DNA from: a virus
Length of the DNA: 64,000 bases
Virus record (IMG/VR): IMGVR_UViG_3300023084_000003
Direction: 5' to 3' (one strand)
How positions within the stretch are numbered: position 1 is the stretch's first letter; each line of letters begins with the position of its first letter. Both the position numbers and the translations under genes were made by a program. Of the stretch, positions 1 through 64,000 are shown piece after piece. Below the pieces are notes generated by a model. The model saw only the letters and a program-made list of their open reading frames with translations, did not search any database and was not told where the DNA came from.

Positions 1-17
1 ACGGAGTTTAATCTATA

Positions 18-971
18 ATGAGTATGATTCATAAAGGACATGTTGTCGAAACAGAGCTATCTAAAAACTCTAAAGGTGGCACAGAGATGATGCGCAAGCG
101 TCTTCTTGACAATGTTCCTTTCGACCTTCTTACTGATGTGGCAATTCATTTCTCAAGGCCACGAGAAATACCTAATGATGTAAAAAACATTTTGTATGCG
201 CACGATCTTGCAGAAGATCCTGAAAACAAAATCTTGCTAGACGGCGGGTGGGAAAAGTTCGACCATTTTGTATTTGTATCTGCTTGGCAACGAGATCAAT
301 ATATTTTGTATTACAACATTCCATATTCAAAGTGTACAGTAATTCCCAATGCTATTGAGAAGCGTTATACTGCAGAAGAAAAGAATACTGAAACCATTCG
401 ATTCATCTATCATACAACTCCTCACCGTGGTCTGGAGATAGTCTATGCAGTGGTAGATCAGCTTGCTAAGGAATATAAGAACATTCATTTAGATGTATAT
501 TCATCATTTGCGATTTATGGCTGGCCCCAACGAGATGATCCGTATGTAGATCTATTCACAAAGATTCATAATCATCCAAACATGACGTATCATGGATCTG
601 TTCCAAATGATGAAGTTCTAGAAGCGTTAGATAACTCGCATATCTTTTTGTATCCAAGCATTTGGAAAGAAACATCTTGTATTGCACTTATCGAAGCAAT
701 TCGTTCTGGTTTGGTTTGTATCCATCCAAACTATGGTGCACTTCCAGAAACAGCATCAAACGCAACTATCATGTATGACTATACAGAGAACCTGCAAGAC
801 CATGCAAACATGGCATATTCTATTGCAAAGTCAGTACTTGAGCAGCAGAAGAATGATGCTGGATGGATTAATCGCTTTACAAGATCAGATCGTTTTGGCT
901 TGACTCCTAACGACATTGCAACATATAGTCAACTTTGGACTAAACTTTTGAGAGACTTGCAAAATGGCTGA
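18..971 (+). CDS. Glycosyltransferase, GT-B fold (GT4-like)
   Basis: C-terminal FLYPSIWKETSCIALIEA carries the E-x7-E motif; IYHTTPHRGL; GGAG RBS upstream. Confidence 0.85.
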   Translation: MSMIHKGHVVETELSKNSKGGTEMMRKRLLDNVPFDLLTDVAIHFSRPREIPNDVKNILYAHDLAEDPENKILLDGGWEKFDHFVFVSAWQRDQYILYYNIPYSKCTVIPNAIEKRYTAEEKNTETIRFIYHTTPHRGLEIVYAVVDQLAKEYKNIHLDVYSSFAIYGWPQRDDPYVDLFTKIHNHPNMTYHGSVPNDEVLEALDNSHIFLYPSIWKETSCIALIEAIRSGLVCIHPNYGALPETASNATIMYDYTENLQDHANMAYSIAKSVLEQQKNDAGWINRFTRSDRFGLTPNDIATYSQLWTKLLRDLQNG

Positions 972-1323
972 CGATAATGTCGTCCAATTTCCTAAGATGA
1001 AGTTGGACGCACCGCCACAATCTGCGGAAGAACTAAAGAGTAAGCTTGACGAATATCGTATAAGATACTCTGAAGAAATCTCTGAAATGCTCTGGCAACA
1101 GGTATTAGCAGAGTTGGTAAGATCTGGGTGTCGCTTTGATGAAGACATAAAGACGTATTTCCCATCCATGATCTTAATTCTAGAGTCTATTCGATCTCTA
1201 CATCTATTAACTCAAAAGATCGAACATCCTCTACAGGACTTCGCCAAAGATTCTATAGAATTTGATGAAAATATTGCATCAATTGATGAATTAATGGTTG
1301 ACAATGAAGAGGATGAGTATTAA
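964..1323 (+). CDS. Hypothetical protein
   Basis: 119-aa acidic ORF overlapping the upstream stop; plausible composition. Confidence 0.7.
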   Translation: MADDNVVQFPKMKLDAPPQSAEELKSKLDEYRIRYSEEISEMLWQQVLAELVRSGCRFDEDIKTYFPSMILILESIRSLHLLTQKIEHPLQDFAKDSIEFDENIASIDELMVDNEEDEY

Positions 1324-1360
1324 TATATACTTAGATTAAACTGAAACATGAGACAATATT

Positions 1361-2221
1361 ATGGCAATCCTAGTTGATTATAACCAGGTTATCCTTGCTT
1401 CGCTATTCGCAAGTATAGGTAACCACACGAACATTGATATCGATGAGAATCTCATTCGACATATGTTCTTAAACTCAATCAGGGCAAACCGCAAAAAGTT
1501 TACCGAAGAATACGGTGAGATTGTAGTTTGCTGTGATGGCAAAAACTCTTGGCGGAGAGAAGCTTTCCCTTACTACAAAGCTAACCGTCGCAAATCTCGT
1601 GACGAGTCTGAAATTGATTGGAACAATCTATTCAATATCATGAATACTATTCGTACCGAGCTTAAAGAATTCTTCCCTTACAAAGTGATTCATATCGATC
1701 ATTGTGAAGCTGACGATATCATTGGCACGATCTGTCATGATAACGGTACTGAGCTCAACATTGGCGCTGAGAAGTATCTTGTATTATCGGGAGATAAAGA
1801 CTACATTCAATTGCAAACATATGAGAATGTAGATCAATACGATCCTATTCGTAAACGTTGGATTCGAAACGACAATCCAGATAAATATTTGAAGGAACAC
1901 ATCCTAAAAGGTGACACTGGCGACGGCGTACCTAATGTGCTTTCTTCTGATAATTGCTTAGCAATCGGCGAGCGTCAAAAGCCTATGACTCAAAAGCGTA
2001 TGGCTATGTTGCGCGAAGGCCCTGCTGCTATGGATGAAGAAACACTTAGACGCTATCATCGCAACAAGATGGTTATTGATCTAGGTGAAATTCCTGACAA
2101 ATATAAGCAGCAAATTCGTGAAGAATTTGGTAAAGATAAAGGCATCGGCAGAGAGCAGTTGTTTAACTTCTTTATCAAAAAGAAATTGAAAAACTTAGTT
2201 ACAGATATACAGGATTTTTAA
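1361..2221 (+). CDS. rnh: T4-like RNase H / 5'-3' flap exonuclease
   Basis: Motifs ILVDYNQ, WRREAFPYYKANR, EADDIIG, SGDKDYIQL, GDTGDGVPN. Confidence 0.95.
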   Translation: MAILVDYNQVILASLFASIGNHTNIDIDENLIRHMFLNSIRANRKKFTEEYGEIVVCCDGKNSWRREAFPYYKANRRKSRDESEIDWNNLFNIMNTIRTELKEFFPYKVIHIDHCEADDIIGTICHDNGTELNIGAEKYLVLSGDKDYIQLQTYENVDQYDPIRKRWIRNDNPDKYLKEHILKGDTGDGVPNVLSSDNCLAIGERQKPMTQKRMAMLREGPAAMDEETLRRYHRNKMVIDLGEIPDKYKQQIREEFGKDKGIGREQLFNFFIKKKLKNLVTDIQDF

Positions 2222-2652
2222 TGGCAGTAAAACTTTCAATCTCTGAGATTATTAGCAAGTTTGCTGATATGAATAAGACTGAGGATAAGGTAGAGTGGCT
2301 TAAGAAGAATGATTCTATGCCACTTCGTATGATTCTTCAGGCTACATATGATAGGAAAAGAGTAGAGTGGTTGTTACCAGAAACTCCTCCACCTTGGACA
2401 AAAAATGAATTCGAAGACGAAGCAAAGCAGCTACTTTACACAGAAGCTCGTCGTCTGAAGATCTTCATTAAAGGTGGTGGATATGATGATCTGAATCAAA
2501 CAAAGCGAGAAACTTTGTTTATTCAATTGTTGCAAGATATTGACAATGAAGATGCAGATCTACTTGCTAACTATTGCATTGCTCAAAAGCCCTTTAAAGG
2601 CTTGCAGAAGAAAACTATTAATAAAGCATTCCCGAATCTAATTGCAGAGTAA
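2221..2652 (+). CDS. Conserved T4-like phage hypothetical protein
   Basis: 143 aa, start overlaps rnh stop; resembles a protein often next to rnh in marine T4-like phages. Confidence 0.7.
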   Translation: MAVKLSISEIISKFADMNKTEDKVEWLKKNDSMPLRMILQATYDRKRVEWLLPETPPPWTKNEFEDEAKQLLYTEARRLKIFIKGGGYDDLNQTKRETLFIQLLQDIDNEDADLLANYCIAQKPFKGLQKKTINKAFPNLIAE

Positions 2653-2658
2653 GAACAA

Positions 2659-2847
2659 ATGGCTAAAGGTTTTAAGAAGTTTCGCGAAGAGTACGAAGAC
2701 GAATGGGGTTCATACGAAGAACGTAACAACCGCAAGGAATCGCGTATGAAGAATCGTAGGGACAACAGAAAGAACAAACTTTCTGAAAAATGGTATGACG
2801 TCGAAAGAGAAGACTTCAATCGACCAAATAAACGTCGAAAAAAGTAA
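2659..2847 (+). CDS. Small basic hypothetical protein
   Basis: 62 aa, R/K/E-rich, in operon position. Confidence 0.65.
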   Translation: MAKGFKKFREEYEDEWGSYEERNNRKESRMKNRRDNRKNKLSEKWYDVEREDFNRPNKRRKK

Positions 2848-2866
2848 AAAAAATTCATTTTATTTG

Positions 2867-2905
2867 AAAAAAAGGGTTGACATTTGGTTCCACATGTACT
2901 ATATT
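2867..2905 (+). promoter_or_regulatory. Early sigma70-type promoter
   Basis: A-tract + GGG TTGACA (2877-2882), 17-nt spacer, TATATT (2900-2905). Confidence 0.85.
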
Positions 2906-2939
2906 ATTAATATAAGGAATCAAACAAGGAACCTATACT

Positions 2940-3287
2940 ATGAAAAACGTAACATCTTTTGACAAAGCAACTCTTCAAGCTCTTCGTTCAGAAATGCAAG
3001 CAGTGCTTGACAAGTTTGGTGCTAACCTTCAGTTTGAAGTTGGTAACATGCGTTTTAGCGAAGCTGAAGTTGACATTAAAGTCAAAGCGGTTATCAAAGG
3101 TAAGCGTACTCGCTCTAACAGCCAACTTGAAATGATGGCTAAAATGCTTGGCCTTAAAATGGAAAATTCCCGTGGTGATCGTTTGACTGAGTATAAAGCT
3201 CGCAACACTAAATACCCGTTCATCTTCGAACGTGGCGGTAAAAGTTACAAATGCTCTGCGGATCAGGCAAAAATGCTATTCGCATAA
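2940..3287 (+). CDS. Early hypothetical protein
   Basis: 115 aa behind early promoter with AAGGA RBS. Confidence 0.8.
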   Translation: MKNVTSFDKATLQALRSEMQAVLDKFGANLQFEVGNMRFSEAEVDIKVKAVIKGKRTRSNSQLEMMAKMLGLKMENSRGDRLTEYKARNTKYPFIFERGGKSYKCSADQAKMLFA

Positions 3288-3292
3288 AAAAT

Positions 3293-3333
3293 AAAAAAAG
3301 GGGGTTGACATTCAATCCCCTTTTTACTATAAT
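3293..3333 (+). promoter_or_regulatory. Early sigma70 promoter whose -35 box lies in a terminator-like hairpin
   Basis: TTGACA 3305-3310, 17 nt, TATAAT 3328-3333; stem AAAAAGGGGGTTGA (3295-3308) / TCAATCCCCTTTTT (3312-3325). Confidence 0.85.
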
Positions 3334-3364
3334 AAGAATATAACATGAAATAAAGTGAGATACT

Positions 3365-3949
3365 ATGCTAAATGAAAAAGTAATACTAACAGATGCAGAT
3401 GGAGTTCTTCTTGACTGGGCTTACGCGTTTACTCAGTGGATGGAACGCCACAATTTTGAAATGCTTCCAGGCGGTGAAGCTGAATATGACGTAAACAAAC
3501 GTTATAACTTAACAATCGCTGAAAAAGAACGTATTGTTCGTATGTTCAACGAATCAGCTTGGATTCGCAAGCTTCCACCTTTACGAGATGCTATTAAGTA
3601 CGTAAAGAAGCTCCATGAAGAACATGGTTACGTTTTTCGAGTAATCACTTCACTAAGTAACGATACGTATGCTGGTCGTCTTCGTACTAAAAACCTTAAT
3701 GAGCTGTTTGGTCCTACAGTCTTTGAAAGCTTTACCTATTTGGATACGGGTGCCGATAAAGACGAAGCTTTAGAACCATATCGTGGTACTGGTTGTTGGT
3801 GGATTGAGGATAAACCTCAAAACGCTCAATTAGGTACTGAACTTGGTTTAGAGTCTATATTGGTAGATCATCCTTTCAATAAAGATTTTGATGCTCAATA
3901 CCGAGCAAAAAACTGGAAAGAAATTTATGATATTATCGTTGGAGTTTAA
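3365..3949 (+). CDS. HAD-superfamily 5'(3')-nucleotidase-like protein
   Basis: N-terminal DADGVL (DxDGV) motif and WIEDKPQN motif. Confidence 0.8.
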   Translation: MLNEKVILTDADGVLLDWAYAFTQWMERHNFEMLPGGEAEYDVNKRYNLTIAEKERIVRMFNESAWIRKLPPLRDAIKYVKKLHEEHGYVFRVITSLSNDTYAGRLRTKNLNELFGPTVFESFTYLDTGADKDEALEPYRGTGCWWIEDKPQNAQLGTELGLESILVDHPFNKDFDAQYRAKNWKEIYDIIVGV

Positions 3950-3958
3950 TGATACTAT

Positions 3959-3966
3959 TATAAATA
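3959..3966 (+). promoter_or_regulatory. T4-type late promoter TATAAATA
   Basis: Exact octamer in intergenic space. Confidence 0.7.
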
Positions 3967-4004
3967 AAGGTAAGCACAGGAACAAACTTGATTATGTAAC
4001 CTTG

Positions 4005-4035
4005 AGGCGATCTTCTGTGCAAGGTTGCCTTTTTT
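4005..4035 (+). terminator. Intrinsic terminator-like hairpin in the leader of the 4052 gene
   Basis: AGGCGATCTT / loop CTGTGC / AAGGTTGCCT followed by a T-run. Confidence 0.6.
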
Positions 4036-4051
4036 ATATTAAGGAGCATTA

Positions 4052-4288
4052 ATGCCCAAGTACACATTTAGAAATAATGAATCTAATGAAGTGTTCGACA
4101 TTACAATGTCAATTTCAGAACGTGATCAGTACGTTCAAGATAATCCTCACCTCACACAACTAATAACGGGTGCTCCAGCGATTGGTGATCCGCATCGTCT
4201 TGGCTTGAAGAAGCCAGATGACGGTTTTCGTGATGTACTAAGAAACGTTAAACATCATCATAAGAAGGATAACATTAATACATTTTAA
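4052..4288 (+). CDS. Small conserved protein, FmdB-like N-terminus lacking the Cys ligands
   Basis: MPKYTFRN...VFDITMS start; position before phoH; AAGGAG RBS. Confidence 0.65.
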   Translation: MPKYTFRNNESNEVFDITMSISERDQYVQDNPHLTQLITGAPAIGDPHRLGLKKPDDGFRDVLRNVKHHHKKDNINTF

Positions 4289-4312
4289 ACGTTATCCTAA
4301 ATAGGAGGTTTC

Positions 4313-5065
4313 ATGGCCAAACAAAAGCGCAGATTATCCCGAAGCGAGAAACGTAGAATGGAAAGAGAAATGGATCATATGGTTGGCATCTTAAACCAAA
4401 AGTTTTCGATGCGAAAGATAAACCCACTGACGCCGGCTCAATCTGATTTATTTGATTCTTACAAACAAGGATACAATCTAGCCGCCATTGGAACAGCAGG
4501 TACAGGTAAAACAATGTGTGCTATGTATTTAGCACTCAGCGATGTACTACAGAGAGGAGAGTATGAAAAGGTCGTCGTCATAAGATCTGCAGTTCAAACA
4601 CGCGAGCAAGGATTTATGCCGGGCAGTAAAGCCCAAAAAGAAGCGGTATTCGAACAACCATATACCGATATTACTAACGACTTATTCGACAGAGGAGATG
4701 CATATCAGATTCTAAAATCTAAAGGAATGGTGCAGTTTATGAGCTCATCATTCGTAAGAGGACTTACATTCGACAATTCAATTATTATTGTAGACGAATG
4801 TCAGTCTATGACTTACCACGAACTCGATTCAATTATCACTCGAGTAGGAGAATCATCTAAGATCATTTTCTGTGGTGATACTAAGCAGGACGACTTACAA
4901 CAGTCTCGTAACAGAGCAGATATTTCAGGACTTCATGATTTCATAAAAGTTCTTGAAGCAATTCCTAGCTTTGATGTTGTAAGATTTGGAGTTGACGACA
5001 TTGTCCGCTCAGGTCTTGTTAGAGAATATATCATCGCTAAAACGAGGCTACTAGAGGCCGCGTAA
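4313..5065 (+). CDS. phoH: PhoH-family ATPase
   Basis: GTAGTGKT Walker A, GFMPG, RGLTFDN, VDECQ, IIFCGD..Q.DL motifs. Confidence 0.95.
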   Translation: MAKQKRRLSRSEKRRMEREMDHMVGILNQKFSMRKINPLTPAQSDLFDSYKQGYNLAAIGTAGTGKTMCAMYLALSDVLQRGEYEKVVVIRSAVQTREQGFMPGSKAQKEAVFEQPYTDITNDLFDRGDAYQILKSKGMVQFMSSSFVRGLTFDNSIIIVDECQSMTYHELDSIITRVGESSKIIFCGDTKQDDLQQSRNRADISGLHDFIKVLEAIPSFDVVRFGVDDIVRSGLVREYIIAKTRLLEAA

Positions 5066-5072
5066 TAAATAG

Positions 5073-5106
5073 AAGGTAGGAGTCTCGTCGGCTTCTACCT
5101 TTTATT
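5073..5106 (+). terminator. Intrinsic terminator after phoH
   Basis: 12-bp stem AAGGTAGGAGTC / GGCTTCTACCTT followed by TTTATT. Confidence 0.75.
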
Positions 5107-5122
5107 CATTCAAGAGGTCAAC

Positions 5123-5425
5123 ATGCCACAAGTAGTCAGAAGAAATTCCGATTTTCATATTGGTCACGCTTCGCCCACACCAAACCCTTTTCACAAAACT
5201 CCATATACATCAACACCTCAAGGTAAAGTTTATGCACAAGGCGATCTTGTAGTCGTAGCCGGTGGATCTACTAGCTGCGGCGATGGCGCTGTGGGTAAAT
5301 CTGGAAAAGTGTTTGTTGCTGGTATTGGTGTGCATCGGGTGGGTGATGCTACAAGCGGACATGGATCGTGGGTTGCAAATGCTGCTGCTTCCGGATCTCC
5401 AAAAGTATATGCGGATGGTGATTAA
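5123..5425 (+). CDS. PAAR-domain spike tip protein (T4 gp5.4-like)
   Basis: His/Cys ligand pattern (HIGH, SCGD, HRVGDATSGHG) and GSPKVYA end. Confidence 0.85.
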   Translation: MPQVVRRNSDFHIGHASPTPNPFHKTPYTSTPQGKVYAQGDLVVVAGGSTSCGDGAVGKSGKVFVAGIGVHRVGDATSGHGSWVANAAASGSPKVYADGD

Positions 5426-5751
5426 TGCCTAATCCAGATTATGCAACGTTACTTGCTCAGATAGCACAAACACCGGCTGGCCCAGCTCGTGATGCTCTTA
5501 TTGCGCAAACATATCAATTTAACGAAGTACTCACTCCTGAAGAAGAGGAACTCTTTGCTTATTGCGAAGACGATTATATTGAGTACAATCCAGGAATAAA
5601 TAATTACAACAGTTTTTCACAGCCATATATGGCAGAAGGATACGTCGAGCTAGACGAGAACGGCGATCCTTTTGTAGTCATACCCAATTCAACGGGATTT
5701 ACTTCATATGTCGGCGTGTACTTTGATCCTACAACAGGGGAAACAACCTAA
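5425..5751 (+). CDS. Hypothetical protein, probably structural
   Basis: 108 aa, coupled by overlapping stop/start to PAAR and fibre genes. Confidence 0.65.
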   Translation: MPNPDYATLLAQIAQTPAGPARDALIAQTYQFNEVLTPEEEELFAYCEDDYIEYNPGINNYNSFSQPYMAEGYVELDENGDPFVVIPNSTGFTSYVGVYFDPTTGETT

Positions 5752-8111
5752 TGGCTATTACAAAAAGAGGAGATAAGGGCTCCGCACTGACATATAACGA
5801 GATGGACGATAACTTTGATGCTATCGCTCCTCGTACTTCTGAAACTGGATCTTTACAAGTTCCTGCCGGTACTACAGCGCAGAGAGATGCAAATCCGGGC
5901 GAAGGTTATATGCGATTCAATACTGTTACTAAACAGTTTGAAGGTTTCCAAGGTATTACATGGACTGGTCTTGGTACTGGCGGAGGCGGTGGTACACCGG
6001 GTGCGGATGGGCCACAAGGTACTCAAGGTACTCAAGGTATTCAAGGCTTCCAAGGCTGGCAGGGTACACAAGGAACTCAAGGAGTCCAAGGACTTCAGGG
6101 GACACAAGGTATTCAAGGTCGTGATGGCCAAGATGCAAATATGCAAGGTGCACAGGGTGTCCAAGGCACACAAGGTTTTCAGGGATATTTTGGACAGACT
6201 GGTCCTCAAGGTACAGATGGTGCAGATGCTCAAGGCATCCAAGGTATTCAGGGTTGGCAGGGTACAGACGGTGTAGATGGAGATCCCGGCCTTCAAGGTG
6301 CGCAAGGTTTGCAGGGTGAGCTCGGTTTCCAAGGTCCTGCTGGTAACGCACAAGGTGTACAAGGTCCAGAAGGTTTTCCTGGCCAGCCTGGACCACCCGG
6401 CCCACAAGGTATTCAAGGACCTGCAGCAGCTATGCAAGGTATGCAAGGTCATCAAGGTATTCAAGGTGATACTGGCTCCGGACTTCAAGGCATTCAAGGT
6501 ATGCAAGGCTTCCAAGGACAAGAAGGTCCTGGCGGTAATGCTGGTAATCAAGGTATTCAGGGGCCTGGTGGTGAAGCGAGTTTCCAAGGGATGCAGGGTA
6601 CTACTGGTATAGGTGTTCAAGGTCTCCAAGGTAATGATGGTTTCCAAGGTCCTGCAGGTTCTATTCAAGGTGTTCAAGGTTTCCAAGGAATCGGATTGCA
6701 AGGTCCTGCAGGTGCAGGCTCTCAAGGTATCCAAGGTATCCAAGGCTTTATTGGAGCCGGTGGTACTGGTCCACAAGGTATTCAGGGTAGTGATGGTTCG
6801 CCGGGTGCGGCATCTACTGTGCCGGGTCCACAAGGTTTTCAAGGATTGCAAGGTGCAGGCGGTACTCCTGGCACTAATGGTCAACCCGGCCCACAAGGTA
6901 TTCAGGGTACTGACGCGACAGGTACTCAAGGTTTCCAAGGTCCTGCTGGATCGAGTGGTGGAGAAGGCTTGCAAGGTAGCGATGGTATTCAAGGTATTCA
7001 AGGATCTCTTGGAATAGACGGGGCTCAAGGTATTCAAGGTATAGCAGGATCTTTGCAAGGTATTCAAGGTGCTGATGGCGCGCCGGGCGTAGGAAATCAA
7101 GGTGTTCAAGGTTTCACGGGTATTCAAGGTGCTGACGGCGGCGGTGGTGGCGCTTCTTCTGCAGATTACACGTTTACTGGTACAAATTTTGATACAACAC
7201 TTACCAAAGTTGATCCAACTGCCGCAAGAACTATTACACTTCCAGACACAAATGGTACAGTAGTTACTTCCAGTAGCAGTGGTCTAGTTCAAGTAGTTTC
7301 AGCATTTCAAGAATATCCGCAACTTTATCTTGCACATAGCGGCACTAGTTTCGCATCAGATGGTGCAAATATTAGATTCATAAAGGCAGGTCTTACAAGC
7401 CACACGACGAGCAGGTTAGGCGCACTTTCATTTGAAGGTAGAGATTCTAGTAACTTTTTACATCAATATGGTGTGTTCTCTCATTGGCTTCATGATAATA
7501 CGGCCGGAGCTGAAGAAAGTGAATTTAGATTCTTAGCGTTTAGAAACGGTGTATCAAATGAATTCTTAGCAATAAACAGAGAAGGTAGTAATGATGTAAG
7601 ACTTGGCTCAACAGTTAACCTTGATATGAATGGTAACGATATTATTGATACGCCGTTAATCACATCTACTGGAGCACTAGAGTTAACATCTGCTGCAAGC
7701 AGTAATATAATATTAGATTCGGCCGCAGACATAAGATTGGAGCCCGGTGTTGGCGCTCACATTGAACATATCGGTCCTACCACAGATCATTATTACAGTC
7801 TTGGTGGTATGAGTGGAAGTAGAACTATAGACCTTGAGGAAAGTAACTATTTTGCGGGTTCTTTACTTAGTACTGTAAACTTATCATTTATAAATGAATC
7901 TGCTACTTCAAACCAAGTGAATTGGTTCGTTTTGACGCTGACCAAAGTAACGAGTTCAGGCATTTCGATTACTTGGCCTAGTGAAGTAGATTGGCCTGGC
8001 GGCACAGCCCCGCCTGTTATGGGAACAAATGAAACAGATGCATACGCATTTTTTACAACTAACGGTGGAACAAGTTGGCTTGGTTTCCACGTTGGAGATA
8101 ATATGGTATGA
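5751..8111 (+). CDS. Collagen-like fibre protein
   Basis: N-terminal anchor (KGSALTYNEMDDNF, PAGTTAQR..GYMRFN), long G-x-Q triplet region, globular C-terminus. Confidence 0.85.
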   Translation: MAITKRGDKGSALTYNEMDDNFDAIAPRTSETGSLQVPAGTTAQRDANPGEGYMRFNTVTKQFEGFQGITWTGLGTGGGGGTPGADGPQGTQGTQGIQGFQGWQGTQGTQGVQGLQGTQGIQGRDGQDANMQGAQGVQGTQGFQGYFGQTGPQGTDGADAQGIQGIQGWQGTDGVDGDPGLQGAQGLQGELGFQGPAGNAQGVQGPEGFPGQPGPPGPQGIQGPAAAMQGMQGHQGIQGDTGSGLQGIQGMQGFQGQEGPGGNAGNQGIQGPGGEASFQGMQGTTGIGVQGLQGNDGFQGPAGSIQGVQGFQGIGLQGPAGAGSQGIQGIQGFIGAGGTGPQGIQGSDGSPGAASTVPGPQGFQGLQGAGGTPGTNGQPGPQGIQGTDATGTQGFQGPAGSSGGEGLQGSDGIQGIQGSLGIDGAQGIQGIAGSLQGIQGADGAPGVGNQGVQGFTGIQGADGGGGGASSADYTFTGTNFDTTLTKVDPTAARTITLPDTNGTVVTSSSSGLVQVVSAFQEYPQLYLAHSGTSFASDGANIRFIKAGLTSHTTSRLGALSFEGRDSSNFLHQYGVFSHWLHDNTAGAEESEFRFLAFRNGVSNEFLAINREGSNDVRLGSTVNLDMNGNDIIDTPLITSTGALELTSAASSNIILDSAADIRLEPGVGAHIEHIGPTTDHYYSLGGMSGSRTIDLEESNYFAGSLLSTVNLSFINESATSNQVNWFVLTLTKVTSSGISITWPSEVDWPGGTAPPVMGTNETDAYAFFTTNGGTSWLGFHVGDNMV
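6001..7145 (+). repeat. Gly-X-Gln collagen-like triplet repeat
   Basis: Recurring CAAGGT codon pairs; GIQGFQG/GTQGTQG peptide repeats. Confidence 0.9.
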
Positions 8112-11080
8112 GTAGTATTATTGTTGGTTTGACAGCGGCCAGCGCCGGTGAGCCAGAACCTTTTGATGTAGATATTTCAACAATTTCCTATGACGCAACT
8201 GTTGTACCAATGGTTCAGTCTATTGTGCCTAGTGGTTACGAAGGCATGTCAGATAGTAATGTTTATGGCGGCCAGCCGTATCCCGAAAATATGCAAAACT
8301 CTCGAGATGGTAGAGGAATCACTGTTGGGCAGGGCCAAAATGCTAACTATATTTGTTGGGAAATGCTTTGGGGTGGCGGCAAATGGGCAGCTGGAAATAC
8401 TGAACTTTTTGAAACTTCTTATGGGCTTGATGCGCCAAGTTTTACTTCTGCTCACGGTGGATGGAATTGGATAGATTCAAATAATTGTGTTATATACCAA
8501 GATAATACTTTTGACGATCATGTATTTGAAAAATACACAGTTTCTACACCGTATGATATATCAACAAGAAGTTTTAATGAAGTTTCAGGACAAAAATGGC
8601 AGGCTAATACCACACATTGGCACACAACGGCAGCGCAGAGTTTCTTTGGGGATGATACTGGTTCATTTGTAATTTTGGCTGATAAAGACGGCCTCTACAA
8701 ATATAACTTATCAACTGCTTGGGATATCAGTACAATGCCCGCGGTGCCAAATGAATACTATCAAGAAAATGGCTCAGGTAATCAAATGTTAAATTGTGTC
8801 TTTATAAACAAAGGAGGCACTGACTTATTTTATACCGATAGTTTAACTGACCAAGATATTCATCATAAAAGGATGGATCCTCCTTGGGATCTAACTTCTC
8901 TTGTGTCAGCTACTAAAACTACTTACGATCAAGCAACATATAATCTTATTACTTGTGATGCAAATGCTCCAAAAAATATGGGAAATAGCAAACTTGTTGG
9001 GATGGTTTGGAATGAATTTGTAAATAGGGATAGCCATAATGTTGATGTAAGCAGAAATTCTTATAACAGCGTAAGTTTAACTGGAACCGGTACTTGGAAT
9101 GGTGGAGTTACTTATAACGGTGGATCTGAAGGATCATTTCTTAGATTTAACGAATATGGAACATATTGCATAGTATTAGCCGGAGATGATGCTCCTACAA
9201 GACTAGATCTTTCTACACCTTGGGATATTAGTACTGCTGCCTACAACAGCTCTAGAACTATGAGCCCAACTCTAAATACTTTAACATCAACGACGGCAGA
9301 TATATCTGATTTTATTATAAATCAGGAAGGTACTCGCGCATTTGTTTTATCTGAAAATATTTCACCAGACACCATTTATCAAATAGATTTTTCTACAGGA
9401 TGGGATTTGACAACAGCGTCGTATAGTAGCGTATCGATTGTTCCTAATACATTGATCGGCGTGTCTAGAGCGTGGCACAGTCTTGCTATCTCTCAGGATG
9501 GAACAAAACTATATATTTCAGAAACAACTGCAGGAAAAATATATCAAGTTAATCTGTCAACAGGTTGGGATCTTTCAACTGCTACATTCACTAGTGGTGA
9601 CGATATGACTCAGACAACGTCAGGAAGTCCTTCGCACACAAAAGAAAGTTTTCCTCAAATATATGTAAACGAAACTGGTGATTTTCTAACAATTGCTGGA
9701 AAAACCACAGAAACTATCTTTCAATATGATTTAACTAATGGCGCAATTAATACTGCATCATATACCGGAAAATCTTATGATTTAACAGCTATCAATGCAA
9801 ACATGGAATGCAGAGGATGTAATTTTAATATTGATGGCCAACACATTTACGTTATAGATAATGATTTTAATCTAGGTTCTGCAGGTCCAACATATTATCA
9901 GATTCAAAGCGGCGGCGCGGCTTCGGCGAACACTTCAGTGTGGGATGGAAGAGGAACCTTCGGTGATCCTGCTGGAAAGTATGTTTTGCTTAATAATGGT
10001 GATGGCATGCACAATATGATGAGAATGTGTACTGCATCGCCAGGAAACACATATGGCTTCGCTGGAATGGATTTTCCACTCTACAATCCAAGCGGAGTAG
10101 GATACGGAGTACTCGTAGATCCTGACACTAACGCAGCGAGTGATGTCAGATACGCTAAAAATTATAATTGTAGATATACATCACATTGGTTTTTTCCCAC
10201 ATATCCAGATGAAACAGGAGACGAAGAGTATCTTATGCATATGGCTGCTGATACAGGCACCCAGCTTCAGTTAGATAGTTGGAGACTACAAAGTCCTGGC
10301 AATATTCAATCAGTTACATTTAACGGTATTCGTCAGCAGTTCAACAGCAGTACTTACGACGACGGTGTTGCGGGTATAGATATTACTCCAAGTGGTTATA
10401 TGATGACTATCAAAGAAACTGGATCAGGAGCTTCGCAACAGTTATCATTAGAATATTTTAGTATTACCTCTATTTCTAGCACTTCCGATTTTTCTGGACC
10501 AAGCTCTACATATAATATTACTACTTGGTGCAGAAACACTGATGGATTTACTGATACTATTGATTTAAGTACTCAATTTATACGACCGCATGGAATCAAA
10601 ACCCGAAAAGCAGCACATTGGGAATCTGGACTTTCGGGGCAAAGACGTTTATTTGCATTATTTGATAACAACCGAGTAACAGGTTTAACTAACTCGTACG
10701 TAATGAGAATGGCAACAGCTACATCGTCGGTGGTCAACACTACTGCAAGCGCATGGACTTTTCAAACGGGAGCAAATTATCTTTGGGAAGTTCCAATGGG
10801 CTCACCAGGAAGTGGTCTCGATGAGACATATCCTAATATCAATGGATGGGATGTCTCATCTGATGGATCTATTATTCTCATTTTAACAGATAAAAAGCTT
10901 TATAAGTTTACTGTGACAAGTCCTTGGAACTTAGGTAACAGCAACATTGTTTTCGATAGCTCGGTAGCTATTCCTCTTGTAGGTAACTCGATTGCTAGAG
11001 GAATGTGGTTAAGTCATGATGGAACCAAACTTTATGTTGTAGATAATAACTCTCTTTTCTATCAGTATAGCTTTTCGTAG
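8108..11080 (+). CDS. Large virion-associated protein with LSTxWD(I/L)ST beta-propeller-type repeats
   Basis: About 9 repeats (STPYDIST, LSTAWDIST, LSTPWDIST, FSTGWDLTT, LSTGWDLST); ATGA overlap with fibre gene. Confidence 0.7.
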   Translation: MSSIIVGLTAASAGEPEPFDVDISTISYDATVVPMVQSIVPSGYEGMSDSNVYGGQPYPENMQNSRDGRGITVGQGQNANYICWEMLWGGGKWAAGNTELFETSYGLDAPSFTSAHGGWNWIDSNNCVIYQDNTFDDHVFEKYTVSTPYDISTRSFNEVSGQKWQANTTHWHTTAAQSFFGDDTGSFVILADKDGLYKYNLSTAWDISTMPAVPNEYYQENGSGNQMLNCVFINKGGTDLFYTDSLTDQDIHHKRMDPPWDLTSLVSATKTTYDQATYNLITCDANAPKNMGNSKLVGMVWNEFVNRDSHNVDVSRNSYNSVSLTGTGTWNGGVTYNGGSEGSFLRFNEYGTYCIVLAGDDAPTRLDLSTPWDISTAAYNSSRTMSPTLNTLTSTTADISDFIINQEGTRAFVLSENISPDTIYQIDFSTGWDLTTASYSSVSIVPNTLIGVSRAWHSLAISQDGTKLYISETTAGKIYQVNLSTGWDLSTATFTSGDDMTQTTSGSPSHTKESFPQIYVNETGDFLTIAGKTTETIFQYDLTNGAINTASYTGKSYDLTAINANMECRGCNFNIDGQHIYVIDNDFNLGSAGPTYYQIQSGGAASANTSVWDGRGTFGDPAGKYVLLNNGDGMHNMMRMCTASPGNTYGFAGMDFPLYNPSGVGYGVLVDPDTNAASDVRYAKNYNCRYTSHWFFPTYPDETGDEEYLMHMAADTGTQLQLDSWRLQSPGNIQSVTFNGIRQQFNSSTYDDGVAGIDITPSGYMMTIKETGSGASQQLSLEYFSITSISSTSDFSGPSSTYNITTWCRNTDGFTDTIDLSTQFIRPHGIKTRKAAHWESGLSGQRRLFALFDNNRVTGLTNSYVMRMATATSSVVNTTASAWTFQTGANYLWEVPMGSPGSGLDETYPNINGWDVSSDGSIILILTDKKLYKFTVTSPWNLGNSNIVFDSSVAIPLVGNSIARGMWLSHDGTKLYVVDNNSLFYQYSFS

Positions 11081-11090
11081 GAGACAAAAA

Positions 11091-11543
11091 ATGGAATTAG
11101 CAAAAGTAAATGAAGATGGCACATTAGTTTGGCCTTATACATTTAAAGATTTAAGATCTGATAACTCAAATGTGAGTTTTCCAAAAGACTCAGAAATGGA
11201 CGCAGAATTTCTTTTGAATTGGAATGTATATCCTGTGATCTCTACTCCTGAACCAGAATATAATCCAGAAACTCAATACGTGTCAAGTGCAACACCTGTT
11301 AAAACTGAGGCAGGCGTAGAAGGAAGATGGAATGTTCGAGAGATTTCTCAAGATCGGTTAGAAGAAAACATAAGATCTATGAGAGATACTCTGCTACAGC
11401 AAACTGATGTTCATATTTTAAGAGCATATGAGGCAGGTGAATCACCACCCGCAGATTGGGTTGCTTATAGAACAGCACTCAGAGACATTCCAGCGCAAGA
11501 AGGCTTTCCAACAAATGTGACTTGGCCAACACAACCTAGTTGA
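11091..11543 (+). CDS. Tail fibre assembly chaperone-like protein
   Basis: C-terminal R..RD.LL..TD...W..YR.ALRDIP.Q.GFP..V.WP motif. Confidence 0.8.
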   Translation: MELAKVNEDGTLVWPYTFKDLRSDNSNVSFPKDSEMDAEFLLNWNVYPVISTPEPEYNPETQYVSSATPVKTEAGVEGRWNVREISQDRLEENIRSMRDTLLQQTDVHILRAYEAGESPPADWVAYRTALRDIPAQEGFPTNVTWPTQPS

Positions 11544-11567
11544 CATTAGTTCAATATGTGTTATAAT
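11540..11567 (+). promoter_or_regulatory. sigma70 promoter; -35 overlaps upstream TGA stop
   Basis: TTGACA 11540-11545, 16 nt ending TGn, TATAAT 11562-11567. Confidence 0.75.
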
Positions 11568-11595
11568 TGAATTAAGTTCATAAAAAGGATATATT

Positions 11596-12267
11596 ATGTT
11601 TACACATGTTGAGCACGGTATTGTGCTTCCAAAATTAACAAGAGAGACTACTGAGAGTGGGCGCAAGTATTTTACACCAGAAGGAAATGCGTATCCATCG
11701 ATTACAACAGTTCTAAGTATTCTTAGCAAACAAGCAATTATGGAATGGCGAAAGCGTGTTGGTGAAGAAGAAGCAAATAAGATTTCTCGCCAAGCAGCAA
11801 CTCGTGGTACCGCAGTACACTCTTTAGCAGAAGATTATCTTAATAATAATGAGGATTGGAACAAGGGTGCGATGCCAGCCAATCTAGCATCTTTTAATGA
11901 TATTCGACCAATCCTTGATGAGCATGTAGATAACGTGTGGATGCAAGAACAGTTTCTTTACAGTGACAAATTAAAGTGTGCTGGTCAGGTTGACTGTATT
12001 GCAGAGTATGATAACAAACTATCTATTATTGATTTTAAAACATCTCGTCGTGTAAAGAAGAAAGAGGATATCACAAGCTACTTTATTCAGATGGCCTTCT
12101 ATGCTGCAGCATTTTATGAAAGAACAGGTATTCCTATTCGACAAGGTGTAATCATTATGGCAGTAGATGGTAATGAACCACTCGTGTTCAAAGAAAATAC
12201 CTATGATTACTTAGAACACTTTCAATCCGTAAGAAAAAAATACAAAGAAATATACGAAAAGGGTTGA
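11596..12267 (+). CDS. PD-(D/E)XK exonuclease, Cas4/lambda-exo-like
   Basis: YPSITTVL, RGTAVH, GQVDCI, IIDFKTS, Q...YA motifs; no Fe-S Cys cluster. Confidence 0.9.
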   Translation: MFTHVEHGIVLPKLTRETTESGRKYFTPEGNAYPSITTVLSILSKQAIMEWRKRVGEEEANKISRQAATRGTAVHSLAEDYLNNNEDWNKGAMPANLASFNDIRPILDEHVDNVWMQEQFLYSDKLKCAGQVDCIAEYDNKLSIIDFKTSRRVKKKEDITSYFIQMAFYAAAFYERTGIPIRQGVIIMAVDGNEPLVFKENTYDYLEHFQSVRKKYKEIYEKG

Positions 12268-12292
12268 CATTCGTTTTGAAACATGATATACT
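12257..12292 (+). promoter_or_regulatory. Early sigma70 promoter; -35 contains the exonuclease stop codon
   Basis: AAAAGGG TTGACA (12264-12269), 17 nt, TATACT (12287-12292). Confidence 0.8.
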
Positions 12293-12316
12293 GTGTTCCT
12301 AACAATGGAGACCGAC

Positions 12317-12589
12317 ATGATTTTTTACACTGACACTGGGCCTAAATCTGACTTTGATCCTAATCTAATCAACCGGCTTAACCCAAACACTATGTACATC
12401 AAACATCTTGAAAATCTCTTCTACCTCAAATTCCTCGAACTAAAATCTGACAATATGGTAGAACGGCATCAGGCCAAAAAGGAAATTGAGATTTGTAACA
12501 AAAAACTAAAATTCTGGGAACGGAAAATCACTAACCAGGATCTTATCGACAATAAACTATCGGAACTTAAAAAAATCTGGAGCTTATAA
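12317..12589 (+). CDS. Hypothetical protein
   Basis: Start moved to ATG 12317 behind GGAG RBS; the track GTG at 12293 abuts the -10 box. Confidence 0.7.
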   Translation: MIFYTDTGPKSDFDPNLINRLNPNTMYIKHLENLFYLKFLELKSDNMVERHQAKKEIEICNKKLKFWERKITNQDLIDNKLSELKKIWSL

Positions 12590-12590
12590 T

Positions 12591-12854
12591 ATGGCATATC
12601 TTATCGAACTTGATATTTCTCACGAAGCAACTCATGAAGAAGTTGTACAATTTGCTCACGATCAAGGTTGTACCGTACTCGGTAAAATCGAACATGGTCC
12701 AGCTGGCGGCAATCCACTATACACATTTGGTGCCGATTCCAAACAAAAATTAATCGGCCTTGCTCAAGAATGTTATGGAACTACTCTTGACGAAGAGTTT
12801 ATCAAAACAAAAATTATCGATGTTGCAAAATCGATTGGGAGGATCCACGCTTGA
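12591..12854 (+). CDS. Hypothetical protein
   Basis: 87 aa, tightly packed. Confidence 0.7.
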   Translation: MAYLIELDISHEATHEEVVQFAHDQGCTVLGKIEHGPAGGNPLYTFGADSKQKLIGLAQECYGTTLDEEFIKTKIIDVAKSIGRIHA

Positions 12855-13081
12855 CACCAGTAGAAATTGCAGAATACAAACAAAGATGGATGCCGGGCTA
12901 CTCCGTTCGGCTCCATAGCGATCTGAGATCAGCTGGAAAAGATTGGTGTAAGCAGCTTTATAAGCATGAATGGAACCATCACAAATTCACCAATGTTTAT
13001 GAAGATACTTTTTATTTTGAAAATGCACATGCTGGTCAAAATTTTGAGCACGAATTTGATATTTGGGTACAAAAAAATTAA
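12851..13081 (+). CDS. Hypothetical protein
   Basis: TTG start with GGAGG RBS, overlapping upstream stop. Confidence 0.65.
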   Translation: MTPVEIAEYKQRWMPGYSVRLHSDLRSAGKDWCKQLYKHEWNHHKFTNVYEDTFYFENAHAGQNFEHEFDIWVQKN

Positions 13082-13138
13082 AATAAAATGAAAAAAAGGG
13101 TTGACATTTCTTCTTGAAAGTACTATATTATTAATATA
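13078..13138 (+). repeat. 61-bp direct repeat, copy 1, containing an early promoter
   Basis: Identical to 14751-14811; TTGACA 13101-13106, 17 nt, TATATT 13124-13129. Confidence 0.9.
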
Positions 13139-13160
13139 GGAAATTGGAAAGGACTACATC

Positions 13161-13460
13161 ATGGGTACCAAATTCGCAAAAGATCAGTTCACTTGGGACG
13201 GTATGTATCTTATGTATCGCGGCCGTCACACTGGCTCTCGTAACATGGAAGAAGTTCATCCCAACTGCCATCCTTCTTGGATCGGCCAGCCAAAGCCTGA
13301 GTTTATCGCTCGTTTCAAATATGGTTCTAAGCCTTGGAAATCTTGGGTCAAGTGCCTTTGCGAAAACTATACAGTTGAGTCTTACCTTGCTGAATGTAAG
13401 GAAACAAATCCCCTAGTTGCAGTTCAAAAAGTTGGTTATTCTGGAAAAGGACGTTACTAA
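13161..13460 (+). CDS. Early hypothetical protein
   Basis: 99 aa behind promoter, AAGGA RBS. Confidence 0.8.
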   Translation: MGTKFAKDQFTWDGMYLMYRGRHTGSRNMEEVHPNCHPSWIGQPKPEFIARFKYGSKPWKSWVKCLCENYTVESYLAECKETNPLVAVQKVGYSGKGRY

Positions 13461-13636
13461 TGGTTGACATCTTTGAAGATATTGATATAATGGAATCAGC
13501 TCTGGTCGCCTTCGCTGAAGGCGCATCAGACGAGAAGTTTGCTGCACTCCACTCGCTGGAAAAGCTTCTTCTTAAAAAGAAAGATATTATTGCTCAGTTC
13601 GAAATGGAGGTAAATAATGACGAGAGATTGGGGTAG
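13460..13636 (+). CDS. Small hypothetical protein (58 aa, absent from ORF track)
   Basis: Hand translation MVDIFEDIDIMESALVAFAEGASDEKFAALHSLEKLLLKKKDIIAQFEMEVNNDERLG; ATG overlaps upstream TAA and fills the gap. Confidence 0.5.
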   Translation: MVDIFEDIDIMESALVAFAEGASDEKFAALHSLEKLLLKKKDIIAQFEMEVNNDERLG

Positions 13637-13832
13637 TCACCTTGGATTTGGTCTTGCCATTGGTCTTATGACTTTTGTCTTTACCTACGCTATGCTAACC
13701 GCGGCTGCTTTACCTGATGTTTGGTTTAGCTATGAAACTCAAGAATGCGTTAAAGTCCTTAACTATGAAGAGGACGATAACTATTCTTGTGAAAATCTGC
13801 CACCTCGGTATTATCATGTATGGGTTAAGTAA
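13617..13832 (+). CDS. Small membrane-anchored hypothetical protein
   Basis: Hydrophobic N-terminal helix; GGAGG RBS; three Cys-containing/aromatic C-terminal motifs. Confidence 0.7.
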   Translation: MTRDWGSHLGFGLAIGLMTFVFTYAMLTAAALPDVWFSYETQECVKVLNYEEDDNYSCENLPPRYYHVWVK

Positions 13833-14402
13833 ATGAATATATTTGTCCTTGATGAGAGTCCAGTCGTATCGGCTCAAATGATGTGCGACAAACATATTCC
13901 AAAGATGATCGTGGAAGCAGCTCAAATGCTTTCCACGGCCCATCGTATGCTTGACGGTTATACTGAGAAACGACCTTCAAAATCAGGCAAGCGTATGATT
14001 AACTATTGGGTTCATCCAAACAATAATCTAGAAGCTTCTCTGTACAAGGCTGTTCATCACGGCCATCCATGCACTAAATGGACTATGGAATCAAAAGCAA
14101 ACTATGATTGGCACTATGACCACTTTGTAGCCCTCTGTGATGAATTTAAATACCGCTTTGGTAAGCCACATATGACCTCTGAGAAGCTCACAGAAACACT
14201 CCAGAGGGCTCCAGATAACATACCTGATATCCCTATGACGCCATTTGCTCAAGCTATGAGCCATTATCCAGAGTGTATAGTTGAAGGCGATGCGATACAA
14301 GCATATAGAAATTACTATCATGTTGCTAAACCTTTTGCTAAGTGGGCAAAGGGGCGGGCTGCACCTTCTTGGTGGGAAGGCTACAAAGGTCTCGCAGCAT
14401 AA
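13833..14402 (+). CDS. Pyrimidine-dimer DNA glycosylase (DenV-related)-like protein
   Basis: MNIFVLD...CDKH..KM..E..QML start, HPCT.W and TPFAQAM motifs. Confidence 0.65.
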   Translation: MNIFVLDESPVVSAQMMCDKHIPKMIVEAAQMLSTAHRMLDGYTEKRPSKSGKRMINYWVHPNNNLEASLYKAVHHGHPCTKWTMESKANYDWHYDHFVALCDEFKYRFGKPHMTSEKLTETLQRAPDNIPDIPMTPFAQAMSHYPECIVEGDAIQAYRNYYHVAKPFAKWAKGRAAPSWWEGYKGLAA

Positions 14403-14410
14403 ATAAAAGC

Positions 14411-14734
14411 ATGAGATACATAATTGTAGATCCCGAAGAGGGAATATTCTTAGGCACTAGAGGAGATCCGGATCGTAGAAGGATTGGCATGATCTTCTCT
14501 AGTAATAACTTATTTGAACTCCGTAAAGCTTGCTCTTGGAGAACACAGGATGCTGCTCACGACTATTTAGAACATCATTTAAAGCATTTGTGTCCAACGG
14601 CTTTTGTAGCAGGCATCGATACAGACAATAAAGATGATTTCGTAGATGTAATAGACATCATAAAATCAGGATATGGCGACTACACGTTTGAGTTGTTTGA
14701 TGCCATTCCAGTAGATAATCATACCGTACACTAA
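14411..14734 (+). CDS. Hypothetical protein
   Basis: Start moved to ATG 14411 (MRYIIVDPEEG) to avoid a 60-nt overlap. Confidence 0.65.
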   Translation: MRYIIVDPEEGIFLGTRGDPDRRRIGMIFSSNNLFELRKACSWRTQDAAHDYLEHHLKHLCPTAFVAGIDTDNKDDFVDVIDIIKSGYGDYTFELFDAIPVDNHTVH

Positions 14735-14750
14735 AAAAAGTGAAAAAAAT

Positions 14751-14811
14751 TTAAAATAAAATGAAAAAAAGGGTTGACATTTCTTCTTGAAAGTACTATA
14801 TTATTAATATA
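14751..14811 (+). repeat. 61-bp direct repeat, copy 2, containing an early promoter
   Basis: Identical to 13078-13138; TTGACA 14774-14779, TATATT 14797-14802. Confidence 0.9.
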
Positions 14812-14832
14812 AGGAATGGAAAGGAACCACTT

Positions 14833-15132
14833 ATGATTACTACAGCTCAAGACTTCTGGAACAAAACTCCTCTTAAAGCAGTTGGTAAGCTGATGGATCA
14901 AACTTTCAGCTATGCTCAAGATGCTGATGATAAAGACATGGCTGAAATGTACATGGACGATCATCGCGACGTCCTGAAAGCCATCCGTCTTTTCCGCCTT
15001 CATGACGGTGAAGGTCTAGCTGAATTTTGTGACAACATGGACACTGCTCCTCGTGAGCAATTGATTCTAGCTTTCGCAGAAGATTGTGGCAAGGACTTCG
15101 TCGAGGCGTATCTTGGTTACGAGGTATGCTAA
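14833..15132 (+). CDS. Early hypothetical protein (acidic)
   Basis: 99 aa behind promoter, AAGGA RBS. Confidence 0.8.
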   Translation: MITTAQDFWNKTPLKAVGKLMDQTFSYAQDADDKDMAEMYMDDHRDVLKAIRLFRLHDGEGLAEFCDNMDTAPREQLILAFAEDCGKDFVEAYLGYEVC

Positions 15133-15150
15133 TTTTTTTCAAAAAAGATG

Positions 15151-15189
15151 AAAAAAACTGTTGACATATCTTCCAAAATGATGTAAGAT
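15151..15189 (+). promoter_or_regulatory. Early sigma70 promoter
   Basis: A-tract, TTGACA 15161-15166, 17 nt, TAAGAT 15184-15189. Confidence 0.8.
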
Positions 15190-15222
15190 ATATCTATCAA
15201 ATCAAAACAAGGAACTTATATT

Positions 15223-16179
15223 ATGGCACACGAACTTGAAATCATCAACGGTCAGGCACAAATGGCATACCGCGAATCAGCAGGTCTTCCTTGGCATGGC
15301 CTCGGTACTCCAGTCTCTGACGATATGACGCCACAAGAAATGATGGTGACTGCTGGTCTTGATTGGTCAGTTGAGAAAGTACCAACTTTCATTGATTACA
15401 ATGGCTCAAAAGTTGAAACAGGACAGGAAGCTCTTGTTCGTTCAACAGACGGAAAAATCCTTACCCAAGTGGGTAAAGGTTGGAACCCAGTTCAAAACTC
15501 TGAAGCCTTCGATTTCTTCACAGATTTCGTAAAAGCAGGTGACATGATAATGGATACTGCAGGTTCTCTTAAAGAAGGTCAGATCGTATGGGCGATGGCT
15601 GACGTAAAAGACGGCTTCTCATTGTTCAATGGTGACGAAGTAAACGGTTACCTTCTATTCTCTAATCCTCATCAGTACGGTAAAGCAATCGACATCAAAT
15701 TCATGATGACTCGCGTTGTTTGCAACAACACTCTAGCAGTTGCTCTTAACGAAAAGGGTATGCCAAGTGTTCGTATCAATCACCGTTCTGAGTTCGATGC
15801 TGAGATGGTTAAGCAAACTCTTGGTATTTCTCACAACAAGATTGAGAAGTTCAAAGAAGCTGCTGAGTTTCTTGGCTCAAAGCGTTACACAGATGAAACT
15901 CTTAAGCGTTTCTTTGGTAACATCTTTGGTGAGTCTAACCGTGAAGATCGTGATCTATCACGCACAGCTCAACAAGCTATGGAATGTGTGGAAAACCAGC
16001 CAGGAGACAACTTCCGTCCTGGCACATGGTGGAATGCATACAATGCAGTCACCTACATGGCAGACCACAAGCTAGGTCGTACTGCAGATACTCGCATGGC
16101 GTCGGCTTGGTTCGGAACAAATGCGAAGCGTAAGATTGATGCTCTTGATCTTGCGGTAGAAATGGCGGAGGCAGCGTAA
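15223..16179 (+). CDS. DUF932-family (phage/plasmid TIGR03299-like) protein
   Basis: PWHGLG, AGLDW.V, PVQN.EAF.F, TAGSL..G, RVVCNNTL, GT.W.A.NAVT motifs. Confidence 0.9.
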   Translation: MAHELEIINGQAQMAYRESAGLPWHGLGTPVSDDMTPQEMMVTAGLDWSVEKVPTFIDYNGSKVETGQEALVRSTDGKILTQVGKGWNPVQNSEAFDFFTDFVKAGDMIMDTAGSLKEGQIVWAMADVKDGFSLFNGDEVNGYLLFSNPHQYGKAIDIKFMMTRVVCNNTLAVALNEKGMPSVRINHRSEFDAEMVKQTLGISHNKIEKFKEAAEFLGSKRYTDETLKRFFGNIFGESNREDRDLSRTAQQAMECVENQPGDNFRPGTWWNAYNAVTYMADHKLGRTADTRMASAWFGTNAKRKIDALDLAVEMAEAA

Positions 16180-16190
16180 GCTGCCTTCTG
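16170..16190 (+). terminator. GC hairpin with GTAA loop containing the DUF932 stop codon
   Basis: GGCAGC-GTAA-GCTGCC; weak T-tail. Confidence 0.45.
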
Positions 16191-16202
16191 AAAGGTAAAG
16201 AA

Positions 16203-16625
16203 ATGAAAATACTCGTAATGGGATTGCCAGGTGCAGGAAAAACCTGGCTTTCCGAAAGGTTACAACAGCACCTTGAGTGCGCTTGGTATAACGCAGACAA
16301 AGTACGTGAGATGGCTAACGACTGGGATTTCTCTCCTGAAGGTAGGAATCGCCAGTCTAACCGCATGCGTACTATTGCCGATTACGAAAAATCACAAGGA
16401 AGAACTGTAATTTGTGATTTCGTATGTCCTACTAAACAAACTCGTGCTGATTTCGACGCGGACATTACGATTTGGATGGATACTATTGAAGAGGGTCGTT
16501 TCGAAGATACAAATAAAATGTTTGAAGCTCCAAAGAATATTACCTTCCGAGTTGATAAGCGATTGAATGATGCTGGTGTAAAAGAATTAGTAGTTATGAT
16601 TGAACGGTTACTAAAAGGAGAATAA
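16203..16625 (+). CDS. Adenylylsulfate (APS) kinase-like P-loop kinase
   Basis: GLPGAGKT P-loop; ADKVR...DFSPEGR and VICDFVCP resemble CysC motifs. Confidence 0.75.
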   Translation: MKILVMGLPGAGKTWLSERLQQHLECAWYNADKVREMANDWDFSPEGRNRQSNRMRTIADYEKSQGRTVICDFVCPTKQTRADFDADITIWMDTIEEGRFEDTNKMFEAPKNITFRVDKRLNDAGVKELVVMIERLLKGE

Positions 16626-16837
16626 TGTCAGACGTATCACCTAAAAGGCACCTAGCCAAAGCAGTAACGTGGCGTGTCATAGCAAGTACAACGACAGCAT
16701 TGATAGCAGTGGTTTTCGGTCTGCCGCCAAAAGCAGTTGGAGCTGTTTTTGTAGCAGATCTCATCATCAAGTTTGTCATGTACTATGTTCATGAACGCGT
16801 TTGGTATAAACATATTAAGTTTGGAGTTAATAAATAG
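16625..16837 (+). CDS. DUF2061-like small membrane protein
   Basis: RHLAKAVTWR...YY.HER.W motif with two hydrophobic helices. Confidence 0.85.
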   Translation: MSDVSPKRHLAKAVTWRVIASTTTALIAVVFGLPPKAVGAVFVADLIIKFVMYYVHERVWYKHIKFGVNK

Positions 16838-17263
16838 ATGTATGATAAACCGATTTTTGATTGGCAAAAGCCAACCGTTCAAATGCTGGGCCGTTGGCAG
16901 CCTTGGCATGATGGGCATACCGCCCTCTTCAAAAAAGCTCTATCAATAACCGGCCAAGTGTGTATTATGGTCAGAGATGTTGGCGGAATCGTAGGCAAAG
17001 ATGCAGGCGCTGGCCGTACAGCAAAACAAGACGATAATCCATTCGGCGAAATAGCAGTCATCACACACATCGAGCAAGGGCTCGAAAAAGAGGGTTACCA
17101 CAATGGACATGAATATAGTATACTATGTGTTCCTAATATTGTCGATATCTCCTATGGTCGTGGCGTTGGCTACACTTTTACGGAGCATGATCTTGGAGAA
17201 GAAATACACAACATCTCTGCTACAAAGATACGAAAACAACTCCGCGAAGAAGGTAAACTATAA
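16838..17263 (+). CDS. HIGH-motif nucleotidyltransferase (cytidylyltransferase-like)
   Basis: GRWQPWHDGH and ISATKIR motifs. Confidence 0.85.
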   Translation: MYDKPIFDWQKPTVQMLGRWQPWHDGHTALFKKALSITGQVCIMVRDVGGIVGKDAGAGRTAKQDDNPFGEIAVITHIEQGLEKEGYHNGHEYSILCVPNIVDISYGRGVGYTFTEHDLGEEIHNISATKIRKQLREEGKL

Positions 17264-17288
17264 AATTCACGAAATTATATGAGGATCT

Positions 17289-17588
17289 ATGCCAATGAGT
17301 GATTTACCATCAACTATTACGAACGAAGATCGTAAAAAAGTTCAAAACGCTTTGAAGGAAATGTCGGACTCTATGACGCGAGTGGAAGCTGAAAAAGATC
17401 TACAAAAAGATATTGCTCAGCGAATGCTTGATGAGGTCGGTGTTCCTAAGAAGGACTTTAACAAACTTGCTCGCATTTATCATGCGTCAAACCTAATGGA
17501 AGAAGCAGCTCGAAATGAAGAATTCATGGAGTTTGCAGAAGCTATTATGGCTCCACCTGAGCGTCAGATTGAAAGCGTTGTTGGATGA
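17289..17588 (+). CDS. dsbA: T4 DsbA-like double-stranded DNA-binding protein
   Basis: About 95-aa helical protein, E.S.S.TR.EAE.D...DI...G..KK.FNKLA..YH pattern. Confidence 0.65.
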   Translation: MPMSDLPSTITNEDRKKVQNALKEMSDSMTRVEAEKDLQKDIAQRMLDEVGVPKKDFNKLARIYHASNLMEEAARNEEFMEFAEAIMAPPERQIESVVG

Positions 17589-17648
17589 CGCCAGCAGAAC
17601 AGGAGCGGATACAACGGGGAGCAATACGAACCTTACGGAGGTTAAGTA

Positions 17649-17891
17649 ATGCAGTGGCTCATAGTAGTGTTATTTGCTACAGTTCAAGGTGATGTCTATA
17701 TCTTCACCAATCCTACATTTGACAATAGAGAAGAATGTATGGCAAGTATCACAAACCCAGCACACCAAAAAAACTACATTAAACAGCTAGTTGAAGAGTA
17801 TAAGAAGCCTATGCCAATTATGAATGTTAACTGTTTAAGTGAAGAAGTAATTGATAAAATTTTAAATGGTGAAAAAAGAACAGCAACGTGA
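17649..17891 (+). CDS. Hypothetical protein with hydrophobic N-terminus
   Basis: GGAGG RBS; two Cys. Confidence 0.65.
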   Translation: MQWLIVVLFATVQGDVYIFTNPTFDNREECMASITNPAHQKNYIKQLVEEYKKPMPIMNVNCLSEEVIDKILNGEKRTAT

Positions 17892-17930
17892 CTTGGTTTA
17901 TAGTATTCTTTAGATGATGGAGAAGAATAA

Positions 17931-18257
17931 ATGAGACAATACACGCCAGACCAATGGGAACTCGTAAAGATCAGCGGAACCGATCCTCATTATAGAGTGT
18001 TCGGTTCTTGGAGCGGTGGATATCTAGACGGTGACAGCTGGAGACTTAATTCTGGTATCGCTTCTGTTACTGAAGATGATAACTATTATTACTTCTCAGG
18101 CTCCACAGGATCTGTTTACCAGTGTCATAAAAAAGGCTATGGTGTTTCTTCAGTTCATAATATCGGTGTCCTTACTAACCTTTGCGAAAAGTCTAAAGGC
18201 ACAGCAGAAGTAGTAGAAGAAATGCCTGATATCATGAATATGGATTGGATTATTTAA
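17931..18257 (+). CDS. Conserved phage hypothetical protein
   Basis: YTPD.W...YRVFGSWSGGYL.GDSWRLNSGI motif typical of large myoviruses. Confidence 0.75.
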   Translation: MRQYTPDQWELVKISGTDPHYRVFGSWSGGYLDGDSWRLNSGIASVTEDDNYYYFSGSTGSVYQCHKKGYGVSSVHNIGVLTNLCEKSKGTAEVVEEMPDIMNMDWII

Positions 18258-18259
18258 GT

Positions 18260-18415
18260 ATGATACGTTGGTATGATTATATGGCAGCATTTTTATTTGC
18301 CTATGGCCTATACGGCATGCTATTTTTTCCATTCTTTGGATTTGTTATGTCTTGGATGGCATATGAAATAGGATGGAAGAATGGCTACTGTGAATGGCGA
18401 AAAGATATGGAATAA
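18260..18415 (+). CDS. Small aromatic-rich membrane protein (51 aa, absent from ORF track)
   Basis: Hand translation MIRWYDYMAAFLFAYGLYGMLFFPFFGFVMSWMAYEIGWKNGYCEWRKDME; fills gap before terminator. Confidence 0.55.
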   Translation: MIRWYDYMAAFLFAYGLYGMLFFPFFGFVMSWMAYEIGWKNGYCEWRKDME

Positions 18416-18440
18416 AAAAAGGGGAGCTAAAAAGCTCCCC
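18411..18440 (-). terminator. Intrinsic terminator of the gp23 transcript
   Basis: GGGGAGCT-AAAA-AGCTCCCC perfect stem; flanking A-run reads as a U-tract on the minus strand. Confidence 0.9.
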
Positions 18441-18471
18441 AGTTTCGTTCGGTTGACCCGACTTCTTTTTA

Positions 18472-19797
18472 TTAGAACAAGTTTGTAACTCGTACTGCAC
18501 GGTAGTACTCGTTTGATTGGGCTGTAAGAGCACCCAAGCCTTGAGTTGTACCTTGTGCGAATGGGTTTGCAACCATGCCGTAGCGAGTTTTGAACCCGAT
18601 TTTTGGCTGGAAGCTGTTCTCACCAACTGCACGTACCATCTGTAGTGGAACGTATGGGCAGTAGAACAAGCCTGCGTCGAATGCGCTTGAACCTTTGTAA
18701 CCAACAACCATGTAGTTGCTGCCTGCATATGGGTCAATGTACACTCTGTAACGACCGTTAAGAACACCTGCGAATGTGTTTCCTGTGTCGTCTACTTCTA
18801 GTGAGTTACCTGCAATTGCTGGTGTGTAGTCAAGAACACCGGCCATCTGCAATGCTGAAGCAACGTCTGAAGAACAGATAACCATGTTACCTTTACCGCG
18901 ACGTGTACCTTTTGCGATAGCATTCGCTTCTTGTTCGATTTGGAACATAAGCCCTTTGAATTTCTCAACTGACCAACGACCATTTGCATCGACGTCAAGA
19001 TCGAATACACCAGTAGCAGCTGTGCCAACCGCGCCTGTTTTAGCTGTTGCGTAAATTGTACGAACCAATTCACGGTTGATTTCCACAAGGATCTCAGACT
19101 GTAGAATGTTCGCCAATTCTGTTTCAGCGTCAAGACCGTGAACTGCTTTCAAGTCTTGTGCCAATTCAGTTGTGTACTCAGCTTTTAGCGCTCTTGATTT
19201 CGCAGTTACTGATACTTTCTCGATTGAGAATGCCATCTCTGCAAAGTTTGTGCCGCCACCGTCGCCAAGTGCTTCAGCGTCACCTGTTGCCATACCTGCA
19301 CCTGTTTCGAACAATGTTGTGTTCGCTGAATCAGTTGCTGGGATAGTACCTGTTTGTGTACCTGTACCTGAGAATGTGGTGTCTGCTTCATTGTAGAATG
19401 TTTCAGTACCAGCTTGTGATGTCTGACGTGAACGCATTGCAAAGATAAGACCTGTCGGTCCTGTCATTGGCTGAACGCCAGCAATGTCGTACGCGATCAA
19501 GTTTGGCATTGCGCGACGTACAAGTGAAATAAGTACTGGATCGTAGCCAGCTGTAGGACCAGCTGCTGGTGAACCTGAACCGAAACCACCTGTACTTGCG
19601 TCGTTTGCAGGTGCCTCTGTAAGTAGAGAGCTCATTGACATCTGACGGTCGCCAGATTCTAGCAATGCTTTCTCTGTGTTTTCAAGAATAGTGGCAGTTA
19701 CCGCTTTCTTGTGGTTGTCTTTGATAGGTGAAAAAGATTCGTGCTCAAGGATTGGGCCCCACTTTTCCACAAGTGCTTGATAGTTTGACTGTGCCAT
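18472..19797 (-). CDS. gp23: Major capsid protein
   Basis: LVRRAMPNLIAYDIAGVQPMTGPTGLIFAMR, KSRALKAEYT.ELAQDL, YCPYVPLQM. Confidence 0.99.
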   Translation of the reverse strand: MAQSNYQALVEKWGPILEHESFSPIKDNHKKAVTATILENTEKALLESGDRQMSMSSLLTEAPANDASTGGFGSGSPAAGPTAGYDPVLISLVRRAMPNLIAYDIAGVQPMTGPTGLIFAMRSRQTSQAGTETFYNEADTTFSGTGTQTGTIPATDSANTTLFETGAGMATGDAEALGDGGGTNFAEMAFSIEKVSVTAKSRALKAEYTTELAQDLKAVHGLDAETELANILQSEILVEINRELVRTIYATAKTGAVGTAATGVFDLDVDANGRWSVEKFKGLMFQIEQEANAIAKGTRRGKGNMVICSSDVASALQMAGVLDYTPAIAGNSLEVDDTGNTFAGVLNGRYRVYIDPYAGSNYMVVGYKGSSAFDAGLFYCPYVPLQMVRAVGENSFQPKIGFKTRYGMVANPFAQGTTQGLGALTAQSNEYYRAVRVTNLF

Positions 19798-19835
19798 CGA
19801 TTTCTATCTCCTTGTTTTAATAAAGTCTCTGGATG

Positions 19836-19843
19836 TATTTATA
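19836..19843 (-). promoter_or_regulatory. T4-type late promoter for gp23
   Basis: TATAAATA on minus strand about 40 nt before ATG. Confidence 0.85.
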
Positions 19844-19861
19844 AAAGTTAAAGTTTCATTA

Positions 19862-20857
19862 CTATTTTGATGATCTTGCGTTAAGAGCCTCAACTAGAGC
19901 ATTTACAGAAGAATAGTCAGAAACTGGTTTCTTAACTTCTGTTTCTTCTGTGATAATCTCTTCTTCATCTTCGCTAGCAACTTCTTCTACAACCGGAGTC
20001 TTCTTCTTGAAGAATGATTCCTTAAGTGTAGATAGATTGCTTGAGTACTCTTCGATATCAGAAACATCTAGCTTTTCTGACAAAACTTTGAATCTTTCTT
20101 TTTCTGTGAGTGTAAGATCCTCAGTAACTTCGTCGAAGATGCGCTCTGCTTTGAGAGAAGCGATTTCTTTTGACAACTCTACGTTCTCATTGATTGCTTT
20201 GTTAGCAGAGTCTTTTGCTTCAGCAACTTCTGCTTCCAAGCCTTCAACGACATTGATTGTTTCGTCATCAACTTCGATGTTGTGCTCTTCAAACAATCCA
20301 CGTAGGCCTGCCATTAATGATTCTGCCATCTCAACTTTAATACCAGCTTCGATTGCAACCTCATTCTCTTTCATCCACTCTTCTACTACGTAGTCGAGGT
20401 ATGAGTCAAGATTTTCAACAATGTTGTTTACTGAAGTTTCAACAGACTCGTTCATTTCTGTTTCAAGTCTTTCAACATGCTCAGCAACTGCCGCTTCAGT
20501 TTTCTTTGTAGCAGCTTCGTTAACAGCCGCTTCGAACACCAAAGTTACTTTATTTTTGAATTCTTCAGTTAGGTCCATGCCTTCGAAGATAGCTTCAATT
20601 GATTCTTCAATCTCGATAACTTCTTCTACTACTTCTTCAGCTTCCACTGATTCAGTTGCAGTTTCAGTTTCTTCTTTCATACCTGGTGTAGGTGTAGAAA
20701 TTTTCTCAGCGGACGCATCGACAGTTTTCTTTACGTCTGCTTTCTTCTTTTTAACCGCGCCGCCGCTTCCAGTGACTGCGTCCGCAACTTCTGCTGCAGG
20801 AACACCTTCACCACCTGAGTGGTCGGCAACGAACTTTTCGTCTAGCTCATTTGACAT
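19862..20857 (-). CDS. gp22: Prohead core scaffolding protein
   Basis: Acidic coiled coil, LDSYLDYVVEEWM.EN motif, synteny; start moved to ATG 20857 behind GAGGAG. Confidence 0.93.
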   Translation of the reverse strand: MSNELDEKFVADHSGGEGVPAAEVADAVTGSGGAVKKKKADVKKTVDASAEKISTPTPGMKEETETATESVEAEEVVEEVIEIEESIEAIFEGMDLTEEFKNKVTLVFEAAVNEAATKKTEAAVAEHVERLETEMNESVETSVNNIVENLDSYLDYVVEEWMKENEVAIEAGIKVEMAESLMAGLRGLFEEHNIEVDDETINVVEGLEAEVAEAKDSANKAINENVELSKEIASLKAERIFDEVTEDLTLTEKERFKVLSEKLDVSDIEEYSSNLSTLKESFFKKKTPVVEEVASEDEEEIITEETEVKKPVSDYSSVNALVEALNARSSK

Positions 20858-20898
20858 ATGTTCTCTCCTCTTTTTCATTGGATTATCTATATGAGTAT

Positions 20899-20906
20899 TA
20901 TTTATA
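20899..20906 (-). promoter_or_regulatory. T4-type late promoter for gp22
   Basis: TATAAATA in intergenic gap. Confidence 0.8.
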
Positions 20907-20912
20907 CAATTC

Positions 20913-21602
20913 TCAACTTCTAAGTGAATTCACAAAGCGTTCGAACAGTCGTGCTGCCGTAGATTCGTCAACGCGATGGACAACTCTTCTTACTTGTTTT
21001 TCTACTTCTTCCTGGATCTCTTCAATTACTTGCTCGATTGGTTCTTGAACTCTCCAGTGGCCAGAAGCAATATCATAGTAATATTCAGTATTTTCCATAA
21101 TGCCGTTAACAAAGCAGTTAGGGCCGGAAGGATCAGTTACAATATCTACAGTTGCAAGGTGGAAATCGTCTTGTACTTCCATAATACCATCTTTAGTTGG
21201 TTTTACAGAACCAAGGCCACGAGTTGAAACTCCGATTTTTACGCCTTCATCCATAAATTCTTTTACAATGTTACCCATTGGTGTGCCAAGAACTTTAGCT
21301 TTACCGATAAAGTTTGATCCATCTCTTTTCATCTCAGTGATAAGATGTGATACTCTATCGCCATTGATTGTAGGACCATCTGGGTGTCCAAGTTCTCCAA
21401 GCGCACGCTTAGTTTCAATAAAATCTGTTTGGTAACGAACCATCTCTTTTTCAAGAGTCTGTGTAGGATAGATACGCCCGTTACGGTTTTTGATATCACC
21501 TTGCATAAAGATACCTTCGATGAAGTAAGACTTTTTACCAGTCTCTTCATTCAACTCGACGGCAACTTGTGCTTCTTCGGTAACTTCAGTAATCAGTCTC
21601 AT
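20913..21602 (-). CDS. gp21: Prohead protease
   Basis: IEGIFMQ...NRNGRIYP, ALGELGHP, GVSTRGLGS. Confidence 0.97.
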   Translation of the reverse strand: MRLITEVTEEAQVAVELNEETGKKSYFIEGIFMQGDIKNRNGRIYPTQTLEKEMVRYQTDFIETKRALGELGHPDGPTINGDRVSHLITEMKRDGSNFIGKAKVLGTPMGNIVKEFMDEGVKIGVSTRGLGSVKPTKDGIMEVQDDFHLATVDIVTDPSGPNCFVNGIMENTEYYYDIASGHWRVQEPIEQVIEEIQEEVEKQVRRVVHRVDESTAARLFERFVNSLRS

Positions 21603-21632
21603 CTTTTTATATCCTTTAATATCTTTTTGTTT

Positions 21633-21640
21633 TATTTATA
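21633..21640 (-). promoter_or_regulatory. T4-type late promoter for gp21
   Basis: TATAAATA in intergenic gap. Confidence 0.8.
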
Positions 21641-21646
21641 AAAAAA

Positions 21647-21871
21647 CTACTGGGCGTCATAATAGTTCTTGGAAAGCTCACCTCTGACTATGGTTTCACC
21701 CACTTTCCTACACTTAATGTAGGTATATTGAGTGTTGCCGCCAGGAGGTGTGAAAGCTCTAACACCTGCAGTAACCGTACCATTTGCATCGTTATATGTA
21801 TCCGAATCGGATGCAGTAGCAGCATTATCATACTGCCAAACGGTTGAATTTGTTACGGCTACCCATGCCAT
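21647..21871 (-). CDS. Small hypothetical head-region protein
   Basis: 74 aa between gp20 and gp21. Confidence 0.65.
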   Translation of the reverse strand: MAWVAVTNSTVWQYDNAATASDSDTYNDANGTVTAGVRAFTPPGGNTQYTYIKCRKVGETIVRGELSKNYYDAQ

Positions 21872-23040
21872 TAAAGAGCTTCCCTCGCAAATCCTACAAT
21901 TTCTTCGAATCCTGCTTTATCAGTCATCATAACTTTTTCCATCTTACGACGATTTGCAGGGTTCAGGTCTTTCATCATTTGATTAATAAGACCTGCATCT
22001 TGTTTTGAAACTTTAACTGAAGAGCCATCTCTCAGTTTCATGTTTCCTTGTTTAACAGCTTCTTCAAGCTCTACTGACTCAGTTTTTTGCTTTTTTTTTC
22101 TAAGCATTTTGAAATCATGGGCATCGATCTTGCCATTCTTATTATGGTCAAGCTTGTGTTGGTCGCCTTTGAGTTCTTCGTCAGTTTTTGCTTCACCCAT
22201 TGACATTACTTCGGCTGTTGCATAACTGTAAAGTGTTTGCATTTCTTTTGCCACACCTGCCAATTTGTTTTGAAACCATTCTTCAGGATCTGATGTTTTT
22301 GACACATATGCCGCAATACCTTGCATTGCGTGTGACATTGAACGCAGAGCATTCATCATCATTGGCTTTTCTTCCATAGGATTTTCTGAAAGCTCAACTT
22401 CTTCCATTTTGTTAGCAGCACGATTCAAACCTTTAACACGGTTCTGGCCTTTTTTAAGATCTGCTGTTGTAAGAGTACCTTTGTTAAGCTTTTCTCTTCT
22501 CTTTTGAAGATCTGCACCAGCTTTACCGTGGTACTGACGTAGAGTTTCTTGAGAAATCTCATCGATTTGTTCTACTTCTTCTTTTCTCATCAAACGATTA
22601 GTTGCTCTTTCAACACCCTTATGAGTATTCAAGAAATTGCGAATGCCTTTTTTCTTCTGAGCCTTTCCCATATCTTTATCATAAGCGTCGCCAGCTCTTG
22701 CTATTTTATCGCCCGCATCAGCGGCGCGGGCTGGTGCCTTTTTTAGATATCTAGCCGCCAATTCTTTTGAGATCTCATCGATTTGCTCGCCATCCTCCTC
22801 TACAGATTCAAGCTTAGCCTTGCCATCCTTTCTTTGAGAATAGGCTTGGTCATAATCCGCATCACCTTCTTGGTCGGCGAGACGCTTTTGCTTTGTTTTA
22901 CCAGTGATTTCACCAGTAAATTGGCTATCTTCTGCAGCCGGATGATCGAATTTTTGAATGACATGCTGGTCCTTAAAGCGCTTTTCTTCTGGGCTTTTTG
23001 GCTCTGCTACCTCTGCCATCATCTGTTTAAAGGATTTCAT
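21871..23040 (-). CDS. Putative internal head / prohead core protein with EQIDEIS repeats
   Basis: Position between gp20 and gp21; highly charged; repeated EQIDEIS and VELxE; EF-hand-like loop DHNKNGKIDAHD. Confidence 0.65.
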   Translation of the reverse strand: MKSFKQMMAEVAEPKSPEEKRFKDQHVIQKFDHPAAEDSQFTGEITGKTKQKRLADQEGDADYDQAYSQRKDGKAKLESVEEDGEQIDEISKELAARYLKKAPARAADAGDKIARAGDAYDKDMGKAQKKKGIRNFLNTHKGVERATNRLMRKEEVEQIDEISQETLRQYHGKAGADLQKRREKLNKGTLTTADLKKGQNRVKGLNRAANKMEEVELSENPMEEKPMMMNALRSMSHAMQGIAAYVSKTSDPEEWFQNKLAGVAKEMQTLYSYATAEVMSMGEAKTDEELKGDQHKLDHNKNGKIDAHDFKMLRKKKQKTESVELEEAVKQGNMKLRDGSSVKVSKQDAGLINQMMKDLNPANRRKMEKVMMTDKAGFEEIVGFAREAL

Positions 23041-23076
23041 TTCTGTTCTCCTGGTTTTAATTTATTTGTAATATAT

Positions 23077-24639
23077 TTATCCAATTATGTTATTCGAGGA
23101 CTTGACTGATTCTTGAGGCTCGTCTGGAACTTCTTCTTCAGGTGCTTCTTTTGCCTCTTGGTCGATCTGTTCTTTCATTTCTTTCATTTCTTCTTCAGAC
23201 ATCATAAGAACGTTACGAATTACCCACTCGCGAGAATAGTAAACACCTACATGATCCTCAACGTCGCGAAGTGTTGCCATACGCTCTTTAATAATCTCAG
23301 CTTGTTTTAGTTCTTCAAAATAGTTGTCTTGAACAAAGTCGTAACGAATGAAGTTCTTAATCTCAGCAAATTCTTCAGGAGTCATAAGTCCTTTTAGAAC
23401 TACTTGCTTCTCAAGAACGTGAGTAAATAGAGTTGCAAAGCGAGCTCTCAAGCGCTTTACAAATTTAGCGAACTTTAATTCATCACGAGTAATTTCTGAA
23501 ACACGACCAAATGAGTACATTGTTTCTGGCTCAAGACGAGATAGTGGAACCTTCAACGACTTATAAAGCTTACGTTGGAAGTACTGAAGATTCTCATCTG
23601 TGCTCAGTGCTTGAGCAGTACCGCCCGCTAATGTATCAACTTCAGTAGATCTTTCGCCACCACGACGTGGGAACCAGAAATCTTCAGTCATAGTCATCAT
23701 TTTACGAGAATCGCTGATCTCACCAGTTGCTGAGTTATATTGCAACTTATTCTTGTGGCGGATCATCATATCTCTTAAGTATTGTTCAGCCTTCGATTTA
23801 GGTAAGTTACCAACATCAATATAGAAGATTCGTCTTTCAGGAGCTCTCGTAAGAGTATAAATGATTGTCGCATCTTCAAGCATCCTTAGCTGGTTAAGAG
23901 GCTTAATAGCAGTATGCAGGTATGAAAGAACAAGCGAATTGTTTTCATTCATTAGTCCGGAAGTAACTCTTGCAATAGAATCTTTTGAGATTTTGTAGCC
24001 TTGAGTACCGGAACCATTAGGTGCATTTGCTTCTGAAGTAAAGCCATTTTCTGAGTACATATAGTACTCGTTCTTTACTTTCTTAACAGGAATACCAGAG
24101 TGCTCGTCTTTACCTTTCTTATCAACTTCTCTGATAAGCTTTAGTTTGCGAGGATCTACATAGCGTAGCTCTTTAATTCCATCTTTTAAATTTTCTTTAT
24201 CGATGATAACATGATAGTTTAGTCTACCATCGACATAAAATCTTTGGAAAATGTCGTAAGAGTTAGCACTGAAATCGAAAAGAGTAAGGATCTCTTCAAA
24301 TTGCTCGATAAGTCTATCTTTTACTTTATCAGGTAGGTCTGTATCGTCAAGAACAATTTGAACGACATCATCGTCAGTATCAACCGCAATTGCTTCGTTT
24401 ACAATCTCATCAACTGCTTGAGCAAGCTCAGGTTGTGCTGCGACGTTTCTATATCTTGTTATGAGTTCTGATTCACTTTTAGCAGCACCTTCCATATCAA
24501 GAAGTGTGCTATAGAACCCGCCCATAGCATTGCCGACGGTAATCGCACCGTCGGTGTTAATAGGTTCGGCGAAGGAGACGGGTTGTTTTACGTCGTCCTC
24601 TTCGCCTTCTCTTTTGATTTCAAAGCCAAATATCTTCAC
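23077..24639 (-). CDS. gp20: Portal protein
   Basis: FYVDGRL, NQLRMLEDA..IY.LTRAPERRIFYIDVGNLPK.KAEQY, EDFWFPRRGG. Confidence 0.98.
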   Translation of the reverse strand: MKIFGFEIKREGEEDDVKQPVSFAEPINTDGAITVGNAMGGFYSTLLDMEGAAKSESELITRYRNVAAQPELAQAVDEIVNEAIAVDTDDDVVQIVLDDTDLPDKVKDRLIEQFEEILTLFDFSANSYDIFQRFYVDGRLNYHVIIDKENLKDGIKELRYVDPRKLKLIREVDKKGKDEHSGIPVKKVKNEYYMYSENGFTSEANAPNGSGTQGYKISKDSIARVTSGLMNENNSLVLSYLHTAIKPLNQLRMLEDATIIYTLTRAPERRIFYIDVGNLPKSKAEQYLRDMMIRHKNKLQYNSATGEISDSRKMMTMTEDFWFPRRGGERSTEVDTLAGGTAQALSTDENLQYFQRKLYKSLKVPLSRLEPETMYSFGRVSEITRDELKFAKFVKRLRARFATLFTHVLEKQVVLKGLMTPEEFAEIKNFIRYDFVQDNYFEELKQAEIIKERMATLRDVEDHVGVYYSREWVIRNVLMMSEEEMKEMKEQIDQEAKEAPEEEVPDEPQESVKSSNNIIG

Positions 24640-24663
24640 AAGGTTATTCCTTCATTATATAAA

Positions 24664-25197
24664 TTAAGTAGTGGGGATGCCGGTATTGCCTTCAACTCTC
24701 CACAAATCATACTGGAATGTAACATTAAATTCTTCGATTGAGTCAGTTTGCTGCCAATCCATCGCGATACCATCAATTGTAATTGGATACATGCCTTCGA
24801 AGATATAAGTACGTAGAGGGCTACCGTCTTTACTGAACTGAGTAATCTGTCCAGTTGATTTGTAGTCCTGTGGCAATGCTCTAGTATTTGAATCGTGCGA
24901 GTTGATTGCGTTAGACCAAGCTTCCATTGCGTTTCTGATAGCAAAGTCTTCATCGTTAATGACCGTGACTGTCCAATCCGCGAATACTCTATCACCTGCG
25001 TATTTAACTTGGCGTCCAAAGTATGGTACGACAAATTGGCCTACAACTGATTCCGGAATCCCAGCAGCTCGTACCATGAATGGCACTTTAATATCTGCTG
25101 CTGGAGAAATCGGGTTAGTGATTTGGCATTGGAAAAGCGTAGGACGTGCACCGCCACCGACGAGTTCTGATTTGAACTGGTTGATATTGAATGCCAT
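24664..25197 (-). CDS. gp19: Tail tube protein
   Basis: GGARPTLF, YFGRQVKYAGDR.F.DW.VT..ND.DF..R. Confidence 0.97.
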   Translation of the reverse strand: MAFNINQFKSELVGGGARPTLFQCQITNPISPAADIKVPFMVRAAGIPESVVGQFVVPYFGRQVKYAGDRVFADWTVTVINDEDFAIRNAMEAWSNAINSHDSNTRALPQDYKSTGQITQFSKDGSPLRTYIFEGMYPITIDGIAMDWQQTDSIEEFNVTFQYDLWRVEGNTGIPTT

Positions 25198-25225
25198 TAT
25201 CTTTTCTCCTTTTTAAATCTATTTA

Positions 25226-27187
25226 TTACGTTAACTGACCAACAATCTCATCAAACTCGACACCTGTTCTTGTTGCTACAAATGTTAGTTCGATAACATT
25301 GATAGAACGCGCTGGTTTGATGAAGATGCTTGCGCGGAATTTGTTTTGGTCAATCACTTCAGGAGTGTTCACTCTCGAGTCAGAAATAACTCTAAAGTCG
25401 ATAATACCTCTACGCCCTTGGATGTCACGTAAGAATGGATCGACAATATTTCTAAACTGAGTTTGCGTAAACTCATCATTTAGTTCGAACAAGAAGCTTT
25501 CAGCTGCAGTAGCAATAGACTTCTCAACCGCAATGAATAGACGACGTACGTTGATACGATCGAATGCTGATGCTTGACCAAGCATTGTTTTATCTCCGAA
25601 GAGCATAATGCCTGAACCAGCCTGAGCCATTACTGGGTTGATGTCTGCTGAGTAAAGCTGATCTCTTTGTGGTTTGCTTGGGTTAAATGCTAGTTTAATA
25701 ACATTCTTAATCAAACCTTTACGGAAGCCCGCAGGTGATTCCCAAGTTTCTACACGAGATGCTAGACCTGCCATATCGCCACAAAGTGGTGTATAACGAT
25801 ATACGTCATTATACTTATCGTAACGATATTTATAACCAGAATCCATAAATGCGTATGAGCTGTTTTGAATCTTGTTTCTGTGTGCAATTACGTTTGTAAG
25901 CTTAGTATTTGTTTTAAGTTCATCAACCACTGCTTCTTTAGAAGGAGATACGTACATCACGCAGTCTTTTCTAGTTTCTACAACGTTTGACAGAATGTAG
26001 TTTGCTCTTTGGGCAGAGTCATCGCTCTTACCTACGATTACTGAGCTGATGTCAATCTCGTTTGCATTCTTAAGAGTATCTACTGCAAAACCATATGCAG
26101 CCAATGAGGCAGTTGACTCTGTCTGTGCATCTGTACCTACAGTACCAGTTGCTGCTTGACCTAGTCTTTCATATTTAGCAATGCTTGTAGATGCATCACC
26201 AATCGGCGCAGTATTAGCAACATCTACCCACTTTGAGAAGTTGTCGATAACTGTTTTGTAGTAGTTTGATGTACCCTGTGGAAGTGTAGCGCTTGTTGAT
26301 GTTGAAACGTTTTCAAATCTTTCAAGAACTGTACCAGCAGTTCCTGTAATTCCGCCACCCGCATCCATTACTGCAATGTGTATATTACCTGTATCAGGAG
26401 CTTTACCAAATAGGTTTGCGTGCTTCCACTTTTTAACAAAGCTTACCTTGTTAAGGTTTTCTTCAGCAAGTGGATATCTATTGCTAAATGTAATTGTGTA
26501 GCGATAGTATTCTACAAAATCATCATCTGTAGCAGCTGGGTCGGTGTTTGCACCTGCATTTGTGATTGTTTCTTCTGTGAATGTAGCAACTTTCATTTCT
26601 GCATAACCTACAGAAGCATTACCCACTGTAAGAACATCACCGGCCGCAATAGCAGTGATCTGATCAGTGTTTGCAACCTCAATCACAACACTATTAGAGT
26701 TAAAGCTAAACTCTTGAGCGATTTGTGTATTTGAAGGTCTGTTTGCTGTAATATCACCCACGTCTGCAATATCTGTTTCATATCCAGTTGCGCTGACGTA
26801 TGCAACTTCTAGGTTGTTACCTCGCTCACCAACATAGGCAGCTTGGAATGCACCGTAATTTGTTTGATCTACGATAATGTCATTGTTACCGTCGAGAACT
26901 ATTTTTGTGTGATCCGCTTTAGTTGAACCATTATCTGCACGAACAACAAACAATGCATTTGAATATGAAAGAAAGTCTGCAGCAGCAAACCATGTTTCAT
27001 AGTTATCGTCAGTAGGCGCTCCAAAGCGGTCTACTAGTTCATCTTCTGTTGTAATCAGAATTGGGTCGTTTACTGGGCCCCATTGGAAGACTCCAGTAAT
27101 TGCCGCAGGTGGTGTTGCGATGGCTGGTACCGCCGCACTCGCATCCACTTCGCGAACAATAACGGAAGGACTTACGGAAAAAGCCAT
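25226..27187 (-). CDS. gp18: Tail sheath protein
   Basis: SPSV.VRE.D, FQWGP, W.SPAG..KG, FDRINVRRLF, FELNDEFT. Confidence 0.97.
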   Translation of the reverse strand: MAFSVSPSVIVREVDASAAVPAIATPPAAITGVFQWGPVNDPILITTEDELVDRFGAPTDDNYETWFAAADFLSYSNALFVVRADNGSTKADHTKIVLDGNNDIIVDQTNYGAFQAAYVGERGNNLEVAYVSATGYETDIADVGDITANRPSNTQIAQEFSFNSNSVVIEVANTDQITAIAAGDVLTVGNASVGYAEMKVATFTEETITNAGANTDPAATDDDFVEYYRYTITFSNRYPLAEENLNKVSFVKKWKHANLFGKAPDTGNIHIAVMDAGGGITGTAGTVLERFENVSTSTSATLPQGTSNYYKTVIDNFSKWVDVANTAPIGDASTSIAKYERLGQAATGTVGTDAQTESTASLAAYGFAVDTLKNANEIDISSVIVGKSDDSAQRANYILSNVVETRKDCVMYVSPSKEAVVDELKTNTKLTNVIAHRNKIQNSSYAFMDSGYKYRYDKYNDVYRYTPLCGDMAGLASRVETWESPAGFRKGLIKNVIKLAFNPSKPQRDQLYSADINPVMAQAGSGIMLFGDKTMLGQASAFDRINVRRLFIAVEKSIATAAESFLFELNDEFTQTQFRNIVDPFLRDIQGRRGIIDFRVISDSRVNTPEVIDQNKFRASIFIKPARSINVIELTFVATRTGVEFDEIVGQLT

Positions 27188-27245
27188 ATTTTTCTCCTTT
27201 ATGTATTTAGAAACGCGTTTTTGTTTTTTCGTATATCACTGTTTC

Positions 27246-27253
27246 TATTTATA
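27246..27253 (-). promoter_or_regulatory. T4-type late promoter for gp18
   Basis: TATAAATA in intergenic gap. Confidence 0.8.
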
Positions 27254-27276
27254 AAAATGACTATTTGATTAAGAGC

Positions 27277-28881
27277 TCATAATCTGAGGCCGTCGTCATC
27301 CCACAAACCTGGTGTGCTATCACCATCATCAACAAATCCAAACGGTAACATTTCTTCTTCAATTTGCTCGTCTGTTTTTTCTCTAAGTTTGATTAAAGTA
27401 TTTATGTCCGTTAAGTCTTTGAAATAAGGCTGTTCGGTCATCCATGCAAAAATAACTAGATTCATAACGAGGTCGTCGTGAAATCCAGGCTCTGCTTGGA
27501 ATGTATTAGCTTTCTTAGAAAAACGGTTCAATTCTTGAATGGTATCATAATCTCTAATAATAAGTTGGTTTTGTTCGATCAGCATCTTGACCATTGAACA
27601 ACCCGTTCCTTTTACAAGTTTTGTAGTTCTAATTCCATTATCGACCCGTTTACCGAATCCCCCAGTTAGAACTTTTCCGCTTCTTCCATTATTTGCGGTA
27701 TAAAGCAAATTCTCATATCCGTAATCAAGTAAGAGGACATCAGACACTTGTTCTCCGATGTCATTTATTTCAATTAGAATTGCAGCTTCATTATAAAGCT
27801 TACCAATTCTAAACAAGACCGAAGCATAATCAATCGGTCCAATTAAGTTATCTCTAAAGACGCCTACTTGTTGATAAGGCATTTCTGTAGTATCTATAAC
27901 ATTAAATGTAGAATAGTCTAGCCCTTTTCCTCTTGCAACGTCAGCAGTGATAACATAGTTTCTACCTTCTTCAGGTCTTTTGTATTGTATGAATCCTTCG
28001 CTCTTCATAATAGGTTGCTCTGGATACATTTCTTTAAGTTTAGATCCTGAGATCAAAGTACCAGAAGAACCTAAAAATTCACAGCAATATTCTTGTTCAA
28101 ATTTCTCTTGATCGTGGTCAAGTGATTCGATTGTTTCTTTACGCCATTTTTCATCTCGGCCAGGAACATCATGCCACATTACCTTAACGAATTCATAGCC
28201 GTTTGTGCCTTCTTCTGCACCTTTGCATGTTTTCCAAAAATGGTTCAAACCATTGGGTGTAGAGGTCATAAGAAGCTTTGTGGATTCACCAGATGAAATA
28301 GTTGGGTATACTGAAGCGAAAAACTCATCGTAACCCTCGATGAAAGCCACCTCATCTAGATATAGAAAGTTAACAGATTTACCACGAATTGCGCTAGAAG
28401 ATGTAGTACCAGCAAGTACCTGACACCCATTTTCTAATGCAATATTGCCTTTGTTCCACTCTTCTATGCCCTGCTGTAGCCATTTAGGTAATGCTTCATA
28501 AGCTAACTTAACTCGTGCCATAACCTCTCTTGAGGCATCTCCTTTGTTTGCGAGAATGGCTACTGTTTTAAATTCATTAAACAAGATGTAATGAAGAATT
28601 ACTGCGACAGCTGTTGTTGTTTTACCAGACTGACGAGCTGTAAGAACTGCAACTCTACGATTGTTAAAGATCTTGTCCGCAATCTCTTTTTGATAATCAT
28701 ACATTTCAAAAGGAACTAATCCTCTATCAACATGAACAATCTTAATATATTCTTTTGCAAAGTAAATAGGATCGTCTGCACACTTCATATACTCTTTGAG
28801 AAGCTCTGGTGTCCACTCAATCTGTTCTCCAACACGTTTTAGATTAGTGTTACCGAGGTAACCTTTCATCAACTCAAACAT
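27277..28881 (-). CDS. gp17: Terminase large subunit
   Basis: ARQSGKTT Walker A, YLDEVAF Walker B, STPNG.NHF, DVARG.G.DYS, HDDLVM. Confidence 0.98.
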   Translation of the reverse strand: MFELMKGYLGNTNLKRVGEQIEWTPELLKEYMKCADDPIYFAKEYIKIVHVDRGLVPFEMYDYQKEIADKIFNNRRVAVLTARQSGKTTTAVAVILHYILFNEFKTVAILANKGDASREVMARVKLAYEALPKWLQQGIEEWNKGNIALENGCQVLAGTTSSSAIRGKSVNFLYLDEVAFIEGYDEFFASVYPTISSGESTKLLMTSTPNGLNHFWKTCKGAEEGTNGYEFVKVMWHDVPGRDEKWRKETIESLDHDQEKFEQEYCCEFLGSSGTLISGSKLKEMYPEQPIMKSEGFIQYKRPEEGRNYVITADVARGKGLDYSTFNVIDTTEMPYQQVGVFRDNLIGPIDYASVLFRIGKLYNEAAILIEINDIGEQVSDVLLLDYGYENLLYTANNGRSGKVLTGGFGKRVDNGIRTTKLVKGTGCSMVKMLIEQNQLIIRDYDTIQELNRFSKKANTFQAEPGFHDDLVMNLVIFAWMTEQPYFKDLTDINTLIKLREKTDEQIEEEMLPFGFVDDGDSTPGLWDDDGLRL

Positions 28882-29314
28882 CGTTGTCGCCTTTAATCAT
28901 TTTTAGAAGATCTGCCGTTGATACTATTAGATTGTTATTTGTAATGTTTGTTTCTTGCTGCTTAGGTGCATCTAATTCTTCTTTTGCGAACTTCTTCTTA
29001 GTTGAAATATCTGCAAAATCTTTGTTAGCGTCTAGCATAGTTTTCATTAATGTAGAAACAACTTCGAATGCTCTTGGCTGTTCTGATTGTTTTGCAATCT
29101 CAAGCATCTCTCTCATTGCTTCTTCACCAGTTGCCATAACACCTTGAATGTTTTGACGTACTTGCTCTAGATCACGAAGGTTCTCGTCATCGCCCTCACT
29201 AACAATCGCAGGAGGTGCTGGTTCTTCGATTATCGCAGGAGCGGTGATTTCTTCCTCTTTAATTTCTTTTAGAGGAGTTAACCCTAGGCTTTGAGCAATT
29301 CTATCATCTGACAT
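28874..29314 (-). CDS. gp16: Terminase small subunit
   Basis: A...EQPRAFEVV..L and NNNL..STADLLKM motifs; upstream of gp17. Confidence 0.9.
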   Translation of the reverse strand: MSDDRIAQSLGLTPLKEIKEEEITAPAIIEEPAPPAIVSEGDDENLRDLEQVRQNIQGVMATGEEAMREMLEIAKQSEQPRAFEVVSTLMKTMLDANKDFADISTKKKFAKEELDAPKQQETNITNNNLIVSTADLLKMIKGDNDV

Positions 29315-29317
29315 TCT

Positions 29318-31420
29318 TTATTCCTCATAATCAACCACTACACTAATGACACCCCAGTCGTCGTCTTCTTCAATATCTTGATACCAAATAGTGTTGTTTG
29401 CTGGAGCGTCAACCGTAACTGATGGAACAGTAAGGTAACCCTTACCAGCATTTGTTATTGTAATACTACTTATATTTCCGTTAACATCGACAGCAGCAGT
29501 CGCTGTAGCAGTATTAGATGTTGGAGGATCTATAGTAATTACTGGATTCACATAAAACTTACCAGGATCAGTAACAGTTATGCTGTCAACCAAACCGTTG
29601 TTAATAGTAGCAGTTGCGGTAGCAGCATAATCACTTGGGTTTCCTGTTGCTGCACTGAATGATATGGCTGGAGCAGAACTATAATTAGATCCACCATTAG
29701 TAAGATTAATCGCCACAACTTCGCCCGCTATAACTTGAGCATTCGCGGTTGCTATATTTTTGTCAAAGTTGGATGTTAAAAAATCACCTGTTGATGCTAC
29801 AGTCGGTATAGCAGTGTTAGGAGTGATAACAGTAATTTCGTTAAATGCTATATTATCTATAGAACCAATAAACCCATCTTTTACGCTAGTTCCAGCAATT
29901 GAAGTTACAGGATCGTCTGCTCCAACTCTAATAAGTTGGAAAGTTCTATTAATAGATCCGCCACCTGGACTTTGTAGATTGCTTACTGTTCCATTAACAG
30001 AAATTCTAGCCTGAACACCGACGTGTTCAATTCTTACAAAATTCCAATCATTGGGTACAAAACTAATGTTCAATGATATATTGTTAGGGCCGAAAGAGTA
30101 ATAGACCGCTGTAGGGCTATACCACACTTTCCATCTATCACCCCATAGAATAACAGTATCTGCAGTAGGTGTTGCCGTTGGATAATACCAGAATTCAAGA
30201 CTAAAACCATCTCCAGTACCTGTATCAATATCAGTTGCGGGATAACCTAGATCAGTTTTAGAAGTAACATTGTTGTGAGCCAATGCATCATCGCCGAACT
30301 TAAATACTGAAGAGTTAGATGGAGGTGGAGCAATAGTAACCGTTGGAGGCAAAGAATAATATCTACCGCCTTCAGTAAGCGTAATTGAATCAACAACCCC
30401 AGCCGTTACGTTAGCAGTAGCTTCTGGTAGCTGAGCAGGCCCATCTGGATTTGAAATAGAAACATTTGGAACGGTTGAATAATATCCACCACTATTAGTT
30501 AAGTCAATAGAAGTAATAAGCTCATTTGTAACTGTTGCAGATGCTGTTGCGGTTACGATAGAAGGAGGAGTGATTGTAACTCCCGGAACGTTATTAGCAT
30601 CATAGCCTTCACCATCACTTACAACTGAAACGCTAGAAACTCCTCCGTTTGCAATTGATGCAATAGCGCTAGCAGTAGCCACTGGTTGTGTAACTGGATT
30701 TCCATCAGGACTCAAGCCTGGATATACTTGCACTTGTTCTTGGAACGCAGCATTTGTAGCAGTATCAGAAGATAGATTAGCTTCAACAAATTTAATAACT
30801 TTCTTCTCTTTGATTGGCCCGAAGTACCAACCTTTAAGAGTAAAAGAAAGAGTATGAAGAACAGATTGACGGGTTTCAAAGTCACCTTCATATAGTTCTT
30901 CTACTGTAATGCCATTTAGAACGACGGGAATATCAATTGGATCAATATCATCCATCATTCTTGCAGTTACGGTCCAATCTGGTGTAAAGAATGGAATAAT
31001 TTGCTCAAGAAGCTTTGTGGCGTCTTCTGAATACTTTGTCATGATATACAAAGAGAAGTCTAAATTATATGGAACCGGAGAATAAAGAATGTTTCTATTA
31101 TCTTCATTATCTTCTGCAGTTGTCGTATAGACTTTTCTTGTAGTGCTGATCTTACGAGCGGGATCGTAGAACATATTTGTAATTTCAAAAGACATGCGAG
31201 GCAATTGAATCGCAGCTCTTCTACTATTAAGAAGGTTTGCATCCTGCTGTACTCTTGCCAATACTTTCTGGAATGGAGCATAGGAAAGAGGTACAATAAT
31301 ATCTTGTGATACGGTTCCATCATTGGTTGTTCGTTTAATCTTTAACTGATTAAAGAGCGTACCAAACAGGGCAACATATTTTCTTGTTGTTTGATTATAG
31401 AAGTAATTTGCTATTGCCAT
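29318..31420 (-). CDS. gp15: Tail sheath stabiliser/terminator with long C-terminal extension
   Basis: N-terminal gp15 motifs (YFYNQT.RKYV..FG.LF, VPL.YAP..K, LPRMSFE); repeats and a LamG-like insert follow. Confidence 0.85.
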   Translation of the reverse strand: MAIANYFYNQTTRKYVALFGTLFNQLKIKRTTNDGTVSQDIIVPLSYAPFQKVLARVQQDANLLNSRRAAIQLPRMSFEITNMFYDPARKISTTRKVYTTTAEDNEDNRNILYSPVPYNLDFSLYIMTKYSEDATKLLEQIIPFFTPDWTVTARMMDDIDPIDIPVVLNGITVEELYEGDFETRQSVLHTLSFTLKGWYFGPIKEKKVIKFVEANLSSDTATNAAFQEQVQVYPGLSPDGNPVTQPVATASAIASIANGGVSSVSVVSDGEGYDANNVPGVTITPPSIVTATASATVTNELITSIDLTNSGGYYSTVPNVSISNPDGPAQLPEATANVTAGVVDSITLTEGGRYYSLPPTVTIAPPPSNSSVFKFGDDALAHNNVTSKTDLGYPATDIDTGTGDGFSLEFWYYPTATPTADTVILWGDRWKVWYSPTAVYYSFGPNNISLNISFVPNDWNFVRIEHVGVQARISVNGTVSNLQSPGGGSINRTFQLIRVGADDPVTSIAGTSVKDGFIGSIDNIAFNEITVITPNTAIPTVASTGDFLTSNFDKNIATANAQVIAGEVVAINLTNGGSNYSSAPAISFSAATGNPSDYAATATATINNGLVDSITVTDPGKFYVNPVITIDPPTSNTATATAAVDVNGNISSITITNAGKGYLTVPSVTVDAPANNTIWYQDIEEDDDWGVISVVVDYEE

Positions 31421-31422
31421 AG

Positions 31423-32112
31423 TTATGAATCCTGAATATCAAGTACTTCACTGAACGGGTCTGTTTCAGAGAAGTCTAGAATATCGTCTGCAGCCTGTTC
31501 AATGAATAGGTTATCAGCGAATGAGTTTGATGTATTGGAAACGGCTGTAAGAGTAGATCTAGAGGCTGTTGTAACATCCATATTATTAAGTGTAAAGTAT
31601 TCATCAATATCAGGAATACCCGTGTCGAATCTTTGACCTGATGCTTCGATTAATTCACAACGTAGGTCGTATACTTGTAATGCGCCAGATTGATAGAATA
31701 CACTCTCGTGCTCAACATATTTGATCTCATACATCTTCTGATTAAGTGGGAAGAATATGATATCACCTTCAAGAGGTCGTACTTTATTTTGATCTTCTTT
31801 AGTAACAAATCTTTCAAATGTGCGAATTGCAACAGTAAAGGTGACAGAATCTCTAATCTCAAGACCAAACTTAGATAGGAAGTCTCCTTCGCCTTCAAAT
31901 CCATCAACATTTTTAACATAAGCTTCAAAGTTAAATGTTTCATCATACAGCGGCATATCGTCTTCATTAAAGATACTATCCTCACCTTGGATAGATCTCG
32001 TAACATAGATAACATCAAGACCATAGATCTGAATCGATTCGATCACCAGATCGTCGATTAAGTTCTGTTCGTTGAAGTTATCGTAGTTTCTGAAGAAAAC
32101 ATTGGTGGCCAT
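31423..32112 (-). CDS. gp14: Neck protein
   Basis: EQNLIDDLVIESIQIYG.DV.Y, FLSKFGLEIRD, RP.EGD.I.FP. Confidence 0.93.
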   Translation of the reverse strand: MATNVFFRNYDNFNEQNLIDDLVIESIQIYGLDVIYVTRSIQGEDSIFNEDDMPLYDETFNFEAYVKNVDGFEGEGDFLSKFGLEIRDSVTFTVAIRTFERFVTKEDQNKVRPLEGDIIFFPLNQKMYEIKYVEHESVFYQSGALQVYDLRCELIEASGQRFDTGIPDIDEYFTLNNMDVTTASRSTLTAVSNTSNSFADNLFIEQAADDILDFSETDPFSEVLDIQDS

Positions 32113-32115
32113 GAT

Positions 32116-32859
32116 TTATCCAATAAAGTTGTACGTTAGTGGTTGAAGCGAGGAAATAGCATCTTCTTCCATCGCTCTTCTTTCTTCTCGTGCCTCCGCT
32201 AGAATTTGCTCTCCATTAAATGAAACACCACCAACAAGTTGCATGTTATTAAATTTAGTAAGATTCAAACCCCATTGCTCTCTTACAAGAACAGCAGAAT
32301 AGTTTTGTAGCCAACGATCTGACCAGACTTCTTCATAGAAATCTTCATCTATTACGTCGTAAGCTTCGATAATAATATAGTTTCCTACAGCAGTTCTACT
32401 TGCATCTGCATCAATATACAATCTGTTTACATGTTTATTGTATCTAATAAGAGGTCTACCTACTAGAATTTCAGCCATAAATTCAATGTGAGACATAGTC
32501 ATGTAATATGATGAAACGTCGTATCCAGTAATGTCTCTTACGTTATTAAGTACAAACTGATAATTAACATTGAACATGCCTGTGCCAGAAGAAATAGATG
32601 ATCCAAGATCAAATACCTTCTGAATACCCAGCAATTTCTGAGGTAGTGTAATATATCCGTTGTCTTTGTCTTCTTGAGTAATCTGGTGCTTAAGATAAAC
32701 TAATTGGCTTCCATTGTAATGGTAATCTCTCCAAAAAGAAATAGCCTCGTCGATTCTATCTTCTACCTGTTCATCAGATACGTTAATTTGAATGACCGGC
32801 GCACCAATTTTTCTTAGGACATATTCTGTGAATTCTTCTCTTGATGTTGGCTGTGCCAT
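32116..32859 (-). CDS. gp13: Neck protein
   Basis: P.SREEF..Y.LR..GAPVI.INV..EQ..DRIDEA; QWG.NL.KF...QL.GGV..NG. Confidence 0.95.
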   Translation of the reverse strand: MAQPTSREEFTEYVLRKIGAPVIQINVSDEQVEDRIDEAISFWRDYHYNGSQLVYLKHQITQEDKDNGYITLPQKLLGIQKVFDLGSSISSGTGMFNVNYQFVLNNVRDITGYDVSSYYMTMSHIEFMAEILVGRPLIRYNKHVNRLYIDADASRTAVGNYIIIEAYDVIDEDFYEEVWSDRWLQNYSAVLVREQWGLNLTKFNNMQLVGGVSFNGEQILAEAREERRAMEEDAISSLQPLTYNFIG

Positions 32860-32870
32860 ATTTAATCCCC

Positions 32871-33203
32871 TTACGCCAACTCGCCTTTAACAATTATCTT
32901 GATATAGCTTGAGTTGGGAAATGTTTCGATCTGCCCGTTTGAATACTCAATTTCAAACTCTGCAGTATGTGAACCAACATTTGCTGTATCACCGGACTGC
33001 CATTCATACTTTACAATTCCTTTTGAAGCGTTCACGATAGAGCCGGCTCCTGATGATATCACAGCAGTGCCATTTTCTCTTTTCATATGAAATCTAACTG
33101 CAGACGCTGTTGCAAGTGATCTAGCTCTACCGTTTGAGTCGGTTAGGACAGCTTCAATCGATGGTGCCGTATCATTCTGCTTTATGTAAAAAGTAGCCGC
33201 CAT
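32871..33203 (-). CDS. BppU-N-like (baseplate upper protein) domain protein
   Basis: FYIKQNDT.P...GIV.Y.W...DT..G....EFEI.Y..G..ETFP motif. Confidence 0.7.
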   Translation of the reverse strand: MAATFYIKQNDTAPSIEAVLTDSNGRARSLATASAVRFHMKRENGTAVISSGAGSIVNASKGIVKYEWQSGDTANVGSHTAEFEIEYSNGQIETFPNSSYIKIIVKGELA

Positions 33204-33244
33204 TGCGCTTTTCTCCGAGTATTTTACTTTTATTTATTAAACTA

Positions 33245-34408
33245 CTAACGTAGTAGTTTTACATCAGTAGTGCCATTGGCTAACAATTTAACACCGTTAT
33301 CAGGATGATTTATGATAACACCGTTGTATCCGTTTCCAATAAATGACAAACCGTTTACGCCGTCTCTACTGTATATGTGTTCTGTAACATTAACACCCTT
33401 ACCTTTAAAGGTAAATCCAATAGTACCGGCTCCTTCACCATCACTAAACTGGGCAAGTCTACCTGAAAAATCAAATGAGTATGAAAGATTTAATCTACCA
33501 CGGTTTGATAGTAGACCTGTTGAAGCTACTGTAAATGAGATTACATTATTAGCTTCAGGGAACTGAGGATAAACATGTCTGCCCGCGAATTCATTTGTAA
33601 TATTAAATGTGCCCGCTGCTGCACCTGTAACGATTACATCACCTTCACCATCAAGAGTAAATCCAAACGAAGATACAGATGCCGTATCAGTTACTAGAAC
33701 ATCACCTTCAGTATTATTATTTGTAGTAACGTTAAATGTTACATCACCAACGCCTTTAACAACAACTTCACCTGTAGAAGATGCTGTAAATTCAGTAGTG
33801 ACAGAATTTGGAGATGGGGTCGATTGAGATATTGCGCTAACAAGAACTTCTGCAGATGCAGCAACTCCAAATGTAATGGTTCCTGCTGGGACTGCTTCGG
33901 CTTCGACAATAACATCACCTTCAGTATCATCTGAAGAGAAACTAAGAAGATTATTAGCAACACCAGCAATAATTACCTGGCCGACAGAGTTGGCCGTGTA
34001 GTCTACTGTGCCTACAAAATTACCAACACGTTTCTTAGATTCCGCATAAAGATCAAAGTCAAGGCTGCTGTTAAGCTGGCCGTCTATAATATTGATTGCT
34101 GATGATTGTAAAGTAGGTGTGATTGGATATACAACTGCGCCGAATGATTCTGCTATAATCTTTACATCGCCTTCAGCACTTAATGAGAACCCAACCTCAC
34201 CTTCAGGATAAGTAACAGTACCTGCAATATCTACTTCACCAGTGGTAGGCTGAGTTGTCTCGAACGAGAGGGTAGCATTCATCTGCCCCCAAATTTCTTT
34301 GAGACCTTCAGATTCTAATGTAAATGCCAGCGTTTTTTCTAAAGAAGCTTCGATGCCAGGTTGATCCTGAGCTGAAGGTGCTGCCGCTGGAGGAATAAAT
34401 CCTAACAT
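33245..34408 (-). CDS. Structural hypothetical protein with (E/T)G(D/E)V(I/V)V repeats
   Basis: G/T/S/V-rich beta-type sequence with about 6 short repeats in the late operon. Confidence 0.6.
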   Translation of the reverse strand: MLGFIPPAAAPSAQDQPGIEASLEKTLAFTLESEGLKEIWGQMNATLSFETTQPTTGEVDIAGTVTYPEGEVGFSLSAEGDVKIIAESFGAVVYPITPTLQSSAINIIDGQLNSSLDFDLYAESKKRVGNFVGTVDYTANSVGQVIIAGVANNLLSFSSDDTEGDVIVEAEAVPAGTITFGVAASAEVLVSAISQSTPSPNSVTTEFTASSTGEVVVKGVGDVTFNVTTNNNTEGDVLVTDTASVSSFGFTLDGEGDVIVTGAAAGTFNITNEFAGRHVYPQFPEANNVISFTVASTGLLSNRGRLNLSYSFDFSGRLAQFSDGEGAGTIGFTFKGKGVNVTEHIYSRDGVNGLSFIGNGYNGVIINHPDNGVKLLANGTTDVKLLR

Positions 34409-34421
34409 CTGTTTTTACCTC

Positions 34422-35429
34422 TTAGACGCTTCCATAAACTGTTCCTGTCCATGTTCCTTGAGTAAAAGTTCCACTTATAGCAGCACCACCGGCGCCACCG
34501 GTACCGCCACCGCCGTTTCCTCCAGCTGCGCCCCAGCCTCCGCCAGATCCTGCTGCTGTAGTAGAACTACGAGAATCTGATCCGCCGGTAGTGCCTGGAT
34601 TTCCCGCAGAACCGCCCGCTGCGCCAGAAATACTATTACTTGAGCCAGATCCAGCATTGCTTAAAAAACCACCAGTACCTCCAGTGCCTGGCAAAATACG
34701 TCCGCCAGCGCCCCCGCCACCATTAAAGCTCGTGCCTTCATCCCAGAATGTTACTCCAGAACCACCACCTGCGCCACCGCCGTGACCGCCTTCCGTACCT
34801 CTAGCGCCGTTAGGACCATCTGTTCCTACATTTCCAACTGATCCACCAGCATTACCAGAAGGTCCTCCAGATCCGCCGCCTGCACCACCACCGCCGCCTG
34901 CTCTCCATCCATAGGCTGCACTAGAGCTTGCTCCGCCACCACCGCCGCCTGCGATGAAGGCACCGGCTAAATTATTAATAGTAACAGAATCAGACGTAGT
35001 TATGATAATAGCATCGCCGCCATTACCGCCATTACCGGCACCACCGCCGGCACCACCTTTACCTATAATATAGCCTTCATTATTAATAGTAACACCGTTT
35101 GGGAAGGATCCAGCAATAGTCAATCCTGCGCCATTAATATCATTAGACCAAACATAAACTCCAGAAGATATATTTAAGGTTACGGCAGAAGTTCCATCCC
35201 AGCCTTGCGCAGTAGCATAAGTTGCAAGATCCATCTCTTGAGTGTTTGTAGAAACAGTGAAGCCAGCAGATGCACCATAAAACTGGTTGAAACTAGATGC
35301 AGAACCAGAAGCTTTACCTATAAGGTCTCTAATATCTTGGTCATTAAGAGTACACAGAGTTCCACTGGTACCTCCAGCTTCTATGTGCAGGTCATTGATA
35401 GAAATTGCACCTGATGCTTGTAGAGCCAT
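34422..35429 (-). CDS. Glycine-rich adhesin, T2/S16 gp38-like
   Basis: VTINNEGYIIGKGGAGG and repeated GGGGG motifs, C-terminal GWGAAGG; directly after a fibre gene. Confidence 0.7.
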   Translation of the reverse strand: MALQASGAISINDLHIEAGGTSGTLCTLNDQDIRDLIGKASGSASSFNQFYGASAGFTVSTNTQEMDLATYATAQGWDGTSAVTLNISSGVYVWSNDINGAGLTIAGSFPNGVTINNEGYIIGKGGAGGGAGNGGNGGDAIIITTSDSVTINNLAGAFIAGGGGGGASSSAAYGWRAGGGGGAGGGSGGPSGNAGGSVGNVGTDGPNGARGTEGGHGGGAGGGSGVTFWDEGTSFNGGGGAGGRILPGTGGTGGFLSNAGSGSSNSISGAAGGSAGNPGTTGGSDSRSSTTAAGSGGGWGAAGGNGGGGTGGAGGAAISGTFTQGTWTGTVYGSV

Positions 35430-38400
35430 TAGACTGTTCCATAACCGGTCACGTTACCTGTCACTGTTAGATTACCGTTGGAATCTATTTTCATTTTATT
35501 AGAACCGCTGTGAGAGAATATAAGCTCACCAGACACAGACGTTATAGTCCAGTCACCCATGCTAACCTGCATTTCTCCAGTTGACGAGATAATTTGATAC
35601 CCGCTTACGTTCGTATTAATTTGGAGTGTATCAGTGCCGTTTGTTACTGTAACGGCGCCGGCAGATCCTGTAGTAGTTTTAAGTTCAATACCAGTAGATT
35701 TTGTAGCAAATCTTTGCGTTCCGTAATGGAAAAGCTGAGCCTCACCACTAGATCCATCAGCTTTGAAATATTCTGAGCCACCATATGAATTATCAGATCG
35801 AGATCCTAAGATTCTTACATCATGAGAAGCTCCAACTCCTGCTGCCCATAATACAAGATCTCCGTGCCAACTTCTAATATAGCCACTGCTATTTAAATGT
35901 TGAATCTCTAAATCGGGACATTGAGTGTTTGTTCCAAGAATATTAACAAGGCCGCCAGCTCCCATATTAATAGAAGATGTATCACTGAAAGTAGCATCTA
36001 CGTTACCGCCAAAATTTAAATAACCATTAACAACATCTGTTCTATCAGATTGAGTTAATAATCTCCAGCTACCCGCATGGCTAATTATAGCTTGACCCGT
36101 AGAGCTTGCTTTAATTATTTCTTGACTAGATGCATTTTGAATAAACAAATCTTGCGCTTGAATATACAATGATTCATTTAGCGATCTAATAACGTTGTTT
36201 CCGCCGTAGTTTGACTCATGCGCGATTTCCATGTCGCTACCAGCGCCAAAATAGATATAATCATAGTCTCCCATGCGGATATGCTTGTTATTTGAATCTA
36301 AATCACCACCAAGTTGTGGTGTCGTATCTTCTACAACATTAGAAATGGCGCTCAGGTTTGTTAAACCGCTACCATCACCGCTAAATGCTGTTGCGGTAGC
36401 TGTACCTGTTATTGTGACACCACTTGCGTTTGTTGCTAACTTTACTCCACCATCGGCACCACCGTTTGTGCTATAATCACCCCAATGCATTTCAGCAGCA
36501 CCAGTTGATCCGTCTGCTACAAAGTAGTTAGCAATGCCTCCAGATCCATTATCAGTTTGGATCTTAACATCGTAGTCATTAGCACTGTTACGAATTGTAA
36601 GATCCCAATTTATATTTTCTATATAAGTGTTACCAAAGTGATAGATTTTAAGATCATTTGAAGCACCAAAAGTTAACATATTAGTGGTACTTCCATTGCT
36701 GTCACCAAAATTGATTTGATTACCGTTTGTATCAAGAGCACCACCAAGCTGTGGAGTAGTATCTTGTACAAGACTTGTAAATGATTCAGACGTTAGATAT
36801 CCAGCAGCCGAATGGTCTCCCCAGCCATATGCCGTGTTCCAGTTTGCGCTATTGTCCGTAACAATAGAGTAGGAACCTGCAGTTGCGCCTCGTTTCATAA
36901 GACCTTGCGATGTAAAATCACCATCAACAACTACATCAGCGTGTGAAGTTTGGGATGTAAGATAACGACCATCTAAATCCACAGTTAAAGCTGTTAAGCC
37001 AGATCTATTAACAGTTAATATTCCGTTTGTAGTATTAAATGATAGACTTGACGCATAGTTGTTTGTATCAGTATAACTTGTAAGATAACCTTGTGTCGAA
37101 TGGTCTCCCCAGCTATATGCAGTATTCCAGTTAGCACTATTATCTGTAACAATAGAGTAGGAACCAGCCGAAGCTCCTCTTTTCATAAGTCCTTGAGAAC
37201 CAAAGTCGCCGTCAACAACTACGTCGGCATGAGATGTTTGGCTTGTTAAGTAACCAACCTGTGCATGATCGCCCCAGCCATGTGCTGTGTCTGCCTTAGT
37301 GCCTTGGGCAGCCGTTGCATAATCTGTAGATGCGGTAGTTGCAGCAGTTCCTAAACCTAAGTTAGTTCTTGCTGTCGCAGCATTAGTTAGATCTGATAGG
37401 TTTGAAGCTTTAGCAAGTTTTGTGCCAATATTAGTTGCAGTCGTGGTTGCAAAGTTTGCATCGTCACCTAAAGCAGCAGCCAACTCATTAAGAGTATTAA
37501 GCGCTGCTGGTGCTGAATCTACCACACCCGCTACTGCTGTATCTACATATGAGGTTGTTGCGTATCCTTCAACACCATGATCTCCCCAACTATAGGCTGT
37601 ATCCCAGTTTGACGAGTTTGTAACTGCAGTATTTAGAGCAGTCGTTGTAGCATATCCTTGTGAAGCATGATTACCCCAGCTGTATGCAGTATCCCAGTTG
37701 GCTGAGTTTGCGGTCTTAGTGTTTACATAGGTGATTGTAGAATAACCTTCGACACCGTGGTCGCCCCAGCTGTATGCAGTATCCCAGTTAGATGAGTTTG
37801 TAACTGCAGTATTAAGAGCTGCTTGTGTTGCGTAGGTTTGGAGGTCTGTAATCTGACTCTCAGTAATTCTAAGATCAGTTTGGTGCTGTGTAACACTCGT
37901 ATTAGATACGTAAGCATCAGGAACTATGTCCCATGTTACTACAGATGAAAGATCGTTTGTTTCTGGAGGATAGTTAATGTCACTTAACAGAGCAAACGTT
38001 CCAGAACCAGCTGGAATAGTATGAGAGTTAAGTGTACCTGTAAGAGTAATACCACCACTTACTGTAGCAATTACCTCAGATCCATCATACATAATTTTAG
38101 CAGAACCTGAAGCACCTTCAGCTTTAAAGTAAGTTGCTAATCCATTGTCTGCTGAATTTCTAGCTCTAATATTGACATCGCCATGCGTACCTGCAGAAAA
38201 ACTGCCAGTCTGGTTGAGATTCATATCTCCATTATTGGTAAGGATTCCAAAACCAGAACCAGTTGTAAACATATGAGCGTCAGGTATTGATGTATTAGCA
38301 CCAAATTGCAAACGGTTATTTTCATCTATGGTCATCCACCCAGTGGATCCATCGATTTTAACCCAGCTAGTATTTGTTGCTGTCCAAGTTTGCTCACCTG

Positions 38401-38725
38401 TCCATGCAATATCATCTTCAGGCTGCAAAATATTACCTGCTAAAATTGTAGCAAATACTTGTGCATTACCTGTAAGATTAAGAGCAGTACCACCGTCAGA
38501 GCTTTCTGTTACGGTGCGCGTAAGTGTGATGGAACCCACGTCTGAATAGACGCCGGAACCAATTTCCCAATCGTTGCCATCCTCAATTACGTAACTAATA
38601 GTGTCGCCGTTCGTAACACCTGCGGCAGCGAAACTTTGATACGAACCGGCAGCTCCGTCTAATGTAAGAGTACCTGTGCCGGTGGTAGAGGTGGTCTCCT
38701 TTGCTCGGTTGACCAACTTTACCAT
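35429..38725 (-). CDS. Long tail fibre protein
   Basis: APAALNTLNELAAALGDDANF fibre motif; six NWxTAYxWGxH repeats; two DTTPQLGG.LD repeats. Confidence 0.85.
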   Translation of the reverse strand: MVKLVNRAKETTSTTGTGTLTLDGAAGSYQSFAAAGVTNGDTISYVIEDGNDWEIGSGVYSDVGSITLTRTVTESSDGGTALNLTGNAQVFATILAGNILQPEDDIAWTGEQTWTATNTSWVKIDGSTGWMTIDENNRLQFGANTSIPDAHMFTTGSGFGILTNNGDMNLNQTGSFSAGTHGDVNIRARNSADNGLATYFKAEGASGSAKIMYDGSEVIATVSGGITLTGTLNSHTIPAGSGTFALLSDINYPPETNDLSSVVTWDIVPDAYVSNTSVTQHQTDLRITESQITDLQTYATQAALNTAVTNSSNWDTAYSWGDHGVEGYSTITYVNTKTANSANWDTAYSWGNHASQGYATTTALNTAVTNSSNWDTAYSWGDHGVEGYATTSYVDTAVAGVVDSAPAALNTLNELAAALGDDANFATTTATNIGTKLAKASNLSDLTNAATARTNLGLGTAATTASTDYATAAQGTKADTAHGWGDHAQVGYLTSQTSHADVVVDGDFGSQGLMKRGASAGSYSIVTDNSANWNTAYSWGDHSTQGYLTSYTDTNNYASSLSFNTTNGILTVNRSGLTALTVDLDGRYLTSQTSHADVVVDGDFTSQGLMKRGATAGSYSIVTDNSANWNTAYGWGDHSAAGYLTSESFTSLVQDTTPQLGGALDTNGNQINFGDSNGSTTNMLTFGASNDLKIYHFGNTYIENINWDLTIRNSANDYDVKIQTDNGSGGIANYFVADGSTGAAEMHWGDYSTNGGADGGVKLATNASGVTITGTATATAFSGDGSGLTNLSAISNVVEDTTPQLGGDLDSNNKHIRMGDYDYIYFGAGSDMEIAHESNYGGNNVIRSLNESLYIQAQDLFIQNASSQEIIKASSTGQAIISHAGSWRLLTQSDRTDVVNGYLNFGGNVDATFSDTSSINMGAGGLVNILGTNTQCPDLEIQHLNSSGYIRSWHGDLVLWAAGVGASHDVRILGSRSDNSYGGSEYFKADGSSGEAQLFHYGTQRFATKSTGIELKTTTGSAGAVTVTNGTDTLQINTNVSGYQIISSTGEMQVSMGDWTITSVSGELIFSHSGSNKMKIDSNGNLTVTGNVTGYGTV

Positions 38726-38731
38726 TTTGTA

Positions 38732-39139
38732 TTATGCTCCGCCGGCTGTAATCGTAAACGCTGTAATTTGGATCTGCTGACCGATTGCAATATTTGTGTT
38801 GTCAAGCTCCATGTCACCGCCACCTGAAGTAGCTGTGATAGTTCCCTGCATATGACACGTAGTCCCTGTGCTGTCAAAAACTCTGAAGTGACCTGCAACA
38901 CCACTTGCATCTGCAGAAAGGTCCTGCCACGTGCCTGAGAGTTGCACCACGCCACCCGCTGGAGCCTGCATAAAGTCAGAAGGTAGAGTCATTGAAGCTA
39001 GAACTGTACCTGTGTTTGCTGTAGCACAGTCTGTAGGTGGGTTGTCCGTTGAGATAGTTAGAATGGGTGATGTTCCCACAGTAGTCTCAATAGCGGCCAA
39101 TGTAGCGTTTCTTACCGCAGTAGATAATTGAAAAGCCAT
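38732..39139 (-). CDS. Small structural hypothetical protein
   Basis: First gene after late promoter 39183; Gly/Thr/Ala-rich. Confidence 0.65.
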   Translation of the reverse strand: MAFQLSTAVRNATLAAIETTVGTSPILTISTDNPPTDCATANTGTVLASMTLPSDFMQAPAGGVVQLSGTWQDLSADASGVAGHFRVFDSTGTTCHMQGTITATSGGGDMELDNTNIAIGQQIQITAFTITAGGA

Positions 39140-39182
39140 TCGCTTTCTCCTTGTTTTTTTGGGATTAAAGACATTTCATTCT

Positions 39183-39190
39183 TATTTATA
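39183..39190 (-). promoter_or_regulatory. T4-type late promoter
   Basis: TATAAATA about 44 nt upstream of ATG 39139. Confidence 0.75.
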
Positions 39191-39201
39191 AAGAAACGTG
39201 A

Positions 39202-39954
39202 TTATCTTCTTTCAATATCTTCTTCAGACAAAGTATCTCCCATCCAAACTTCAATCACCTTACAAGCATTTTCACCTACATTAGTAGCTTTGTGCCACGA
39301 TTTCTTGGGAATGTCGATGCTTTCGCCGGTTGAGTAAACTTTTGAAGTCTTATATCCACTCTGAAACTCAAGGTTCATTTCAAGTTTGCCATCAACAATA
39401 TGCCAATGCTCAGATCTTGCAAAATGCCTTTGATCGCTTAATGATTTACCAGGATCAATAGTAAGTTCTTTTACTTTCCAATGCCCATTAGAATCAAGGT
39501 TTCGGTATTTACCCCAAAGACGTTGCGTTTCAGGTTTGTCCCAGTTAGATAGAATCCATGATGAGCTATTCTTTTTATCTTCGCCACCTACGCCAAAAAC
39601 AAATTCTACATCATCAAATACCATCTCAGGAATATTGTCTTTAGTACGATCTCCGCCATTTGCAAACACGATTTCAGAATTACGTGGAAACATATCTTTT
39701 ACATGTTGAATTGCAGCAATAGCGCTGTTATCGTCGTCATTAAAACCGAAAGCATTACCAACACATTTGATGTTTTCTACAATTGCCTTGCGTTCTTCAA
39801 ATGGCATAAATGGCCGGCCTTTTTTACGAACCAACCATTCATCACTATTAAGACCTACACAAAGAATATCACCTAGTTCCTTAGCAGCTTTAAAGTAAGC
39901 GATATGTCCTGAATGAAGTGGATCAAATCCACCGGTAACTACAACTACTCTCAT
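39202..39954 (-). CDS. Cytidylyltransferase (TagD/RfaE-like) fused to a type II mannose-6-phosphate isomerase-like cupin
   Basis: GGFDPLHSGH HIGH motif, GLNSD, GGDR; C-terminal WG.Y..L, SDQRH..RSEHW, IP...WH. Confidence 0.85.
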   Translation of the reverse strand: MRVVVVTGGFDPLHSGHIAYFKAAKELGDILCVGLNSDEWLVRKKGRPFMPFEERKAIVENIKCVGNAFGFNDDDNSAIAAIQHVKDMFPRNSEIVFANGGDRTKDNIPEMVFDDVEFVFGVGGEDKKNSSSWILSNWDKPETQRLWGKYRNLDSNGHWKVKELTIDPGKSLSDQRHFARSEHWHIVDGKLEMNLEFQSGYKTSKVYSTGESIDIPKKSWHKATNVGENACKVIEVWMGDTLSEEDIERR

Positions 39955-41192
39955 ACTCTATATTCCTTCATCATATATCTCCAAGCAAAGTTTGTATCTT
40001 CTGGAGCTTTCATTCTCTCATTCATTGGTGTAAGGAATCCTGGATGAATCCACCAATCTTCATAGTTATCTGTCTCGTTAATTGCAACATCAGGTACAAA
40101 TAGAACATAACCGATCTTGCTCAATATTTCACGAGACTTAGCTCTCATCTCGTCTCCCCACCAACATGCATTGTGCTGAACTTGAATTACTGTAAACTCA
40201 TACTTATCAAAAGGTGTATTTTGAAGAGCAGTAATAGATGCAGAGTCTGCATTATATCTAATAAAGTCAACAAAGTTTTCTACGCAATTTGATTTAAACA
40301 ACATGTTGTAATCAATTTTATCTGCTTCTGCTTGTATGATAGTAGTATTTCTCGATCTCGAAAATTGAGAACAGAATCTTTCTGAGTTGTCAACTGACAA
40401 TCCTTTCCAACCAAAATCTTTTTCAAGAAGCAGAGTATTATTGTAAAGCTCAGGATGTCCTGAACCTATTTCTATAAATGTACCATGTTTCTTACCATTT
40501 GTAAAGGCCAAAACGAACATATCTTGGAAGTGTCTTGAATAATTCTTTTCAATTGATTCTTGGCCATCAAACTTCCATCTCCATTTCTCGTATAATTCTG
40601 GAGTGTATGTCAATGTACTTGGATAGCCAATATTGTTAAGAACACCAGTTACTTCATTATCTGTAACAGAGTCAAGCTTATTCTTATATTTTAGATCGAA
40701 CAATAGATTCTTAGAATCATCTCTACCGTTTGTTTTCCATTCAGACATTGCATTTACATATTTCAATCCAAGCACACCTGGATAGTCAAGATCAGGGTCT
40801 ACAATAGGATCGTGGTCGCAATTCAATCCCATCTTAGAATATACTAAAGCTTCTCTCCAATCACTTCTATCCATCTGCCATTTAGAATACAGGTAATATG
40901 CTTCAGGTCTTTCAGGCAAAGTTTGAATAGCCATCTTATACAAGCCACCTGTTGTATGATCTCGGTTACCAGCTCTATCAAAGATTGCAGCACCACGAAG
41001 AATAGATTTATATTGAAGCCATTTAGATTCAAAAGTGTCACCTTTTGACATATCTGCTGCTCGTAGATACCAACCAAAAGCTGCAGCGCCTTGTTTAAGC
41101 TTATCATATTCAAAAGCAAGTTTGTAGATCTTCTCAGGATTATCATAATCCATTACAACATCATTTAACAAATGTAGGTTTTCAAATTTCAT
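39951..41192 (-). CDS. TPR-like N-terminus fused to FkbM-like methyltransferase-fold domain
   Basis: PERPEAYY helical region; GTFIEIGSG, NNT.LLE..FGWKG.SVD, YEDWW.HP. Confidence 0.7.
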   Translation of the reverse strand: MKFENLHLLNDVVMDYDNPEKIYKLAFEYDKLKQGAAAFGWYLRAADMSKGDTFESKWLQYKSILRGAAIFDRAGNRDHTTGGLYKMAIQTLPERPEAYYLYSKWQMDRSDWREALVYSKMGLNCDHDPIVDPDLDYPGVLGLKYVNAMSEWKTNGRDDSKNLLFDLKYKNKLDSVTDNEVTGVLNNIGYPSTLTYTPELYEKWRWKFDGQESIEKNYSRHFQDMFVLAFTNGKKHGTFIEIGSGHPELYNNTLLLEKDFGWKGLSVDNSERFCSQFSRSRNTTIIQAEADKIDYNMLFKSNCVENFVDFIRYNADSASITALQNTPFDKYEFTVIQVQHNACWWGDEMRAKSREILSKIGYVLFVPDVAINETDNYEDWWIHPGFLTPMNERMKAPEDTNFAWRYMMKEYRV

Positions 41193-41193
41193 A

Positions 41194-42237
41194 TTAACCT
41201 CTCAAGAAATTCTCAAATGCTTTAAGCGGCATTCTCAATATATAAGTTGCATTATCCTGCCAACCAAATGAAATCAAAATATCTTGATCTAAAATAGCAG
41301 CACCGGTTACAAACTCAATATTGTAATCGGTATTCTTTACATGATCGTAATATGTTCCTAGAAAGTGGAAACTTCTCGACACATGAACAATGTTCCAATC
41401 ATTATCCCATATTACAACTCTGTGGTTATAACAACCATCTTTTCTTTGAAAAGGATCTCGTAGTAGATTTGTTTCATGAACAATCGCCATTCTTTGCTGG
41501 TCATTGATACGAATTACTTGGGAACCACCTCTAAAATCAAATTGACTGTACTCTTTATATTTGTCCGGATCATTAACAACATCTACGCATGTTCTTTCTT
41601 CAATATCGTATTTTACAAGCTGGGTGGGATTGGTCCATTTTACAAAATGGAATGGCATATCATTTACCGGCATCCAGTTCTTTTCGCAATAACTTTCATC
41701 ACCATTTGGTGCAGGAATAGGATTACGAGATACTTCTTTCCATTCACCGTCAATAAACTCGATCTCTTGCATTTCCATGCGGCCTTTGCCTTTATCATCG
41801 TAACAGTCGCGACGAACACCGCATAGGAATAGACGATCGTCCCACTCAAATAGTCGGCAATCTTCTAGTCCAATAAAGTTCCACGTAGGTTTAGTATCGA
41901 AGGCAGATGTATTCACACGCTGAGCATTGAGCAGATCTAAATCATTATTAAGCTCGCACATAACATTGTATGTTGTAAGACTCACATCATTTTCTGGATG
42001 TACATACACCAAAGGACCCCACTGGTGGGGATACTTTTTACCTTCTGAATGATAGAGAATATAGTTGACGTGACGTATGTTTAAAAGAATCTTTCCCTTA
42101 TGAAGGAAAATAGATGGATTCATTAAACCGGTTTCGCCGTGAGATCCTAAAACTTCCGTTGGCAGGATAACCGGTTTAATTGTTCCGCCTCTTTTAAGGG
42201 CATAGGTGGCTAGGCCTCCTGTGTACAGATCATGCAT
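41194..42237 (-). CDS. Five-bladed beta-propeller glycoside hydrolase-like protein (GH43/GH130 clan-like)
   Basis: MNPSIF, GLEDCRLF, CEKNWMP, FRGGSQ, IEFVTG motifs. Confidence 0.65.
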   Translation of the reverse strand: MHDLYTGGLATYALKRGGTIKPVILPTEVLGSHGETGLMNPSIFLHKGKILLNIRHVNYILYHSEGKKYPHQWGPLVYVHPENDVSLTTYNVMCELNNDLDLLNAQRVNTSAFDTKPTWNFIGLEDCRLFEWDDRLFLCGVRRDCYDDKGKGRMEMQEIEFIDGEWKEVSRNPIPAPNGDESYCEKNWMPVNDMPFHFVKWTNPTQLVKYDIEERTCVDVVNDPDKYKEYSQFDFRGGSQVIRINDQQRMAIVHETNLLRDPFQRKDGCYNHRVVIWDNDWNIVHVSRSFHFLGTYYDHVKNTDYNIEFVTGAAILDQDILISFGWQDNATYILRMPLKAFENFLRG

Positions 42238-42262
42238 CTTAACTCCATAATATAAAATTCAC

Positions 42263-42601
42263 TTAGTTCCAAGCAGGTTTAAAAGAACTCCTTGTTGCTC
42301 TATTAGTATTTATCTTATCCTGCAAAGTCTTATTCATGATTGCGACATCACCGTCTGTCATGTTAGATTCAATCCATGAAACAACATGAGATTTTTGTAC
42401 TGCAGATAGTGCAATAAAATCTTCAGCCAAAGTGCTTGAAGCTGAAACATGGGTAACACCTTTGTAACTTGCTTCTGTACCGTCATCGTCAACAGCTCTG
42501 CGTTTCCAGTCAATTCTTACAATAGAATCTGAAAGGCTGGAACCATCAGAGCTCGTTTCCTCTTGCGTGGTGAGCTTGAGTATTTCCCAAGAATAGTTCA
42601 T
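42263..42601 (-). CDS. Small virion-associated hypothetical protein (paralog A)
   Basis: Shares L(S)..V....WK(R)...D.DG and F.A...L....V..WI with the next gene. Confidence 0.7.
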   Translation of the reverse strand: MNYSWEILKLTTQEETSSDGSSLSDSIVRIDWKRRAVDDDGTEASYKGVTHVSASSTLAEDFIALSAVQKSHVVSWIESNMTDGDVAIMNKTLQDKINTNRATRSSFKPAWN

Positions 42602-42608
42602 TATTCAC

Positions 42609-43007
42609 CTATTCTGCTGGTGCGTCTGGATCTGCGTCAGATTGCGCTGGTGCTTCTTCTGCTACTACCCAAGGAGGGTTACGATCTTCTTCTAAGCCAG
42701 CGTCAATTTGTTTTTGAATTTGTTCATCAATATGAGCTTTATAAGTTGAGTCTGCATCAATTACTGCATTGATCCAACCTACTACAGTAGCTTCTTCAAG
42801 ATCTTCAAAAGCTACGAAAGAACCAGCAGGCACGTTTTCTGCTGTAAAAGGAGTTGCGCCTGAAAAGGTACCTTCGTTGCCGTCTGCATCCGTTCCTGTG
42901 CGTTTCCAATATGTTTGAACAACAGCGTTGCTTAGAGTAACGCCTTCGCTGTTTACCTGATCTCTAACCTTCAGGTTAGTAACAGTTGTGCTGTATGAGA
43001 AAGCCAT
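42609..43007 (-). CDS. Small virion-associated hypothetical protein (paralog B)
   Basis: Tandem paralog of 42263-42601; behind late promoter 43078. Confidence 0.7.
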   Translation of the reverse strand: MAFSYSTTVTNLKVRDQVNSEGVTLSNAVVQTYWKRTGTDADGNEGTFSGATPFTAENVPAGSFVAFEDLEEATVVGWINAVIDADSTYKAHIDEQIQKQIDAGLEEDRNPPWVVAEEAPAQSDADPDAPAE

Positions 43008-43077
43008 TATTTCATCTCCATTTTGGTTAAGTTGACAACCTTATTTATTTGATTGCTTTATTTATGGTACTCTGTCT

Positions 43078-43085
43078 TATTTATA
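43078..43085 (-). promoter_or_regulatory. T4-type late promoter
   Basis: TATAAATA right after the stop of the 43090 gene. Confidence 0.7.
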
Positions 43086-43089
43086 TGTT

Positions 43090-43650
43090 TTAACCTCTAT
43101 ACAAATAAAGATCTACGGGAACACATATTCGTAATGACGAATAATACGGGTTAACATGATGATATGTAAAACTTGGAAATATCATAAAATCTCCAGTTTC
43201 TGGTTGGTGGTGATGTCTTTCAAACATAGGATCAAACCACTCATCATATCCTCTATTAGCATTACTTCTTGGATCTGAGAAAACGATATCCCCACCAGAA
43301 CTCCGATCCTCTGCTAATACATAAAAGACTGCCGACAAATGAGCTCCGGAATGATTATGAATTGTCATAGAATAATCTTTGCCGTGGCCGGTTATCCATC
43401 CTTTCATCTCATACTGGCGATAGTCTGTAATCTTTTTACCTATAGTTTTCTTCAAATACTCATCAAACTTTTGATAAACCATCTCTTCAAAGTCAATAAT
43501 AACATCCGAGCCGTCATCCATAATGTTATAGCCGCCAAGATCGCTAGGCGGTGATTGCAAATCATACTCAGTAAGAATATGCTCAGCAAGACCGGGCACA
43601 TTAAACTTACCTTTTGCTACTTGAGTAGGCCATAAGTTTTCAATAATCAT
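43090..43650 (-). CDS. 2OG-Fe(II) oxygenase (TIGR02466-like)
   Basis: HNH...SAVFYV, GGDIVFSDPR, P..G...IFPS..YH.V, R; start moved to MIIENLW directly after upstream TGA. Confidence 0.85.
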   Translation of the reverse strand: MIIENLWPTQVAKGKFNVPGLAEHILTEYDLQSPPSDLGGYNIMDDGSDVIIDFEEMVYQKFDEYLKKTIGKKITDYRQYEMKGWITGHGKDYSMTIHNHSGAHLSAVFYVLAEDRSSGGDIVFSDPRSNANRGYDEWFDPMFERHHHQPETGDFMIFPSFTYHHVNPYYSSLRICVPVDLYLYRG

Positions 43651-43651
43651 A

Positions 43652-44347
43652 TCACACCTGCGCCGGATCGTAGCCACTTTCATGGCCTTCTGTTTTCACA
43701 CCATTATAAGTCATGATTCTTTCCACATCCGGGTGAATTGACAGGTTACAAACTACAGTTACTCTTTCATTACCAAAGTATTGAGTGACATTGTGCCAGA
43801 TATAAGTTGGGACAATAACCATTCTTCGAGCTCTCGTATCCACCTCATAGATCTGAGGATTTCTCATGCCGGGATTTGTATGAAATGACGGATCCCAAAG
43901 TTGTAGTACTCCGCCTTCCTTATCATTATCAACATCATCTAAGTAGAATAAACCATATGCTAATGAACCAGGATGTGTATGCAAAGCAATATAATCGCCT
44001 TCTTTCATGACAGGCATTTGCCCATGTTGGTTTGCTATCATTTCATCGATTTGTTGTTTTGTAAGAGTATTACCTTCATACGATTCAGCGAGCTCAAGAA
44101 AACCTTTTTTAAACTCTTCTCTCACCTTATCTAAGACTGGAAACAGCTTAATGTTTTCTTCTGTAAATAAAGGAAAAGGATCTGAGTTTACATGATATCC
44201 TGGCTCTCCAATGCCGTGCTCATAATGATGAGTCCATGTAGCATGAGCACATATTCTTAGTTCATCCATTTCTTCGTCTGTAAAAGGAAGATTATCTTTA
44301 ATTAAAATGTGAGTTGGATGAATTTTTACAATACTTGGATTATCCAT
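43652..44347 (-). CDS. 2OG-Fe(II) oxygenase (TIGR02466-like)
   Basis: HTH..S...GLFYL, GG.LQLWDP, IVP..IWHNV, RVTVVCN. Confidence 0.8.
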   Translation of the reverse strand: MDNPSIVKIHPTHILIKDNLPFTDEEMDELRICAHATWTHHYEHGIGEPGYHVNSDPFPLFTEENIKLFPVLDKVREEFKKGFLELAESYEGNTLTKQQIDEMIANQHGQMPVMKEGDYIALHTHPGSLAYGLFYLDDVDNDKEGGVLQLWDPSFHTNPGMRNPQIYEVDTRARRMVIVPTYIWHNVTQYFGNERVTVVCNLSIHPDVERIMTYNGVKTEGHESGYDPAQV

Positions 44348-44351
44348 ATTT

Positions 44352-44855
44352 TCACCTTTCCATAATATTAAATTCTATATTTGCCACATCTCTATTTATA
44401 GTCTTTTTTAAGTTTATCACTCTATGCCTAAATTCGTCCGTTTGATTTAAAACCACGATATCATATTTCTTTGGATATATTGTAACACGATTGGGTGAAT
44501 TTTCTCTTTTGATTTCAATCCCGCCACCAGTTGATTCATCCATGTCTGTTAAATACATTAAGAAAGCTATATTAGATCCTTCTATATGATCTGTGTGCCA
44601 TGTATCTGTTTGTTGATCTATACCTCTCCAAGCATCTACATTACCAAAAATAGAATCTTTGTCTTTTAAAATTAAACGATTTATTTTCTTTTGAGTTTTT
44701 CTTAAAAGCCACAAACCTATTGGCCAATAATGAATTGGATATTTCGCTCCATGATTCTTTATCATTGGACATCTATAGAACCACTTTAAATAAGTAAAGA
44801 GTCGTGGATCATTAAAATGATCGTATCCTTCTATTTGTAGCTTTTCATAATTCAT
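44352..44855 (-). CDS. 2OG-Fe(II) oxygenase (HxD...H)
   Basis: WHTD, FLMYL, GGGIEI, FRHRV, R.VANIEF. Confidence 0.8.
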   Translation of the reverse strand: MNYEKLQIEGYDHFNDPRLFTYLKWFYRCPMIKNHGAKYPIHYWPIGLWLLRKTQKKINRLILKDKDSIFGNVDAWRGIDQQTDTWHTDHIEGSNIAFLMYLTDMDESTGGGIEIKRENSPNRVTIYPKKYDIVVLNQTDEFRHRVINLKKTINRDVANIEFNIMER

Positions 44856-45262
44856 TCATCTACAGATTCTAAAATCTCTTCTTTGTAATATTCATATATA
44901 TCCGGCACCATACCAGTCATATCAACTTCACCGATAGCATCAAGAATAGCATCATATGTATAACGATCTTCATCGTATGGAACAAAGTAAGGATCGTGCG
45001 GTAATAGTTCTGAGTCGTTTAATGTATCATAGAAATCTTCTTCAAAATCATCACCAATCCATGTCGCATAACAAATCGCTACTACATAAGATTTAGATGG
45101 GTAGATCCATTCATCTACATATTCTTCGAAGTGGCGAACTGCTTCTGTAATAATATCCTCGCCTTCTACTAAATTAATTTCTACGTCTCTCAGATCATCT
45201 TTATATTCTGCATCTCCGTTGACCATACTGAAATATTGCTGCCTGATTTTCCATTCTTTCAT
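44852..45262 (-). CDS. Hypothetical acidic protein
   Basis: 136 aa, ATGA-coupled within the cluster. Confidence 0.7.
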   Translation of the reverse strand: MKEWKIRQQYFSMVNGDAEYKDDLRDVEINLVEGEDIITEAVRHFEEYVDEWIYPSKSYVVAICYATWIGDDFEEDFYDTLNDSELLPHDPYFVPYDEDRYTYDAILDAIGEVDMTGMVPDIYEYYKEEILESVDE

Positions 45263-46008
45263 TATGCCTCGTATTCCTTTAGTAATTGTGCCTTATCACA
45301 AAAATCTAGATATGCACTGGTGACTTTATAGTGATTATAGAAAAATAACTTCTTAATTCTTTCCCATATGTTTCTTTCTACCATTGGGTAACCAAACGTA
45401 AATACGATTGATTCGTAATGAGTATATTCACGATTCATTTGAATATTCCAAAACTTGGTAAGATCCTCGTCGGTGTATGGTTTATCTCTCCTGTCTGCAA
45501 TAGGAGAGTTAGCGAACGAGAAATCATCGTAAACTATATGTAGGTGTATTGCGTCAGACCACCAAGGTACTGGTTTCTTTGGCCTTTCGACTGTATTTAT
45601 TGCGTTGTCATACCAGTAAATATCACAACCAAGTTTATTCACTTCTTCTATAAATTCTTGCTTCTGCTCTTTTGTATTAAATACGACTCCTATATACCTG
45701 TGTCTGGAATCGTCGTGGCCTTGACAACTTGTGTATGTCAAGTAGCCTTTCTTATGTAACTCAAGTACTGCCCTCTTCACACCGGGCTCTAAATTTTTAT
45801 CGATTATATCTGAGTACTGACTTACAAATGTGCTTACATATTGCCCAAGATGATCTCGGAACATGTAAGTTCTTCCGTTGACGAGATGTAGATTACCTTT
45901 TTCAAACATAGCATAACGATGACCATCTTCTACACTTCGTAAATGAGGATCGTCTTTTCTGCTATATTCTTGTTGATACTGTACTCTATACTCGTACTGC
46001 GTCTTCAT
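45262..46008 (-). CDS. Hypothetical protein with T-x-x-S-C-x-G-H motif
   Basis: IDKNLEPGV...L...GYLTYTSCQGH, reminiscent of the Tyw3 TxSSCSGR motif. Confidence 0.6.
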   Translation of the reverse strand: MKTQYEYRVQYQQEYSRKDDPHLRSVEDGHRYAMFEKGNLHLVNGRTYMFRDHLGQYVSTFVSQYSDIIDKNLEPGVKRAVLELHKKGYLTYTSCQGHDDSRHRYIGVVFNTKEQKQEFIEEVNKLGCDIYWYDNAINTVERPKKPVPWWSDAIHLHIVYDDFSFANSPIADRRDKPYTDEDLTKFWNIQMNREYTHYESIVFTFGYPMVERNIWERIKKLFFYNHYKVTSAYLDFCDKAQLLKEYEA

Positions 46009-46909
46009 TATACCATTCTAGTAGGTTGAAATAACCGTTGCAACCGTTTTGTTTTGGTGGGAATGCTACAAATTTGTAGTGCTCGGTTAAACACTTTCCA
46101 AAATATTTGCATTGCCTACATATATCTGATACACCACTGTTCTTTTCTTTTACGGTCCATTGTTCATATTCTAGAAAGGATTCCAGTTCCGTAAAGCTTT
46201 CGTTACCAAGTAAGTCGAAATCCAATACACCAAACTTGCCGTTAGGAGTAATATACACATGATCATCGCTAAAGGCGTTATAATTGCCATCTAAACATTC
46301 CTCTATCTTATCTTGATTTATGAATTGAAAGTTCTTCTCAATAGGACTATCAATCCATTTCATAATAAACTCTTCGTATTCAAGATCAGTAACATACTGC
46401 TTACGATGAGTTGTAGAGCTGAATGGTTTAATCTCTACAGCAATCAGATTGCCTAGAGTGTTAAACATATTAATCATATAGTCTACATCTTCATTTATAA
46501 CATATTCTGATGCTAATGTCAATACCGAAAATGGTCTATTTAACTTAAGCATATTACCGAACACGATCATCTCTTTCTCGCGAGCACCAAAATCATATGA
46601 TACAGATAGATCAATATCTTCTCTAAGAAATGATTTACGTATTGCAGAAAGATTGGTAATAATCGAGATCGTACATTCGTATTTATCTTTGATTCTATCG
46701 ATCAAATCATCTAAATATGTATCAGGTAGAATACCAATCTCACCACCATAAAGATCGATGTGTGTCACAGTAGGCTTAATCTCACTTAATCGTGCCATAA
46801 TTGTGTCAATAGATGTAGTTGTTCTGTCACGTAGTTGTTCTTTACTTAGATAGCAGAAATCACAATTAAAGTTACAAAAATAGGTAGGGTTAATCGATAC
46901 TGAGAACAT
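45986..46909 (-). CDS. Radical SAM / SPASM-type protein
   Basis: CNFNCDFC (CxxxCxxC), YGGE, C-terminal CRQC..FGKC...C; start moved to ATG 46909 behind GAGG. Confidence 0.92.
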   Translation of the reverse strand: MFSVSINPTYFCNFNCDFCYLSKEQLRDRTTTSIDTIMARLSEIKPTVTHIDLYGGEIGILPDTYLDDLIDRIKDKYECTISIITNLSAIRKSFLREDIDLSVSYDFGAREKEMIVFGNMLKLNRPFSVLTLASEYVINEDVDYMINMFNTLGNLIAVEIKPFSSTTHRKQYVTDLEYEEFIMKWIDSPIEKNFQFINQDKIEECLDGNYNAFSDDHVYITPNGKFGVLDFDLLGNESFTELESFLEYEQWTVKEKNSGVSDICRQCKYFGKCLTEHYKFVAFPPKQNGCNGYFNLLEWYNEDAVRV

Positions 46910-47942
46910 CAATTTCCTCATTCACATATGGGGTTACACTGTTTGGATCTAATCCGTTAATTTCTAAAATACGAGGGGCAAGAGATTTCATGTGTTTGCA
47001 ATGAGATTCTGCTTGCCCTTCTCGCTTCATATCACGCACTGTTTTTTTACAGCCATTACATATTTCAAACATAGGACAACTATAACAGGCTTGCTTTAAT
47101 GTTTGAATATTAAAGTCATCTTGTAGTGGAGTGGAAAATCCTCCGTTTAACTCATGTTCAAAGGAGATAGGATAATCCCTATCATCACCAAAGGAACCAC
47201 AAGAATAGTAATCGCCTCCAGGATTGAAGGCCCGTATGTGTTCGTCGCATCGACGATTTTGTGGACAACTTGTTGCATTACCTTTTAACCTCCGCATCAT
47301 TTGCTTGGTATTATATTCCCACTTCCACAGACCTCGATCGTAAATTTCGACGTAAGTCTCATAAATCTTACTTAGTCTGTAAGTGGACCCTTGTATACCA
47401 GAGGCCATAGCATAATTGAGTTTGCATTCGACATCCATTTCCTTAGCAAGCTCAACATTACGAATAGCATCTGGTGCATCTTCATCAGTCATAACTGCAA
47501 TAAAATCTGGACGATATCCAACAAGATCTAGCATCTTATTCGATGCCAACCAGAAATCTTTCTCTGTGAAGATTGTGTAATCGCCTTTTAAACGACCTTT
47601 ACCATATTGGAAACTGGTACATATTCCTAGACGTGGGTGGCGAAACAAATCTATCCACTTCTCTGGCTTTACAACAAAAGGCCATAAATTGGTTGTGAAA
47701 CTAATATTCGCAGGATAGTCATGCTCATCTAAATGATCTATAATCTTCCAATAATAACTAGGTTCCACCATCAAAGGGTCGCCACCATTTACGATAATGG
47801 TGCGAGTGTGAGGATACCTCTTTAAAAATTTGAAAATATAATCATGATCCAAAAGCTTTGCTTTATTCGGATCAATATCTGTAGACGAACAGAAAGTACA
47901 CTTAAAGTTGCAAGCTTCTGTCGGCTTTATTATTAGTTCCAT
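46890..47942 (-). CDS. Radical SAM / SPASM-type protein
   Basis: CNFKCTFC, GGDPL, CPQNRRC...SCG...CYSCPMFEICNGC...C. Confidence 0.93.
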   Translation of the reverse strand: MELIIKPTEACNFKCTFCSSTDIDPNKAKLLDHDYIFKFLKRYPHTRTIIVNGGDPLMVEPSYYWKIIDHLDEHDYPANISFTTNLWPFVVKPEKWIDLFRHPRLGICTSFQYGKGRLKGDYTIFTEKDFWLASNKMLDLVGYRPDFIAVMTDEDAPDAIRNVELAKEMDVECKLNYAMASGIQGSTYRLSKIYETYVEIYDRGLWKWEYNTKQMMRRLKGNATSCPQNRRCDEHIRAFNPGGDYYSCGSFGDDRDYPISFEHELNGGFSTPLQDDFNIQTLKQACYSCPMFEICNGCKKTVRDMKREGQAESHCKHMKSLAPRILEINGLDPNSVTPYVNEEIDVLSID

Positions 47943-48963
47943 TCAATAATTCCATCATCAAAGTTTTAGGTGCAGGACAAACGTCACCTTGCCATTCAAG
48001 TTGGTGGCAGTCGGAGTGGCAATAGGCAAATACCGGACACGAATAGCAACGTGGATCTCTTATGACTTGTTCGTCGATAATTACCTTTTGCCGCCCCTTG
48101 CTATTTATAACGTCTTCTACTGATTGTTTAATATTGCCATAATGATCGGTAGGAGCAGCGTTAGGGCAGCCAGCAATAGTACCATCCGCATTAATCGTAA
48201 ATAATTTTTGTTCACAATCTCTGCAAAACGTTCCTTGGTGTAAGAGTCCTTTTTCAAATTTGTTATAGACCGTTTCCATGAAGACATCTTCAAACTCCTC
48301 TCTTATATCATAACATTCCTCATATGCTCTCATAAAGAAATCTTGAAGTGCTGCATTCGTAGGATAAAGCTTTTCGCCATATAACAAAGCATTACCATTA
48401 CCGGTAATACGTTCCCAAGATATTTCCGTGATGCCAAGACCTCTCAAATAATCAATCATTTCTCGAGGAGACCTATTGACAACGTCCTTAGATAATGATA
48501 CAAATGCTTTAAGAATGAATCCTTGATCTACTAAGAATCTTACGTTGTCTTCCCAAAGCTTTTCTTGCTTTTCATTTGCAAAGCGTATTGTTGGATCCCA
48601 TGATGTTCCAATACGTTTACCTGTCATTACACGAGAAAAGAAATCTAATCTATCATCTGTTAACTTATATGTAAGATTAGTTGTAATACCGAATGAACCT
48701 CTTACGCCCCATACGCTTTGTACTCTATTATAGAATTCAAATAGATCTTCGGTTTTAGCAAGCATAGGCTCGCCACCGTGATATTCAAAGTGGCATATTT
48801 TTGTGCCATCATATAACTGATTAACCCAGTTAGCGGTAGCCACTGGGTCAAAGTATATTTTAGCTCCGTTGATTCCGCTTGTAAAGCAGTGGAAGCAATT
48901 TAAGTTACACGTCTCCGTGGTCTTGACGTATACACTCAGATTGCTCTGTATCGGACAAACCAT
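47902..48963 (-). CDS. Radical SAM / SPASM-type protein
   Basis: CNLNCFHC, HGGEP, CRDC...GCPN...CYSCPVFAYCHSDC...C. Confidence 0.93.
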   Translation of the reverse strand: MVCPIQSNLSVYVKTTETCNLNCFHCFTSGINGAKIYFDPVATANWVNQLYDGTKICHFEYHGGEPMLAKTEDLFEFYNRVQSVWGVRGSFGITTNLTYKLTDDRLDFFSRVMTGKRIGTSWDPTIRFANEKQEKLWEDNVRFLVDQGFILKAFVSLSKDVVNRSPREMIDYLRGLGITEISWERITGNGNALLYGEKLYPTNAALQDFFMRAYEECYDIREEFEDVFMETVYNKFEKGLLHQGTFCRDCEQKLFTINADGTIAGCPNAAPTDHYGNIKQSVEDVINSKGRQKVIIDEQVIRDPRCYSCPVFAYCHSDCHQLEWQGDVCPAPKTLMMELLNGTNNKADRSLQL

Positions 48964-49402
48964 AACTAAACATTAATCCTTCTCGTACATTCAATGCTCT
49001 GTGAGGAGTATCTGCGGGTATTTGCCAAAAGTCTCCCTCCTCAAGATTATGAATAACGTCGTTCACTTCAATTGTTTTATGACCAGCACTTACATGTAAT
49101 AATACATCAACTGGGTCGGTATGTACACCAAAACTTGGCGATTCTTTCCAGTATCTAAAAGCATGAATGGTGCCTTCTTTAAAGCCACAAACGTGTTCGA
49201 TACCTTCAACCTTTATTGTATCATTAGATTCTGCAAGCTTTACTTGTACCTTTGCTAAGTACTCATTGTAGTCATCTGATACTATTTTAACATCTTTTCC
49301 ACGATTGTCAATATATAATGTGCGATCATACATATAAGCTTCATGGCTTAGTACGTATTCTTCAAAGTCTTCGTAGGACCATTTTAAATTAGGCAGTTGC
49401 AT
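48905..49402 (-). CDS. JmjC/cupin-like oxygenase
   Basis: SFGVHTDPVDV (HxD), G.K.IEV, GDFWQIP..TPH.A. Confidence 0.8.
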   Translation of the reverse strand: MQLPNLKWSYEDFEEYVLSHEAYMYDRTLYIDNRGKDVKIVSDDYNEYLAKVQVKLAESNDTIKVEGIEHVCGFKEGTIHAFRYWKESPSFGVHTDPVDVLLHVSAGHKTIEVNDVIHNLEEGDFWQIPADTPHRALNVREGLMFSYGLSDTEQSECIRQDHGDV

Positions 49403-51305
49403 ACTCTAGTTCCTTTGTTTGAGTAGGCTGAGAAAATGCCCTTACAAAGAGTTCGTTAAGAAGAATGATTTCATTATCGTCTTGTGTGAGTTCCATGATG
49501 CATTCTAATCTAGATTTGTTGCCAATAATTCTTTTCAATCCACGAGGTGGAGTGTCTGGATTCAAAATGTCTACAATATTTTCGTGCACCTCGTCAAAAC
49601 CAGGAATACAATCACGAATTACAGCGTAACACATTCTGCAAAACTCTGCTGGAGTAAGAACATCTTTAAATGTGTCATAATGCTTTTGCAAAAGAATATT
49701 ACCACAAACATTCATAAACCACATCTCATGAAATTCTTCGCGAGTAAATGAATAGCAAGATGCAATTGTTTTAAAGTAAGACTTTAGGCCACGATATAGA
49801 CCATATCTATTATCAGCCCCGCCTTCTTCAATAACATCGGTATAGCATTCCACAACTTCAATATCATACTTTTTTATATATTCAGGATCTGTAAGTTCAG
49901 AATCTGGTAGGAACATATAGTCATGTCTCCATGAACCGTATGATTTAAAGTTATAGTAAATCTCATACTCATTATAGAAGTCATCTATAGTAGATCCAGG
50001 CATTCCTAGAATTAATTCTACGGGTGGCTTTGGATAACCTTCAACGTTGCAACGCTGATTAATATGGCGCGCGAGTGCTAACTTATCTTCTAAATTTAGA
50101 TCAACTCTATTTACTACATCCATAGCTTCTTTACTAATACTTTGGATACTTACTGTTGGAACTACTGAGATATAAAGAGCTTCGCCTTCTGCTGCTTGCT
50201 TTCTTCTAATATCATCTTCCCAGTCTTCTCCATCTTGCTCACCAAAATTATCAACCATTCCACGGCTCGTATTCTGTTCATTGAATACGTGAATTGTGGT
50301 ACCCATAGCCTGATTTTCTGCCGAGCCCATAAAGAACAATGCATGAGAACCTTGCTCAGGTACAAACACTTCTGAGTGCTTCTCTTCGCCTGTTCCTAAC
50401 GTGTCAAACCATGCATCAACAAGTTTCTTTCTTCTTGCAAGGTCTCTTGATTTAAAAGTTGAGATGTCGGTAAGATTAAATCCATTCTTAAAGGTCCAAT
50501 CAAAGATCTCGATGTCTCTTTCTAAGAATGCGCCGAAGTTTGCATCGGTAAGATAAGCATCTCGGAAGCCTGCGTCTTTCAAAGCCTCAACATCTCGCTT
50601 ATAAATGTCTAGATCTTTCTTATAGATCTTAGTACCAATACCTCCGCCCCATTCACAGAATGCACACTTAAATGGACAGCCACGAGTAGATTCTAATGCC
50701 ATGAATGGCTCAAGTACCTGAGTACGAGCCCACTCGCGCATTTCTTTAAGATAATCCATATGTTCTTCATAAACAGAATAATCTTGGTCTGCGATATTTA
50801 GAACACCTTTTTTATTTGAGCGCCATTCCCAAGTTACATCTTCATGTTTTGGCCATTGATTTAAATTATTAAAATATCCATCAAGCAGAGAGTTCATGAA
50901 TATTTCGCCGGGCTTGGTTACCTGACAAATATAATCATATAGTTCATATCTTAGATTCATTAGTTTTGGCTCGTTACGACCAATATGAGGTCCGCCGATT
51001 ACTGTAATAGCTTCTGGGTTTTGCTCTCTTACGAGCTTAGCAACCTCATCGCACATCTGATAGTTCCAAATATATGAACTAAAGCAGTATACGTCAAGAG
51101 GTTCTCCCTGCTCCATATCTTCTTTAATTTCTTGGAAAGATCGATACACGTCAAATTTGTATGTTGCAGGAACAAACTCTACTTTATCGGGATACATTCC
51201 CTCATGTTTATAATGACTTTCTAACATCATCCACGTCAAATTAGACGGCGTTTGCCAATCTGCATGAGGTGGTGACATGTAACCTAAACGTAATTTTTTA
51301 CTCAT
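49389..51305 (-). CDS. Cobalamin-binding radical SAM enzyme (class B methyltransferase-like)
   Basis: N-terminal B12-binding-type domain (FSSYIWN, VIGGPH), STRGCPFKCAFC, DANFG, ELILGMPGST. Confidence 0.9.
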   Translation of the reverse strand: MSKKLRLGYMSPPHADWQTPSNLTWMMLESHYKHEGMYPDKVEFVPATYKFDVYRSFQEIKEDMEQGEPLDVYCFSSYIWNYQMCDEVAKLVREQNPEAITVIGGPHIGRNEPKLMNLRYELYDYICQVTKPGEIFMNSLLDGYFNNLNQWPKHEDVTWEWRSNKKGVLNIADQDYSVYEEHMDYLKEMREWARTQVLEPFMALESTRGCPFKCAFCEWGGGIGTKIYKKDLDIYKRDVEALKDAGFRDAYLTDANFGAFLERDIEIFDWTFKNGFNLTDISTFKSRDLARRKKLVDAWFDTLGTGEEKHSEVFVPEQGSHALFFMGSAENQAMGTTIHVFNEQNTSRGMVDNFGEQDGEDWEDDIRRKQAAEGEALYISVVPTVSIQSISKEAMDVVNRVDLNLEDKLALARHINQRCNVEGYPKPPVELILGMPGSTIDDFYNEYEIYYNFKSYGSWRHDYMFLPDSELTDPEYIKKYDIEVVECYTDVIEEGGADNRYGLYRGLKSYFKTIASCYSFTREEFHEMWFMNVCGNILLQKHYDTFKDVLTPAEFCRMCYAVIRDCIPGFDEVHENIVDILNPDTPPRGLKRIIGNKSRLECIMELTQDDNEIILLNELFVRAFSQPTQTKELEYATA

Positions 51306-52411
51306 TTATCTCTCTTCGAATCCACATATCTAAATAGTTCTTTGTTTATACACTCGTCCATGTCCTGCTTCATGTTTCCAGCTTTAATTCCTGAGAAACA
51401 CATCATAGGACATCTTTGATAAAATTCGCATGCATGACAATTATATTTATCAAGGAAACTCGTTAAAGTATTATCAAGAAAATTATCTGGTCCGTTATGT
51501 TGGCGATAAGAAGGCGAGTTAAACTTCTTCAAATAATGAGAGCCAACACATCCTTCTGGAATAATCTTATTGTCCCAATCAATAGCAGCACCATTACCAC
51601 GAGAACATATCGTATGCATCTGATGGTCTTTTGGCTGCATAAAAGGTATAATATATTCTACTTTTGGGTATTTGTCAACCAATAATTTATAAAAAGCTAA
51701 AACTTCTGATTCTAAAGGTATCTCAACGTCGTTATGTTCTGTTCCTTTAATGTATTGATCCCAAGAATAATCAAATCTGCTATATAAGTAATCATAATAT
51801 TCGTCACCTGCTAGTAAAGCTTGAATATTTTGTTTTGTAATCACTGAGTTAATATTACGAATATAAGGTGCAAAGATCTCAATATTCTCTTTAAATATCT
51901 GTAAGTTCTTTTGATTAAATCTACCTTTTAAATCAAACGATACAACGAATGTCGTATCCTCACCCTGCTCATCCATGAACCGTTTAATTTCATCTCTGGT
52001 CTCAACCATACTAAAATTAGAGATCCAAATGAATTCTAGTACTTGATCTGTGAGATTTGTTTTTTCTCTCACTCCATTTGCAAGATCTCTATAGGCTTCT
52101 AGGAGATTAGAATCTTTTAGGATAGCGTCATTAAATGGTTCACCACCAATCATTCGAACAACAAATTCTGTAGCAAAACTATTTTGATTAATATATTCAG
52201 CAATAATATCTGCTTTAGATACTATAGACTCATAGTTCATACCTTTTTTACTATTATGATCTTGTGGGCAAAATGAACACGCAAAGTTGCAGTACTCAAA
52301 GAGTATTACAACAATCTCGCACGACTTATTTCTTTTTTCGAAAATTAGATTTGCAGCGGTGTCAGAGCCCCACTTATCACCAGTCTCGGTGACATCAATC
52401 ATATTAATCAT
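51302..52411 (-). CDS. Radical SAM / SPASM-type protein
   Basis: CNFACSFC, GGEPF, C...C...CHACEFYQRCPMMC...C. Confidence 0.9.
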   Translation of the reverse strand: MINMIDVTETGDKWGSDTAANLIFEKRNKSCEIVVILFEYCNFACSFCPQDHNSKKGMNYESIVSKADIIAEYINQNSFATEFVVRMIGGEPFNDAILKDSNLLEAYRDLANGVREKTNLTDQVLEFIWISNFSMVETRDEIKRFMDEQGEDTTFVVSFDLKGRFNQKNLQIFKENIEIFAPYIRNINSVITKQNIQALLAGDEYYDYLYSRFDYSWDQYIKGTEHNDVEIPLESEVLAFYKLLVDKYPKVEYIIPFMQPKDHQMHTICSRGNGAAIDWDNKIIPEGCVGSHYLKKFNSPSYRQHNGPDNFLDNTLTSFLDKYNCHACEFYQRCPMMCFSGIKAGNMKQDMDECINKELFRYVDSKRDK

Positions 52412-52423
52412 TACAAACCTTTA

Positions 52424-53596
52424 TTACGTATGGCTGAATTTATTTAACTGAGTTGTATTTTCTGCAATTTTTAATTGATAAAGATACTCAATCCAAAATG
52501 TATTTATTTTTTCCTGCATATATTCATAGTGCCAAACTTTAGTAGTTCCCTGATAAGTAATATCATCTGCAATAATATCTTCCCAAGCTGTATCTCTTAT
52601 TTCTGTGTTAGATAAGTTTGTTCCATCTATTCTATTAAGCATTCCTTCAGCACCTTTAATAACATCCTGAAGCTCGACGTCGTTAGCATCGTCTGCGTTT
52701 GTATTATCTACAACCCATTGAAGCCATCCCAAGCCTACATCCCAATGCGCAACACGGTATTCCCAGTTTTCTACAAGGGCGTCGTAGGATCTGTCAAAAA
52801 GAAAATCCATATCAGAATTCGCAGCTCTAAGTGAAGTCATCCAGTTTGGATCGGTCCAGTTCAATGTTACGCCAGTCATAGAGCGAACTTTTTCTGTCAT
52901 AATATTATCTCTAATATATTCTCTTAGATCACTAACAATTCCAAAGCCAATTTTTGAATGTATTCTTTGACCTTTTATTGCAATGGGAGTTATTGTAATG
53001 TCACCACACAAATATGCTGCGAGCTGAATCTCAATACACAAACTGTCTCTTAAAGCGTCTCGAACAGACGTATAATAAGAAGCCTCAACAGTATCTGCCG
53101 TATTAAATGCATTATATGCGGTTGCGAATTCTGATTGAGTATACACTGCTTCTGCCATTGCGTCAGCAACTCTAATAGCAGAAAAAGATCTGCTTGACAT
53201 ATTATCAACTTCTACAAGTTTTTCTCTTTGTCTTGTTATATTATAGAGTATAAAAGCAGCGTCAACATCTATATTTGGCATTGCTACTTTAAGCCAAGCA
53301 AAGAACAATTTATGATATGATTCAGCGTCTGCATATATTCTTCCAGACCAATCATTATCATATAAAGATTTAATAAAGTGAGCATATGATTCGTGCTGGC
53401 CCTCATCGCTTCCAATAATATCATCTATTGAAGCTGTCCAATGAAGTATTTCAGTTCCATAGCCAGGACTTGCAAGAGTACTCATATTAGTATATTGATG
53501 CTGATTTCTTTCAACAGAAAATACAGCTCTATCCTGAGAGTTATCATAAGCCCAGTCTGGAGAAACATATACTTTATCAAATAGGTTAAACGACAT
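52424..53596 (-). CDS. Hypothetical protein
   Basis: 390 aa, no recognisable motif, inside the radical SAM operon. Confidence 0.75.
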   Translation of the reverse strand: MSFNLFDKVYVSPDWAYDNSQDRAVFSVERNQHQYTNMSTLASPGYGTEILHWTASIDDIIGSDEGQHESYAHFIKSLYDNDWSGRIYADAESYHKLFFAWLKVAMPNIDVDAAFILYNITRQREKLVEVDNMSSRSFSAIRVADAMAEAVYTQSEFATAYNAFNTADTVEASYYTSVRDALRDSLCIEIQLAAYLCGDITITPIAIKGQRIHSKIGFGIVSDLREYIRDNIMTEKVRSMTGVTLNWTDPNWMTSLRAANSDMDFLFDRSYDALVENWEYRVAHWDVGLGWLQWVVDNTNADDANDVELQDVIKGAEGMLNRIDGTNLSNTEIRDTAWEDIIADDITYQGTTKVWHYEYMQEKINTFWIEYLYQLKIAENTTQLNKFSHT

Positions 53597-54683
53597 TCTT
53601 TTTTAATTCCTCTGGTATACATTCGTCCCATTTGCCAGCCGCAATTACTTTTGTTTGTACACAAAGAGTGTTTGCTTCTGTATCAAAGTACGAAAACATG
53701 TTTCTTCCTTTAAATCTATATTCATTAAATTGATTCGTGAAAATCTTTCCTTTTCTATCTCCAATAGATCCTATATAATATCCAATCCAAGGCAGAGCAT
53801 ACGTATTAACAAAGTTAATTCCTACATAGTCTGGATCATCTACCTCTTCAAATGTTTTTTCAACAAAATCGTTAAACTCAGGAATATTTAAACATTGAAA
53901 ATTAAAGATTGGAGATGAGTCTAACATCTCACACCATCTTTTTACAATATCTAAATTCTCTTCAATAAAATCTTCTGCATTATTTAGTCTTTCAAAGTAC
54001 ATGTAAGGTGCTAGTGGATCATCACAAAATTCATCAATTTCTTCTTGATCAACAGTAGGAATATTAGTTCCAAACTCATACATTGGTTTCAGCACTTTCA
54101 TATATTGACAACAAACCGCCAATGCTTCTCTTGCTAACTGCTCAATATCAACCAAAGCTGTTGTTGTGCTCATGTAAGCAGCAACTAATTCTTTTAAAGC
54201 ATCTCTATCATTATAAGTTTCTTCATCAAAATCTGCATCTAGATTCAAGTTACTTAGATAGATCATCAAAGCATTTGCGTCTAGTTTACCAGCTCTATAG
54301 TTAATCTTAAAAGCAGTATTCTCTTTATCCTGAAAGTACTCTTTTAAAACCTCCATAGGTAAAGGACAGCTTGTTTCAATAATCTTTTTTGGTTTTAAAG
54401 CCTGTTTTTTCTTAAGATCTTCTACACTTTCTTGTACATCGTCATTATAAGAGTTGTCTCGGATAACCGCTTGAATCTCTTTACTTACTTGCTCTTTAGA
54501 AGATTTTTTAGGTTTAATATCATCAGCGTTTTCTTCTACGAATTTAAGCACTTCTTCCTTTGTAATGCCTACATTTTTTAAAGCATTCCAAGAAGTAATA
54601 GAAAGATCTTGGTTTCTTTCCCATTCAGATTTTAGAGTTTCAAGTTTTAATCCGGCTTTTTCAATTTTTTCTACAAGATTCAT
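53586..54683 (-). CDS. Hypothetical protein
   Basis: 365 aa, acidic helical, inside the radical SAM operon. Confidence 0.75.
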   Translation of the reverse strand: MNLVEKIEKAGLKLETLKSEWERNQDLSITSWNALKNVGITKEEVLKFVEENADDIKPKKSSKEQVSKEIQAVIRDNSYNDDVQESVEDLKKKQALKPKKIIETSCPLPMEVLKEYFQDKENTAFKINYRAGKLDANALMIYLSNLNLDADFDEETYNDRDALKELVAAYMSTTTALVDIEQLAREALAVCCQYMKVLKPMYEFGTNIPTVDQEEIDEFCDDPLAPYMYFERLNNAEDFIEENLDIVKRWCEMLDSSPIFNFQCLNIPEFNDFVEKTFEEVDDPDYVGINFVNTYALPWIGYYIGSIGDRKGKIFTNQFNEYRFKGRNMFSYFDTEANTLCVQTKVIAAGKWDECIPEELKKNVV

Positions 54684-54695
54684 TATATAAATTCC

Positions 54696-55271
54696 TTATC
54701 TTCTTCCTCTAGAACTGTGACAACTTGTATGACAGCTATTGTGACAATACGTAATATCAAAGTCTGCTCTATTATCTTTTAATGTATCCCATGCATTAAA
54801 TAAATTAGTGCAAAGGTTATTAAAATCAGCAGCGTGCGCAACTTCATCTTCTGTAACACCACCACTGTTAACTAATGTCATAGTTTGTCTTTGCCCAGTA
54901 TCACGGACAGTAATACCGTCAGCAGATCCTCTCTCTGTCACTGTGCCACCATCATTCTGGCGAAGCCATCTCACCTTACACTGGCGTATGTTAGTGAGGT
55001 TTCCAGTTGCCGCAGTAAGATGTAAATAAACCTTCACCGCTTCAATAGTCGTACCATCATCACCAATTCCAGTGACTGTTACATCAGAGCTTGGATTATC
55101 TGCAGCATAATTAGCGTCTGGAGCTACCTGCCCATCATCTACGCCTGTAGTCGGTGTGTGTTTTGCTGTAGAATGATACACGATTGTATTGTGGGCTGGA
55201 GTTTCCACCGCATCAATAAATGCCTGTCTCGCTGCTGAATTTTCTATTAAATCGCCTGCTGTTACCGCCAT
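54696..55271 (-). CDS. Protein ending in (CHxS)3-RGRR; candidate substrate of the radical SAM cluster
   Basis: C-terminus CHNSCHTSCHSSRGRR checked in DNA at 54696-54746; first gene of the cluster. Confidence 0.8.
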   Translation of the reverse strand: MAVTAGDLIENSAARQAFIDAVETPAHNTIVYHSTAKHTPTTGVDDGQVAPDANYAADNPSSDVTVTGIGDDGTTIEAVKVYLHLTAATGNLTNIRQCKVRWLRQNDGGTVTERGSADGITVRDTGQRQTMTLVNSGGVTEDEVAHAADFNNLCTNLFNAWDTLKDNRADFDITYCHNSCHTSCHSSRGRR

Positions 55272-58200
55272 TAGACTTTCACCTCCACTATTCCATTTTC
55301 ACTATTGCTCAATGCGATACCAATGATTTCATGACTATTTATACCGGGCGTGCCGTATGGAACTCCCTTACACTTACCAACAGCTTCTGGATCTGGAATC
55401 AACCACATACCTTTTTTAACATCACCAGATACGAATGCTGGAATACGACCTTTTAGAGCAATAAATGGATTCATTTTAGCTTTTTTAGATTTGTCATTTT
55501 CAATGCCCATATCGTTCATTCTAACGCCAGGTTCTGTAGATATAACACCAACCATTGGTAAACCTTCGCGCCATACTGTAATTTCAGCATCACCATCTAG
55601 ATCAATACCCATTAGAGTGCCTGGCTCATAGATATCATCTGCAGAATATCTTTCCGCAAGGTCAGCCCAGCGAGCGCTTGTTGCAGTACCATTATAAACA
55701 CCATCATTATCAACGTGAGCTTTATCACTTCCATCTCTACGGAACTGACAAATACGGTTTGAGTTACCACCGCCAACAATATAGAAACGATCTGAGTGAT
55801 ATTCAATCTTACCTCTATCGTTACCTGGATCTCCTGTCCATTGAACGTCAGGTTCGTTGAAACGCATGCCTGGAGAATATCCATCTCTGTGAGTCATGCG
55901 GAACATCCATTCTCCGCCTGAGTTTAAGAAACCTTGCCACAACGAATCACTAGAACTATCACCTTCACCATGAATCCAGAAACGACTTCTACCGTCAAAT
56001 GTAGCCAAACCACGAAGGTTCATTGCGCTGTCATTATTGTTACCAGTCATTCTCCATTCTTGGGAATTCGTAGCATAGAAGTCTGTACCATTAGCGTCAT
56101 TGCGCAAGCCGCGGCCGTCACTATCGTTCCGATACCAACCGTCGTTATCAATATTACCTCTAATATCAAGGCTGTTCATGCGTGATGTGCCGGCTGGGTT
56201 CGTATAATAGAAAGTGTTGTTTCTATCATAGAAAATCGGTGCACGCATCGAAGTGTAGGATTGGCTGTTCCCGCTGTTATCTACATAGAAACGTGTAGAT
56301 TGGGCGTCTTCGTCCCAAACCACAAACACGTTTTCATCTGCAGCACCACCAACCATAACGCCGTCATCGGTAATTTTAATAAAACCAACATCAGAACTAT
56401 ATCCAGTTTGAAGAATAAGACCATATCCATCTAGGCCGTAGTTGTAAACTGTTGAGTTTGTGTTTGGAGTTCCTCGTGTAGTTCTGTCACCGTAGAAAAT
56501 ATAACCTTCGTAAGTGTAACTCCCGCCAGTATCAACAAACGATATTTTTCCATTTAATGATAATTCATTTAGCTTTGTAGTACTTGCTGGATCTGCATAG
56601 TAGCCTGAATCATTTCTATCATAGTAAATGTCGCCGTAGACAGAGCCACGAAGATATGAAGTACCATTGATATCGAGAGTATAAGCAGGACCAGATGTCG
56701 TAGATCCACCAAAGCCAGAGCTTATTCTTCTTGCTACTGTAAGATCACCGTTTGTTGTAAGTGACATAGCACCTTGAGCTGTAGTATGACCCGTGTCACC
56801 CCACCAGAAACCACGATCATCCTCATCATTGAACTGGAATGTCATAGCCCAGTCATTCAGAGCACCAAACGTAACATCTGATTGCATACCAATGGCATAA
56901 GATGAGCTACTATAAACACGAATTTTATCACGAGTAGAGTTTGCAGGACCAACAAGCCTGTCGAAATCCATTGTGGAAATATTTGAATTTCCGTTCGGAT
57001 TTATATAGTAATTAGTGTCGTTACTATCATAGAAGATAGGTGCACGGTAGTCACTAGAAGCTTGTCCAGTACCTCTAATATAAGAACCGATTTGTTCCCA
57101 ACCATTAACAGAACCAGCTTCACAAGTACGCATCCATGCTGAGCCAACTGATCCCGTGTAGTTAGATCTTGGATATGCTACTTCTAACCAGTAATCAGAG
57201 CTACCATAGTTCAATCCGTATTCTTGTCCAAGAGATGTTCTTACACGATACCACTGACTTGAACCTGTGTTAGGCGCGTTTGTATTACCTTGTACATAAC
57301 TCCAACCCCAGTGATTAACTGCAGCATTAAAGTCAGTATATGTGTTGTGATTGTACCATTGACCAAACTGACCAACTGCAGAAACACCTTGTGTAGCAGA
57401 TCCTCCAGACCCAGTAACACTATTAAAGCGAAGAACATTTAATCTTGTAGTACCAGCAAAGTCGCCGTAATAGTTCGTATCATTTTTATCATAGTAGATA
57501 GGAATATATGCAGCCCCTGTTGCATAAACTCTACCATTAGAACCATCTAGACCAACTCTTGCATCACCATCTGCTGCAACGTATAGACCCCATCCACCAA
57601 GAACACTATTGATACCATCGTAATTGGCATTCGGGTGTGAATAACCAATACCGTACATATTTTCCAAGTTACCATCGGTTGGGTTGTAGTTCGAACCGAT
57701 TGTGTAAATTGGGTTTGTTTTGGTTGAGTTGGCGCCGATATTATTATATGAACCAACTAGGTGGCCTCGAGAGTGGCCTGGTCTATAGCGATAATCAACG
57801 TTAGTACCGTTCATTCTAGACGTAGAGTTACCATCAAAGAAGTAACTGGTATTACTCTGATCGTAGAATACAGTACCTCGTACATCGCCTTGAGCAGTAA
57901 TATTACCGAAGTAAGATCTCATGTTGTATGGACTACCGCCAGCAACTGAACCTAGCGTTCCACGGAAACCTTGACCTGAAAGAATTGTATTTGTAGAATC
58001 TGCTGGACTACCTGGCTCAACTTTTGTGCTGCCGTCATTAGTAGTAATACCATCCTGGCGAATCCATCTCCACCATAACTGCGAATCCCAAGTACAGCCA
58101 TTCATTCTCAACCATAGATATCTATTGTTGTCAATTCTAACTTCTGGAGTAATACTATCGTTTGGATAATTTGTCTGATGGCCGACTGACATTGTCGAGT

Positions 58201-61200
58201 TGTTCCAAGAAGAAACAACCACAGTACCTTTTACAAAGCCTGAATAGTTTACATCATCCTTTGCGTAATATTCAAGAATACCTTTCGCCCCGCCGGTGTT
58301 TGTACGGCCAACGCGGATCCAATAATAACGAGTTCCATTGGTTGAGTCATAAACATATGTACTTGTGTTATACCACCTACCGGTCCAAGGTTGGTTTTGC
58401 GAATAACCACCAACTGTTAAACCGTTAAGGTTAGATGTGCCTGCCGGATCAACATAATATGAGGTATTATCATTATCATACATGCTGTCAGCAAACAAGA
58501 TGTTCTCAACGCGTACGTTATCGTCGCCTTTACCTACTGAGAAGATCTCAGATCCACCGCCGGCGTCTCTTCTTGAGTCATTGTAGAATCGTGTACCACC
58601 GTATGATTTGTTAGCTCCGATTTGAATACCAGTATGCCAGTTCAAGCGAAGCTTAGAGTAATCACCACCGTAATTCTCCTTATCAACATAGATCATGTAG
58701 TAAGGTTGGCTATCGGATCTCTGACCCCATGAAATGCCTGTTACACCCCCGTCAGCTTGAGACGGATCTGATGTAGAATCCCAAAGATTGAGGTGACGAC
58801 CTGGACCAGTAGAGCTACCGTCTCTAAGTAGGAACCCACCGCCGAGCTCTTCGTATCTGTCAGAACGGAAAGCATCTGCCGCCTGGACTGTGTTTAGATT
58901 AGATGTACTTGCCGGATCAAGATAGTAATTTGTATCATTTGTGTCGTAGAATATTGGAGCTCTAACAGATGCGTTATGATAGAACTGAGCAGAATCCATC
59001 TCGCCCATAAGAGTTCTACCATAGTGCATAAATCTTAGTTTACCGCCACTTGCTCCTGATGTAGTTTTATTACCAGAAATACCGGCGTATTCACGGTATG
59101 TGCCACCATTATCTTTTAATCTAAAGTAAAAACCTGCACCAACAGAAGAACTACTATTATCATGGTTTGCACGAGCCAAACGAAGAACGCCATAATCTAC
59201 TGAGTTGCTATTTGTTCCAGTATCTTGAATCATATCAAATGTTACCGGCCCTCCAGTAGTTTGAGAGCGGAAATTGGCCGTACTGGTGCCGGTATTGAAA
59301 TACAAGGAGTTGCTGCTGTACAACCTAATGTTAGACATTCTCGATTCGCTAGCAAAGTTGCCATAATATGAAGTATTATTTGAATCGTAATAGATCGGAG
59401 ATCTCATATTGGATGATGCATAAGCCTCACCGCCAACATGGAAAGTATATGAGGGGCTTGTGGCATTAATACCAACTCTACCATTGTACATCCATGTCAT
59501 AAGCTCGGTGCCGCTAGAAGTAAAGTCAGCACCAAACAAACTGCCACTATTAAATCTCAGGAACATGTTACCAGTAAATTTGTCATCCATACCAAACATG
59601 AATGATGAGTCGCCAGTACTGCTTCCTCCAGTTAGATCGCTGAATTCAATGCCAACGTCACCGTTGTAATTCATAAATCTCATGCGGCCTTCGTTGTTGG
59701 CATCACCCAACATATCCATCCAAACTTCTGTGCCGTTGTTATCAAGCCTAACTCTACCAGCAAGGCGCATTGCCTCACCGGTGCTGTTTGGATTTATATA
59801 ATAAGATGTGTTATTAATATCATAGAAGATAGGAGCGCGCATATCGCCTCTGGCTTGCAGAGAACCACCATTTGTTGCTCTAAATTGATACTGCTGAGCT
59901 CCACCAGTAGTTGCAGTAAACTGTAGATTACCGCCTGAGTTTGTAGTTAGATCATCTGGCGATTCATAAATTCTCCAGTCAGTACCACCTTTCCAACGAA
60001 TACCTTCGTTAGGACCCGGATCATTAAACGCTATATCGTTCAGGTTATCAATGGTACCATTATTCCAGTTCCATGAACCTTCAACACTACCGCCAGTAGC
60101 TGGGTTCATGTATCTTGCAGTATTATCACGATCACGGAAGTTGCTTGCATCAACAGTATTCATCTTAGATGTTGAAGCAGGATTTACATAAAAGTTATTG
60201 TCATTGCTGTCATAGAAGATAGGCGCATAAAGGTTACCTGAGAATCTTGCTTCTTGGGCATCGATGTTTGAAAGATAGTTTGTACGTCTTACAATCGGAG
60301 GACCAAATTCGCGAACAGCACCAGAACCTGCATAGTTCATCAATACGATAACACGAATATATTTACATCCACCGCCGTCAGAACCGTTAAATGGTGAATG
60401 CGACGTTGGAATTGTATGATGGGCTTTATATGTAGTCCAACCCGTGCTTGTTACATTTGCAGCAGAAGCTACAAAATATGTGATACCATCGTTACCTGCA
60501 ATAGGGTTCTTATCTTTATCGTATCTACGTACACCCATATAAAGATAACGAGTACCACCAGAGTCAGAACCACTTACAAGTCTAGCCGAGATCTCACCGT
60601 AGATCTCCATGCCAGGCTCAACTGCGATATAGTCAGAGTCGAATGTTCTGTAACCACTTGTTCTTAGAGCATATGAAGCCTCAAAAGGACCGTCATTATT
60701 TTTGACGAAATCAGCAGTTGAAGTTGTAGCAGAGTCTTCTGCTCCTTGCATAACCTGAATAACACGTTTTTCCCAATATTCAGTACCGTCGAATATAACA
60801 GTATCGGCTTTACCGGAACCATATGCTTTAATAAGGCTAAGATCTTCATTACCGCCGTTAAGAGCAATGTTAGCAAAACGGCCAGTACCGTATGCTTGGA
60901 AATCACCATTTTCTTCAAACCAGAATCTATCACCGATAGAATTAAAGTGAACAATAAAGTTCGAACGATTGTTTCTGTCGTCATGGACCAACCAAGGATA
61001 GTTAGCATCAGCTGCACTATTTTTAAACGCAGCCAAATAACGGTTAGCGTGATGGATCTTAAATGGATACGTGCTGTCAGTAGAAATTCTAGCTTGGTCA
61101 CCAACCGAGATAGACTTCATTCTAGAGTCTGATGCAAAGTCTCCCCAGTATGCAGTGTCTGCGCTATCATAGTAGATAGGAGCACGCATTTGGTTATTAG

Positions 61201-64000
61201 CAAGTAGATAACCATTTCCGGTTTCAGCTTGCTTTGTACCGTTGTACATAATTTCTGTTTGAGCATTATCATACCAACGAGTCATCCACTCATTGCGAGT
61301 ATCGTTGTAGATACCAGCATTCACGTTTCCATCTGACATGAATACCCAATCATCTTGGATAGCATAACCTGCCCATCCACCTTTAGCGCCACCAACTCTA
61401 ATAGAGCCGTAGTCACCAGAAGGTGAATCTATAATGTATGTAGAGCCATCAATTTGATACTGATTAGCTCTTTGTACGTTGTGAAGAGATGTGCCGGCTT
61501 GATCAGTATAATATGCAGTATTGTTTCTATCGTAGTATCTTGTAGCATATGCTTCGTTTTGTACATATAATCTACCACGGTTATCAGTACCTCTGAGGTT
61601 ACCAACATACCAAGCACCCGTAGAACTAACACCACCATTATATTGAAGAGCTCCAGTAGAAGCAGTTGTATAGAAACCAATACCGGAATCTTCGTTTGTT
61701 TTACCAGTACCAGTACGGAAGTCTTCTGCTGTAATCATTGCTACAGTATCAGCATCTGTACCACTAATACCTGACGCACTTACCCCTGAAGCACCAGTTA
61801 CTTTAAACTGAAGTTGACCATACATGTCGCCCGGTGAAGTAGCGTTACTTGGAGCAGAATTAATTTCCAACTTAGTTGGAGTATTTGCGCCGGCAGCATT
61901 AGCTGTTCCGCCTGTAACTTGGAATGTTTGATGAGAGTATGTTCTACCTGAAGCAATTTGAATTCTGTTACCGGCGCTTCCAGCTCTACGAAGATTTAAG
62001 TCTTCATTATAACTATGAACTTCACCAGTGTCAACAGTAATTCCTTTATTAAAATAGAATTTATCACGGTCTGTTTGAATATGAGCCCACGACGTGTTCA
62101 TCGGACCGAAGTCAATGTAACCGGAAGGAGTACTCAGCCTCCAACCATTTGCTACACCCTGAGGTTCAAACGTGTAAGAAGTGTTTGCTCTGTCAACAAG
62201 CTTATGAGTACGAAGTTCATTGATAACATCAACATAAGTTGTATAGATGTTCATCTCTTCGTTGCCACCTGCAGAGAAACCAATTGTATCTGCTGCTTTG
62301 CGATACATACCTGTGTTTGTATCAGATACAAATGAGTATGTTGGTGAACCTAGTTGACCGTTTCCGCCAAGAACTTCACCTGCAATTTTAAGAGCAACAT
62401 CTGTATTAGCAGGATCTAGATAGTAAGTCGTGTCGTCCTTATCTACGAATCTTGTTGCTTCGATGTCATTATTAGCTTGGAACTTAACGCTGTTACTTAC
62501 TTTAAGGTAAGAAGCATTGTCCATATACAAACCGCTTCCAGAACCGAACGCAAGTTCATCTTGTGTCAATATAGTTGAATTAGAAGTTCCAACCACAAAG
62601 CCATCGGCCGCACCATTAACTATAACCGAGCCATCTACGTGTAATTTGTTACCATTGACTGCACCAGTTACGAGTGTAGCATTATCATGAGAAGCATTTG
62701 TAGCGCTATCGTTATTGACAATTACGTCACCGCTGTTTAGAATTGCAAACTTACCACTTGCTCCACTATCATAGAAATACCAATCTTTATCTTGATCACT
62801 GATAAAGTAAGCATGTTGTTGAGAACTACCACGAATACTGAAATCTACTTGTGCAGCTTCTCCAAAGTTAATTAATCTGTTAGCATCTGCAAATGGATTG
62901 CTACCCATTTGGCCTGTTGTTCTTACAGATAGTCTTGCTGCTGGAGCATTATCACCAATACCAACGTTACCTCTGGTTGCGCTAGCAAGAGATATATTTA
63001 AGTTGCTTGTTGCCTTCGTGGAAAGAGAACCTAAAGACAACATATCGTCGTCAGCTAACATGTAGCCAGTAGCGAACGATCCGCCTTGATCTAGAATAAT
63101 ACCAATGCGCTGATCGGTAGATGTAAGTCTAATATAATCACTAGTTCCGGTGTTTACTTCAAACTGATATATGTGAGAATTAGTGCCGATACCAACGTGA
63201 CCGTCATCGTTAATGTTAACAGCCTCAATGCCATTAGAGTAAATGCTGAAATTATCAGGTGCACTCCATCCCAAATAACTATTAGTATCTCCATTGTGGA
63301 AAAGATAATCATCTAATCCTAATGAATGAAATACTGAGTCGTCAGCAGGATTTGCATAATAAGTAGTGTTGTCTCTGTCATAGAAGTAAGATGCTCTAAT
63401 ACCACCGGATGGTGTAACATCTACATAAGTATTTCTTACATCTAATCTTAGTGCTCCGTTTGTTGAAATGCCAACTCTGTCTGCGCCTGGAGTGTACAAG
63501 CCGGTATTTGTATCAGATCCAAATGAATACGTTGGAAGAGCTGCAGTTCCGCTAGCACCTCTTGCTTGCCCAGCAAAAGATAATGAAACTCCAGTATCAC
63601 CGAAGTTTGCATAATAAGAATTATTATCAGAGTCATAATAAGCAGGAGCATAAACATTTTGAGTAAAGTCCGCAGAATCGCTATCAATATTTACTCGCTC
63701 GCCGCCACCTGTATAGATTTTAAATACGTTATCCGCTGAGAAACCAAAGTATGATGTTGTATTACCACGATGACGAATAAAATCATCTAAGTCGATACGT
63801 TGCATCTCAGATATACCGGCAGGATTTGTAAAGTATGCAGTATCATTTGCATCTACAAATCTTGGAGCAACTAGATCTGTGCCAACAGTAACTGCAGAAG
63901 CAGTCGTCGTGAATACAGTGTTACCACCTGCCGTTAGAGTAATTTGGTTATCGGTAAATTCTAGATAGGTGTCTGTATCACCATTGTGAAGCAATCTATC
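55271..64000 (-). CDS. Giant repeat-containing tail fibre (more than 2907 aa, 5' end outside window) with C-terminal ADLAE autocleavage/chaperone-like domain
   Basis: Frame stays open to the window edge; about 18 xP(I)xYDxxNTxYYxxP repeats; VGIG/GINATSP fibre motifs; TATSARWADLAERY. Confidence 0.85.
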   Translation of the reverse strand, partial: DRLLHNGDTDTYLEFTDNQITLTAGGNTVFTTTASAVTVGTDLVAPRFVDANDTAYFTNPAGISEMQRIDLDDFIRHRGNTTSYFGFSADNVFKIYTGGGERVNIDSDSADFTQNVYAPAYYDSDNNSYYANFGDTGVSLSFAGQARGASGTAALPTYSFGSDTNTGLYTPGADRVGISTNGALRLDVRNTYVDVTPSGGIRASYFYDRDNTTYYANPADDSVFHSLGLDDYLFHNGDTNSYLGWSAPDNFSIYSNGIEAVNINDDGHVGIGTNSHIYQFEVNTGTSDYIRLTSTDQRIGIILDQGGSFATGYMLADDDMLSLGSLSTKATSNLNISLASATRGNVGIGDNAPAARLSVRTTGQMGSNPFADANRLINFGEAAQVDFSIRGSSQQHAYFISDQDKDWYFYDSGASGKFAILNSGDVIVNNDSATNASHDNATLVTGAVNGNKLHVDGSVIVNGAADGFVVGTSNSTILTQDELAFGSGSGLYMDNASYLKVSNSVKFQANNDIEATRFVDKDDTTYYLDPANTDVALKIAGEVLGGNGQLGSPTYSFVSDTNTGMYRKAADTIGFSAGGNEEMNIYTTYVDVINELRTHKLVDRANTSYTFEPQGVANGWRLSTPSGYIDFGPMNTSWAHIQTDRDKFYFNKGITVDTGEVHSYNEDLNLRRAGSAGNRIQIASGRTYSHQTFQVTGGTANAAGANTPTKLEINSAPSNATSPGDMYGQLQFKVTGASGVSASGISGTDADTVAMITAEDFRTGTGKTNEDSGIGFYTTASTGALQYNGGVSSTGAWYVGNLRGTDNRGRLYVQNEAYATRYYDRNNTAYYTDQAGTSLHNVQRANQYQIDGSTYIIDSPSGDYGSIRVGGAKGGWAGYAIQDDWVFMSDGNVNAGIYNDTRNEWMTRWYDNAQTEIMYNGTKQAETGNGYLLANNQMRAPIYYDSADTAYWGDFASDSRMKSISVGDQARISTDSTYPFKIHHANRYLAAFKNSAADANYPWLVHDDRNNRSNFIVHFNSIGDRFWFEENGDFQAYGTGRFANIALNGGNEDLSLIKAYGSGKADTVIFDGTEYWEKRVIQVMQGAEDSATTSTADFVKNNDGPFEASYALRTSGYRTFDSDYIAVEPGMEIYGEISARLVSGSDSGGTRYLYMGVRRYDKDKNPIAGNDGITYFVASAANVTSTGWTTYKAHHTIPTSHSPFNGSDGGGCKYIRVIVLMNYAGSGAVREFGPPIVRRTNYLSNIDAQEARFSGNLYAPIFYDSNDNNFYVNPASTSKMNTVDASNFRDRDNTARYMNPATGGSVEGSWNWNNGTIDNLNDIAFNDPGPNEGIRWKGGTDWRIYESPDDLTTNSGGNLQFTATTGGAQQYQFRATNGGSLQARGDMRAPIFYDINNTSYYINPNSTGEAMRLAGRVRLDNNGTEVWMDMLGDANNEGRMRFMNYNGDVGIEFSDLTGGSSTGDSSFMFGMDDKFTGNMFLRFNSGSLFGADFTSSGTELMTWMYNGRVGINATSPSYTFHVGGEAYASSNMRSPIYYDSNNTSYYGNFASESRMSNIRLYSSNSLYFNTGTSTANFRSQTTGGPVTFDMIQDTGTNSNSVDYGVLRLARANHDNSSSSVGAGFYFRLKDNGGTYREYAGISGNKTTSGASGGKLRFMHYGRTLMGEMDSAQFYHNASVRAPIFYDTNDTNYYLDPASTSNLNTVQAADAFRSDRYEELGGGFLLRDGSSTGPGRHLNLWDSTSDPSQADGGVTGISWGQRSDSQPYYMIYVDKENYGGDYSKLRLNWHTGIQIGANKSYGGTRFYNDSRRDAGGGSEIFSVGKGDDNVRVENILFADSMYDNDNTSYYVDPAGTSNLNGLTVGGYSQNQPWTGRWYNTSTYVYDSTNGTRYYWIRVGRTNTGGAKGILEYYAKDDVNYSGFVKGTVVVSSWNNSTMSVGHQTNYPNDSITPEVRIDNNRYLWLRMNGCTWDSQLWWRWIRQDGITTNDGSTKVEPGSPADSTNTILSGQGFRGTLGSVAGGSPYNMRSYFGNITAQGDVRGTVFYDQSNTSYFFDGNSTSRMNGTNVDYRYRPGHSRGHLVGSYNNIGANSTKTNPIYTIGSNYNPTDGNLENMYGIGYSHPNANYDGINSVLGGWGLYVAADGDARVGLDGSNGRVYATGAAYIPIYYDKNDTNYYGDFAGTTRLNVLRFNSVTGSGGSATQGVSAVGQFGQWYNHNTYTDFNAAVNHWGWSYVQGNTNAPNTGSSQWYRVRTSLGQEYGLNYGSSDYWLEVAYPRSNYTGSVGSAWMRTCEAGSVNGWEQIGSYIRGTGQASSDYRAPIFYDSNDTNYYINPNGNSNISTMDFDRLVGPANSTRDKIRVYSSSSYAIGMQSDVTFGALNDWAMTFQFNDEDDRGFWWGDTGHTTAQGAMSLTTNGDLTVARRISSGFGGSTTSGPAYTLDINGTSYLRGSVYGDIYYDRNDSGYYADPASTTKLNELSLNGKISFVDTGGSYTYEGYIFYGDRTTRGTPNTNSTVYNYGLDGYGLILQTGYSSDVGFIKITDDGVMVGGAADENVFVVWDEDAQSTRFYVDNSGNSQSYTSMRAPIFYDRNNTFYYTNPAGTSRMNSLDIRGNIDNDGWYRNDSDGRGLRNDANGTDFYATNSQEWRMTGNNNDSAMNLRGLATFDGRSRFWIHGEGDSSSDSLWQGFLNSGGEWMFRMTHRDGYSPGMRFNEPDVQWTGDPGNDRGKIEYHSDRFYIVGGGNSNRICQFRRDGSDKAHVDNDGVYNGTATSARWADLAERYSADDIYEPGTLMGIDLDGDAEITVWREGLPMVGVISTEPGVRMNDMGIENDKSKKAKMNPFIALKGRIPAFVSGDVKKGMWLIPDPEAVGKCKGVPYGTPGINSHEIIGIALSNSENGIVEVKV
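55336..55343 (-). promoter_or_regulatory. Putative T4-type late promoter inside the 3' end of the giant fibre gene
   Basis: Exact TATAAATA about 65 nt upstream of ATG 55271. Confidence 0.55.

Follow-up and report, generated by a model that had tools for sequence, protein, structure and literature searches.

The window analysed here is a 64,000-nt stretch of DNA (IMG/VR record IMGVR_UViG_3300023084_000003) from a large T4-like phage. On its minus strand, behind a giant tail-fibre gene, lie 14 coupled genes, or 13 without the gene for a 191-aa protein that ends in a Cys-His repeat tail (hereafter the tag). A first-pass annotation, made from the sequence alone, had described these as thirteen co-oriented and mostly overlapping genes headed by the tagged protein, encoding four radical SAM proteins with SPASM-like Cys clusters, one B12-binding radical SAM, one JmjC/cupin, three 2OG-Fe(II) oxygenases, and four unknowns. 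We confirm that observation, as all of the open reading frames are present where they were reported. The features are as follows, where "full loci" means the 20 full loci found by searching with the enzymes.

55271..63994 (-), giant tail-fibre gene, which runs off the window and is 3368 aa in a near-identical ~220-kb genome; it ends in a Peptidase_G2-like domain (PF11962, weak, E=0.04)
54696..55271 (-), 191-aa presumed substrate (PHROG 35144), with a predicted folded body (residues 1-175) and a (C-H-x-S)3-R-G-R-R tail
54696..54746 (-), the region coding for that tail: three Cys-His-x-Ser units, RGRR, and stop
53586..54683 (-), core unknown protein of 365 aa (family core ~240 aa; PHROG 20767; predicted structure with pLDDT 89), the usual next gene after the tag (86 of 173 tags); inferred to be a substrate-binding or assembly partner
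52424..53596 (-), unknown 390-aa protein of a divergent family, frequent in the kit (at least 10 of 20 full loci)
51302..52411 (-), core radical SAM/SPASM-type enzyme of 369 aa (20 of 20 full loci)
49389..51305 (-), accessory cobalamin-dependent radical SAM enzyme of 638 aa, a probable C-methyltransferase (9 of 20 loci)
48905..49402 (-), core JmjC/cupin oxygenase (HxD...H; 20 of 20 loci)
47902..48963 (-), core radical SAM/SPASM enzyme of 353 aa (TIGR04085 above cut-off), which directly precedes the tag gene in 79 of 173 cases
46890..47942 (-), core radical SAM/SPASM enzyme of 350 aa, the most conserved gene (51-60% identical in cultured jumbo phages, 52-56% in five Bdellovibrionota genomes)
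45986..46921 (-), core radical SAM enzyme of 311 aa with only the distal auxiliary Cys set (19 of 20 loci)
45262..46008 (-), accessory unknown protein of 248 aa
44852..45262 (-), core small unknown protein of 136 aa with a WIYPxKS motif (PHROG 20737; 20 of 20 loci)
44352..44855 (-), accessory 2OG-Fe(II) oxygenase (PF13640)
43652..44347 (-), accessory 2OG-Fe(II) oxygenase (PF13759)
43090..43683 (-), 2OG-Fe(II) oxygenase (PF13759), near-core in phages (19 of 20)

Of the 13 junctions between these genes, 10 overlap and the others are 4-12 nt apart, and the tagged gene overlaps the fibre stop by 1 nt. The four radical SAM genes other than the B12 enzyme have a CxxxCxxC motif and C-terminal Cys sets that are at least 88% conserved, and mostly invariant, across 49-70 homologues. 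Because the 311-aa enzyme has only the distal set (C268, C271, C277, H281, and C294), it is not a full SPASM protein. The 638-aa enzyme has a B12-binding domain followed by a radical SAM domain and hits KedN5 (E=1.7e-29) and TokK (E=1.9e-20), although methylation itself is inferred. The cupin and the three 2OG oxygenases reach Pfam cut-offs. In contrast, the 365-, 390-, and 136-aa families match nothing in Pfam, NCBIfam, or PDB sequences, and they are not detectably degenerate radical SAM domains.

The tail, CHNSCHTSCHSSRGRR, is real: CHxxCHxxCH is expected about 1e-4 times per window, and the tail is kept with synonymous codon changes in five other phages. AlphaFold2 predicts a folded body (pLDDT 87.6, pTM 0.82) and a low-confidence tail (pLDDT 46-56). 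Fold searches gave no clear PDB match for the 191-aa protein (best Z 3.5) or for the core of the 365-aa family (best Z 4.5), which does not prove that the folds are new, and the ESM Atlas gave no usable hit. A Foldseek comparison did match the 191-aa protein to gp170 of phage Atu_ph07. In published proteomics (PMC6102473 Table S5) gp170 is found in purified virions with 8 peptides and 35% coverage, and it is most abundant in gel band 1, at the top of the gel, although it is a 32-kDa protein. None of the kit's enzymes is listed there. This position in the gel could reflect disulfides or an SDS-resistant oligomer, since the loading buffer as described has no reductant, and the virion evidence comes from one phage and one distant homologue.

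Tag and core enzymes co-occur almost without exception. Starting from the tag, 112 of 116 viral loci carry core genes (44 of 44 with wide flanks), and the other four are cut <500 bp after the tag. Starting from the enzymes, the tag is present in 16 of 20 full loci, and three of the other four contigs have tags just outside the fetched flank. The set of carriers includes the cultured jumbo phages RSL2, Atu_ph07, DT01, and Phosso, as well as the chromosomes of about 27 Bdellovibrionota. We considered whether the Bdellovibrionota copies come from mis-binned phage and rejected this, as they have housekeeping neighbours on contigs up to 2.8 Mb and a separate position in the tree. Most other GTDB hits to the pattern are chance frames in GC-rich genomes or, judged by gene content and tree position, phage contigs in MAGs. 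A distant version of the kit follows the type IV pilus operon of Pseudomonas megaplasmids (tagged protein in 129).

The Cys, His, and Arg of the tail stay invariant while the body falls to ~20% identity, although in 301 units from 96 independently found homologues position 2 is His 290 times, Tyr 9 times, and Asn twice. In the same units position 3 is Gly 56 times, whereas position 4 is Ser, Asn, Asp, or Ala and never Gly. This matches the aromatic-X-X(C-beta) rule of triceptides (PMC11499958).

A gene with the same C-terminal domain as the fibre ends <3 kb upstream of the tag in 50 of 66 viral loci, although in phiKZ-like members the upstream gene is a different virion protein. Within this window another fibre is followed, with the same 1-nt overlap, by a true gp38 adhesin (34422-35429, with a PF05268 hit). 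The 191-aa protein has no PF05268 hit and no sequence similarity to gp38, and no PDB match was listed in the weak-scoring fold searches. In Bdellovibrionota the kit adjoins pilin-S74 fibre genes. Homology between the ~200-aa Bdellovibrionota neighbour and the phage fibre C-terminal domain is suggested by in-register motifs, but it is not significant (hhalign probability 15% and 0.5%) and we do not claim it.

It is useful to compare the kit with the closest described systems. In the HXS anti-phage system (HxsA/B/C/D; TIGR03976-03979; PMC13128918), radical SAM enzymes also mature a folded protein on basic His-x-Ser repeats, and a small partner protein is needed. However, HXS is a bacterial defence with 2 enzymes, and HxsA has a signal peptide and a peptidoglycan-binding domain. 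Here every repeat begins with an invariant Cys, there are 4-9 enzymes plus oxygenases, and the substrate homologue is a virion protein. The HxsB and HxsC models score 30.7 bits against a cut-off of 370 and 24.8 against 267.9, the tagged protein has no NCBIfam or relevant Pfam hit, and 63 phage copies have no hydrophobic N-terminus. The 365-aa family gave no HxsD hit; for this comparison the 136-aa protein was scanned against Pfam and PHROG only.

Triceptides (HaaB, YhhB, HtkB, GrrM/OscB, AmcB; PMC11499958) share SPASM-type enzymes and an aromatic-X-X motif with His or Tyr at the first position (here in 299 of 301 units) and a C-beta-bearing residue at the third. They are, however, short leader-core peptides that usually have one maturase, whereas here the triplets alternate with Cys on a folded protein and the enzymes fall far below family cut-offs (GrrM/OscB 33.5 against 310; AmcB 29.4 against 425). 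Ranthipeptides and CXXX-repeat systems (PapA/PapB, SCIFF, TIGR04115, TIGR04117) likewise have Cys at every fourth residue flanked by small residues, and a longer-tailed homologue of the substrate hits TIGR04117 weakly (E=0.004). The kit differs in the absence of an N-terminal RRE (the Fe-S motif starts at residue 11-41, with a median of 10-26 residues before CxxxCxxC), in the His that follows each Cys, in the 175-residue folded body, and in its several paralogous enzymes, which score 40.2 against 340 bits for PapB and 23.8 against 350 for TIGR04115. We do not regard it as a member of the HXS, triceptide, or ranthipeptide families.

In QhpD/QhpC, a SPASM enzyme cross-links Cys in a protein subunit that is retained, but this is a bacterial enzyme subunit with one maturase and no His repeat. 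The T2/S16-type gp38 adhesins share the gene position directly after a chaperone-terminated fibre, and Bdellovibrio MAT fibres (PMC10769870) recall the S74 fibres next to the predator copies. MATs as described have a signal peptide, whereas the neighbours here start with a pilin motif, and we found no radical SAM maturation described for either. Finally, the type IV pilus plus radical SAM backbone region of pQBR103, pQBR57, and IncP-2 megaplasmids (PMC4989453; bioRxiv 10.64898/2026.03.27.714766), whose function is stated as undetermined, has related enzymes (~25% identity) around a protein ending in four CHxA units and RGWR. The body of that protein is unrelated and has a signal peptide, the two core unknown proteins were not found in the stretch examined, and the passages of these papers that we consulted do not note the tagged protein. 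We found no description of the system in the literature, in a search that covered few subscription papers; the jumbo-phage survey PMC7824862 does not contain the word radical, and phage papers only list the genes.

The interpretation in the first-pass annotation, a complete multi-step RiPP-like modification line in a lytic phage, is partly supported. A conserved post-translational modification line whose likely substrate is the tagged protein holds up, and the condition set beforehand as refuting it, that homologous clusters would routinely lack a tag, was looked for and not found. Four points need correction. The substrate is a predicted folded protein whose homologue is in virions and not a leader-core RiPP precursor; no RRE, protease, or exporter was recognised, although four proteins of the cluster remain unassigned. 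The invariants are Cys and His/Tyr, not His-x-Ser. The B12 enzyme and most oxygenases are accessory, the former not being seen in the RSL2, Atu_ph07, Phosso, and DT01 clusters. Lastly, the system is not confined to phages.

Our preferred explanation, which we hold with moderate confidence, is that the cluster is a dedicated maturation kit for one structural protein. In this view the 191-aa protein is made together with the fibre late in infection, from coupled genes in the virion operon. The four core radical SAM/SPASM enzymes, helped by the two conserved unknown proteins, would then covalently modify its tail, most likely by His-to-C-beta cross-links on each His-x-Ser/Asn triplet (triceptide-like, -2 Da each) plus Cys thioethers. 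The cupin and 2OG enzymes would add hydroxyls and, in this subtype, the B12 enzyme a methyl group. The protein would keep its folded body and enter the virion, most likely at the fibre tip, where the rigid and possibly metal-binding tail would serve host contact. What is shown is the gene content, the linkage of tag and enzymes, a folded body, and the presence of a homologue in virions. The rest is inference: that the tail is modified at all is probable, the chemistry is tentative, and the fibre-tip location (which rests on gene order) and the adhesion role are about as likely as not; binding and expression are likewise inferred. The best family hits are peptide maturases (DarE, DynA, PapB, GrrM, and AmcB), but all are far below family cut-offs, so the chemistry cannot be read from them. 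In addition, the Bdellovibrionota homologues lack a signal that would account for their export.

Other readings are less likely. The kit could mature DNA-binding tails by the same chemistry, as an ejection or pilot protein or for superinfection exclusion, since HxsA, matured by two radical SAM enzymes, binds DNA through basic HxS repeats (PMC13128918), the tail here ends in an invariant RGRR, and the plasmid version has a signal peptide. We consider this unlikely given the tight linkage to fibre, pilin-S74, and pilus genes in three unrelated element types, the location in the late structural operon, and the lack of a peptidoglycan-binding domain or signal peptide in phage copies. A classical RiPP, in which the body is an oversized leader or carrier and the modified 16-residue tail is cut off to act as a small peptide (toxin, anti-defence, or competition factor), is also unlikely. 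The tail is indeed a terminal, low-confidence segment that is transplanted onto an unrelated exported body in megaplasmids, and HxsA is also processed (PMC13128918). However, no protease or exporter was recognised among the 14 genes, the body has a conserved fold shared by phages and predators, and the homologue in virions was recovered with 35% coverage.

We judge equally unlikely that the tail is a metal or Fe-S binding site that is not cross-linked, with the enzymes building a small cofactor or metallophore that is loaded on it, for example as an iron-carrying lure for host uptake receptors. Three Cys and three His at 4-residue spacing are good ligands, the oxygenases are many and variable in number, and T4 fibre tips have HxH iron sites. 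Yet the replacement of His by Tyr and of Ser by Asn/Asp, together with the exclusion of Gly at position 4, fits radical cross-linking better than ligation, and the core has no small-molecule building enzymes (ligases, NRPS, or PLP enzymes). Least likely of all is that the enzymes act on DNA, nucleotides, or virion glycans with the tagged gene as a bystander. One enzyme's best hit is the viperin model (41 bits against a cut-off of 180, core only) and a sugar-nucleotide gene lies downstream in this window, but co-occurrence with the tag is near-perfect in both directions across phages and bacteria, the kit has no DNA-metabolism genes, and the downstream sugar genes occur only in one marine subgroup.

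A broader reading is possible, though we think it somewhat less likely than not: that phages, predatory bacteria, and conjugative megaplasmids share an undescribed class of interchangeable radical-SAM cassettes that chemically tailor the tip protein of their contact appendages (tail fibres, pilin-S74 fibres, and type IV pili). These would build a polycyclic Cys/His, possibly metal-loaded, recognition element, that is, RiPP chemistry used as a structural adhesin on a virion.

We found no report of radical-SAM cross-linking of a virion protein. The proposal is directly testable, as Atu_ph07, RSL2, S13, and pQBR103 are in culture. If true, it adds a chemical layer to host recognition that genome-based host prediction and standard proteomics miss, and it gives four new maturase families acting on a folded protein. 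It would also suggest a function for the long-noted but unexplained radical SAM clusters in cultured jumbo phages and in Pseudomonas megaplasmid backbones.

The sequence examined is the virion region of a T4-like myophage and holds major head, terminase, sheath, and neck genes; near-identical genomes are about 220 kb. Four stretches of it matter here.

43090-55271, minus strand: fourteen coupled genes behind a giant fiber gene, here called the kit.
39202-43007, minus strand: two DUF7936 genes, two unknown proteins (347 and 413 aa), and a cytidylyltransferase/mannose-6-phosphate-isomerase-like gene, which follow the kit and travel with it only in one marine subgroup.
35429-38725: a second fiber gene (1098 aa).
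34422-35429, minus strand: a gp38-type adhesin gene (PF05268 above cut-off), coupled to that second fiber.

The gene content described in the first-pass annotation holds. Family scans confirmed four radical SAM proteins with C-terminal Cys sets, one B12-binding radical SAM, a cupin/JmjC protein, three 2OG-Fe(II) oxygenases, and four proteins of no known function. The Fe-S cysteines are nearly invariant across dozens of homologues, so the enzymes look intact. The first gene of the kit (191 aa) ends in CHNSCHTSCHSSRGRR, a tail that is far beyond chance and is conserved at the protein level. The proposal that these genes form a RiPP-like modification line is only partly supported, as the presumed substrate does not resemble a short precursor peptide.

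The kit is conserved. A search with its 350-aa enzyme returned 15 phage records, comprising the RSL2/RSF1/FLC/S13 group, Atu_ph07, Phosso, and DT01. The four that we inspected all hold the same core and a gene ending in the same tail, on bodies of 178-306 aa. In RSL2 (locus L001:10822-11971) a dihydrofolate reductase gene and a 203-aa neighbor are inserted in the middle of the kit, and extra radical SAM genes of another lineage occur in the DT01 and Bdellovibrionota kits (L004:14203-16234, L213, L222, and L285). In IMG/VR, 138 stretches match the enzyme and at least 119 match the back-translated tail. Starting from the tail, 112 of 116 loci hold core genes and the other four are truncated. Starting from the enzyme, 20 full-flank loci all hold three of the radical SAM genes, the cupin, and the unknown proteins of 365 and 136 aa; the fourth radical SAM and one 2OG oxygenase are in 19, the tagged gene is in 16 (three more lie just outside on the same contigs), and the B12 enzyme is in 9. 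So there is a fixed core and a variable accessory set, and the kit studied here is a single-tag, B12-containing subtype. A marine subtype (L012, L014, L027, L055, L064, and others) carries two tagged paralogues of ~125-135 aa directly behind the fiber, and additional enzymes in two convergent blocks. The kit also appears on contigs assigned to Bacillota (L240 and L247; a Dysosmobacter segnis isolate and a Bacilli MAG), which may be of prophage or phage origin.

For the presumed substrate, AlphaFold gives a confident domain (pLDDT 87.6, pTM 0.82) with a low-confidence tail. The predicted fold matches predicted phage proteins, including Atu_ph07 gp170, but nothing solved; it is also contained in three phage proteins of 500-660 aa from Myoviridae ctijX18 (BFVD entries A0A8S5USJ7, A0A8S5USJ8, and A0A8S5USV2). 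In the published Atu_ph07 virion proteome (PMC6102473), gp170 has 8 peptides and 35% coverage and is most abundant in the top gel band despite its 32 kDa. Of roughly 30 other proteins of that size with two or more peptides, only gp321 does so (counted by eye), and none of the kit's enzymes is listed. It should be remembered that the buffer as described has no reductant, so disulfides or a stable oligomer may explain this position.

In 96 homologues from a search that did not use the motif as a filter, each four-residue unit has Cys, then His (290), Tyr (9), or Asn (2), then a free position (Gly 56 times), then Ser, Asn, Asp, or Ala and never Gly. That is the pattern expected if an aromatic ring is joined to the C-beta two residues on, as in triceptides (PMC11499958), with Cys available for thioethers. 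This remains an inference, as the maturase hits (DarE, DynA, PapB, GrrM, and AmcB) are at about a tenth of their cut-offs. The enzymes have no room for an N-terminal RRE, so the unknown core proteins are candidates for substrate delivery. Some homologues of the 191-aa protein (L290:7559-8230 and L292:5041-5655) have longer CxxxC tails, with His changed to Tyr and Ser to Asn/Asp, and are followed by homologues of the 365-aa and 350-aa genes; these form a bridge to CXXX-repeat systems. Degenerate tails are found in two Bdellovibrionota kits (L299:8562-9170 and L302 near 15300-15600), one of which mixes CHSN and SHSN units, intermediate towards HxsA-type repeats.

The genomic context points to appendages. 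A gene with the same fiber C-terminal domain ends within 3 kb upstream in 50 of 66 viral loci, 17 of them abutting, and the gp38 adhesin gene at 34422-35429 follows its own fiber with the same one-base overlap as the tagged gene here. In GTDB, the true tail-bearing genes are mostly in Bdellovibrionota, at about 27 loci; 10 of 301 sampled genomes of that phylum have the enzyme, and 8 of those have the exact tail pattern. These kits lie among housekeeping genes on contigs up to 2.8 Mb. Their enzymes branch apart from viral ones (98% SH-aLRT, with one exception, in a tree that does not give the direction of transfer), and their substrate bodies are homologous to the phage ones even without the tail.

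The Bdellovibrionota kits adjoin pilin-motif plus Peptidase_S74 fiber genes and a conserved gene of ~200 aa (L279:15160-15762, L286:7164-7775, and relatives), which is found in 9 of the 10 positive genomes and in 14 of 301 overall. In the genomes inspected, this gene always adjoins a radical SAM cluster; its motifs recall the phage fiber C-terminal domain, but the match is not significant. In four of the genomes lacking the kit (G275, G246, G101, and G064; loci L297:1-10522, L298, L300, and L301), it heads a different cluster of seven radical SAM genes, which in the three examined includes a different protein of 170-190 aa, rich in Cys and His at both ends (12 Cys) and not detectably homologous to the tagged family. 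This suggests interchangeable cassettes.

Finally, the same enzyme retrieves Pseudomonas megaplasmids, including clinical ones, in which six or more radical SAM genes follow the type IV pilus operon and surround a 124-aa signal-peptide protein ending in four CHxA units and RGWR (L293:15676-16050, which is PQBR_RS00205 of pQBR103, and L295:14001-14375). This protein is present in 129 plasmids. Its body is unrelated, so the tail behaves as a portable tag. The plasmid literature calls the function of this region undetermined.

On balance, we consider it more likely than not that the kit covalently matures the tail of a retained structural protein, probably at the fiber tip. The gene content, the linkage of tag and enzymes, and the presence of a homologue in virions come directly from the data, whereas the modification itself, its chemistry, and the fiber-tip location are inferred. 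Among the alternatives, a released peptide and a metal or cofactor site without cross-links both appear unlikely. An HXS-like DNA-binding role is also unlikely, although it does not exclude the same chemistry, and unrelated DNA or glycan chemistry is very improbable.

The nearest characterized system is HXS (PMC13128918), which the kit would work like but to which it does not belong. Similarly, its enzymes and presumed precursor do not fit those of triceptides or ranthipeptides, and we found no paper describing it. The broader reading, in which phages, predatory bacteria, and megaplasmids share such cassettes to tailor their contact appendages, is possible but should be regarded as tentative. 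The class of chemistry inferred here is known, but the substrate, the host elements, and the apparent purpose are new.

Follow-up and report, generated by a model that had tools for sequence, protein, structure and literature searches.

A conserved Cys-His-x-Ser tail linked to radical SAM genes, a candidate modification site on a fibre-associated phage protein

In the viral record IMGVR_UViG_3300023084_000003, of which a stretch of 64,000 nt was analyzed (the window), a 191-aa protein ends in three Cys-His-x-Ser units followed by Arg-Gly-Arg-Arg. Which function would require such a tail on this protein? The earlier note on this DNA had regarded the tail as a new core motif, or a metal-binding tag, on a leader or structural domain of about 175 aa, by analogy with the Hxs system. 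The tail and its nearest neighbors are arranged as follows.

54696..54746, minus strand: C-terminal tag CHNS-CHTS-CHSS-RGRR with its TAA stop; residues invariant family-wide, pattern unique in the window.
54696..55271, minus strand: tagged protein of 191 aa, from a family of at least 881 clusters; alpha/beta body without known fold and a tail predicted to be flexible.
55271..64000, minus strand: giant fibre gene (more than 2907 aa) that continues beyond the window; its stop and the ATG of the tagged gene overlap (TAATG).
55336..55343, minus strand: TATAAATA, an octamer resembling T4-type late promoters, located 65 nt upstream of the ATG of the tagged gene.
53586..54683, minus strand: p365, mostly helical (phrog_20767), of the family that is the usual immediate downstream neighbor of tagged genes.
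52424..53596, minus strand: p390, which usually follows p365; its family is present in 61 loci.

The open reading frame closes with ...DITY-CHNS-CHTS-CHSS-RGRR-stop. The earlier note had located the motif exactly, because the codons for residues 176-191 lie at 54746..54699 and TAA at 54698..54696. Its claim that synonymous codons differ among the repeat units follows from the His codons CAC/CAT/CAC and the Ser codons AGC/AGT/AGT/TCT, and its count of only two further Cys residues in the protein corresponds to C98 and C154. The DNA pattern for CH-x2-CH-x2-CH occurred once in the window, compared with 0.00 expected from 100 shuffles. We calculated that the full degenerate pattern should occur with a probability of about 1e-13 per position, yet it matched at least 119 viral contigs.

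The tail consensus is [V/I/Y]-C-H-x-S-C-H-x-(S/N)-C-H-x-S-R-(G/S)-R-R-COOH. In 19 homologs, down to 23% identity, C176, H177, S179, C180, H181, C184, H185, S187, R188, R190, and R191 were invariant, and these 11 tag residues were the sole invariant columns among 55 diverse relatives, whose mean column identity was 14%. A profile search yielded 881 protein clusters at the 50% identity level, a lower bound for the family size. The terminus CHxxCHxxCHxxRxRR was found in 138 of the 150 best-scoring cluster representatives, with a median of 0 Cys residues elsewhere in those proteins. Conservation of the motif in homologs, on which the earlier note had made its proposal depend, was thus confirmed at all three depths of comparison. 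Nearly all members seen carried three repeat units and a few carried four.

The scan with the DNA pattern gave matches in contigs of both kinds, at least 119 viral and about 25 genomic. A stop codon directly followed the motif in almost all of the approximately 140 viral open reading frames and in all of the approximately 25 true genomic matches, whereas it did not in the few chance internal matches, viral or genomic. Matches in actinobacterial and other GC-rich genomes were rejected as chance, being internal low-complexity CHRS-type runs without enzymes. When the tagged protein of the window was used as a tblastn query against isolated phages, no match was obtained despite the presence of family members there, because of excessive divergence among the bodies and the low complexity of the tail. 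Literature searches on the motif and on phages, radical SAM enzymes, and structural proteins returned no description. The tagged proteins constitute a large, previously undescribed family found in big phages and predatory bacteria.

The earlier note had proposed a search for the motif at protein C-termini with tabulation of the neighboring genes, and held that the idea fails if most tags lack radical SAM neighbors. In this search, a radical SAM-like gene lay within 6 kb of 133 of the 136 C-terminal tags with flanking sequence, compared with one of nine chance internal matches, so that the co-occurrence stands. In loci with a single tag (type I), a radical SAM gene of the 353-aa type was directly upstream in 73/83 and a p365 family gene directly downstream in 75/89; the p365 family was present in 101/119 loci overall. 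In loci with tandem tags (type II), a gene of a different radical SAM family came next downstream in 18 of 21. The recurring neighbors were the fibre gene, a JmjC-like cupin, a SPASM radical SAM enzyme, the tagged gene, and two unknown proteins. This linkage persisted at a freshwater homolog of 23% identity, whose locus also carries NifU and IscA genes, in phiKZ-like jumbo phages, and in Bdellovibrionota chromosomes without this fibre type, where the cassette adjoins pilin-headed fibre-like proteins. The tagged protein and the enzymes are the constant core of these neighborhoods. Four viral fragments that encode the 350-aa enzyme showed no tag; they are about 20-40% complete and, being incomplete, do not speak for tag-less cassettes.

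The genes of the enzyme cassette in the window are as follows.

51302..52411, minus strand: radical SAM enzyme, 369 aa, with homologs in 63 tagged loci.
49389..51305, minus strand: B12-binding radical SAM enzyme, 638 aa; Pfam B12-binding and Radical_SAM below cut-off.
48905..49402, minus strand: JmjC-like cupin, a 2OG/Fe(II) oxygenase; Cupin_2 and JmjC_2 above cut-off, invariant HxD...H triad.
47902..48963, minus strand: radical SAM/SPASM enzyme, 353 aa; SPASM above cut-off, tightest linkage to the tag among the enzymes.
46890..47942, minus strand: radical SAM/SPASM-like enzyme, 350 aa, with very conserved homologs.
45986..46921, minus strand: radical SAM enzyme, 311 aa.
45262-46008: protein of 248 aa, between the 2OG oxygenase group and the radical SAM genes.
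43090..45262, minus strand: small protein p136 and three 2OG-Fe(II) oxygenases (167, 231, and 197 aa; Pfam 2OG-FeII_Oxy_3/5), often companions of the cassette.

The 353-aa enzyme scored 27.7 bits with PF13186 (cut-off 21.5) and 35.9 bits with TIGR04085 (cut-off 27). A homolog was present in 89/119 loci and is elsewhere usually the immediate upstream neighbor of the tag. Its CX3CX2C motif (C19, C23, and C26) and eight C-terminal Cys residues were invariant in 30 homologs, and its profile aligned over the full length with the anaerobic sulfatase-maturating enzyme (anSME) 4K36-39 (E 5e-6). The 350-aa enzyme showed 51-60% identity to jumbo-phage homologs and E values down to 1e-131 with Bdellovibrionota homologs; an apparent insertion or intron in its homologs was rejected, as an adjoining paralogue had merely been joined to the match. 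The cupin scored 29.7 bits with PF07883 (cut-off 27.2) and 23.6 bits with PF08007 (cut-off 22); H94, D96, and H134 were invariant in 57/57 sequences and K109 in 56/57, and in other loci the gene is usually placed two genes upstream of the tag. The 638-aa enzyme gave 102 bits against the KedN5-type C-methyltransferase family (cut-off 700) and is an optional member of the cassette, present in only 14/119 loci. Pfam and NCBIfam searches detected no RRE/PqqD-type recognition domain in the cassette proteins, and no protease or transporter was recognized in the cassette by Pfam, PHROG, or NCBIfam. From conserved residues and profile scores, the enzymes look active and of a protein- or peptide-modifying type.

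The two proteins downstream of the tag have no known fold. p365 was modeled by AF2 with a pLDDT of 81; it had no fold match (best E 0.29), the Atlas search was blank, and its alignment contained no conserved catalytic-looking residues. For p390, no Pfam, PHROG, or NCBIfam match was obtained, and only Y10, D90, K103, and E189 were conserved.

On the upstream side, the last 140-190 aa of the fibre (about 55274-55840) are a conserved C-terminal domain that also ends the fibres preceding tagged genes elsewhere, as supported by BLAST against the locus genes, PHROG tail-fibre matches, and a conserved A-DLAE-Y motif; Pfam and PDB sequence searches of this domain gave no match. The A-DLAE-Y region may resemble Peptidase_G2-type intramolecular chaperones. 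The tagged gene is translationally coupled to the fibre gene. The octamer was matched 11 times in the window against an expectation of 6.2, and 10 of the matches were on the gene strand; TATAAATA may weakly be taken as a late-promoter-like element. The arrangement recalls the gp38-type adhesins or fibre accessory proteins of T-even-like phages, whose genes directly follow a long fibre gene and are coupled with it; moreover, one tagged relative is in the virion and one is fused to Pfam Gly_rich_2. The tagged protein differs from known adhesins and chaperones in lacking sequence or fold similarity to them, and the known adhesins and accessory proteins have no dedicated enzyme cassette.

The AF2 model of the tagged protein had a pLDDT of 84, falling to about 50 or lower in the tail, which is therefore modeled as flexible; the first tag Cys stands directly after a beta-strand of the body. 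Fold searches with the body returned no meaningful match (PDB Foldseek best E 0.8; VIA wide search best Z 3.7) and no ferredoxin- or flavodoxin-like fold. Its matches in BFVD were uncharacterized phage proteins only, among them the homolog of Agrobacterium phage Atu_ph07. The bodies form one fold family that includes longer members, the carriers being about 110-300 aa, and are highly diverse; the Gly_rich_2 fusion is to a glycine-rich domain.

The Atu_ph07 member (AUZ94952, 31.89 kDa, terminus CHSSCHASCHNSRSRR) corresponds to gp170 in the published virion proteome, the two masses agreeing exactly. Virion mass spectrometry detected gp170 with eight unique peptides and 35% coverage, and its peak was in gel band 1, whereas for other proteins near 30 kDa the peak lies in band 8; neither the neighboring enzymes nor the p365 homolog is in the virion list (PMC6102473). 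Presence of a family member in the virion is thus proven for the Atu_ph07 homolog only. The anomalous band could reflect an SDS-resistant oligomer instead of a covalent change. In phiRP31, the small ORF70, a candidate counterpart by its equivalent position next to radical SAM genes, was absent from the virion mass spectrometry list, which comprises only 32 proteins, and we draw no conclusion from this. The motif and the radical SAM linkage proposed in the earlier note are sustained by these data; the option of a leader for the body of about 175 aa is not, because the body is retained in the virion (with the 35% coverage above) and belongs to one fold family with the longer members. The tail is therefore better called a modification site than a RiPP 'core peptide'.

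We conclude that the tail probably serves as a site of modification, on a structural protein associated with the fibre, rather than as an excised RiPP core. Because the tagged gene almost always adjoins several radical SAM genes, the tail is most likely the target of the neighboring radical SAM enzymes; the substrate of these enzymes could instead be the fibre, another protein, or a small molecule. Cys-derived thioether rings or anSME-like Cys oxidation, together with hydroxylation of His or Arg, would be the most plausible chemistry. The tagged protein would be made late, right after the long tail-fibre gene, and the co-encoded enzymes would act on its flexible C-terminal tail within the infected cell. 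The enzymes of this step would be the SPASM-type radical SAM enzymes (beginning with the 353-aa type), the JmjC-like 2OG/Fe(II) hydroxylase, the further radical SAM paralogues, and the 2OG oxygenases, joined in some phages by an additional B12-radical SAM methylase, with p365 and p390 as presumed non-catalytic helpers in presentation or assembly. The matured protein would then join the virion at or near the fibre with the conserved, cleavable-looking C-terminal domain, whereas the enzymes and helpers would be left out, and it may have a role at the fibre tip. Such protein maturation would be of a kind that, to our knowledge, has not been reported for phage particles.

Cys/His-rich tails can bind metal, and metal sites are common at the tips of phage fibres and spikes; T4 gp37, the P2 and phi92 spikes, and PAAR tips have His or His/Cys sites. 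The tag could likewise chelate Zn, Fe, Cu, Ni, or an Fe-S-like center through the three Cys and three His of each chain, or more of them in an oligomer, stabilizing or sharpening the fibre or tip; the enzymes would then modify something else, such as a glycan, the fibre, or a small molecule. Cys-His pairs in alternation make good ligands, these proteins have practically no Cys outside the tag, the tagged protein is in the virion and encoded after the fibre, and the NifU and IscA genes of one distant locus indicate that iron-sulfur handling matters to the module. We nevertheless regard this explanation as distinctly unlikely. In natural tails that bind metal, length and spacing are usually variable, whereas the tag is fixed at three units (four in a few) with an invariant Ser, and metal binding requires neither this Ser nor the terminal R-x-R-R. 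Moreover, the radical SAM neighbors of 133/136 tags would be left unexplained, as would the togetherness of tag and enzymes where the fibre type changes or is not found. The fixed length and spacing and the terminal R-x-R-R are more in keeping with a signal recognized by conserved enzymes than with a loose tail for metal binding.

Release of the modified tail from the body, serving as a large leader or scaffold, would make the system a true RiPP or a source of a peptide-derived cofactor such as PQQ or mycofactocin. This is very unlikely, although the C-terminal segment and the SPASM enzymes recall the layouts of PqqA/PqqE and MftA/MftC, in which a C-terminal segment is modified with SPASM enzymes, and many tailoring oxygenases are present. 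A protease could hide in p365 or p390, but no protease, transporter, or RRE was recognized in the cassette; p365 has no conserved catalytic-type residues and p390 conserves only the four residues given above. The body is kept in virions and has a conserved fold family with longer members, and the modeled beta-strand runs directly up to the first tag Cys. It is least probable, and hardly credible, that the tagged protein is not a substrate but an Fe-S carrier or electron donor for the radical SAM enzymes. The Cys/His ligands, the obligatory co-occurrence with Fe-S enzymes, and again the NifU and IscA genes in one locus would suit such a service; the tagged protein, however, is in the virion and the enzymes are not, its gene is coupled translationally to the fibre gene, its bodies are very diverse, with even a fusion to a glycine-rich domain, and the ferredoxin- or flavodoxin-like fold is missing.

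The Hxs system (HxsA, the radical SAM proteins HxsB and HxsC, and HxsD) is an anti-phage defence in which HxsA, with His-x-Ser repeats, undergoes radical SAM maturation with a +8 Da change in a SHRSS motif (PMC13128918). In the tagged protein, tandem His-Xaa-Ser occurs as H-N-S, H-T-S, and H-S-S, each preceded by Cys. Both systems involve a folded protein with short H-x-S repeats rich in basic residues, Hxs maturation is carried out by radical SAM enzymes of which one is SPASM-type, and an accessory non-enzyme protein partners one enzyme. The tag differs in its period of 4, the invariant Cys before each His, the nearly constant three repeats, the extreme C-terminal position, and the R-G-R-R end; its carrier is a phage virion protein, whereas HxsA is a periplasmic peptidoglycan-binding effector, and the window cassette has 4-5 radical SAM enzymes plus the cupin and 2OG oxygenases. 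The best score for HxsB (TIGR03978, cut-off 370 bits) was 30.7 bits, for the 353-aa enzyme, and three enzymes scored 18.3-24.8 bits for HxsC (TIGR03977, cut-off 267.9 bits). No NCBIfam match to HxsA or HxsD was obtained at E<=0.01 for the tagged protein, p365, p390, or the 248-aa protein. The analogy drawn in the earlier note thus extends to the form of the repeat and not to the enzymes, which fall far below both thresholds, and the tag cassette is not a member of the Hxs system.

Parallels are also found among SPASM enzymes. Like the 353-aa enzyme, whose profile aligns throughout, anSMEs are SPASM radical SAM enzymes, and they act on Cys or Ser of a full-length protein. Their sulfatase motif is C/S-x-P/A-x-R, for example CTPSR, and the last repeat of the tag, C-H-(G/S/N)-S-R, has Cys at 0 and Ser-Arg at +3/+4 in common with it. 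In the tag, Arg is present at +4, but Pro/Ala at +2 is absent in most members; scores with TIGR03942 were 38.2 and 46.3 bits (cut-off 349 bits). The tag carrier is no sulfatase; its motif is repeated three times and is accompanied by several enzymes. Regularly spaced Cys (C-x3 repeats) beside SPASM enzymes are also a feature of ranthipeptide, sactipeptide, and CXXX-repeat maturases and of QhpD/QhpC; in Cys-x3-Asp units, PapB builds small thioether rings, and the substrate that QhpD crosslinks is a protein subunit. The tag differs in that the acceptor would have to be Ser, His, or Arg and the carrier, about 110-300 aa long, is a protein without apparent leader or RRE logic; the weak scores for PapB (NF047865, 40.2 bits, cut-off 340) and TIGR04115 (23.8 bits, cut-off 350) do not place the enzymes in these families. 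The general features of SPASM maturases are present: the 353-aa enzyme has CX3CX2C and a SPASM auxiliary-cluster domain, and a candidate substrate gene lies beside the enzyme (73/83 type I loci; 133/136 tags). Likewise, the cupin has the fold match and the HxD/E...H iron triad of the JmjC/cupin 2OG-Fe(II) oxygenase class.

Maturation of phage virion proteins is generally thought to consist of folding, proteolysis, and, rarely, autocatalytic crosslinks. If the tail is indeed modified as proposed, a virion protein that needs 4-5 phage-encoded radical SAM enzymes plus oxygenases would add a new layer of assembly chemistry, and it would account for the gene clusters (radical SAM, Fe-S oxidoreductase, cupin, and 2OG oxygenase) to which jumbo-phage genome papers have assigned no function. 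For enzymology, it would provide a compact SPASM enzyme family that apparently lacks an RRE and is paired with a defined putative protein substrate. Since the tag is short, practically invariant, and easily searched, the system is directly testable in the culturable phages Atu_ph07, RSL2/RSF1, and FLC6.

A broader reading, which we hold only tentatively and consider rather unlikely, is that large phages and Bdellovibrionota share a radical SAM 'workshop' that converts the Cys-His-Ser-Arg tail at the fibre tip to a crosslinked, cationic new end-group for gripping or breaching Gram-negative envelopes. Candidates for this end-group would be a reactive aldehyde, a small polycyclic warhead, or a staple joining the protein covalently to the fibre, and the bacterial HxS-repeat defence effector might be a counterpart of it in evolution or function. 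The position of the Bdellovibrionota cassettes beside pilin-headed fibre-like proteins hints at such a shared device against Gram-negative cells.

The tail CHNS-CHTS-CHSS-RGRR at the C-terminus of the 191-aa tagged protein occupies 54696-54746, which is exactly 16 codons plus the TAA stop of the minus-strand ORF 54696..55271. As the earlier note had described, the His and Ser codons differ from unit to unit, and C98 and C154 are the only Cys besides those of the tag. Counted as a DNA pattern, three Cys-His pairs at period 4 occur a single time in the window; shuffles gave an expected count of 0.00. The motif proved to be conserved: C, H, S, C, H, C, H, S, R, R, and R were fixed in position in 19 of 19 metagenome homologs, with identity down to 23%.

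A degenerate DNA pattern of the motif matched at least 119 IMG/VR contigs, and a stop codon directly followed the motif in ~140 listed viral ORFs, apart from a few chance internal matches. The tag-bearing proteins among the matches listed (~108-305 aa) formed one family by transitive BLAST similarity. We aligned 55 representatives with pairwise identity of no more than ~55%; no column was invariant except those of the 11 tag residues, and column identity averaged 14%. The profile of this alignment, searched against 1.84 billion representatives, retrieved 881 clusters (50% identity), 683 of them at E<=1e-10. Among the best 150 of the 881 clusters, 138 ended in CHxxCHxxCHxxRxRR, with a median of 0 Cys outside the tag, and the other 12 were truncated or near-variants, e.g. 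with an additional Gly ahead of R-G-R-R. The tail consensus was [V/I/Y]-C-H-[S/A]-S-C-H-S-[S/N]-C-H-[G/S/N]-S-R-[G/S]-R-R. A few family members carry a Gly inserted before R-G-R-R or an Asn replacing the last Ser, and two Bacteriovoracia proteins have four CHxS units instead of three (loci L142:864-1430 (+) and L149, about 156-764 (+)).

The window comes from a T4-like myovirus, whose tail sheath is ~40% identical to the sheaths of Stenotrophomonas, rhizobial, and Pelagibacter myoviruses. The start of the tagged gene overlaps the stop of a giant fibre gene (>2907 aa) in the sequence TAATG, and a run of genes follows downstream on the same strand. Base composition is even along this cassette.

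Tagged gene and the genes downstream of it on the same strand
54696..55271 (-), tagged protein, 191 aa
two proteins of unknown family, 365 aa (p365) and 390 aa (p390)
radical SAM enzyme, 369 aa
B12-binding radical SAM enzyme, 638 aa
JmjC-like cupin, 165 aa
three more radical SAM enzymes, 353 aa (SPASM domain), 350 aa, and 311 aa
two further unknowns (248 and 136 aa) and three 2OG-Fe(II) oxygenases

The radical SAM neighbourhood proposed in the earlier note was found at nearly all tags. An ORF counted as radical SAM-like if it was 250 aa or longer and had CX3CX2C close to the start; such a gene lay within 6 kb of 133 of the 136 C-terminal tags that had at least 4 kb of flank. As a control, a scan of 185,579 species genomes gave ~9 matches in GC-rich genomes that were internal CHRS-type runs; they were rejected as true tags because of this position and because a radical SAM-like ORF was close by in only 1/9. 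We also counted, in the fetched loci, homologs of the cassette proteins of the window, going from tag to enzymes; most of the viral contigs were fragments. Among the matches listed, the 119 tag-bearing loci contained homologs of the 353-aa SPASM enzyme in 89, p365 in 86 (101 by transitive clustering), the cupin in 67, the other radical SAM enzymes in 66, 63, and 45, and the B12 enzyme in 14. Two architectures were seen among these matches. In type I (94 loci), the order is fibre, cupin, SPASM radical SAM, tagged gene (protein of ~190 aa), p365, p390, and further radical SAM and oxygenase genes; in cases uncut by a contig edge the gene upstream of the tag was a radical SAM gene in 73/83, and the downstream gene was p365 in 75/89. 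In type II (23 loci), the fibre is followed by two tandem tagged genes (~126 aa each), a different radical SAM family, and p365 further along. The window has a rearranged form of type I, with the cupin and the 353-aa enzyme downstream of the tag. In the most distant tagged locus (a 24-kb JGI contig, sample 3300010885), NifU_N and Fe-S_biosyn (IscA/HesB-type) genes adjoin the B12-radical SAM gene, which suggests that this phage provides the cassette with iron-sulfur cluster assembly.

Bdellovibrionota accounted for ~14 of the true genomic matches, several on contigs of 0.2-1.3 Mb. Two of these loci (~38 kb each) harbor the full cassette with the tagged gene, p365, p390, four radical SAM enzymes, cupin, and oxygenases, one of them also with the B12 enzyme; both cassettes lie amid housekeeping genes and not in a prophage. 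A fibre family with a conserved C-terminal domain, corresponding to the final 140-190 residues of the window's giant fibre, precedes the tagged genes in most viral loci. This domain was not found in five Bdellovibrionota genomes with the query used. Thus, the constant core in phages and predators is the tagged protein, the enzymes, and p365. In the two Bdellovibrionota chromosomes, the cassette adjoins proteins that have a prepilin-type methylation motif at the N-terminus and a Peptidase_S74 intramolecular chaperone domain at the C-terminus; they look like pilin-headed, fibre-like proteins of another type than the phage fibre.

Prepilin/Peptidase_S74 proteins beside the cassette in two Bdellovibrionota loci
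L161:10768-11991 (-)
L164:8597-9640 (+)
L164:10255-11262 (-)

Homologs of the 350-aa enzyme, 51-60% identical, occur with only generic annotation in isolated jumbo phages of Ralstonia (RSL2, RSF1, FLC4, RsoM3USA), Burkholderia (FLC6, FLC8, SURPRISE13), Agrobacterium (Atu_ph07), Sinorhizobium (Phosso), and Pseudomonas (pPa_SNUABM_DT01). ORF068 of RSL2 ends in VCHSSCHTSCHGSRGRR. In Atu_ph07 the gene order is cupin, radical SAM, tagged AUZ94952, p365 homolog, and radical SAM. AUZ94952 (296 aa; MF403008.1 121118-122008, equal to 16119-17009 of our locus L160, (-)) has the C-terminus CHSSCHASCHNSRSRR. By its calculated mass of 31.89 kDa it is gp170 in the virion ESI-MS/MS table; the same matching assigned AUZ94958 (66.07 kDa) to gp176, which carries the fibre C-terminal domain, and AUZ94959 (21.66 kDa) to gp177 (PMC6102473). 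In Atu_ph07 virions, gp170 was detected by 8 unique peptides (35% coverage) in gel slices 1-9, with its peak in slice 1 at the top, compared with slice 8 for other ~30-kDa proteins (PMC6102473). This anomalous migration is suggestive, but no more, of an assembly that resists SDS or is held together by covalent links. Neither the adjacent enzymes nor the p365 homolog appears in the published virion protein list (PMC6102473). Therefore, one tagged family member, gp170, a 296-aa relative of the window's protein, is a structural protein, and its neighbours are not.

The tail is best explained, on comparative sequence grounds, as the putative recognition and modification site of the cassette enzymes, because its length, spacing, and terminal position are fixed, because constraint is far stronger on the tail than on the body, and because the association with a conserved enzyme set is near-obligate in very distant lineages. 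As the leading alternative, the tail may bind metal while the enzymes act on something else; this would leave unexplained the invariant Ser and R-x-R-R, as well as the persistence of the linkage where the phage fibre type was not found. The earlier note had put the tail forward as a putative core peptide, but the presence of gp170 in virions speaks for a modified structural protein as the product and against an excised peptide. The same virion data count against release of the tail as a RiPP or cofactor and against a redox carrier role for the tagged protein, both of which are less likely.

If the tail is modified by the cassette enzymes, several reactions are candidates. Each tail Cys could form a small thioether ring; in their C-x3 spacing the units resemble the substrates of PapB and CXXX-repeat enzymes. 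A tail Cys might instead undergo oxidation like that by anaerobic sulfatase-maturating enzymes (anSMEs); the last unit, C-H-G/S-S-R, has in common with the sulfatase motif a Cys at 0 and Ser-Arg at +3/+4. The JmjC-like cupin and the other oxygenases may hydroxylate His or Arg, and methylation could be added where the B12 enzyme occurs.

The closest described system is the bacterial anti-phage system Hxs, whose likeness to the tail is in form. In Hxs, the substrate of two radical SAM enzymes carries five H-x-S repeats, and its maturation adds +8 Da in an SHRSS motif (PMC13128918). Of the kinship raised earlier, the similar repeat form stands, but the cassette enzymes score 18-31 bits against HxsB and HxsC cut-offs of 370 and 268, and no match to the HxsA or HxsD models was found in the cassette. 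Matches to the PapB, CXXX-repeat, DarE/DynA, and anSME models were equally far under their cut-offs. Our literature search found no paper on the tail motif or on the function of such phage gene clusters, and jumbo-phage papers list the cassette enzymes without function.

The tagged body is modeled as an alpha/beta domain (pLDDT 84) with a low-confidence tail; its fold had no PDB match, and its BFVD matches were uncharacterised phage proteins only, including the Atu_ph07 protein. In P0057, a 453-aa cluster representative, a Gly_rich_2 (Pfam) domain lies N-terminal to the tagged domain; this fusion may point to a tie between the family and glycine-rich fibre-tip proteins, or it may be a gene-calling artefact. 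The p365 protein is mostly helical, with no fold match found and no conserved catalytic-type residues seen, and conserved residues of p390 are Y10, D90, K103, and E189 only. In the 353-aa enzyme family, the CX3CX2C and SPASM cysteines are invariant, and its profile aligns over the full length with an anSME. In the cupin family, the HxD...H triad is invariant and one Lys is conserved, as expected from sequence for an active JmjC-type hydroxylase. The 136-aa protein (44852-45262 (-)) clusters by BLAST with radical SAM families, yet is far too short for one. In both phages and Bdellovibrionota it is found again where the run of enzyme genes ends, and it may represent an auxiliary-cluster or partner domain encoded on its own.

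The giant fibre (55271-64000 (-)) was assigned to tail fibres by PHROG matches. It contains many copies of a unit with the motif (R/A)-A-P-I-F-Y-D-x-(N/D)-(D/N)-T-x-Y-Y, and large stretches are 38-50% identical to 2000-2800-aa fibres of other viral contigs. The octamer TATAAATA lies 65 nt ahead of the ATG of the tagged gene on the gene strand. It is mildly enriched in the window, 10/11 copies are on the gene strand (19836-55343, minus strand), and several lie 20-65 nt before structural-gene starts (sheath, 27187; genes at 19797, 20878, 21602, and 39139), a placement that fits putative T4-type late promoters.
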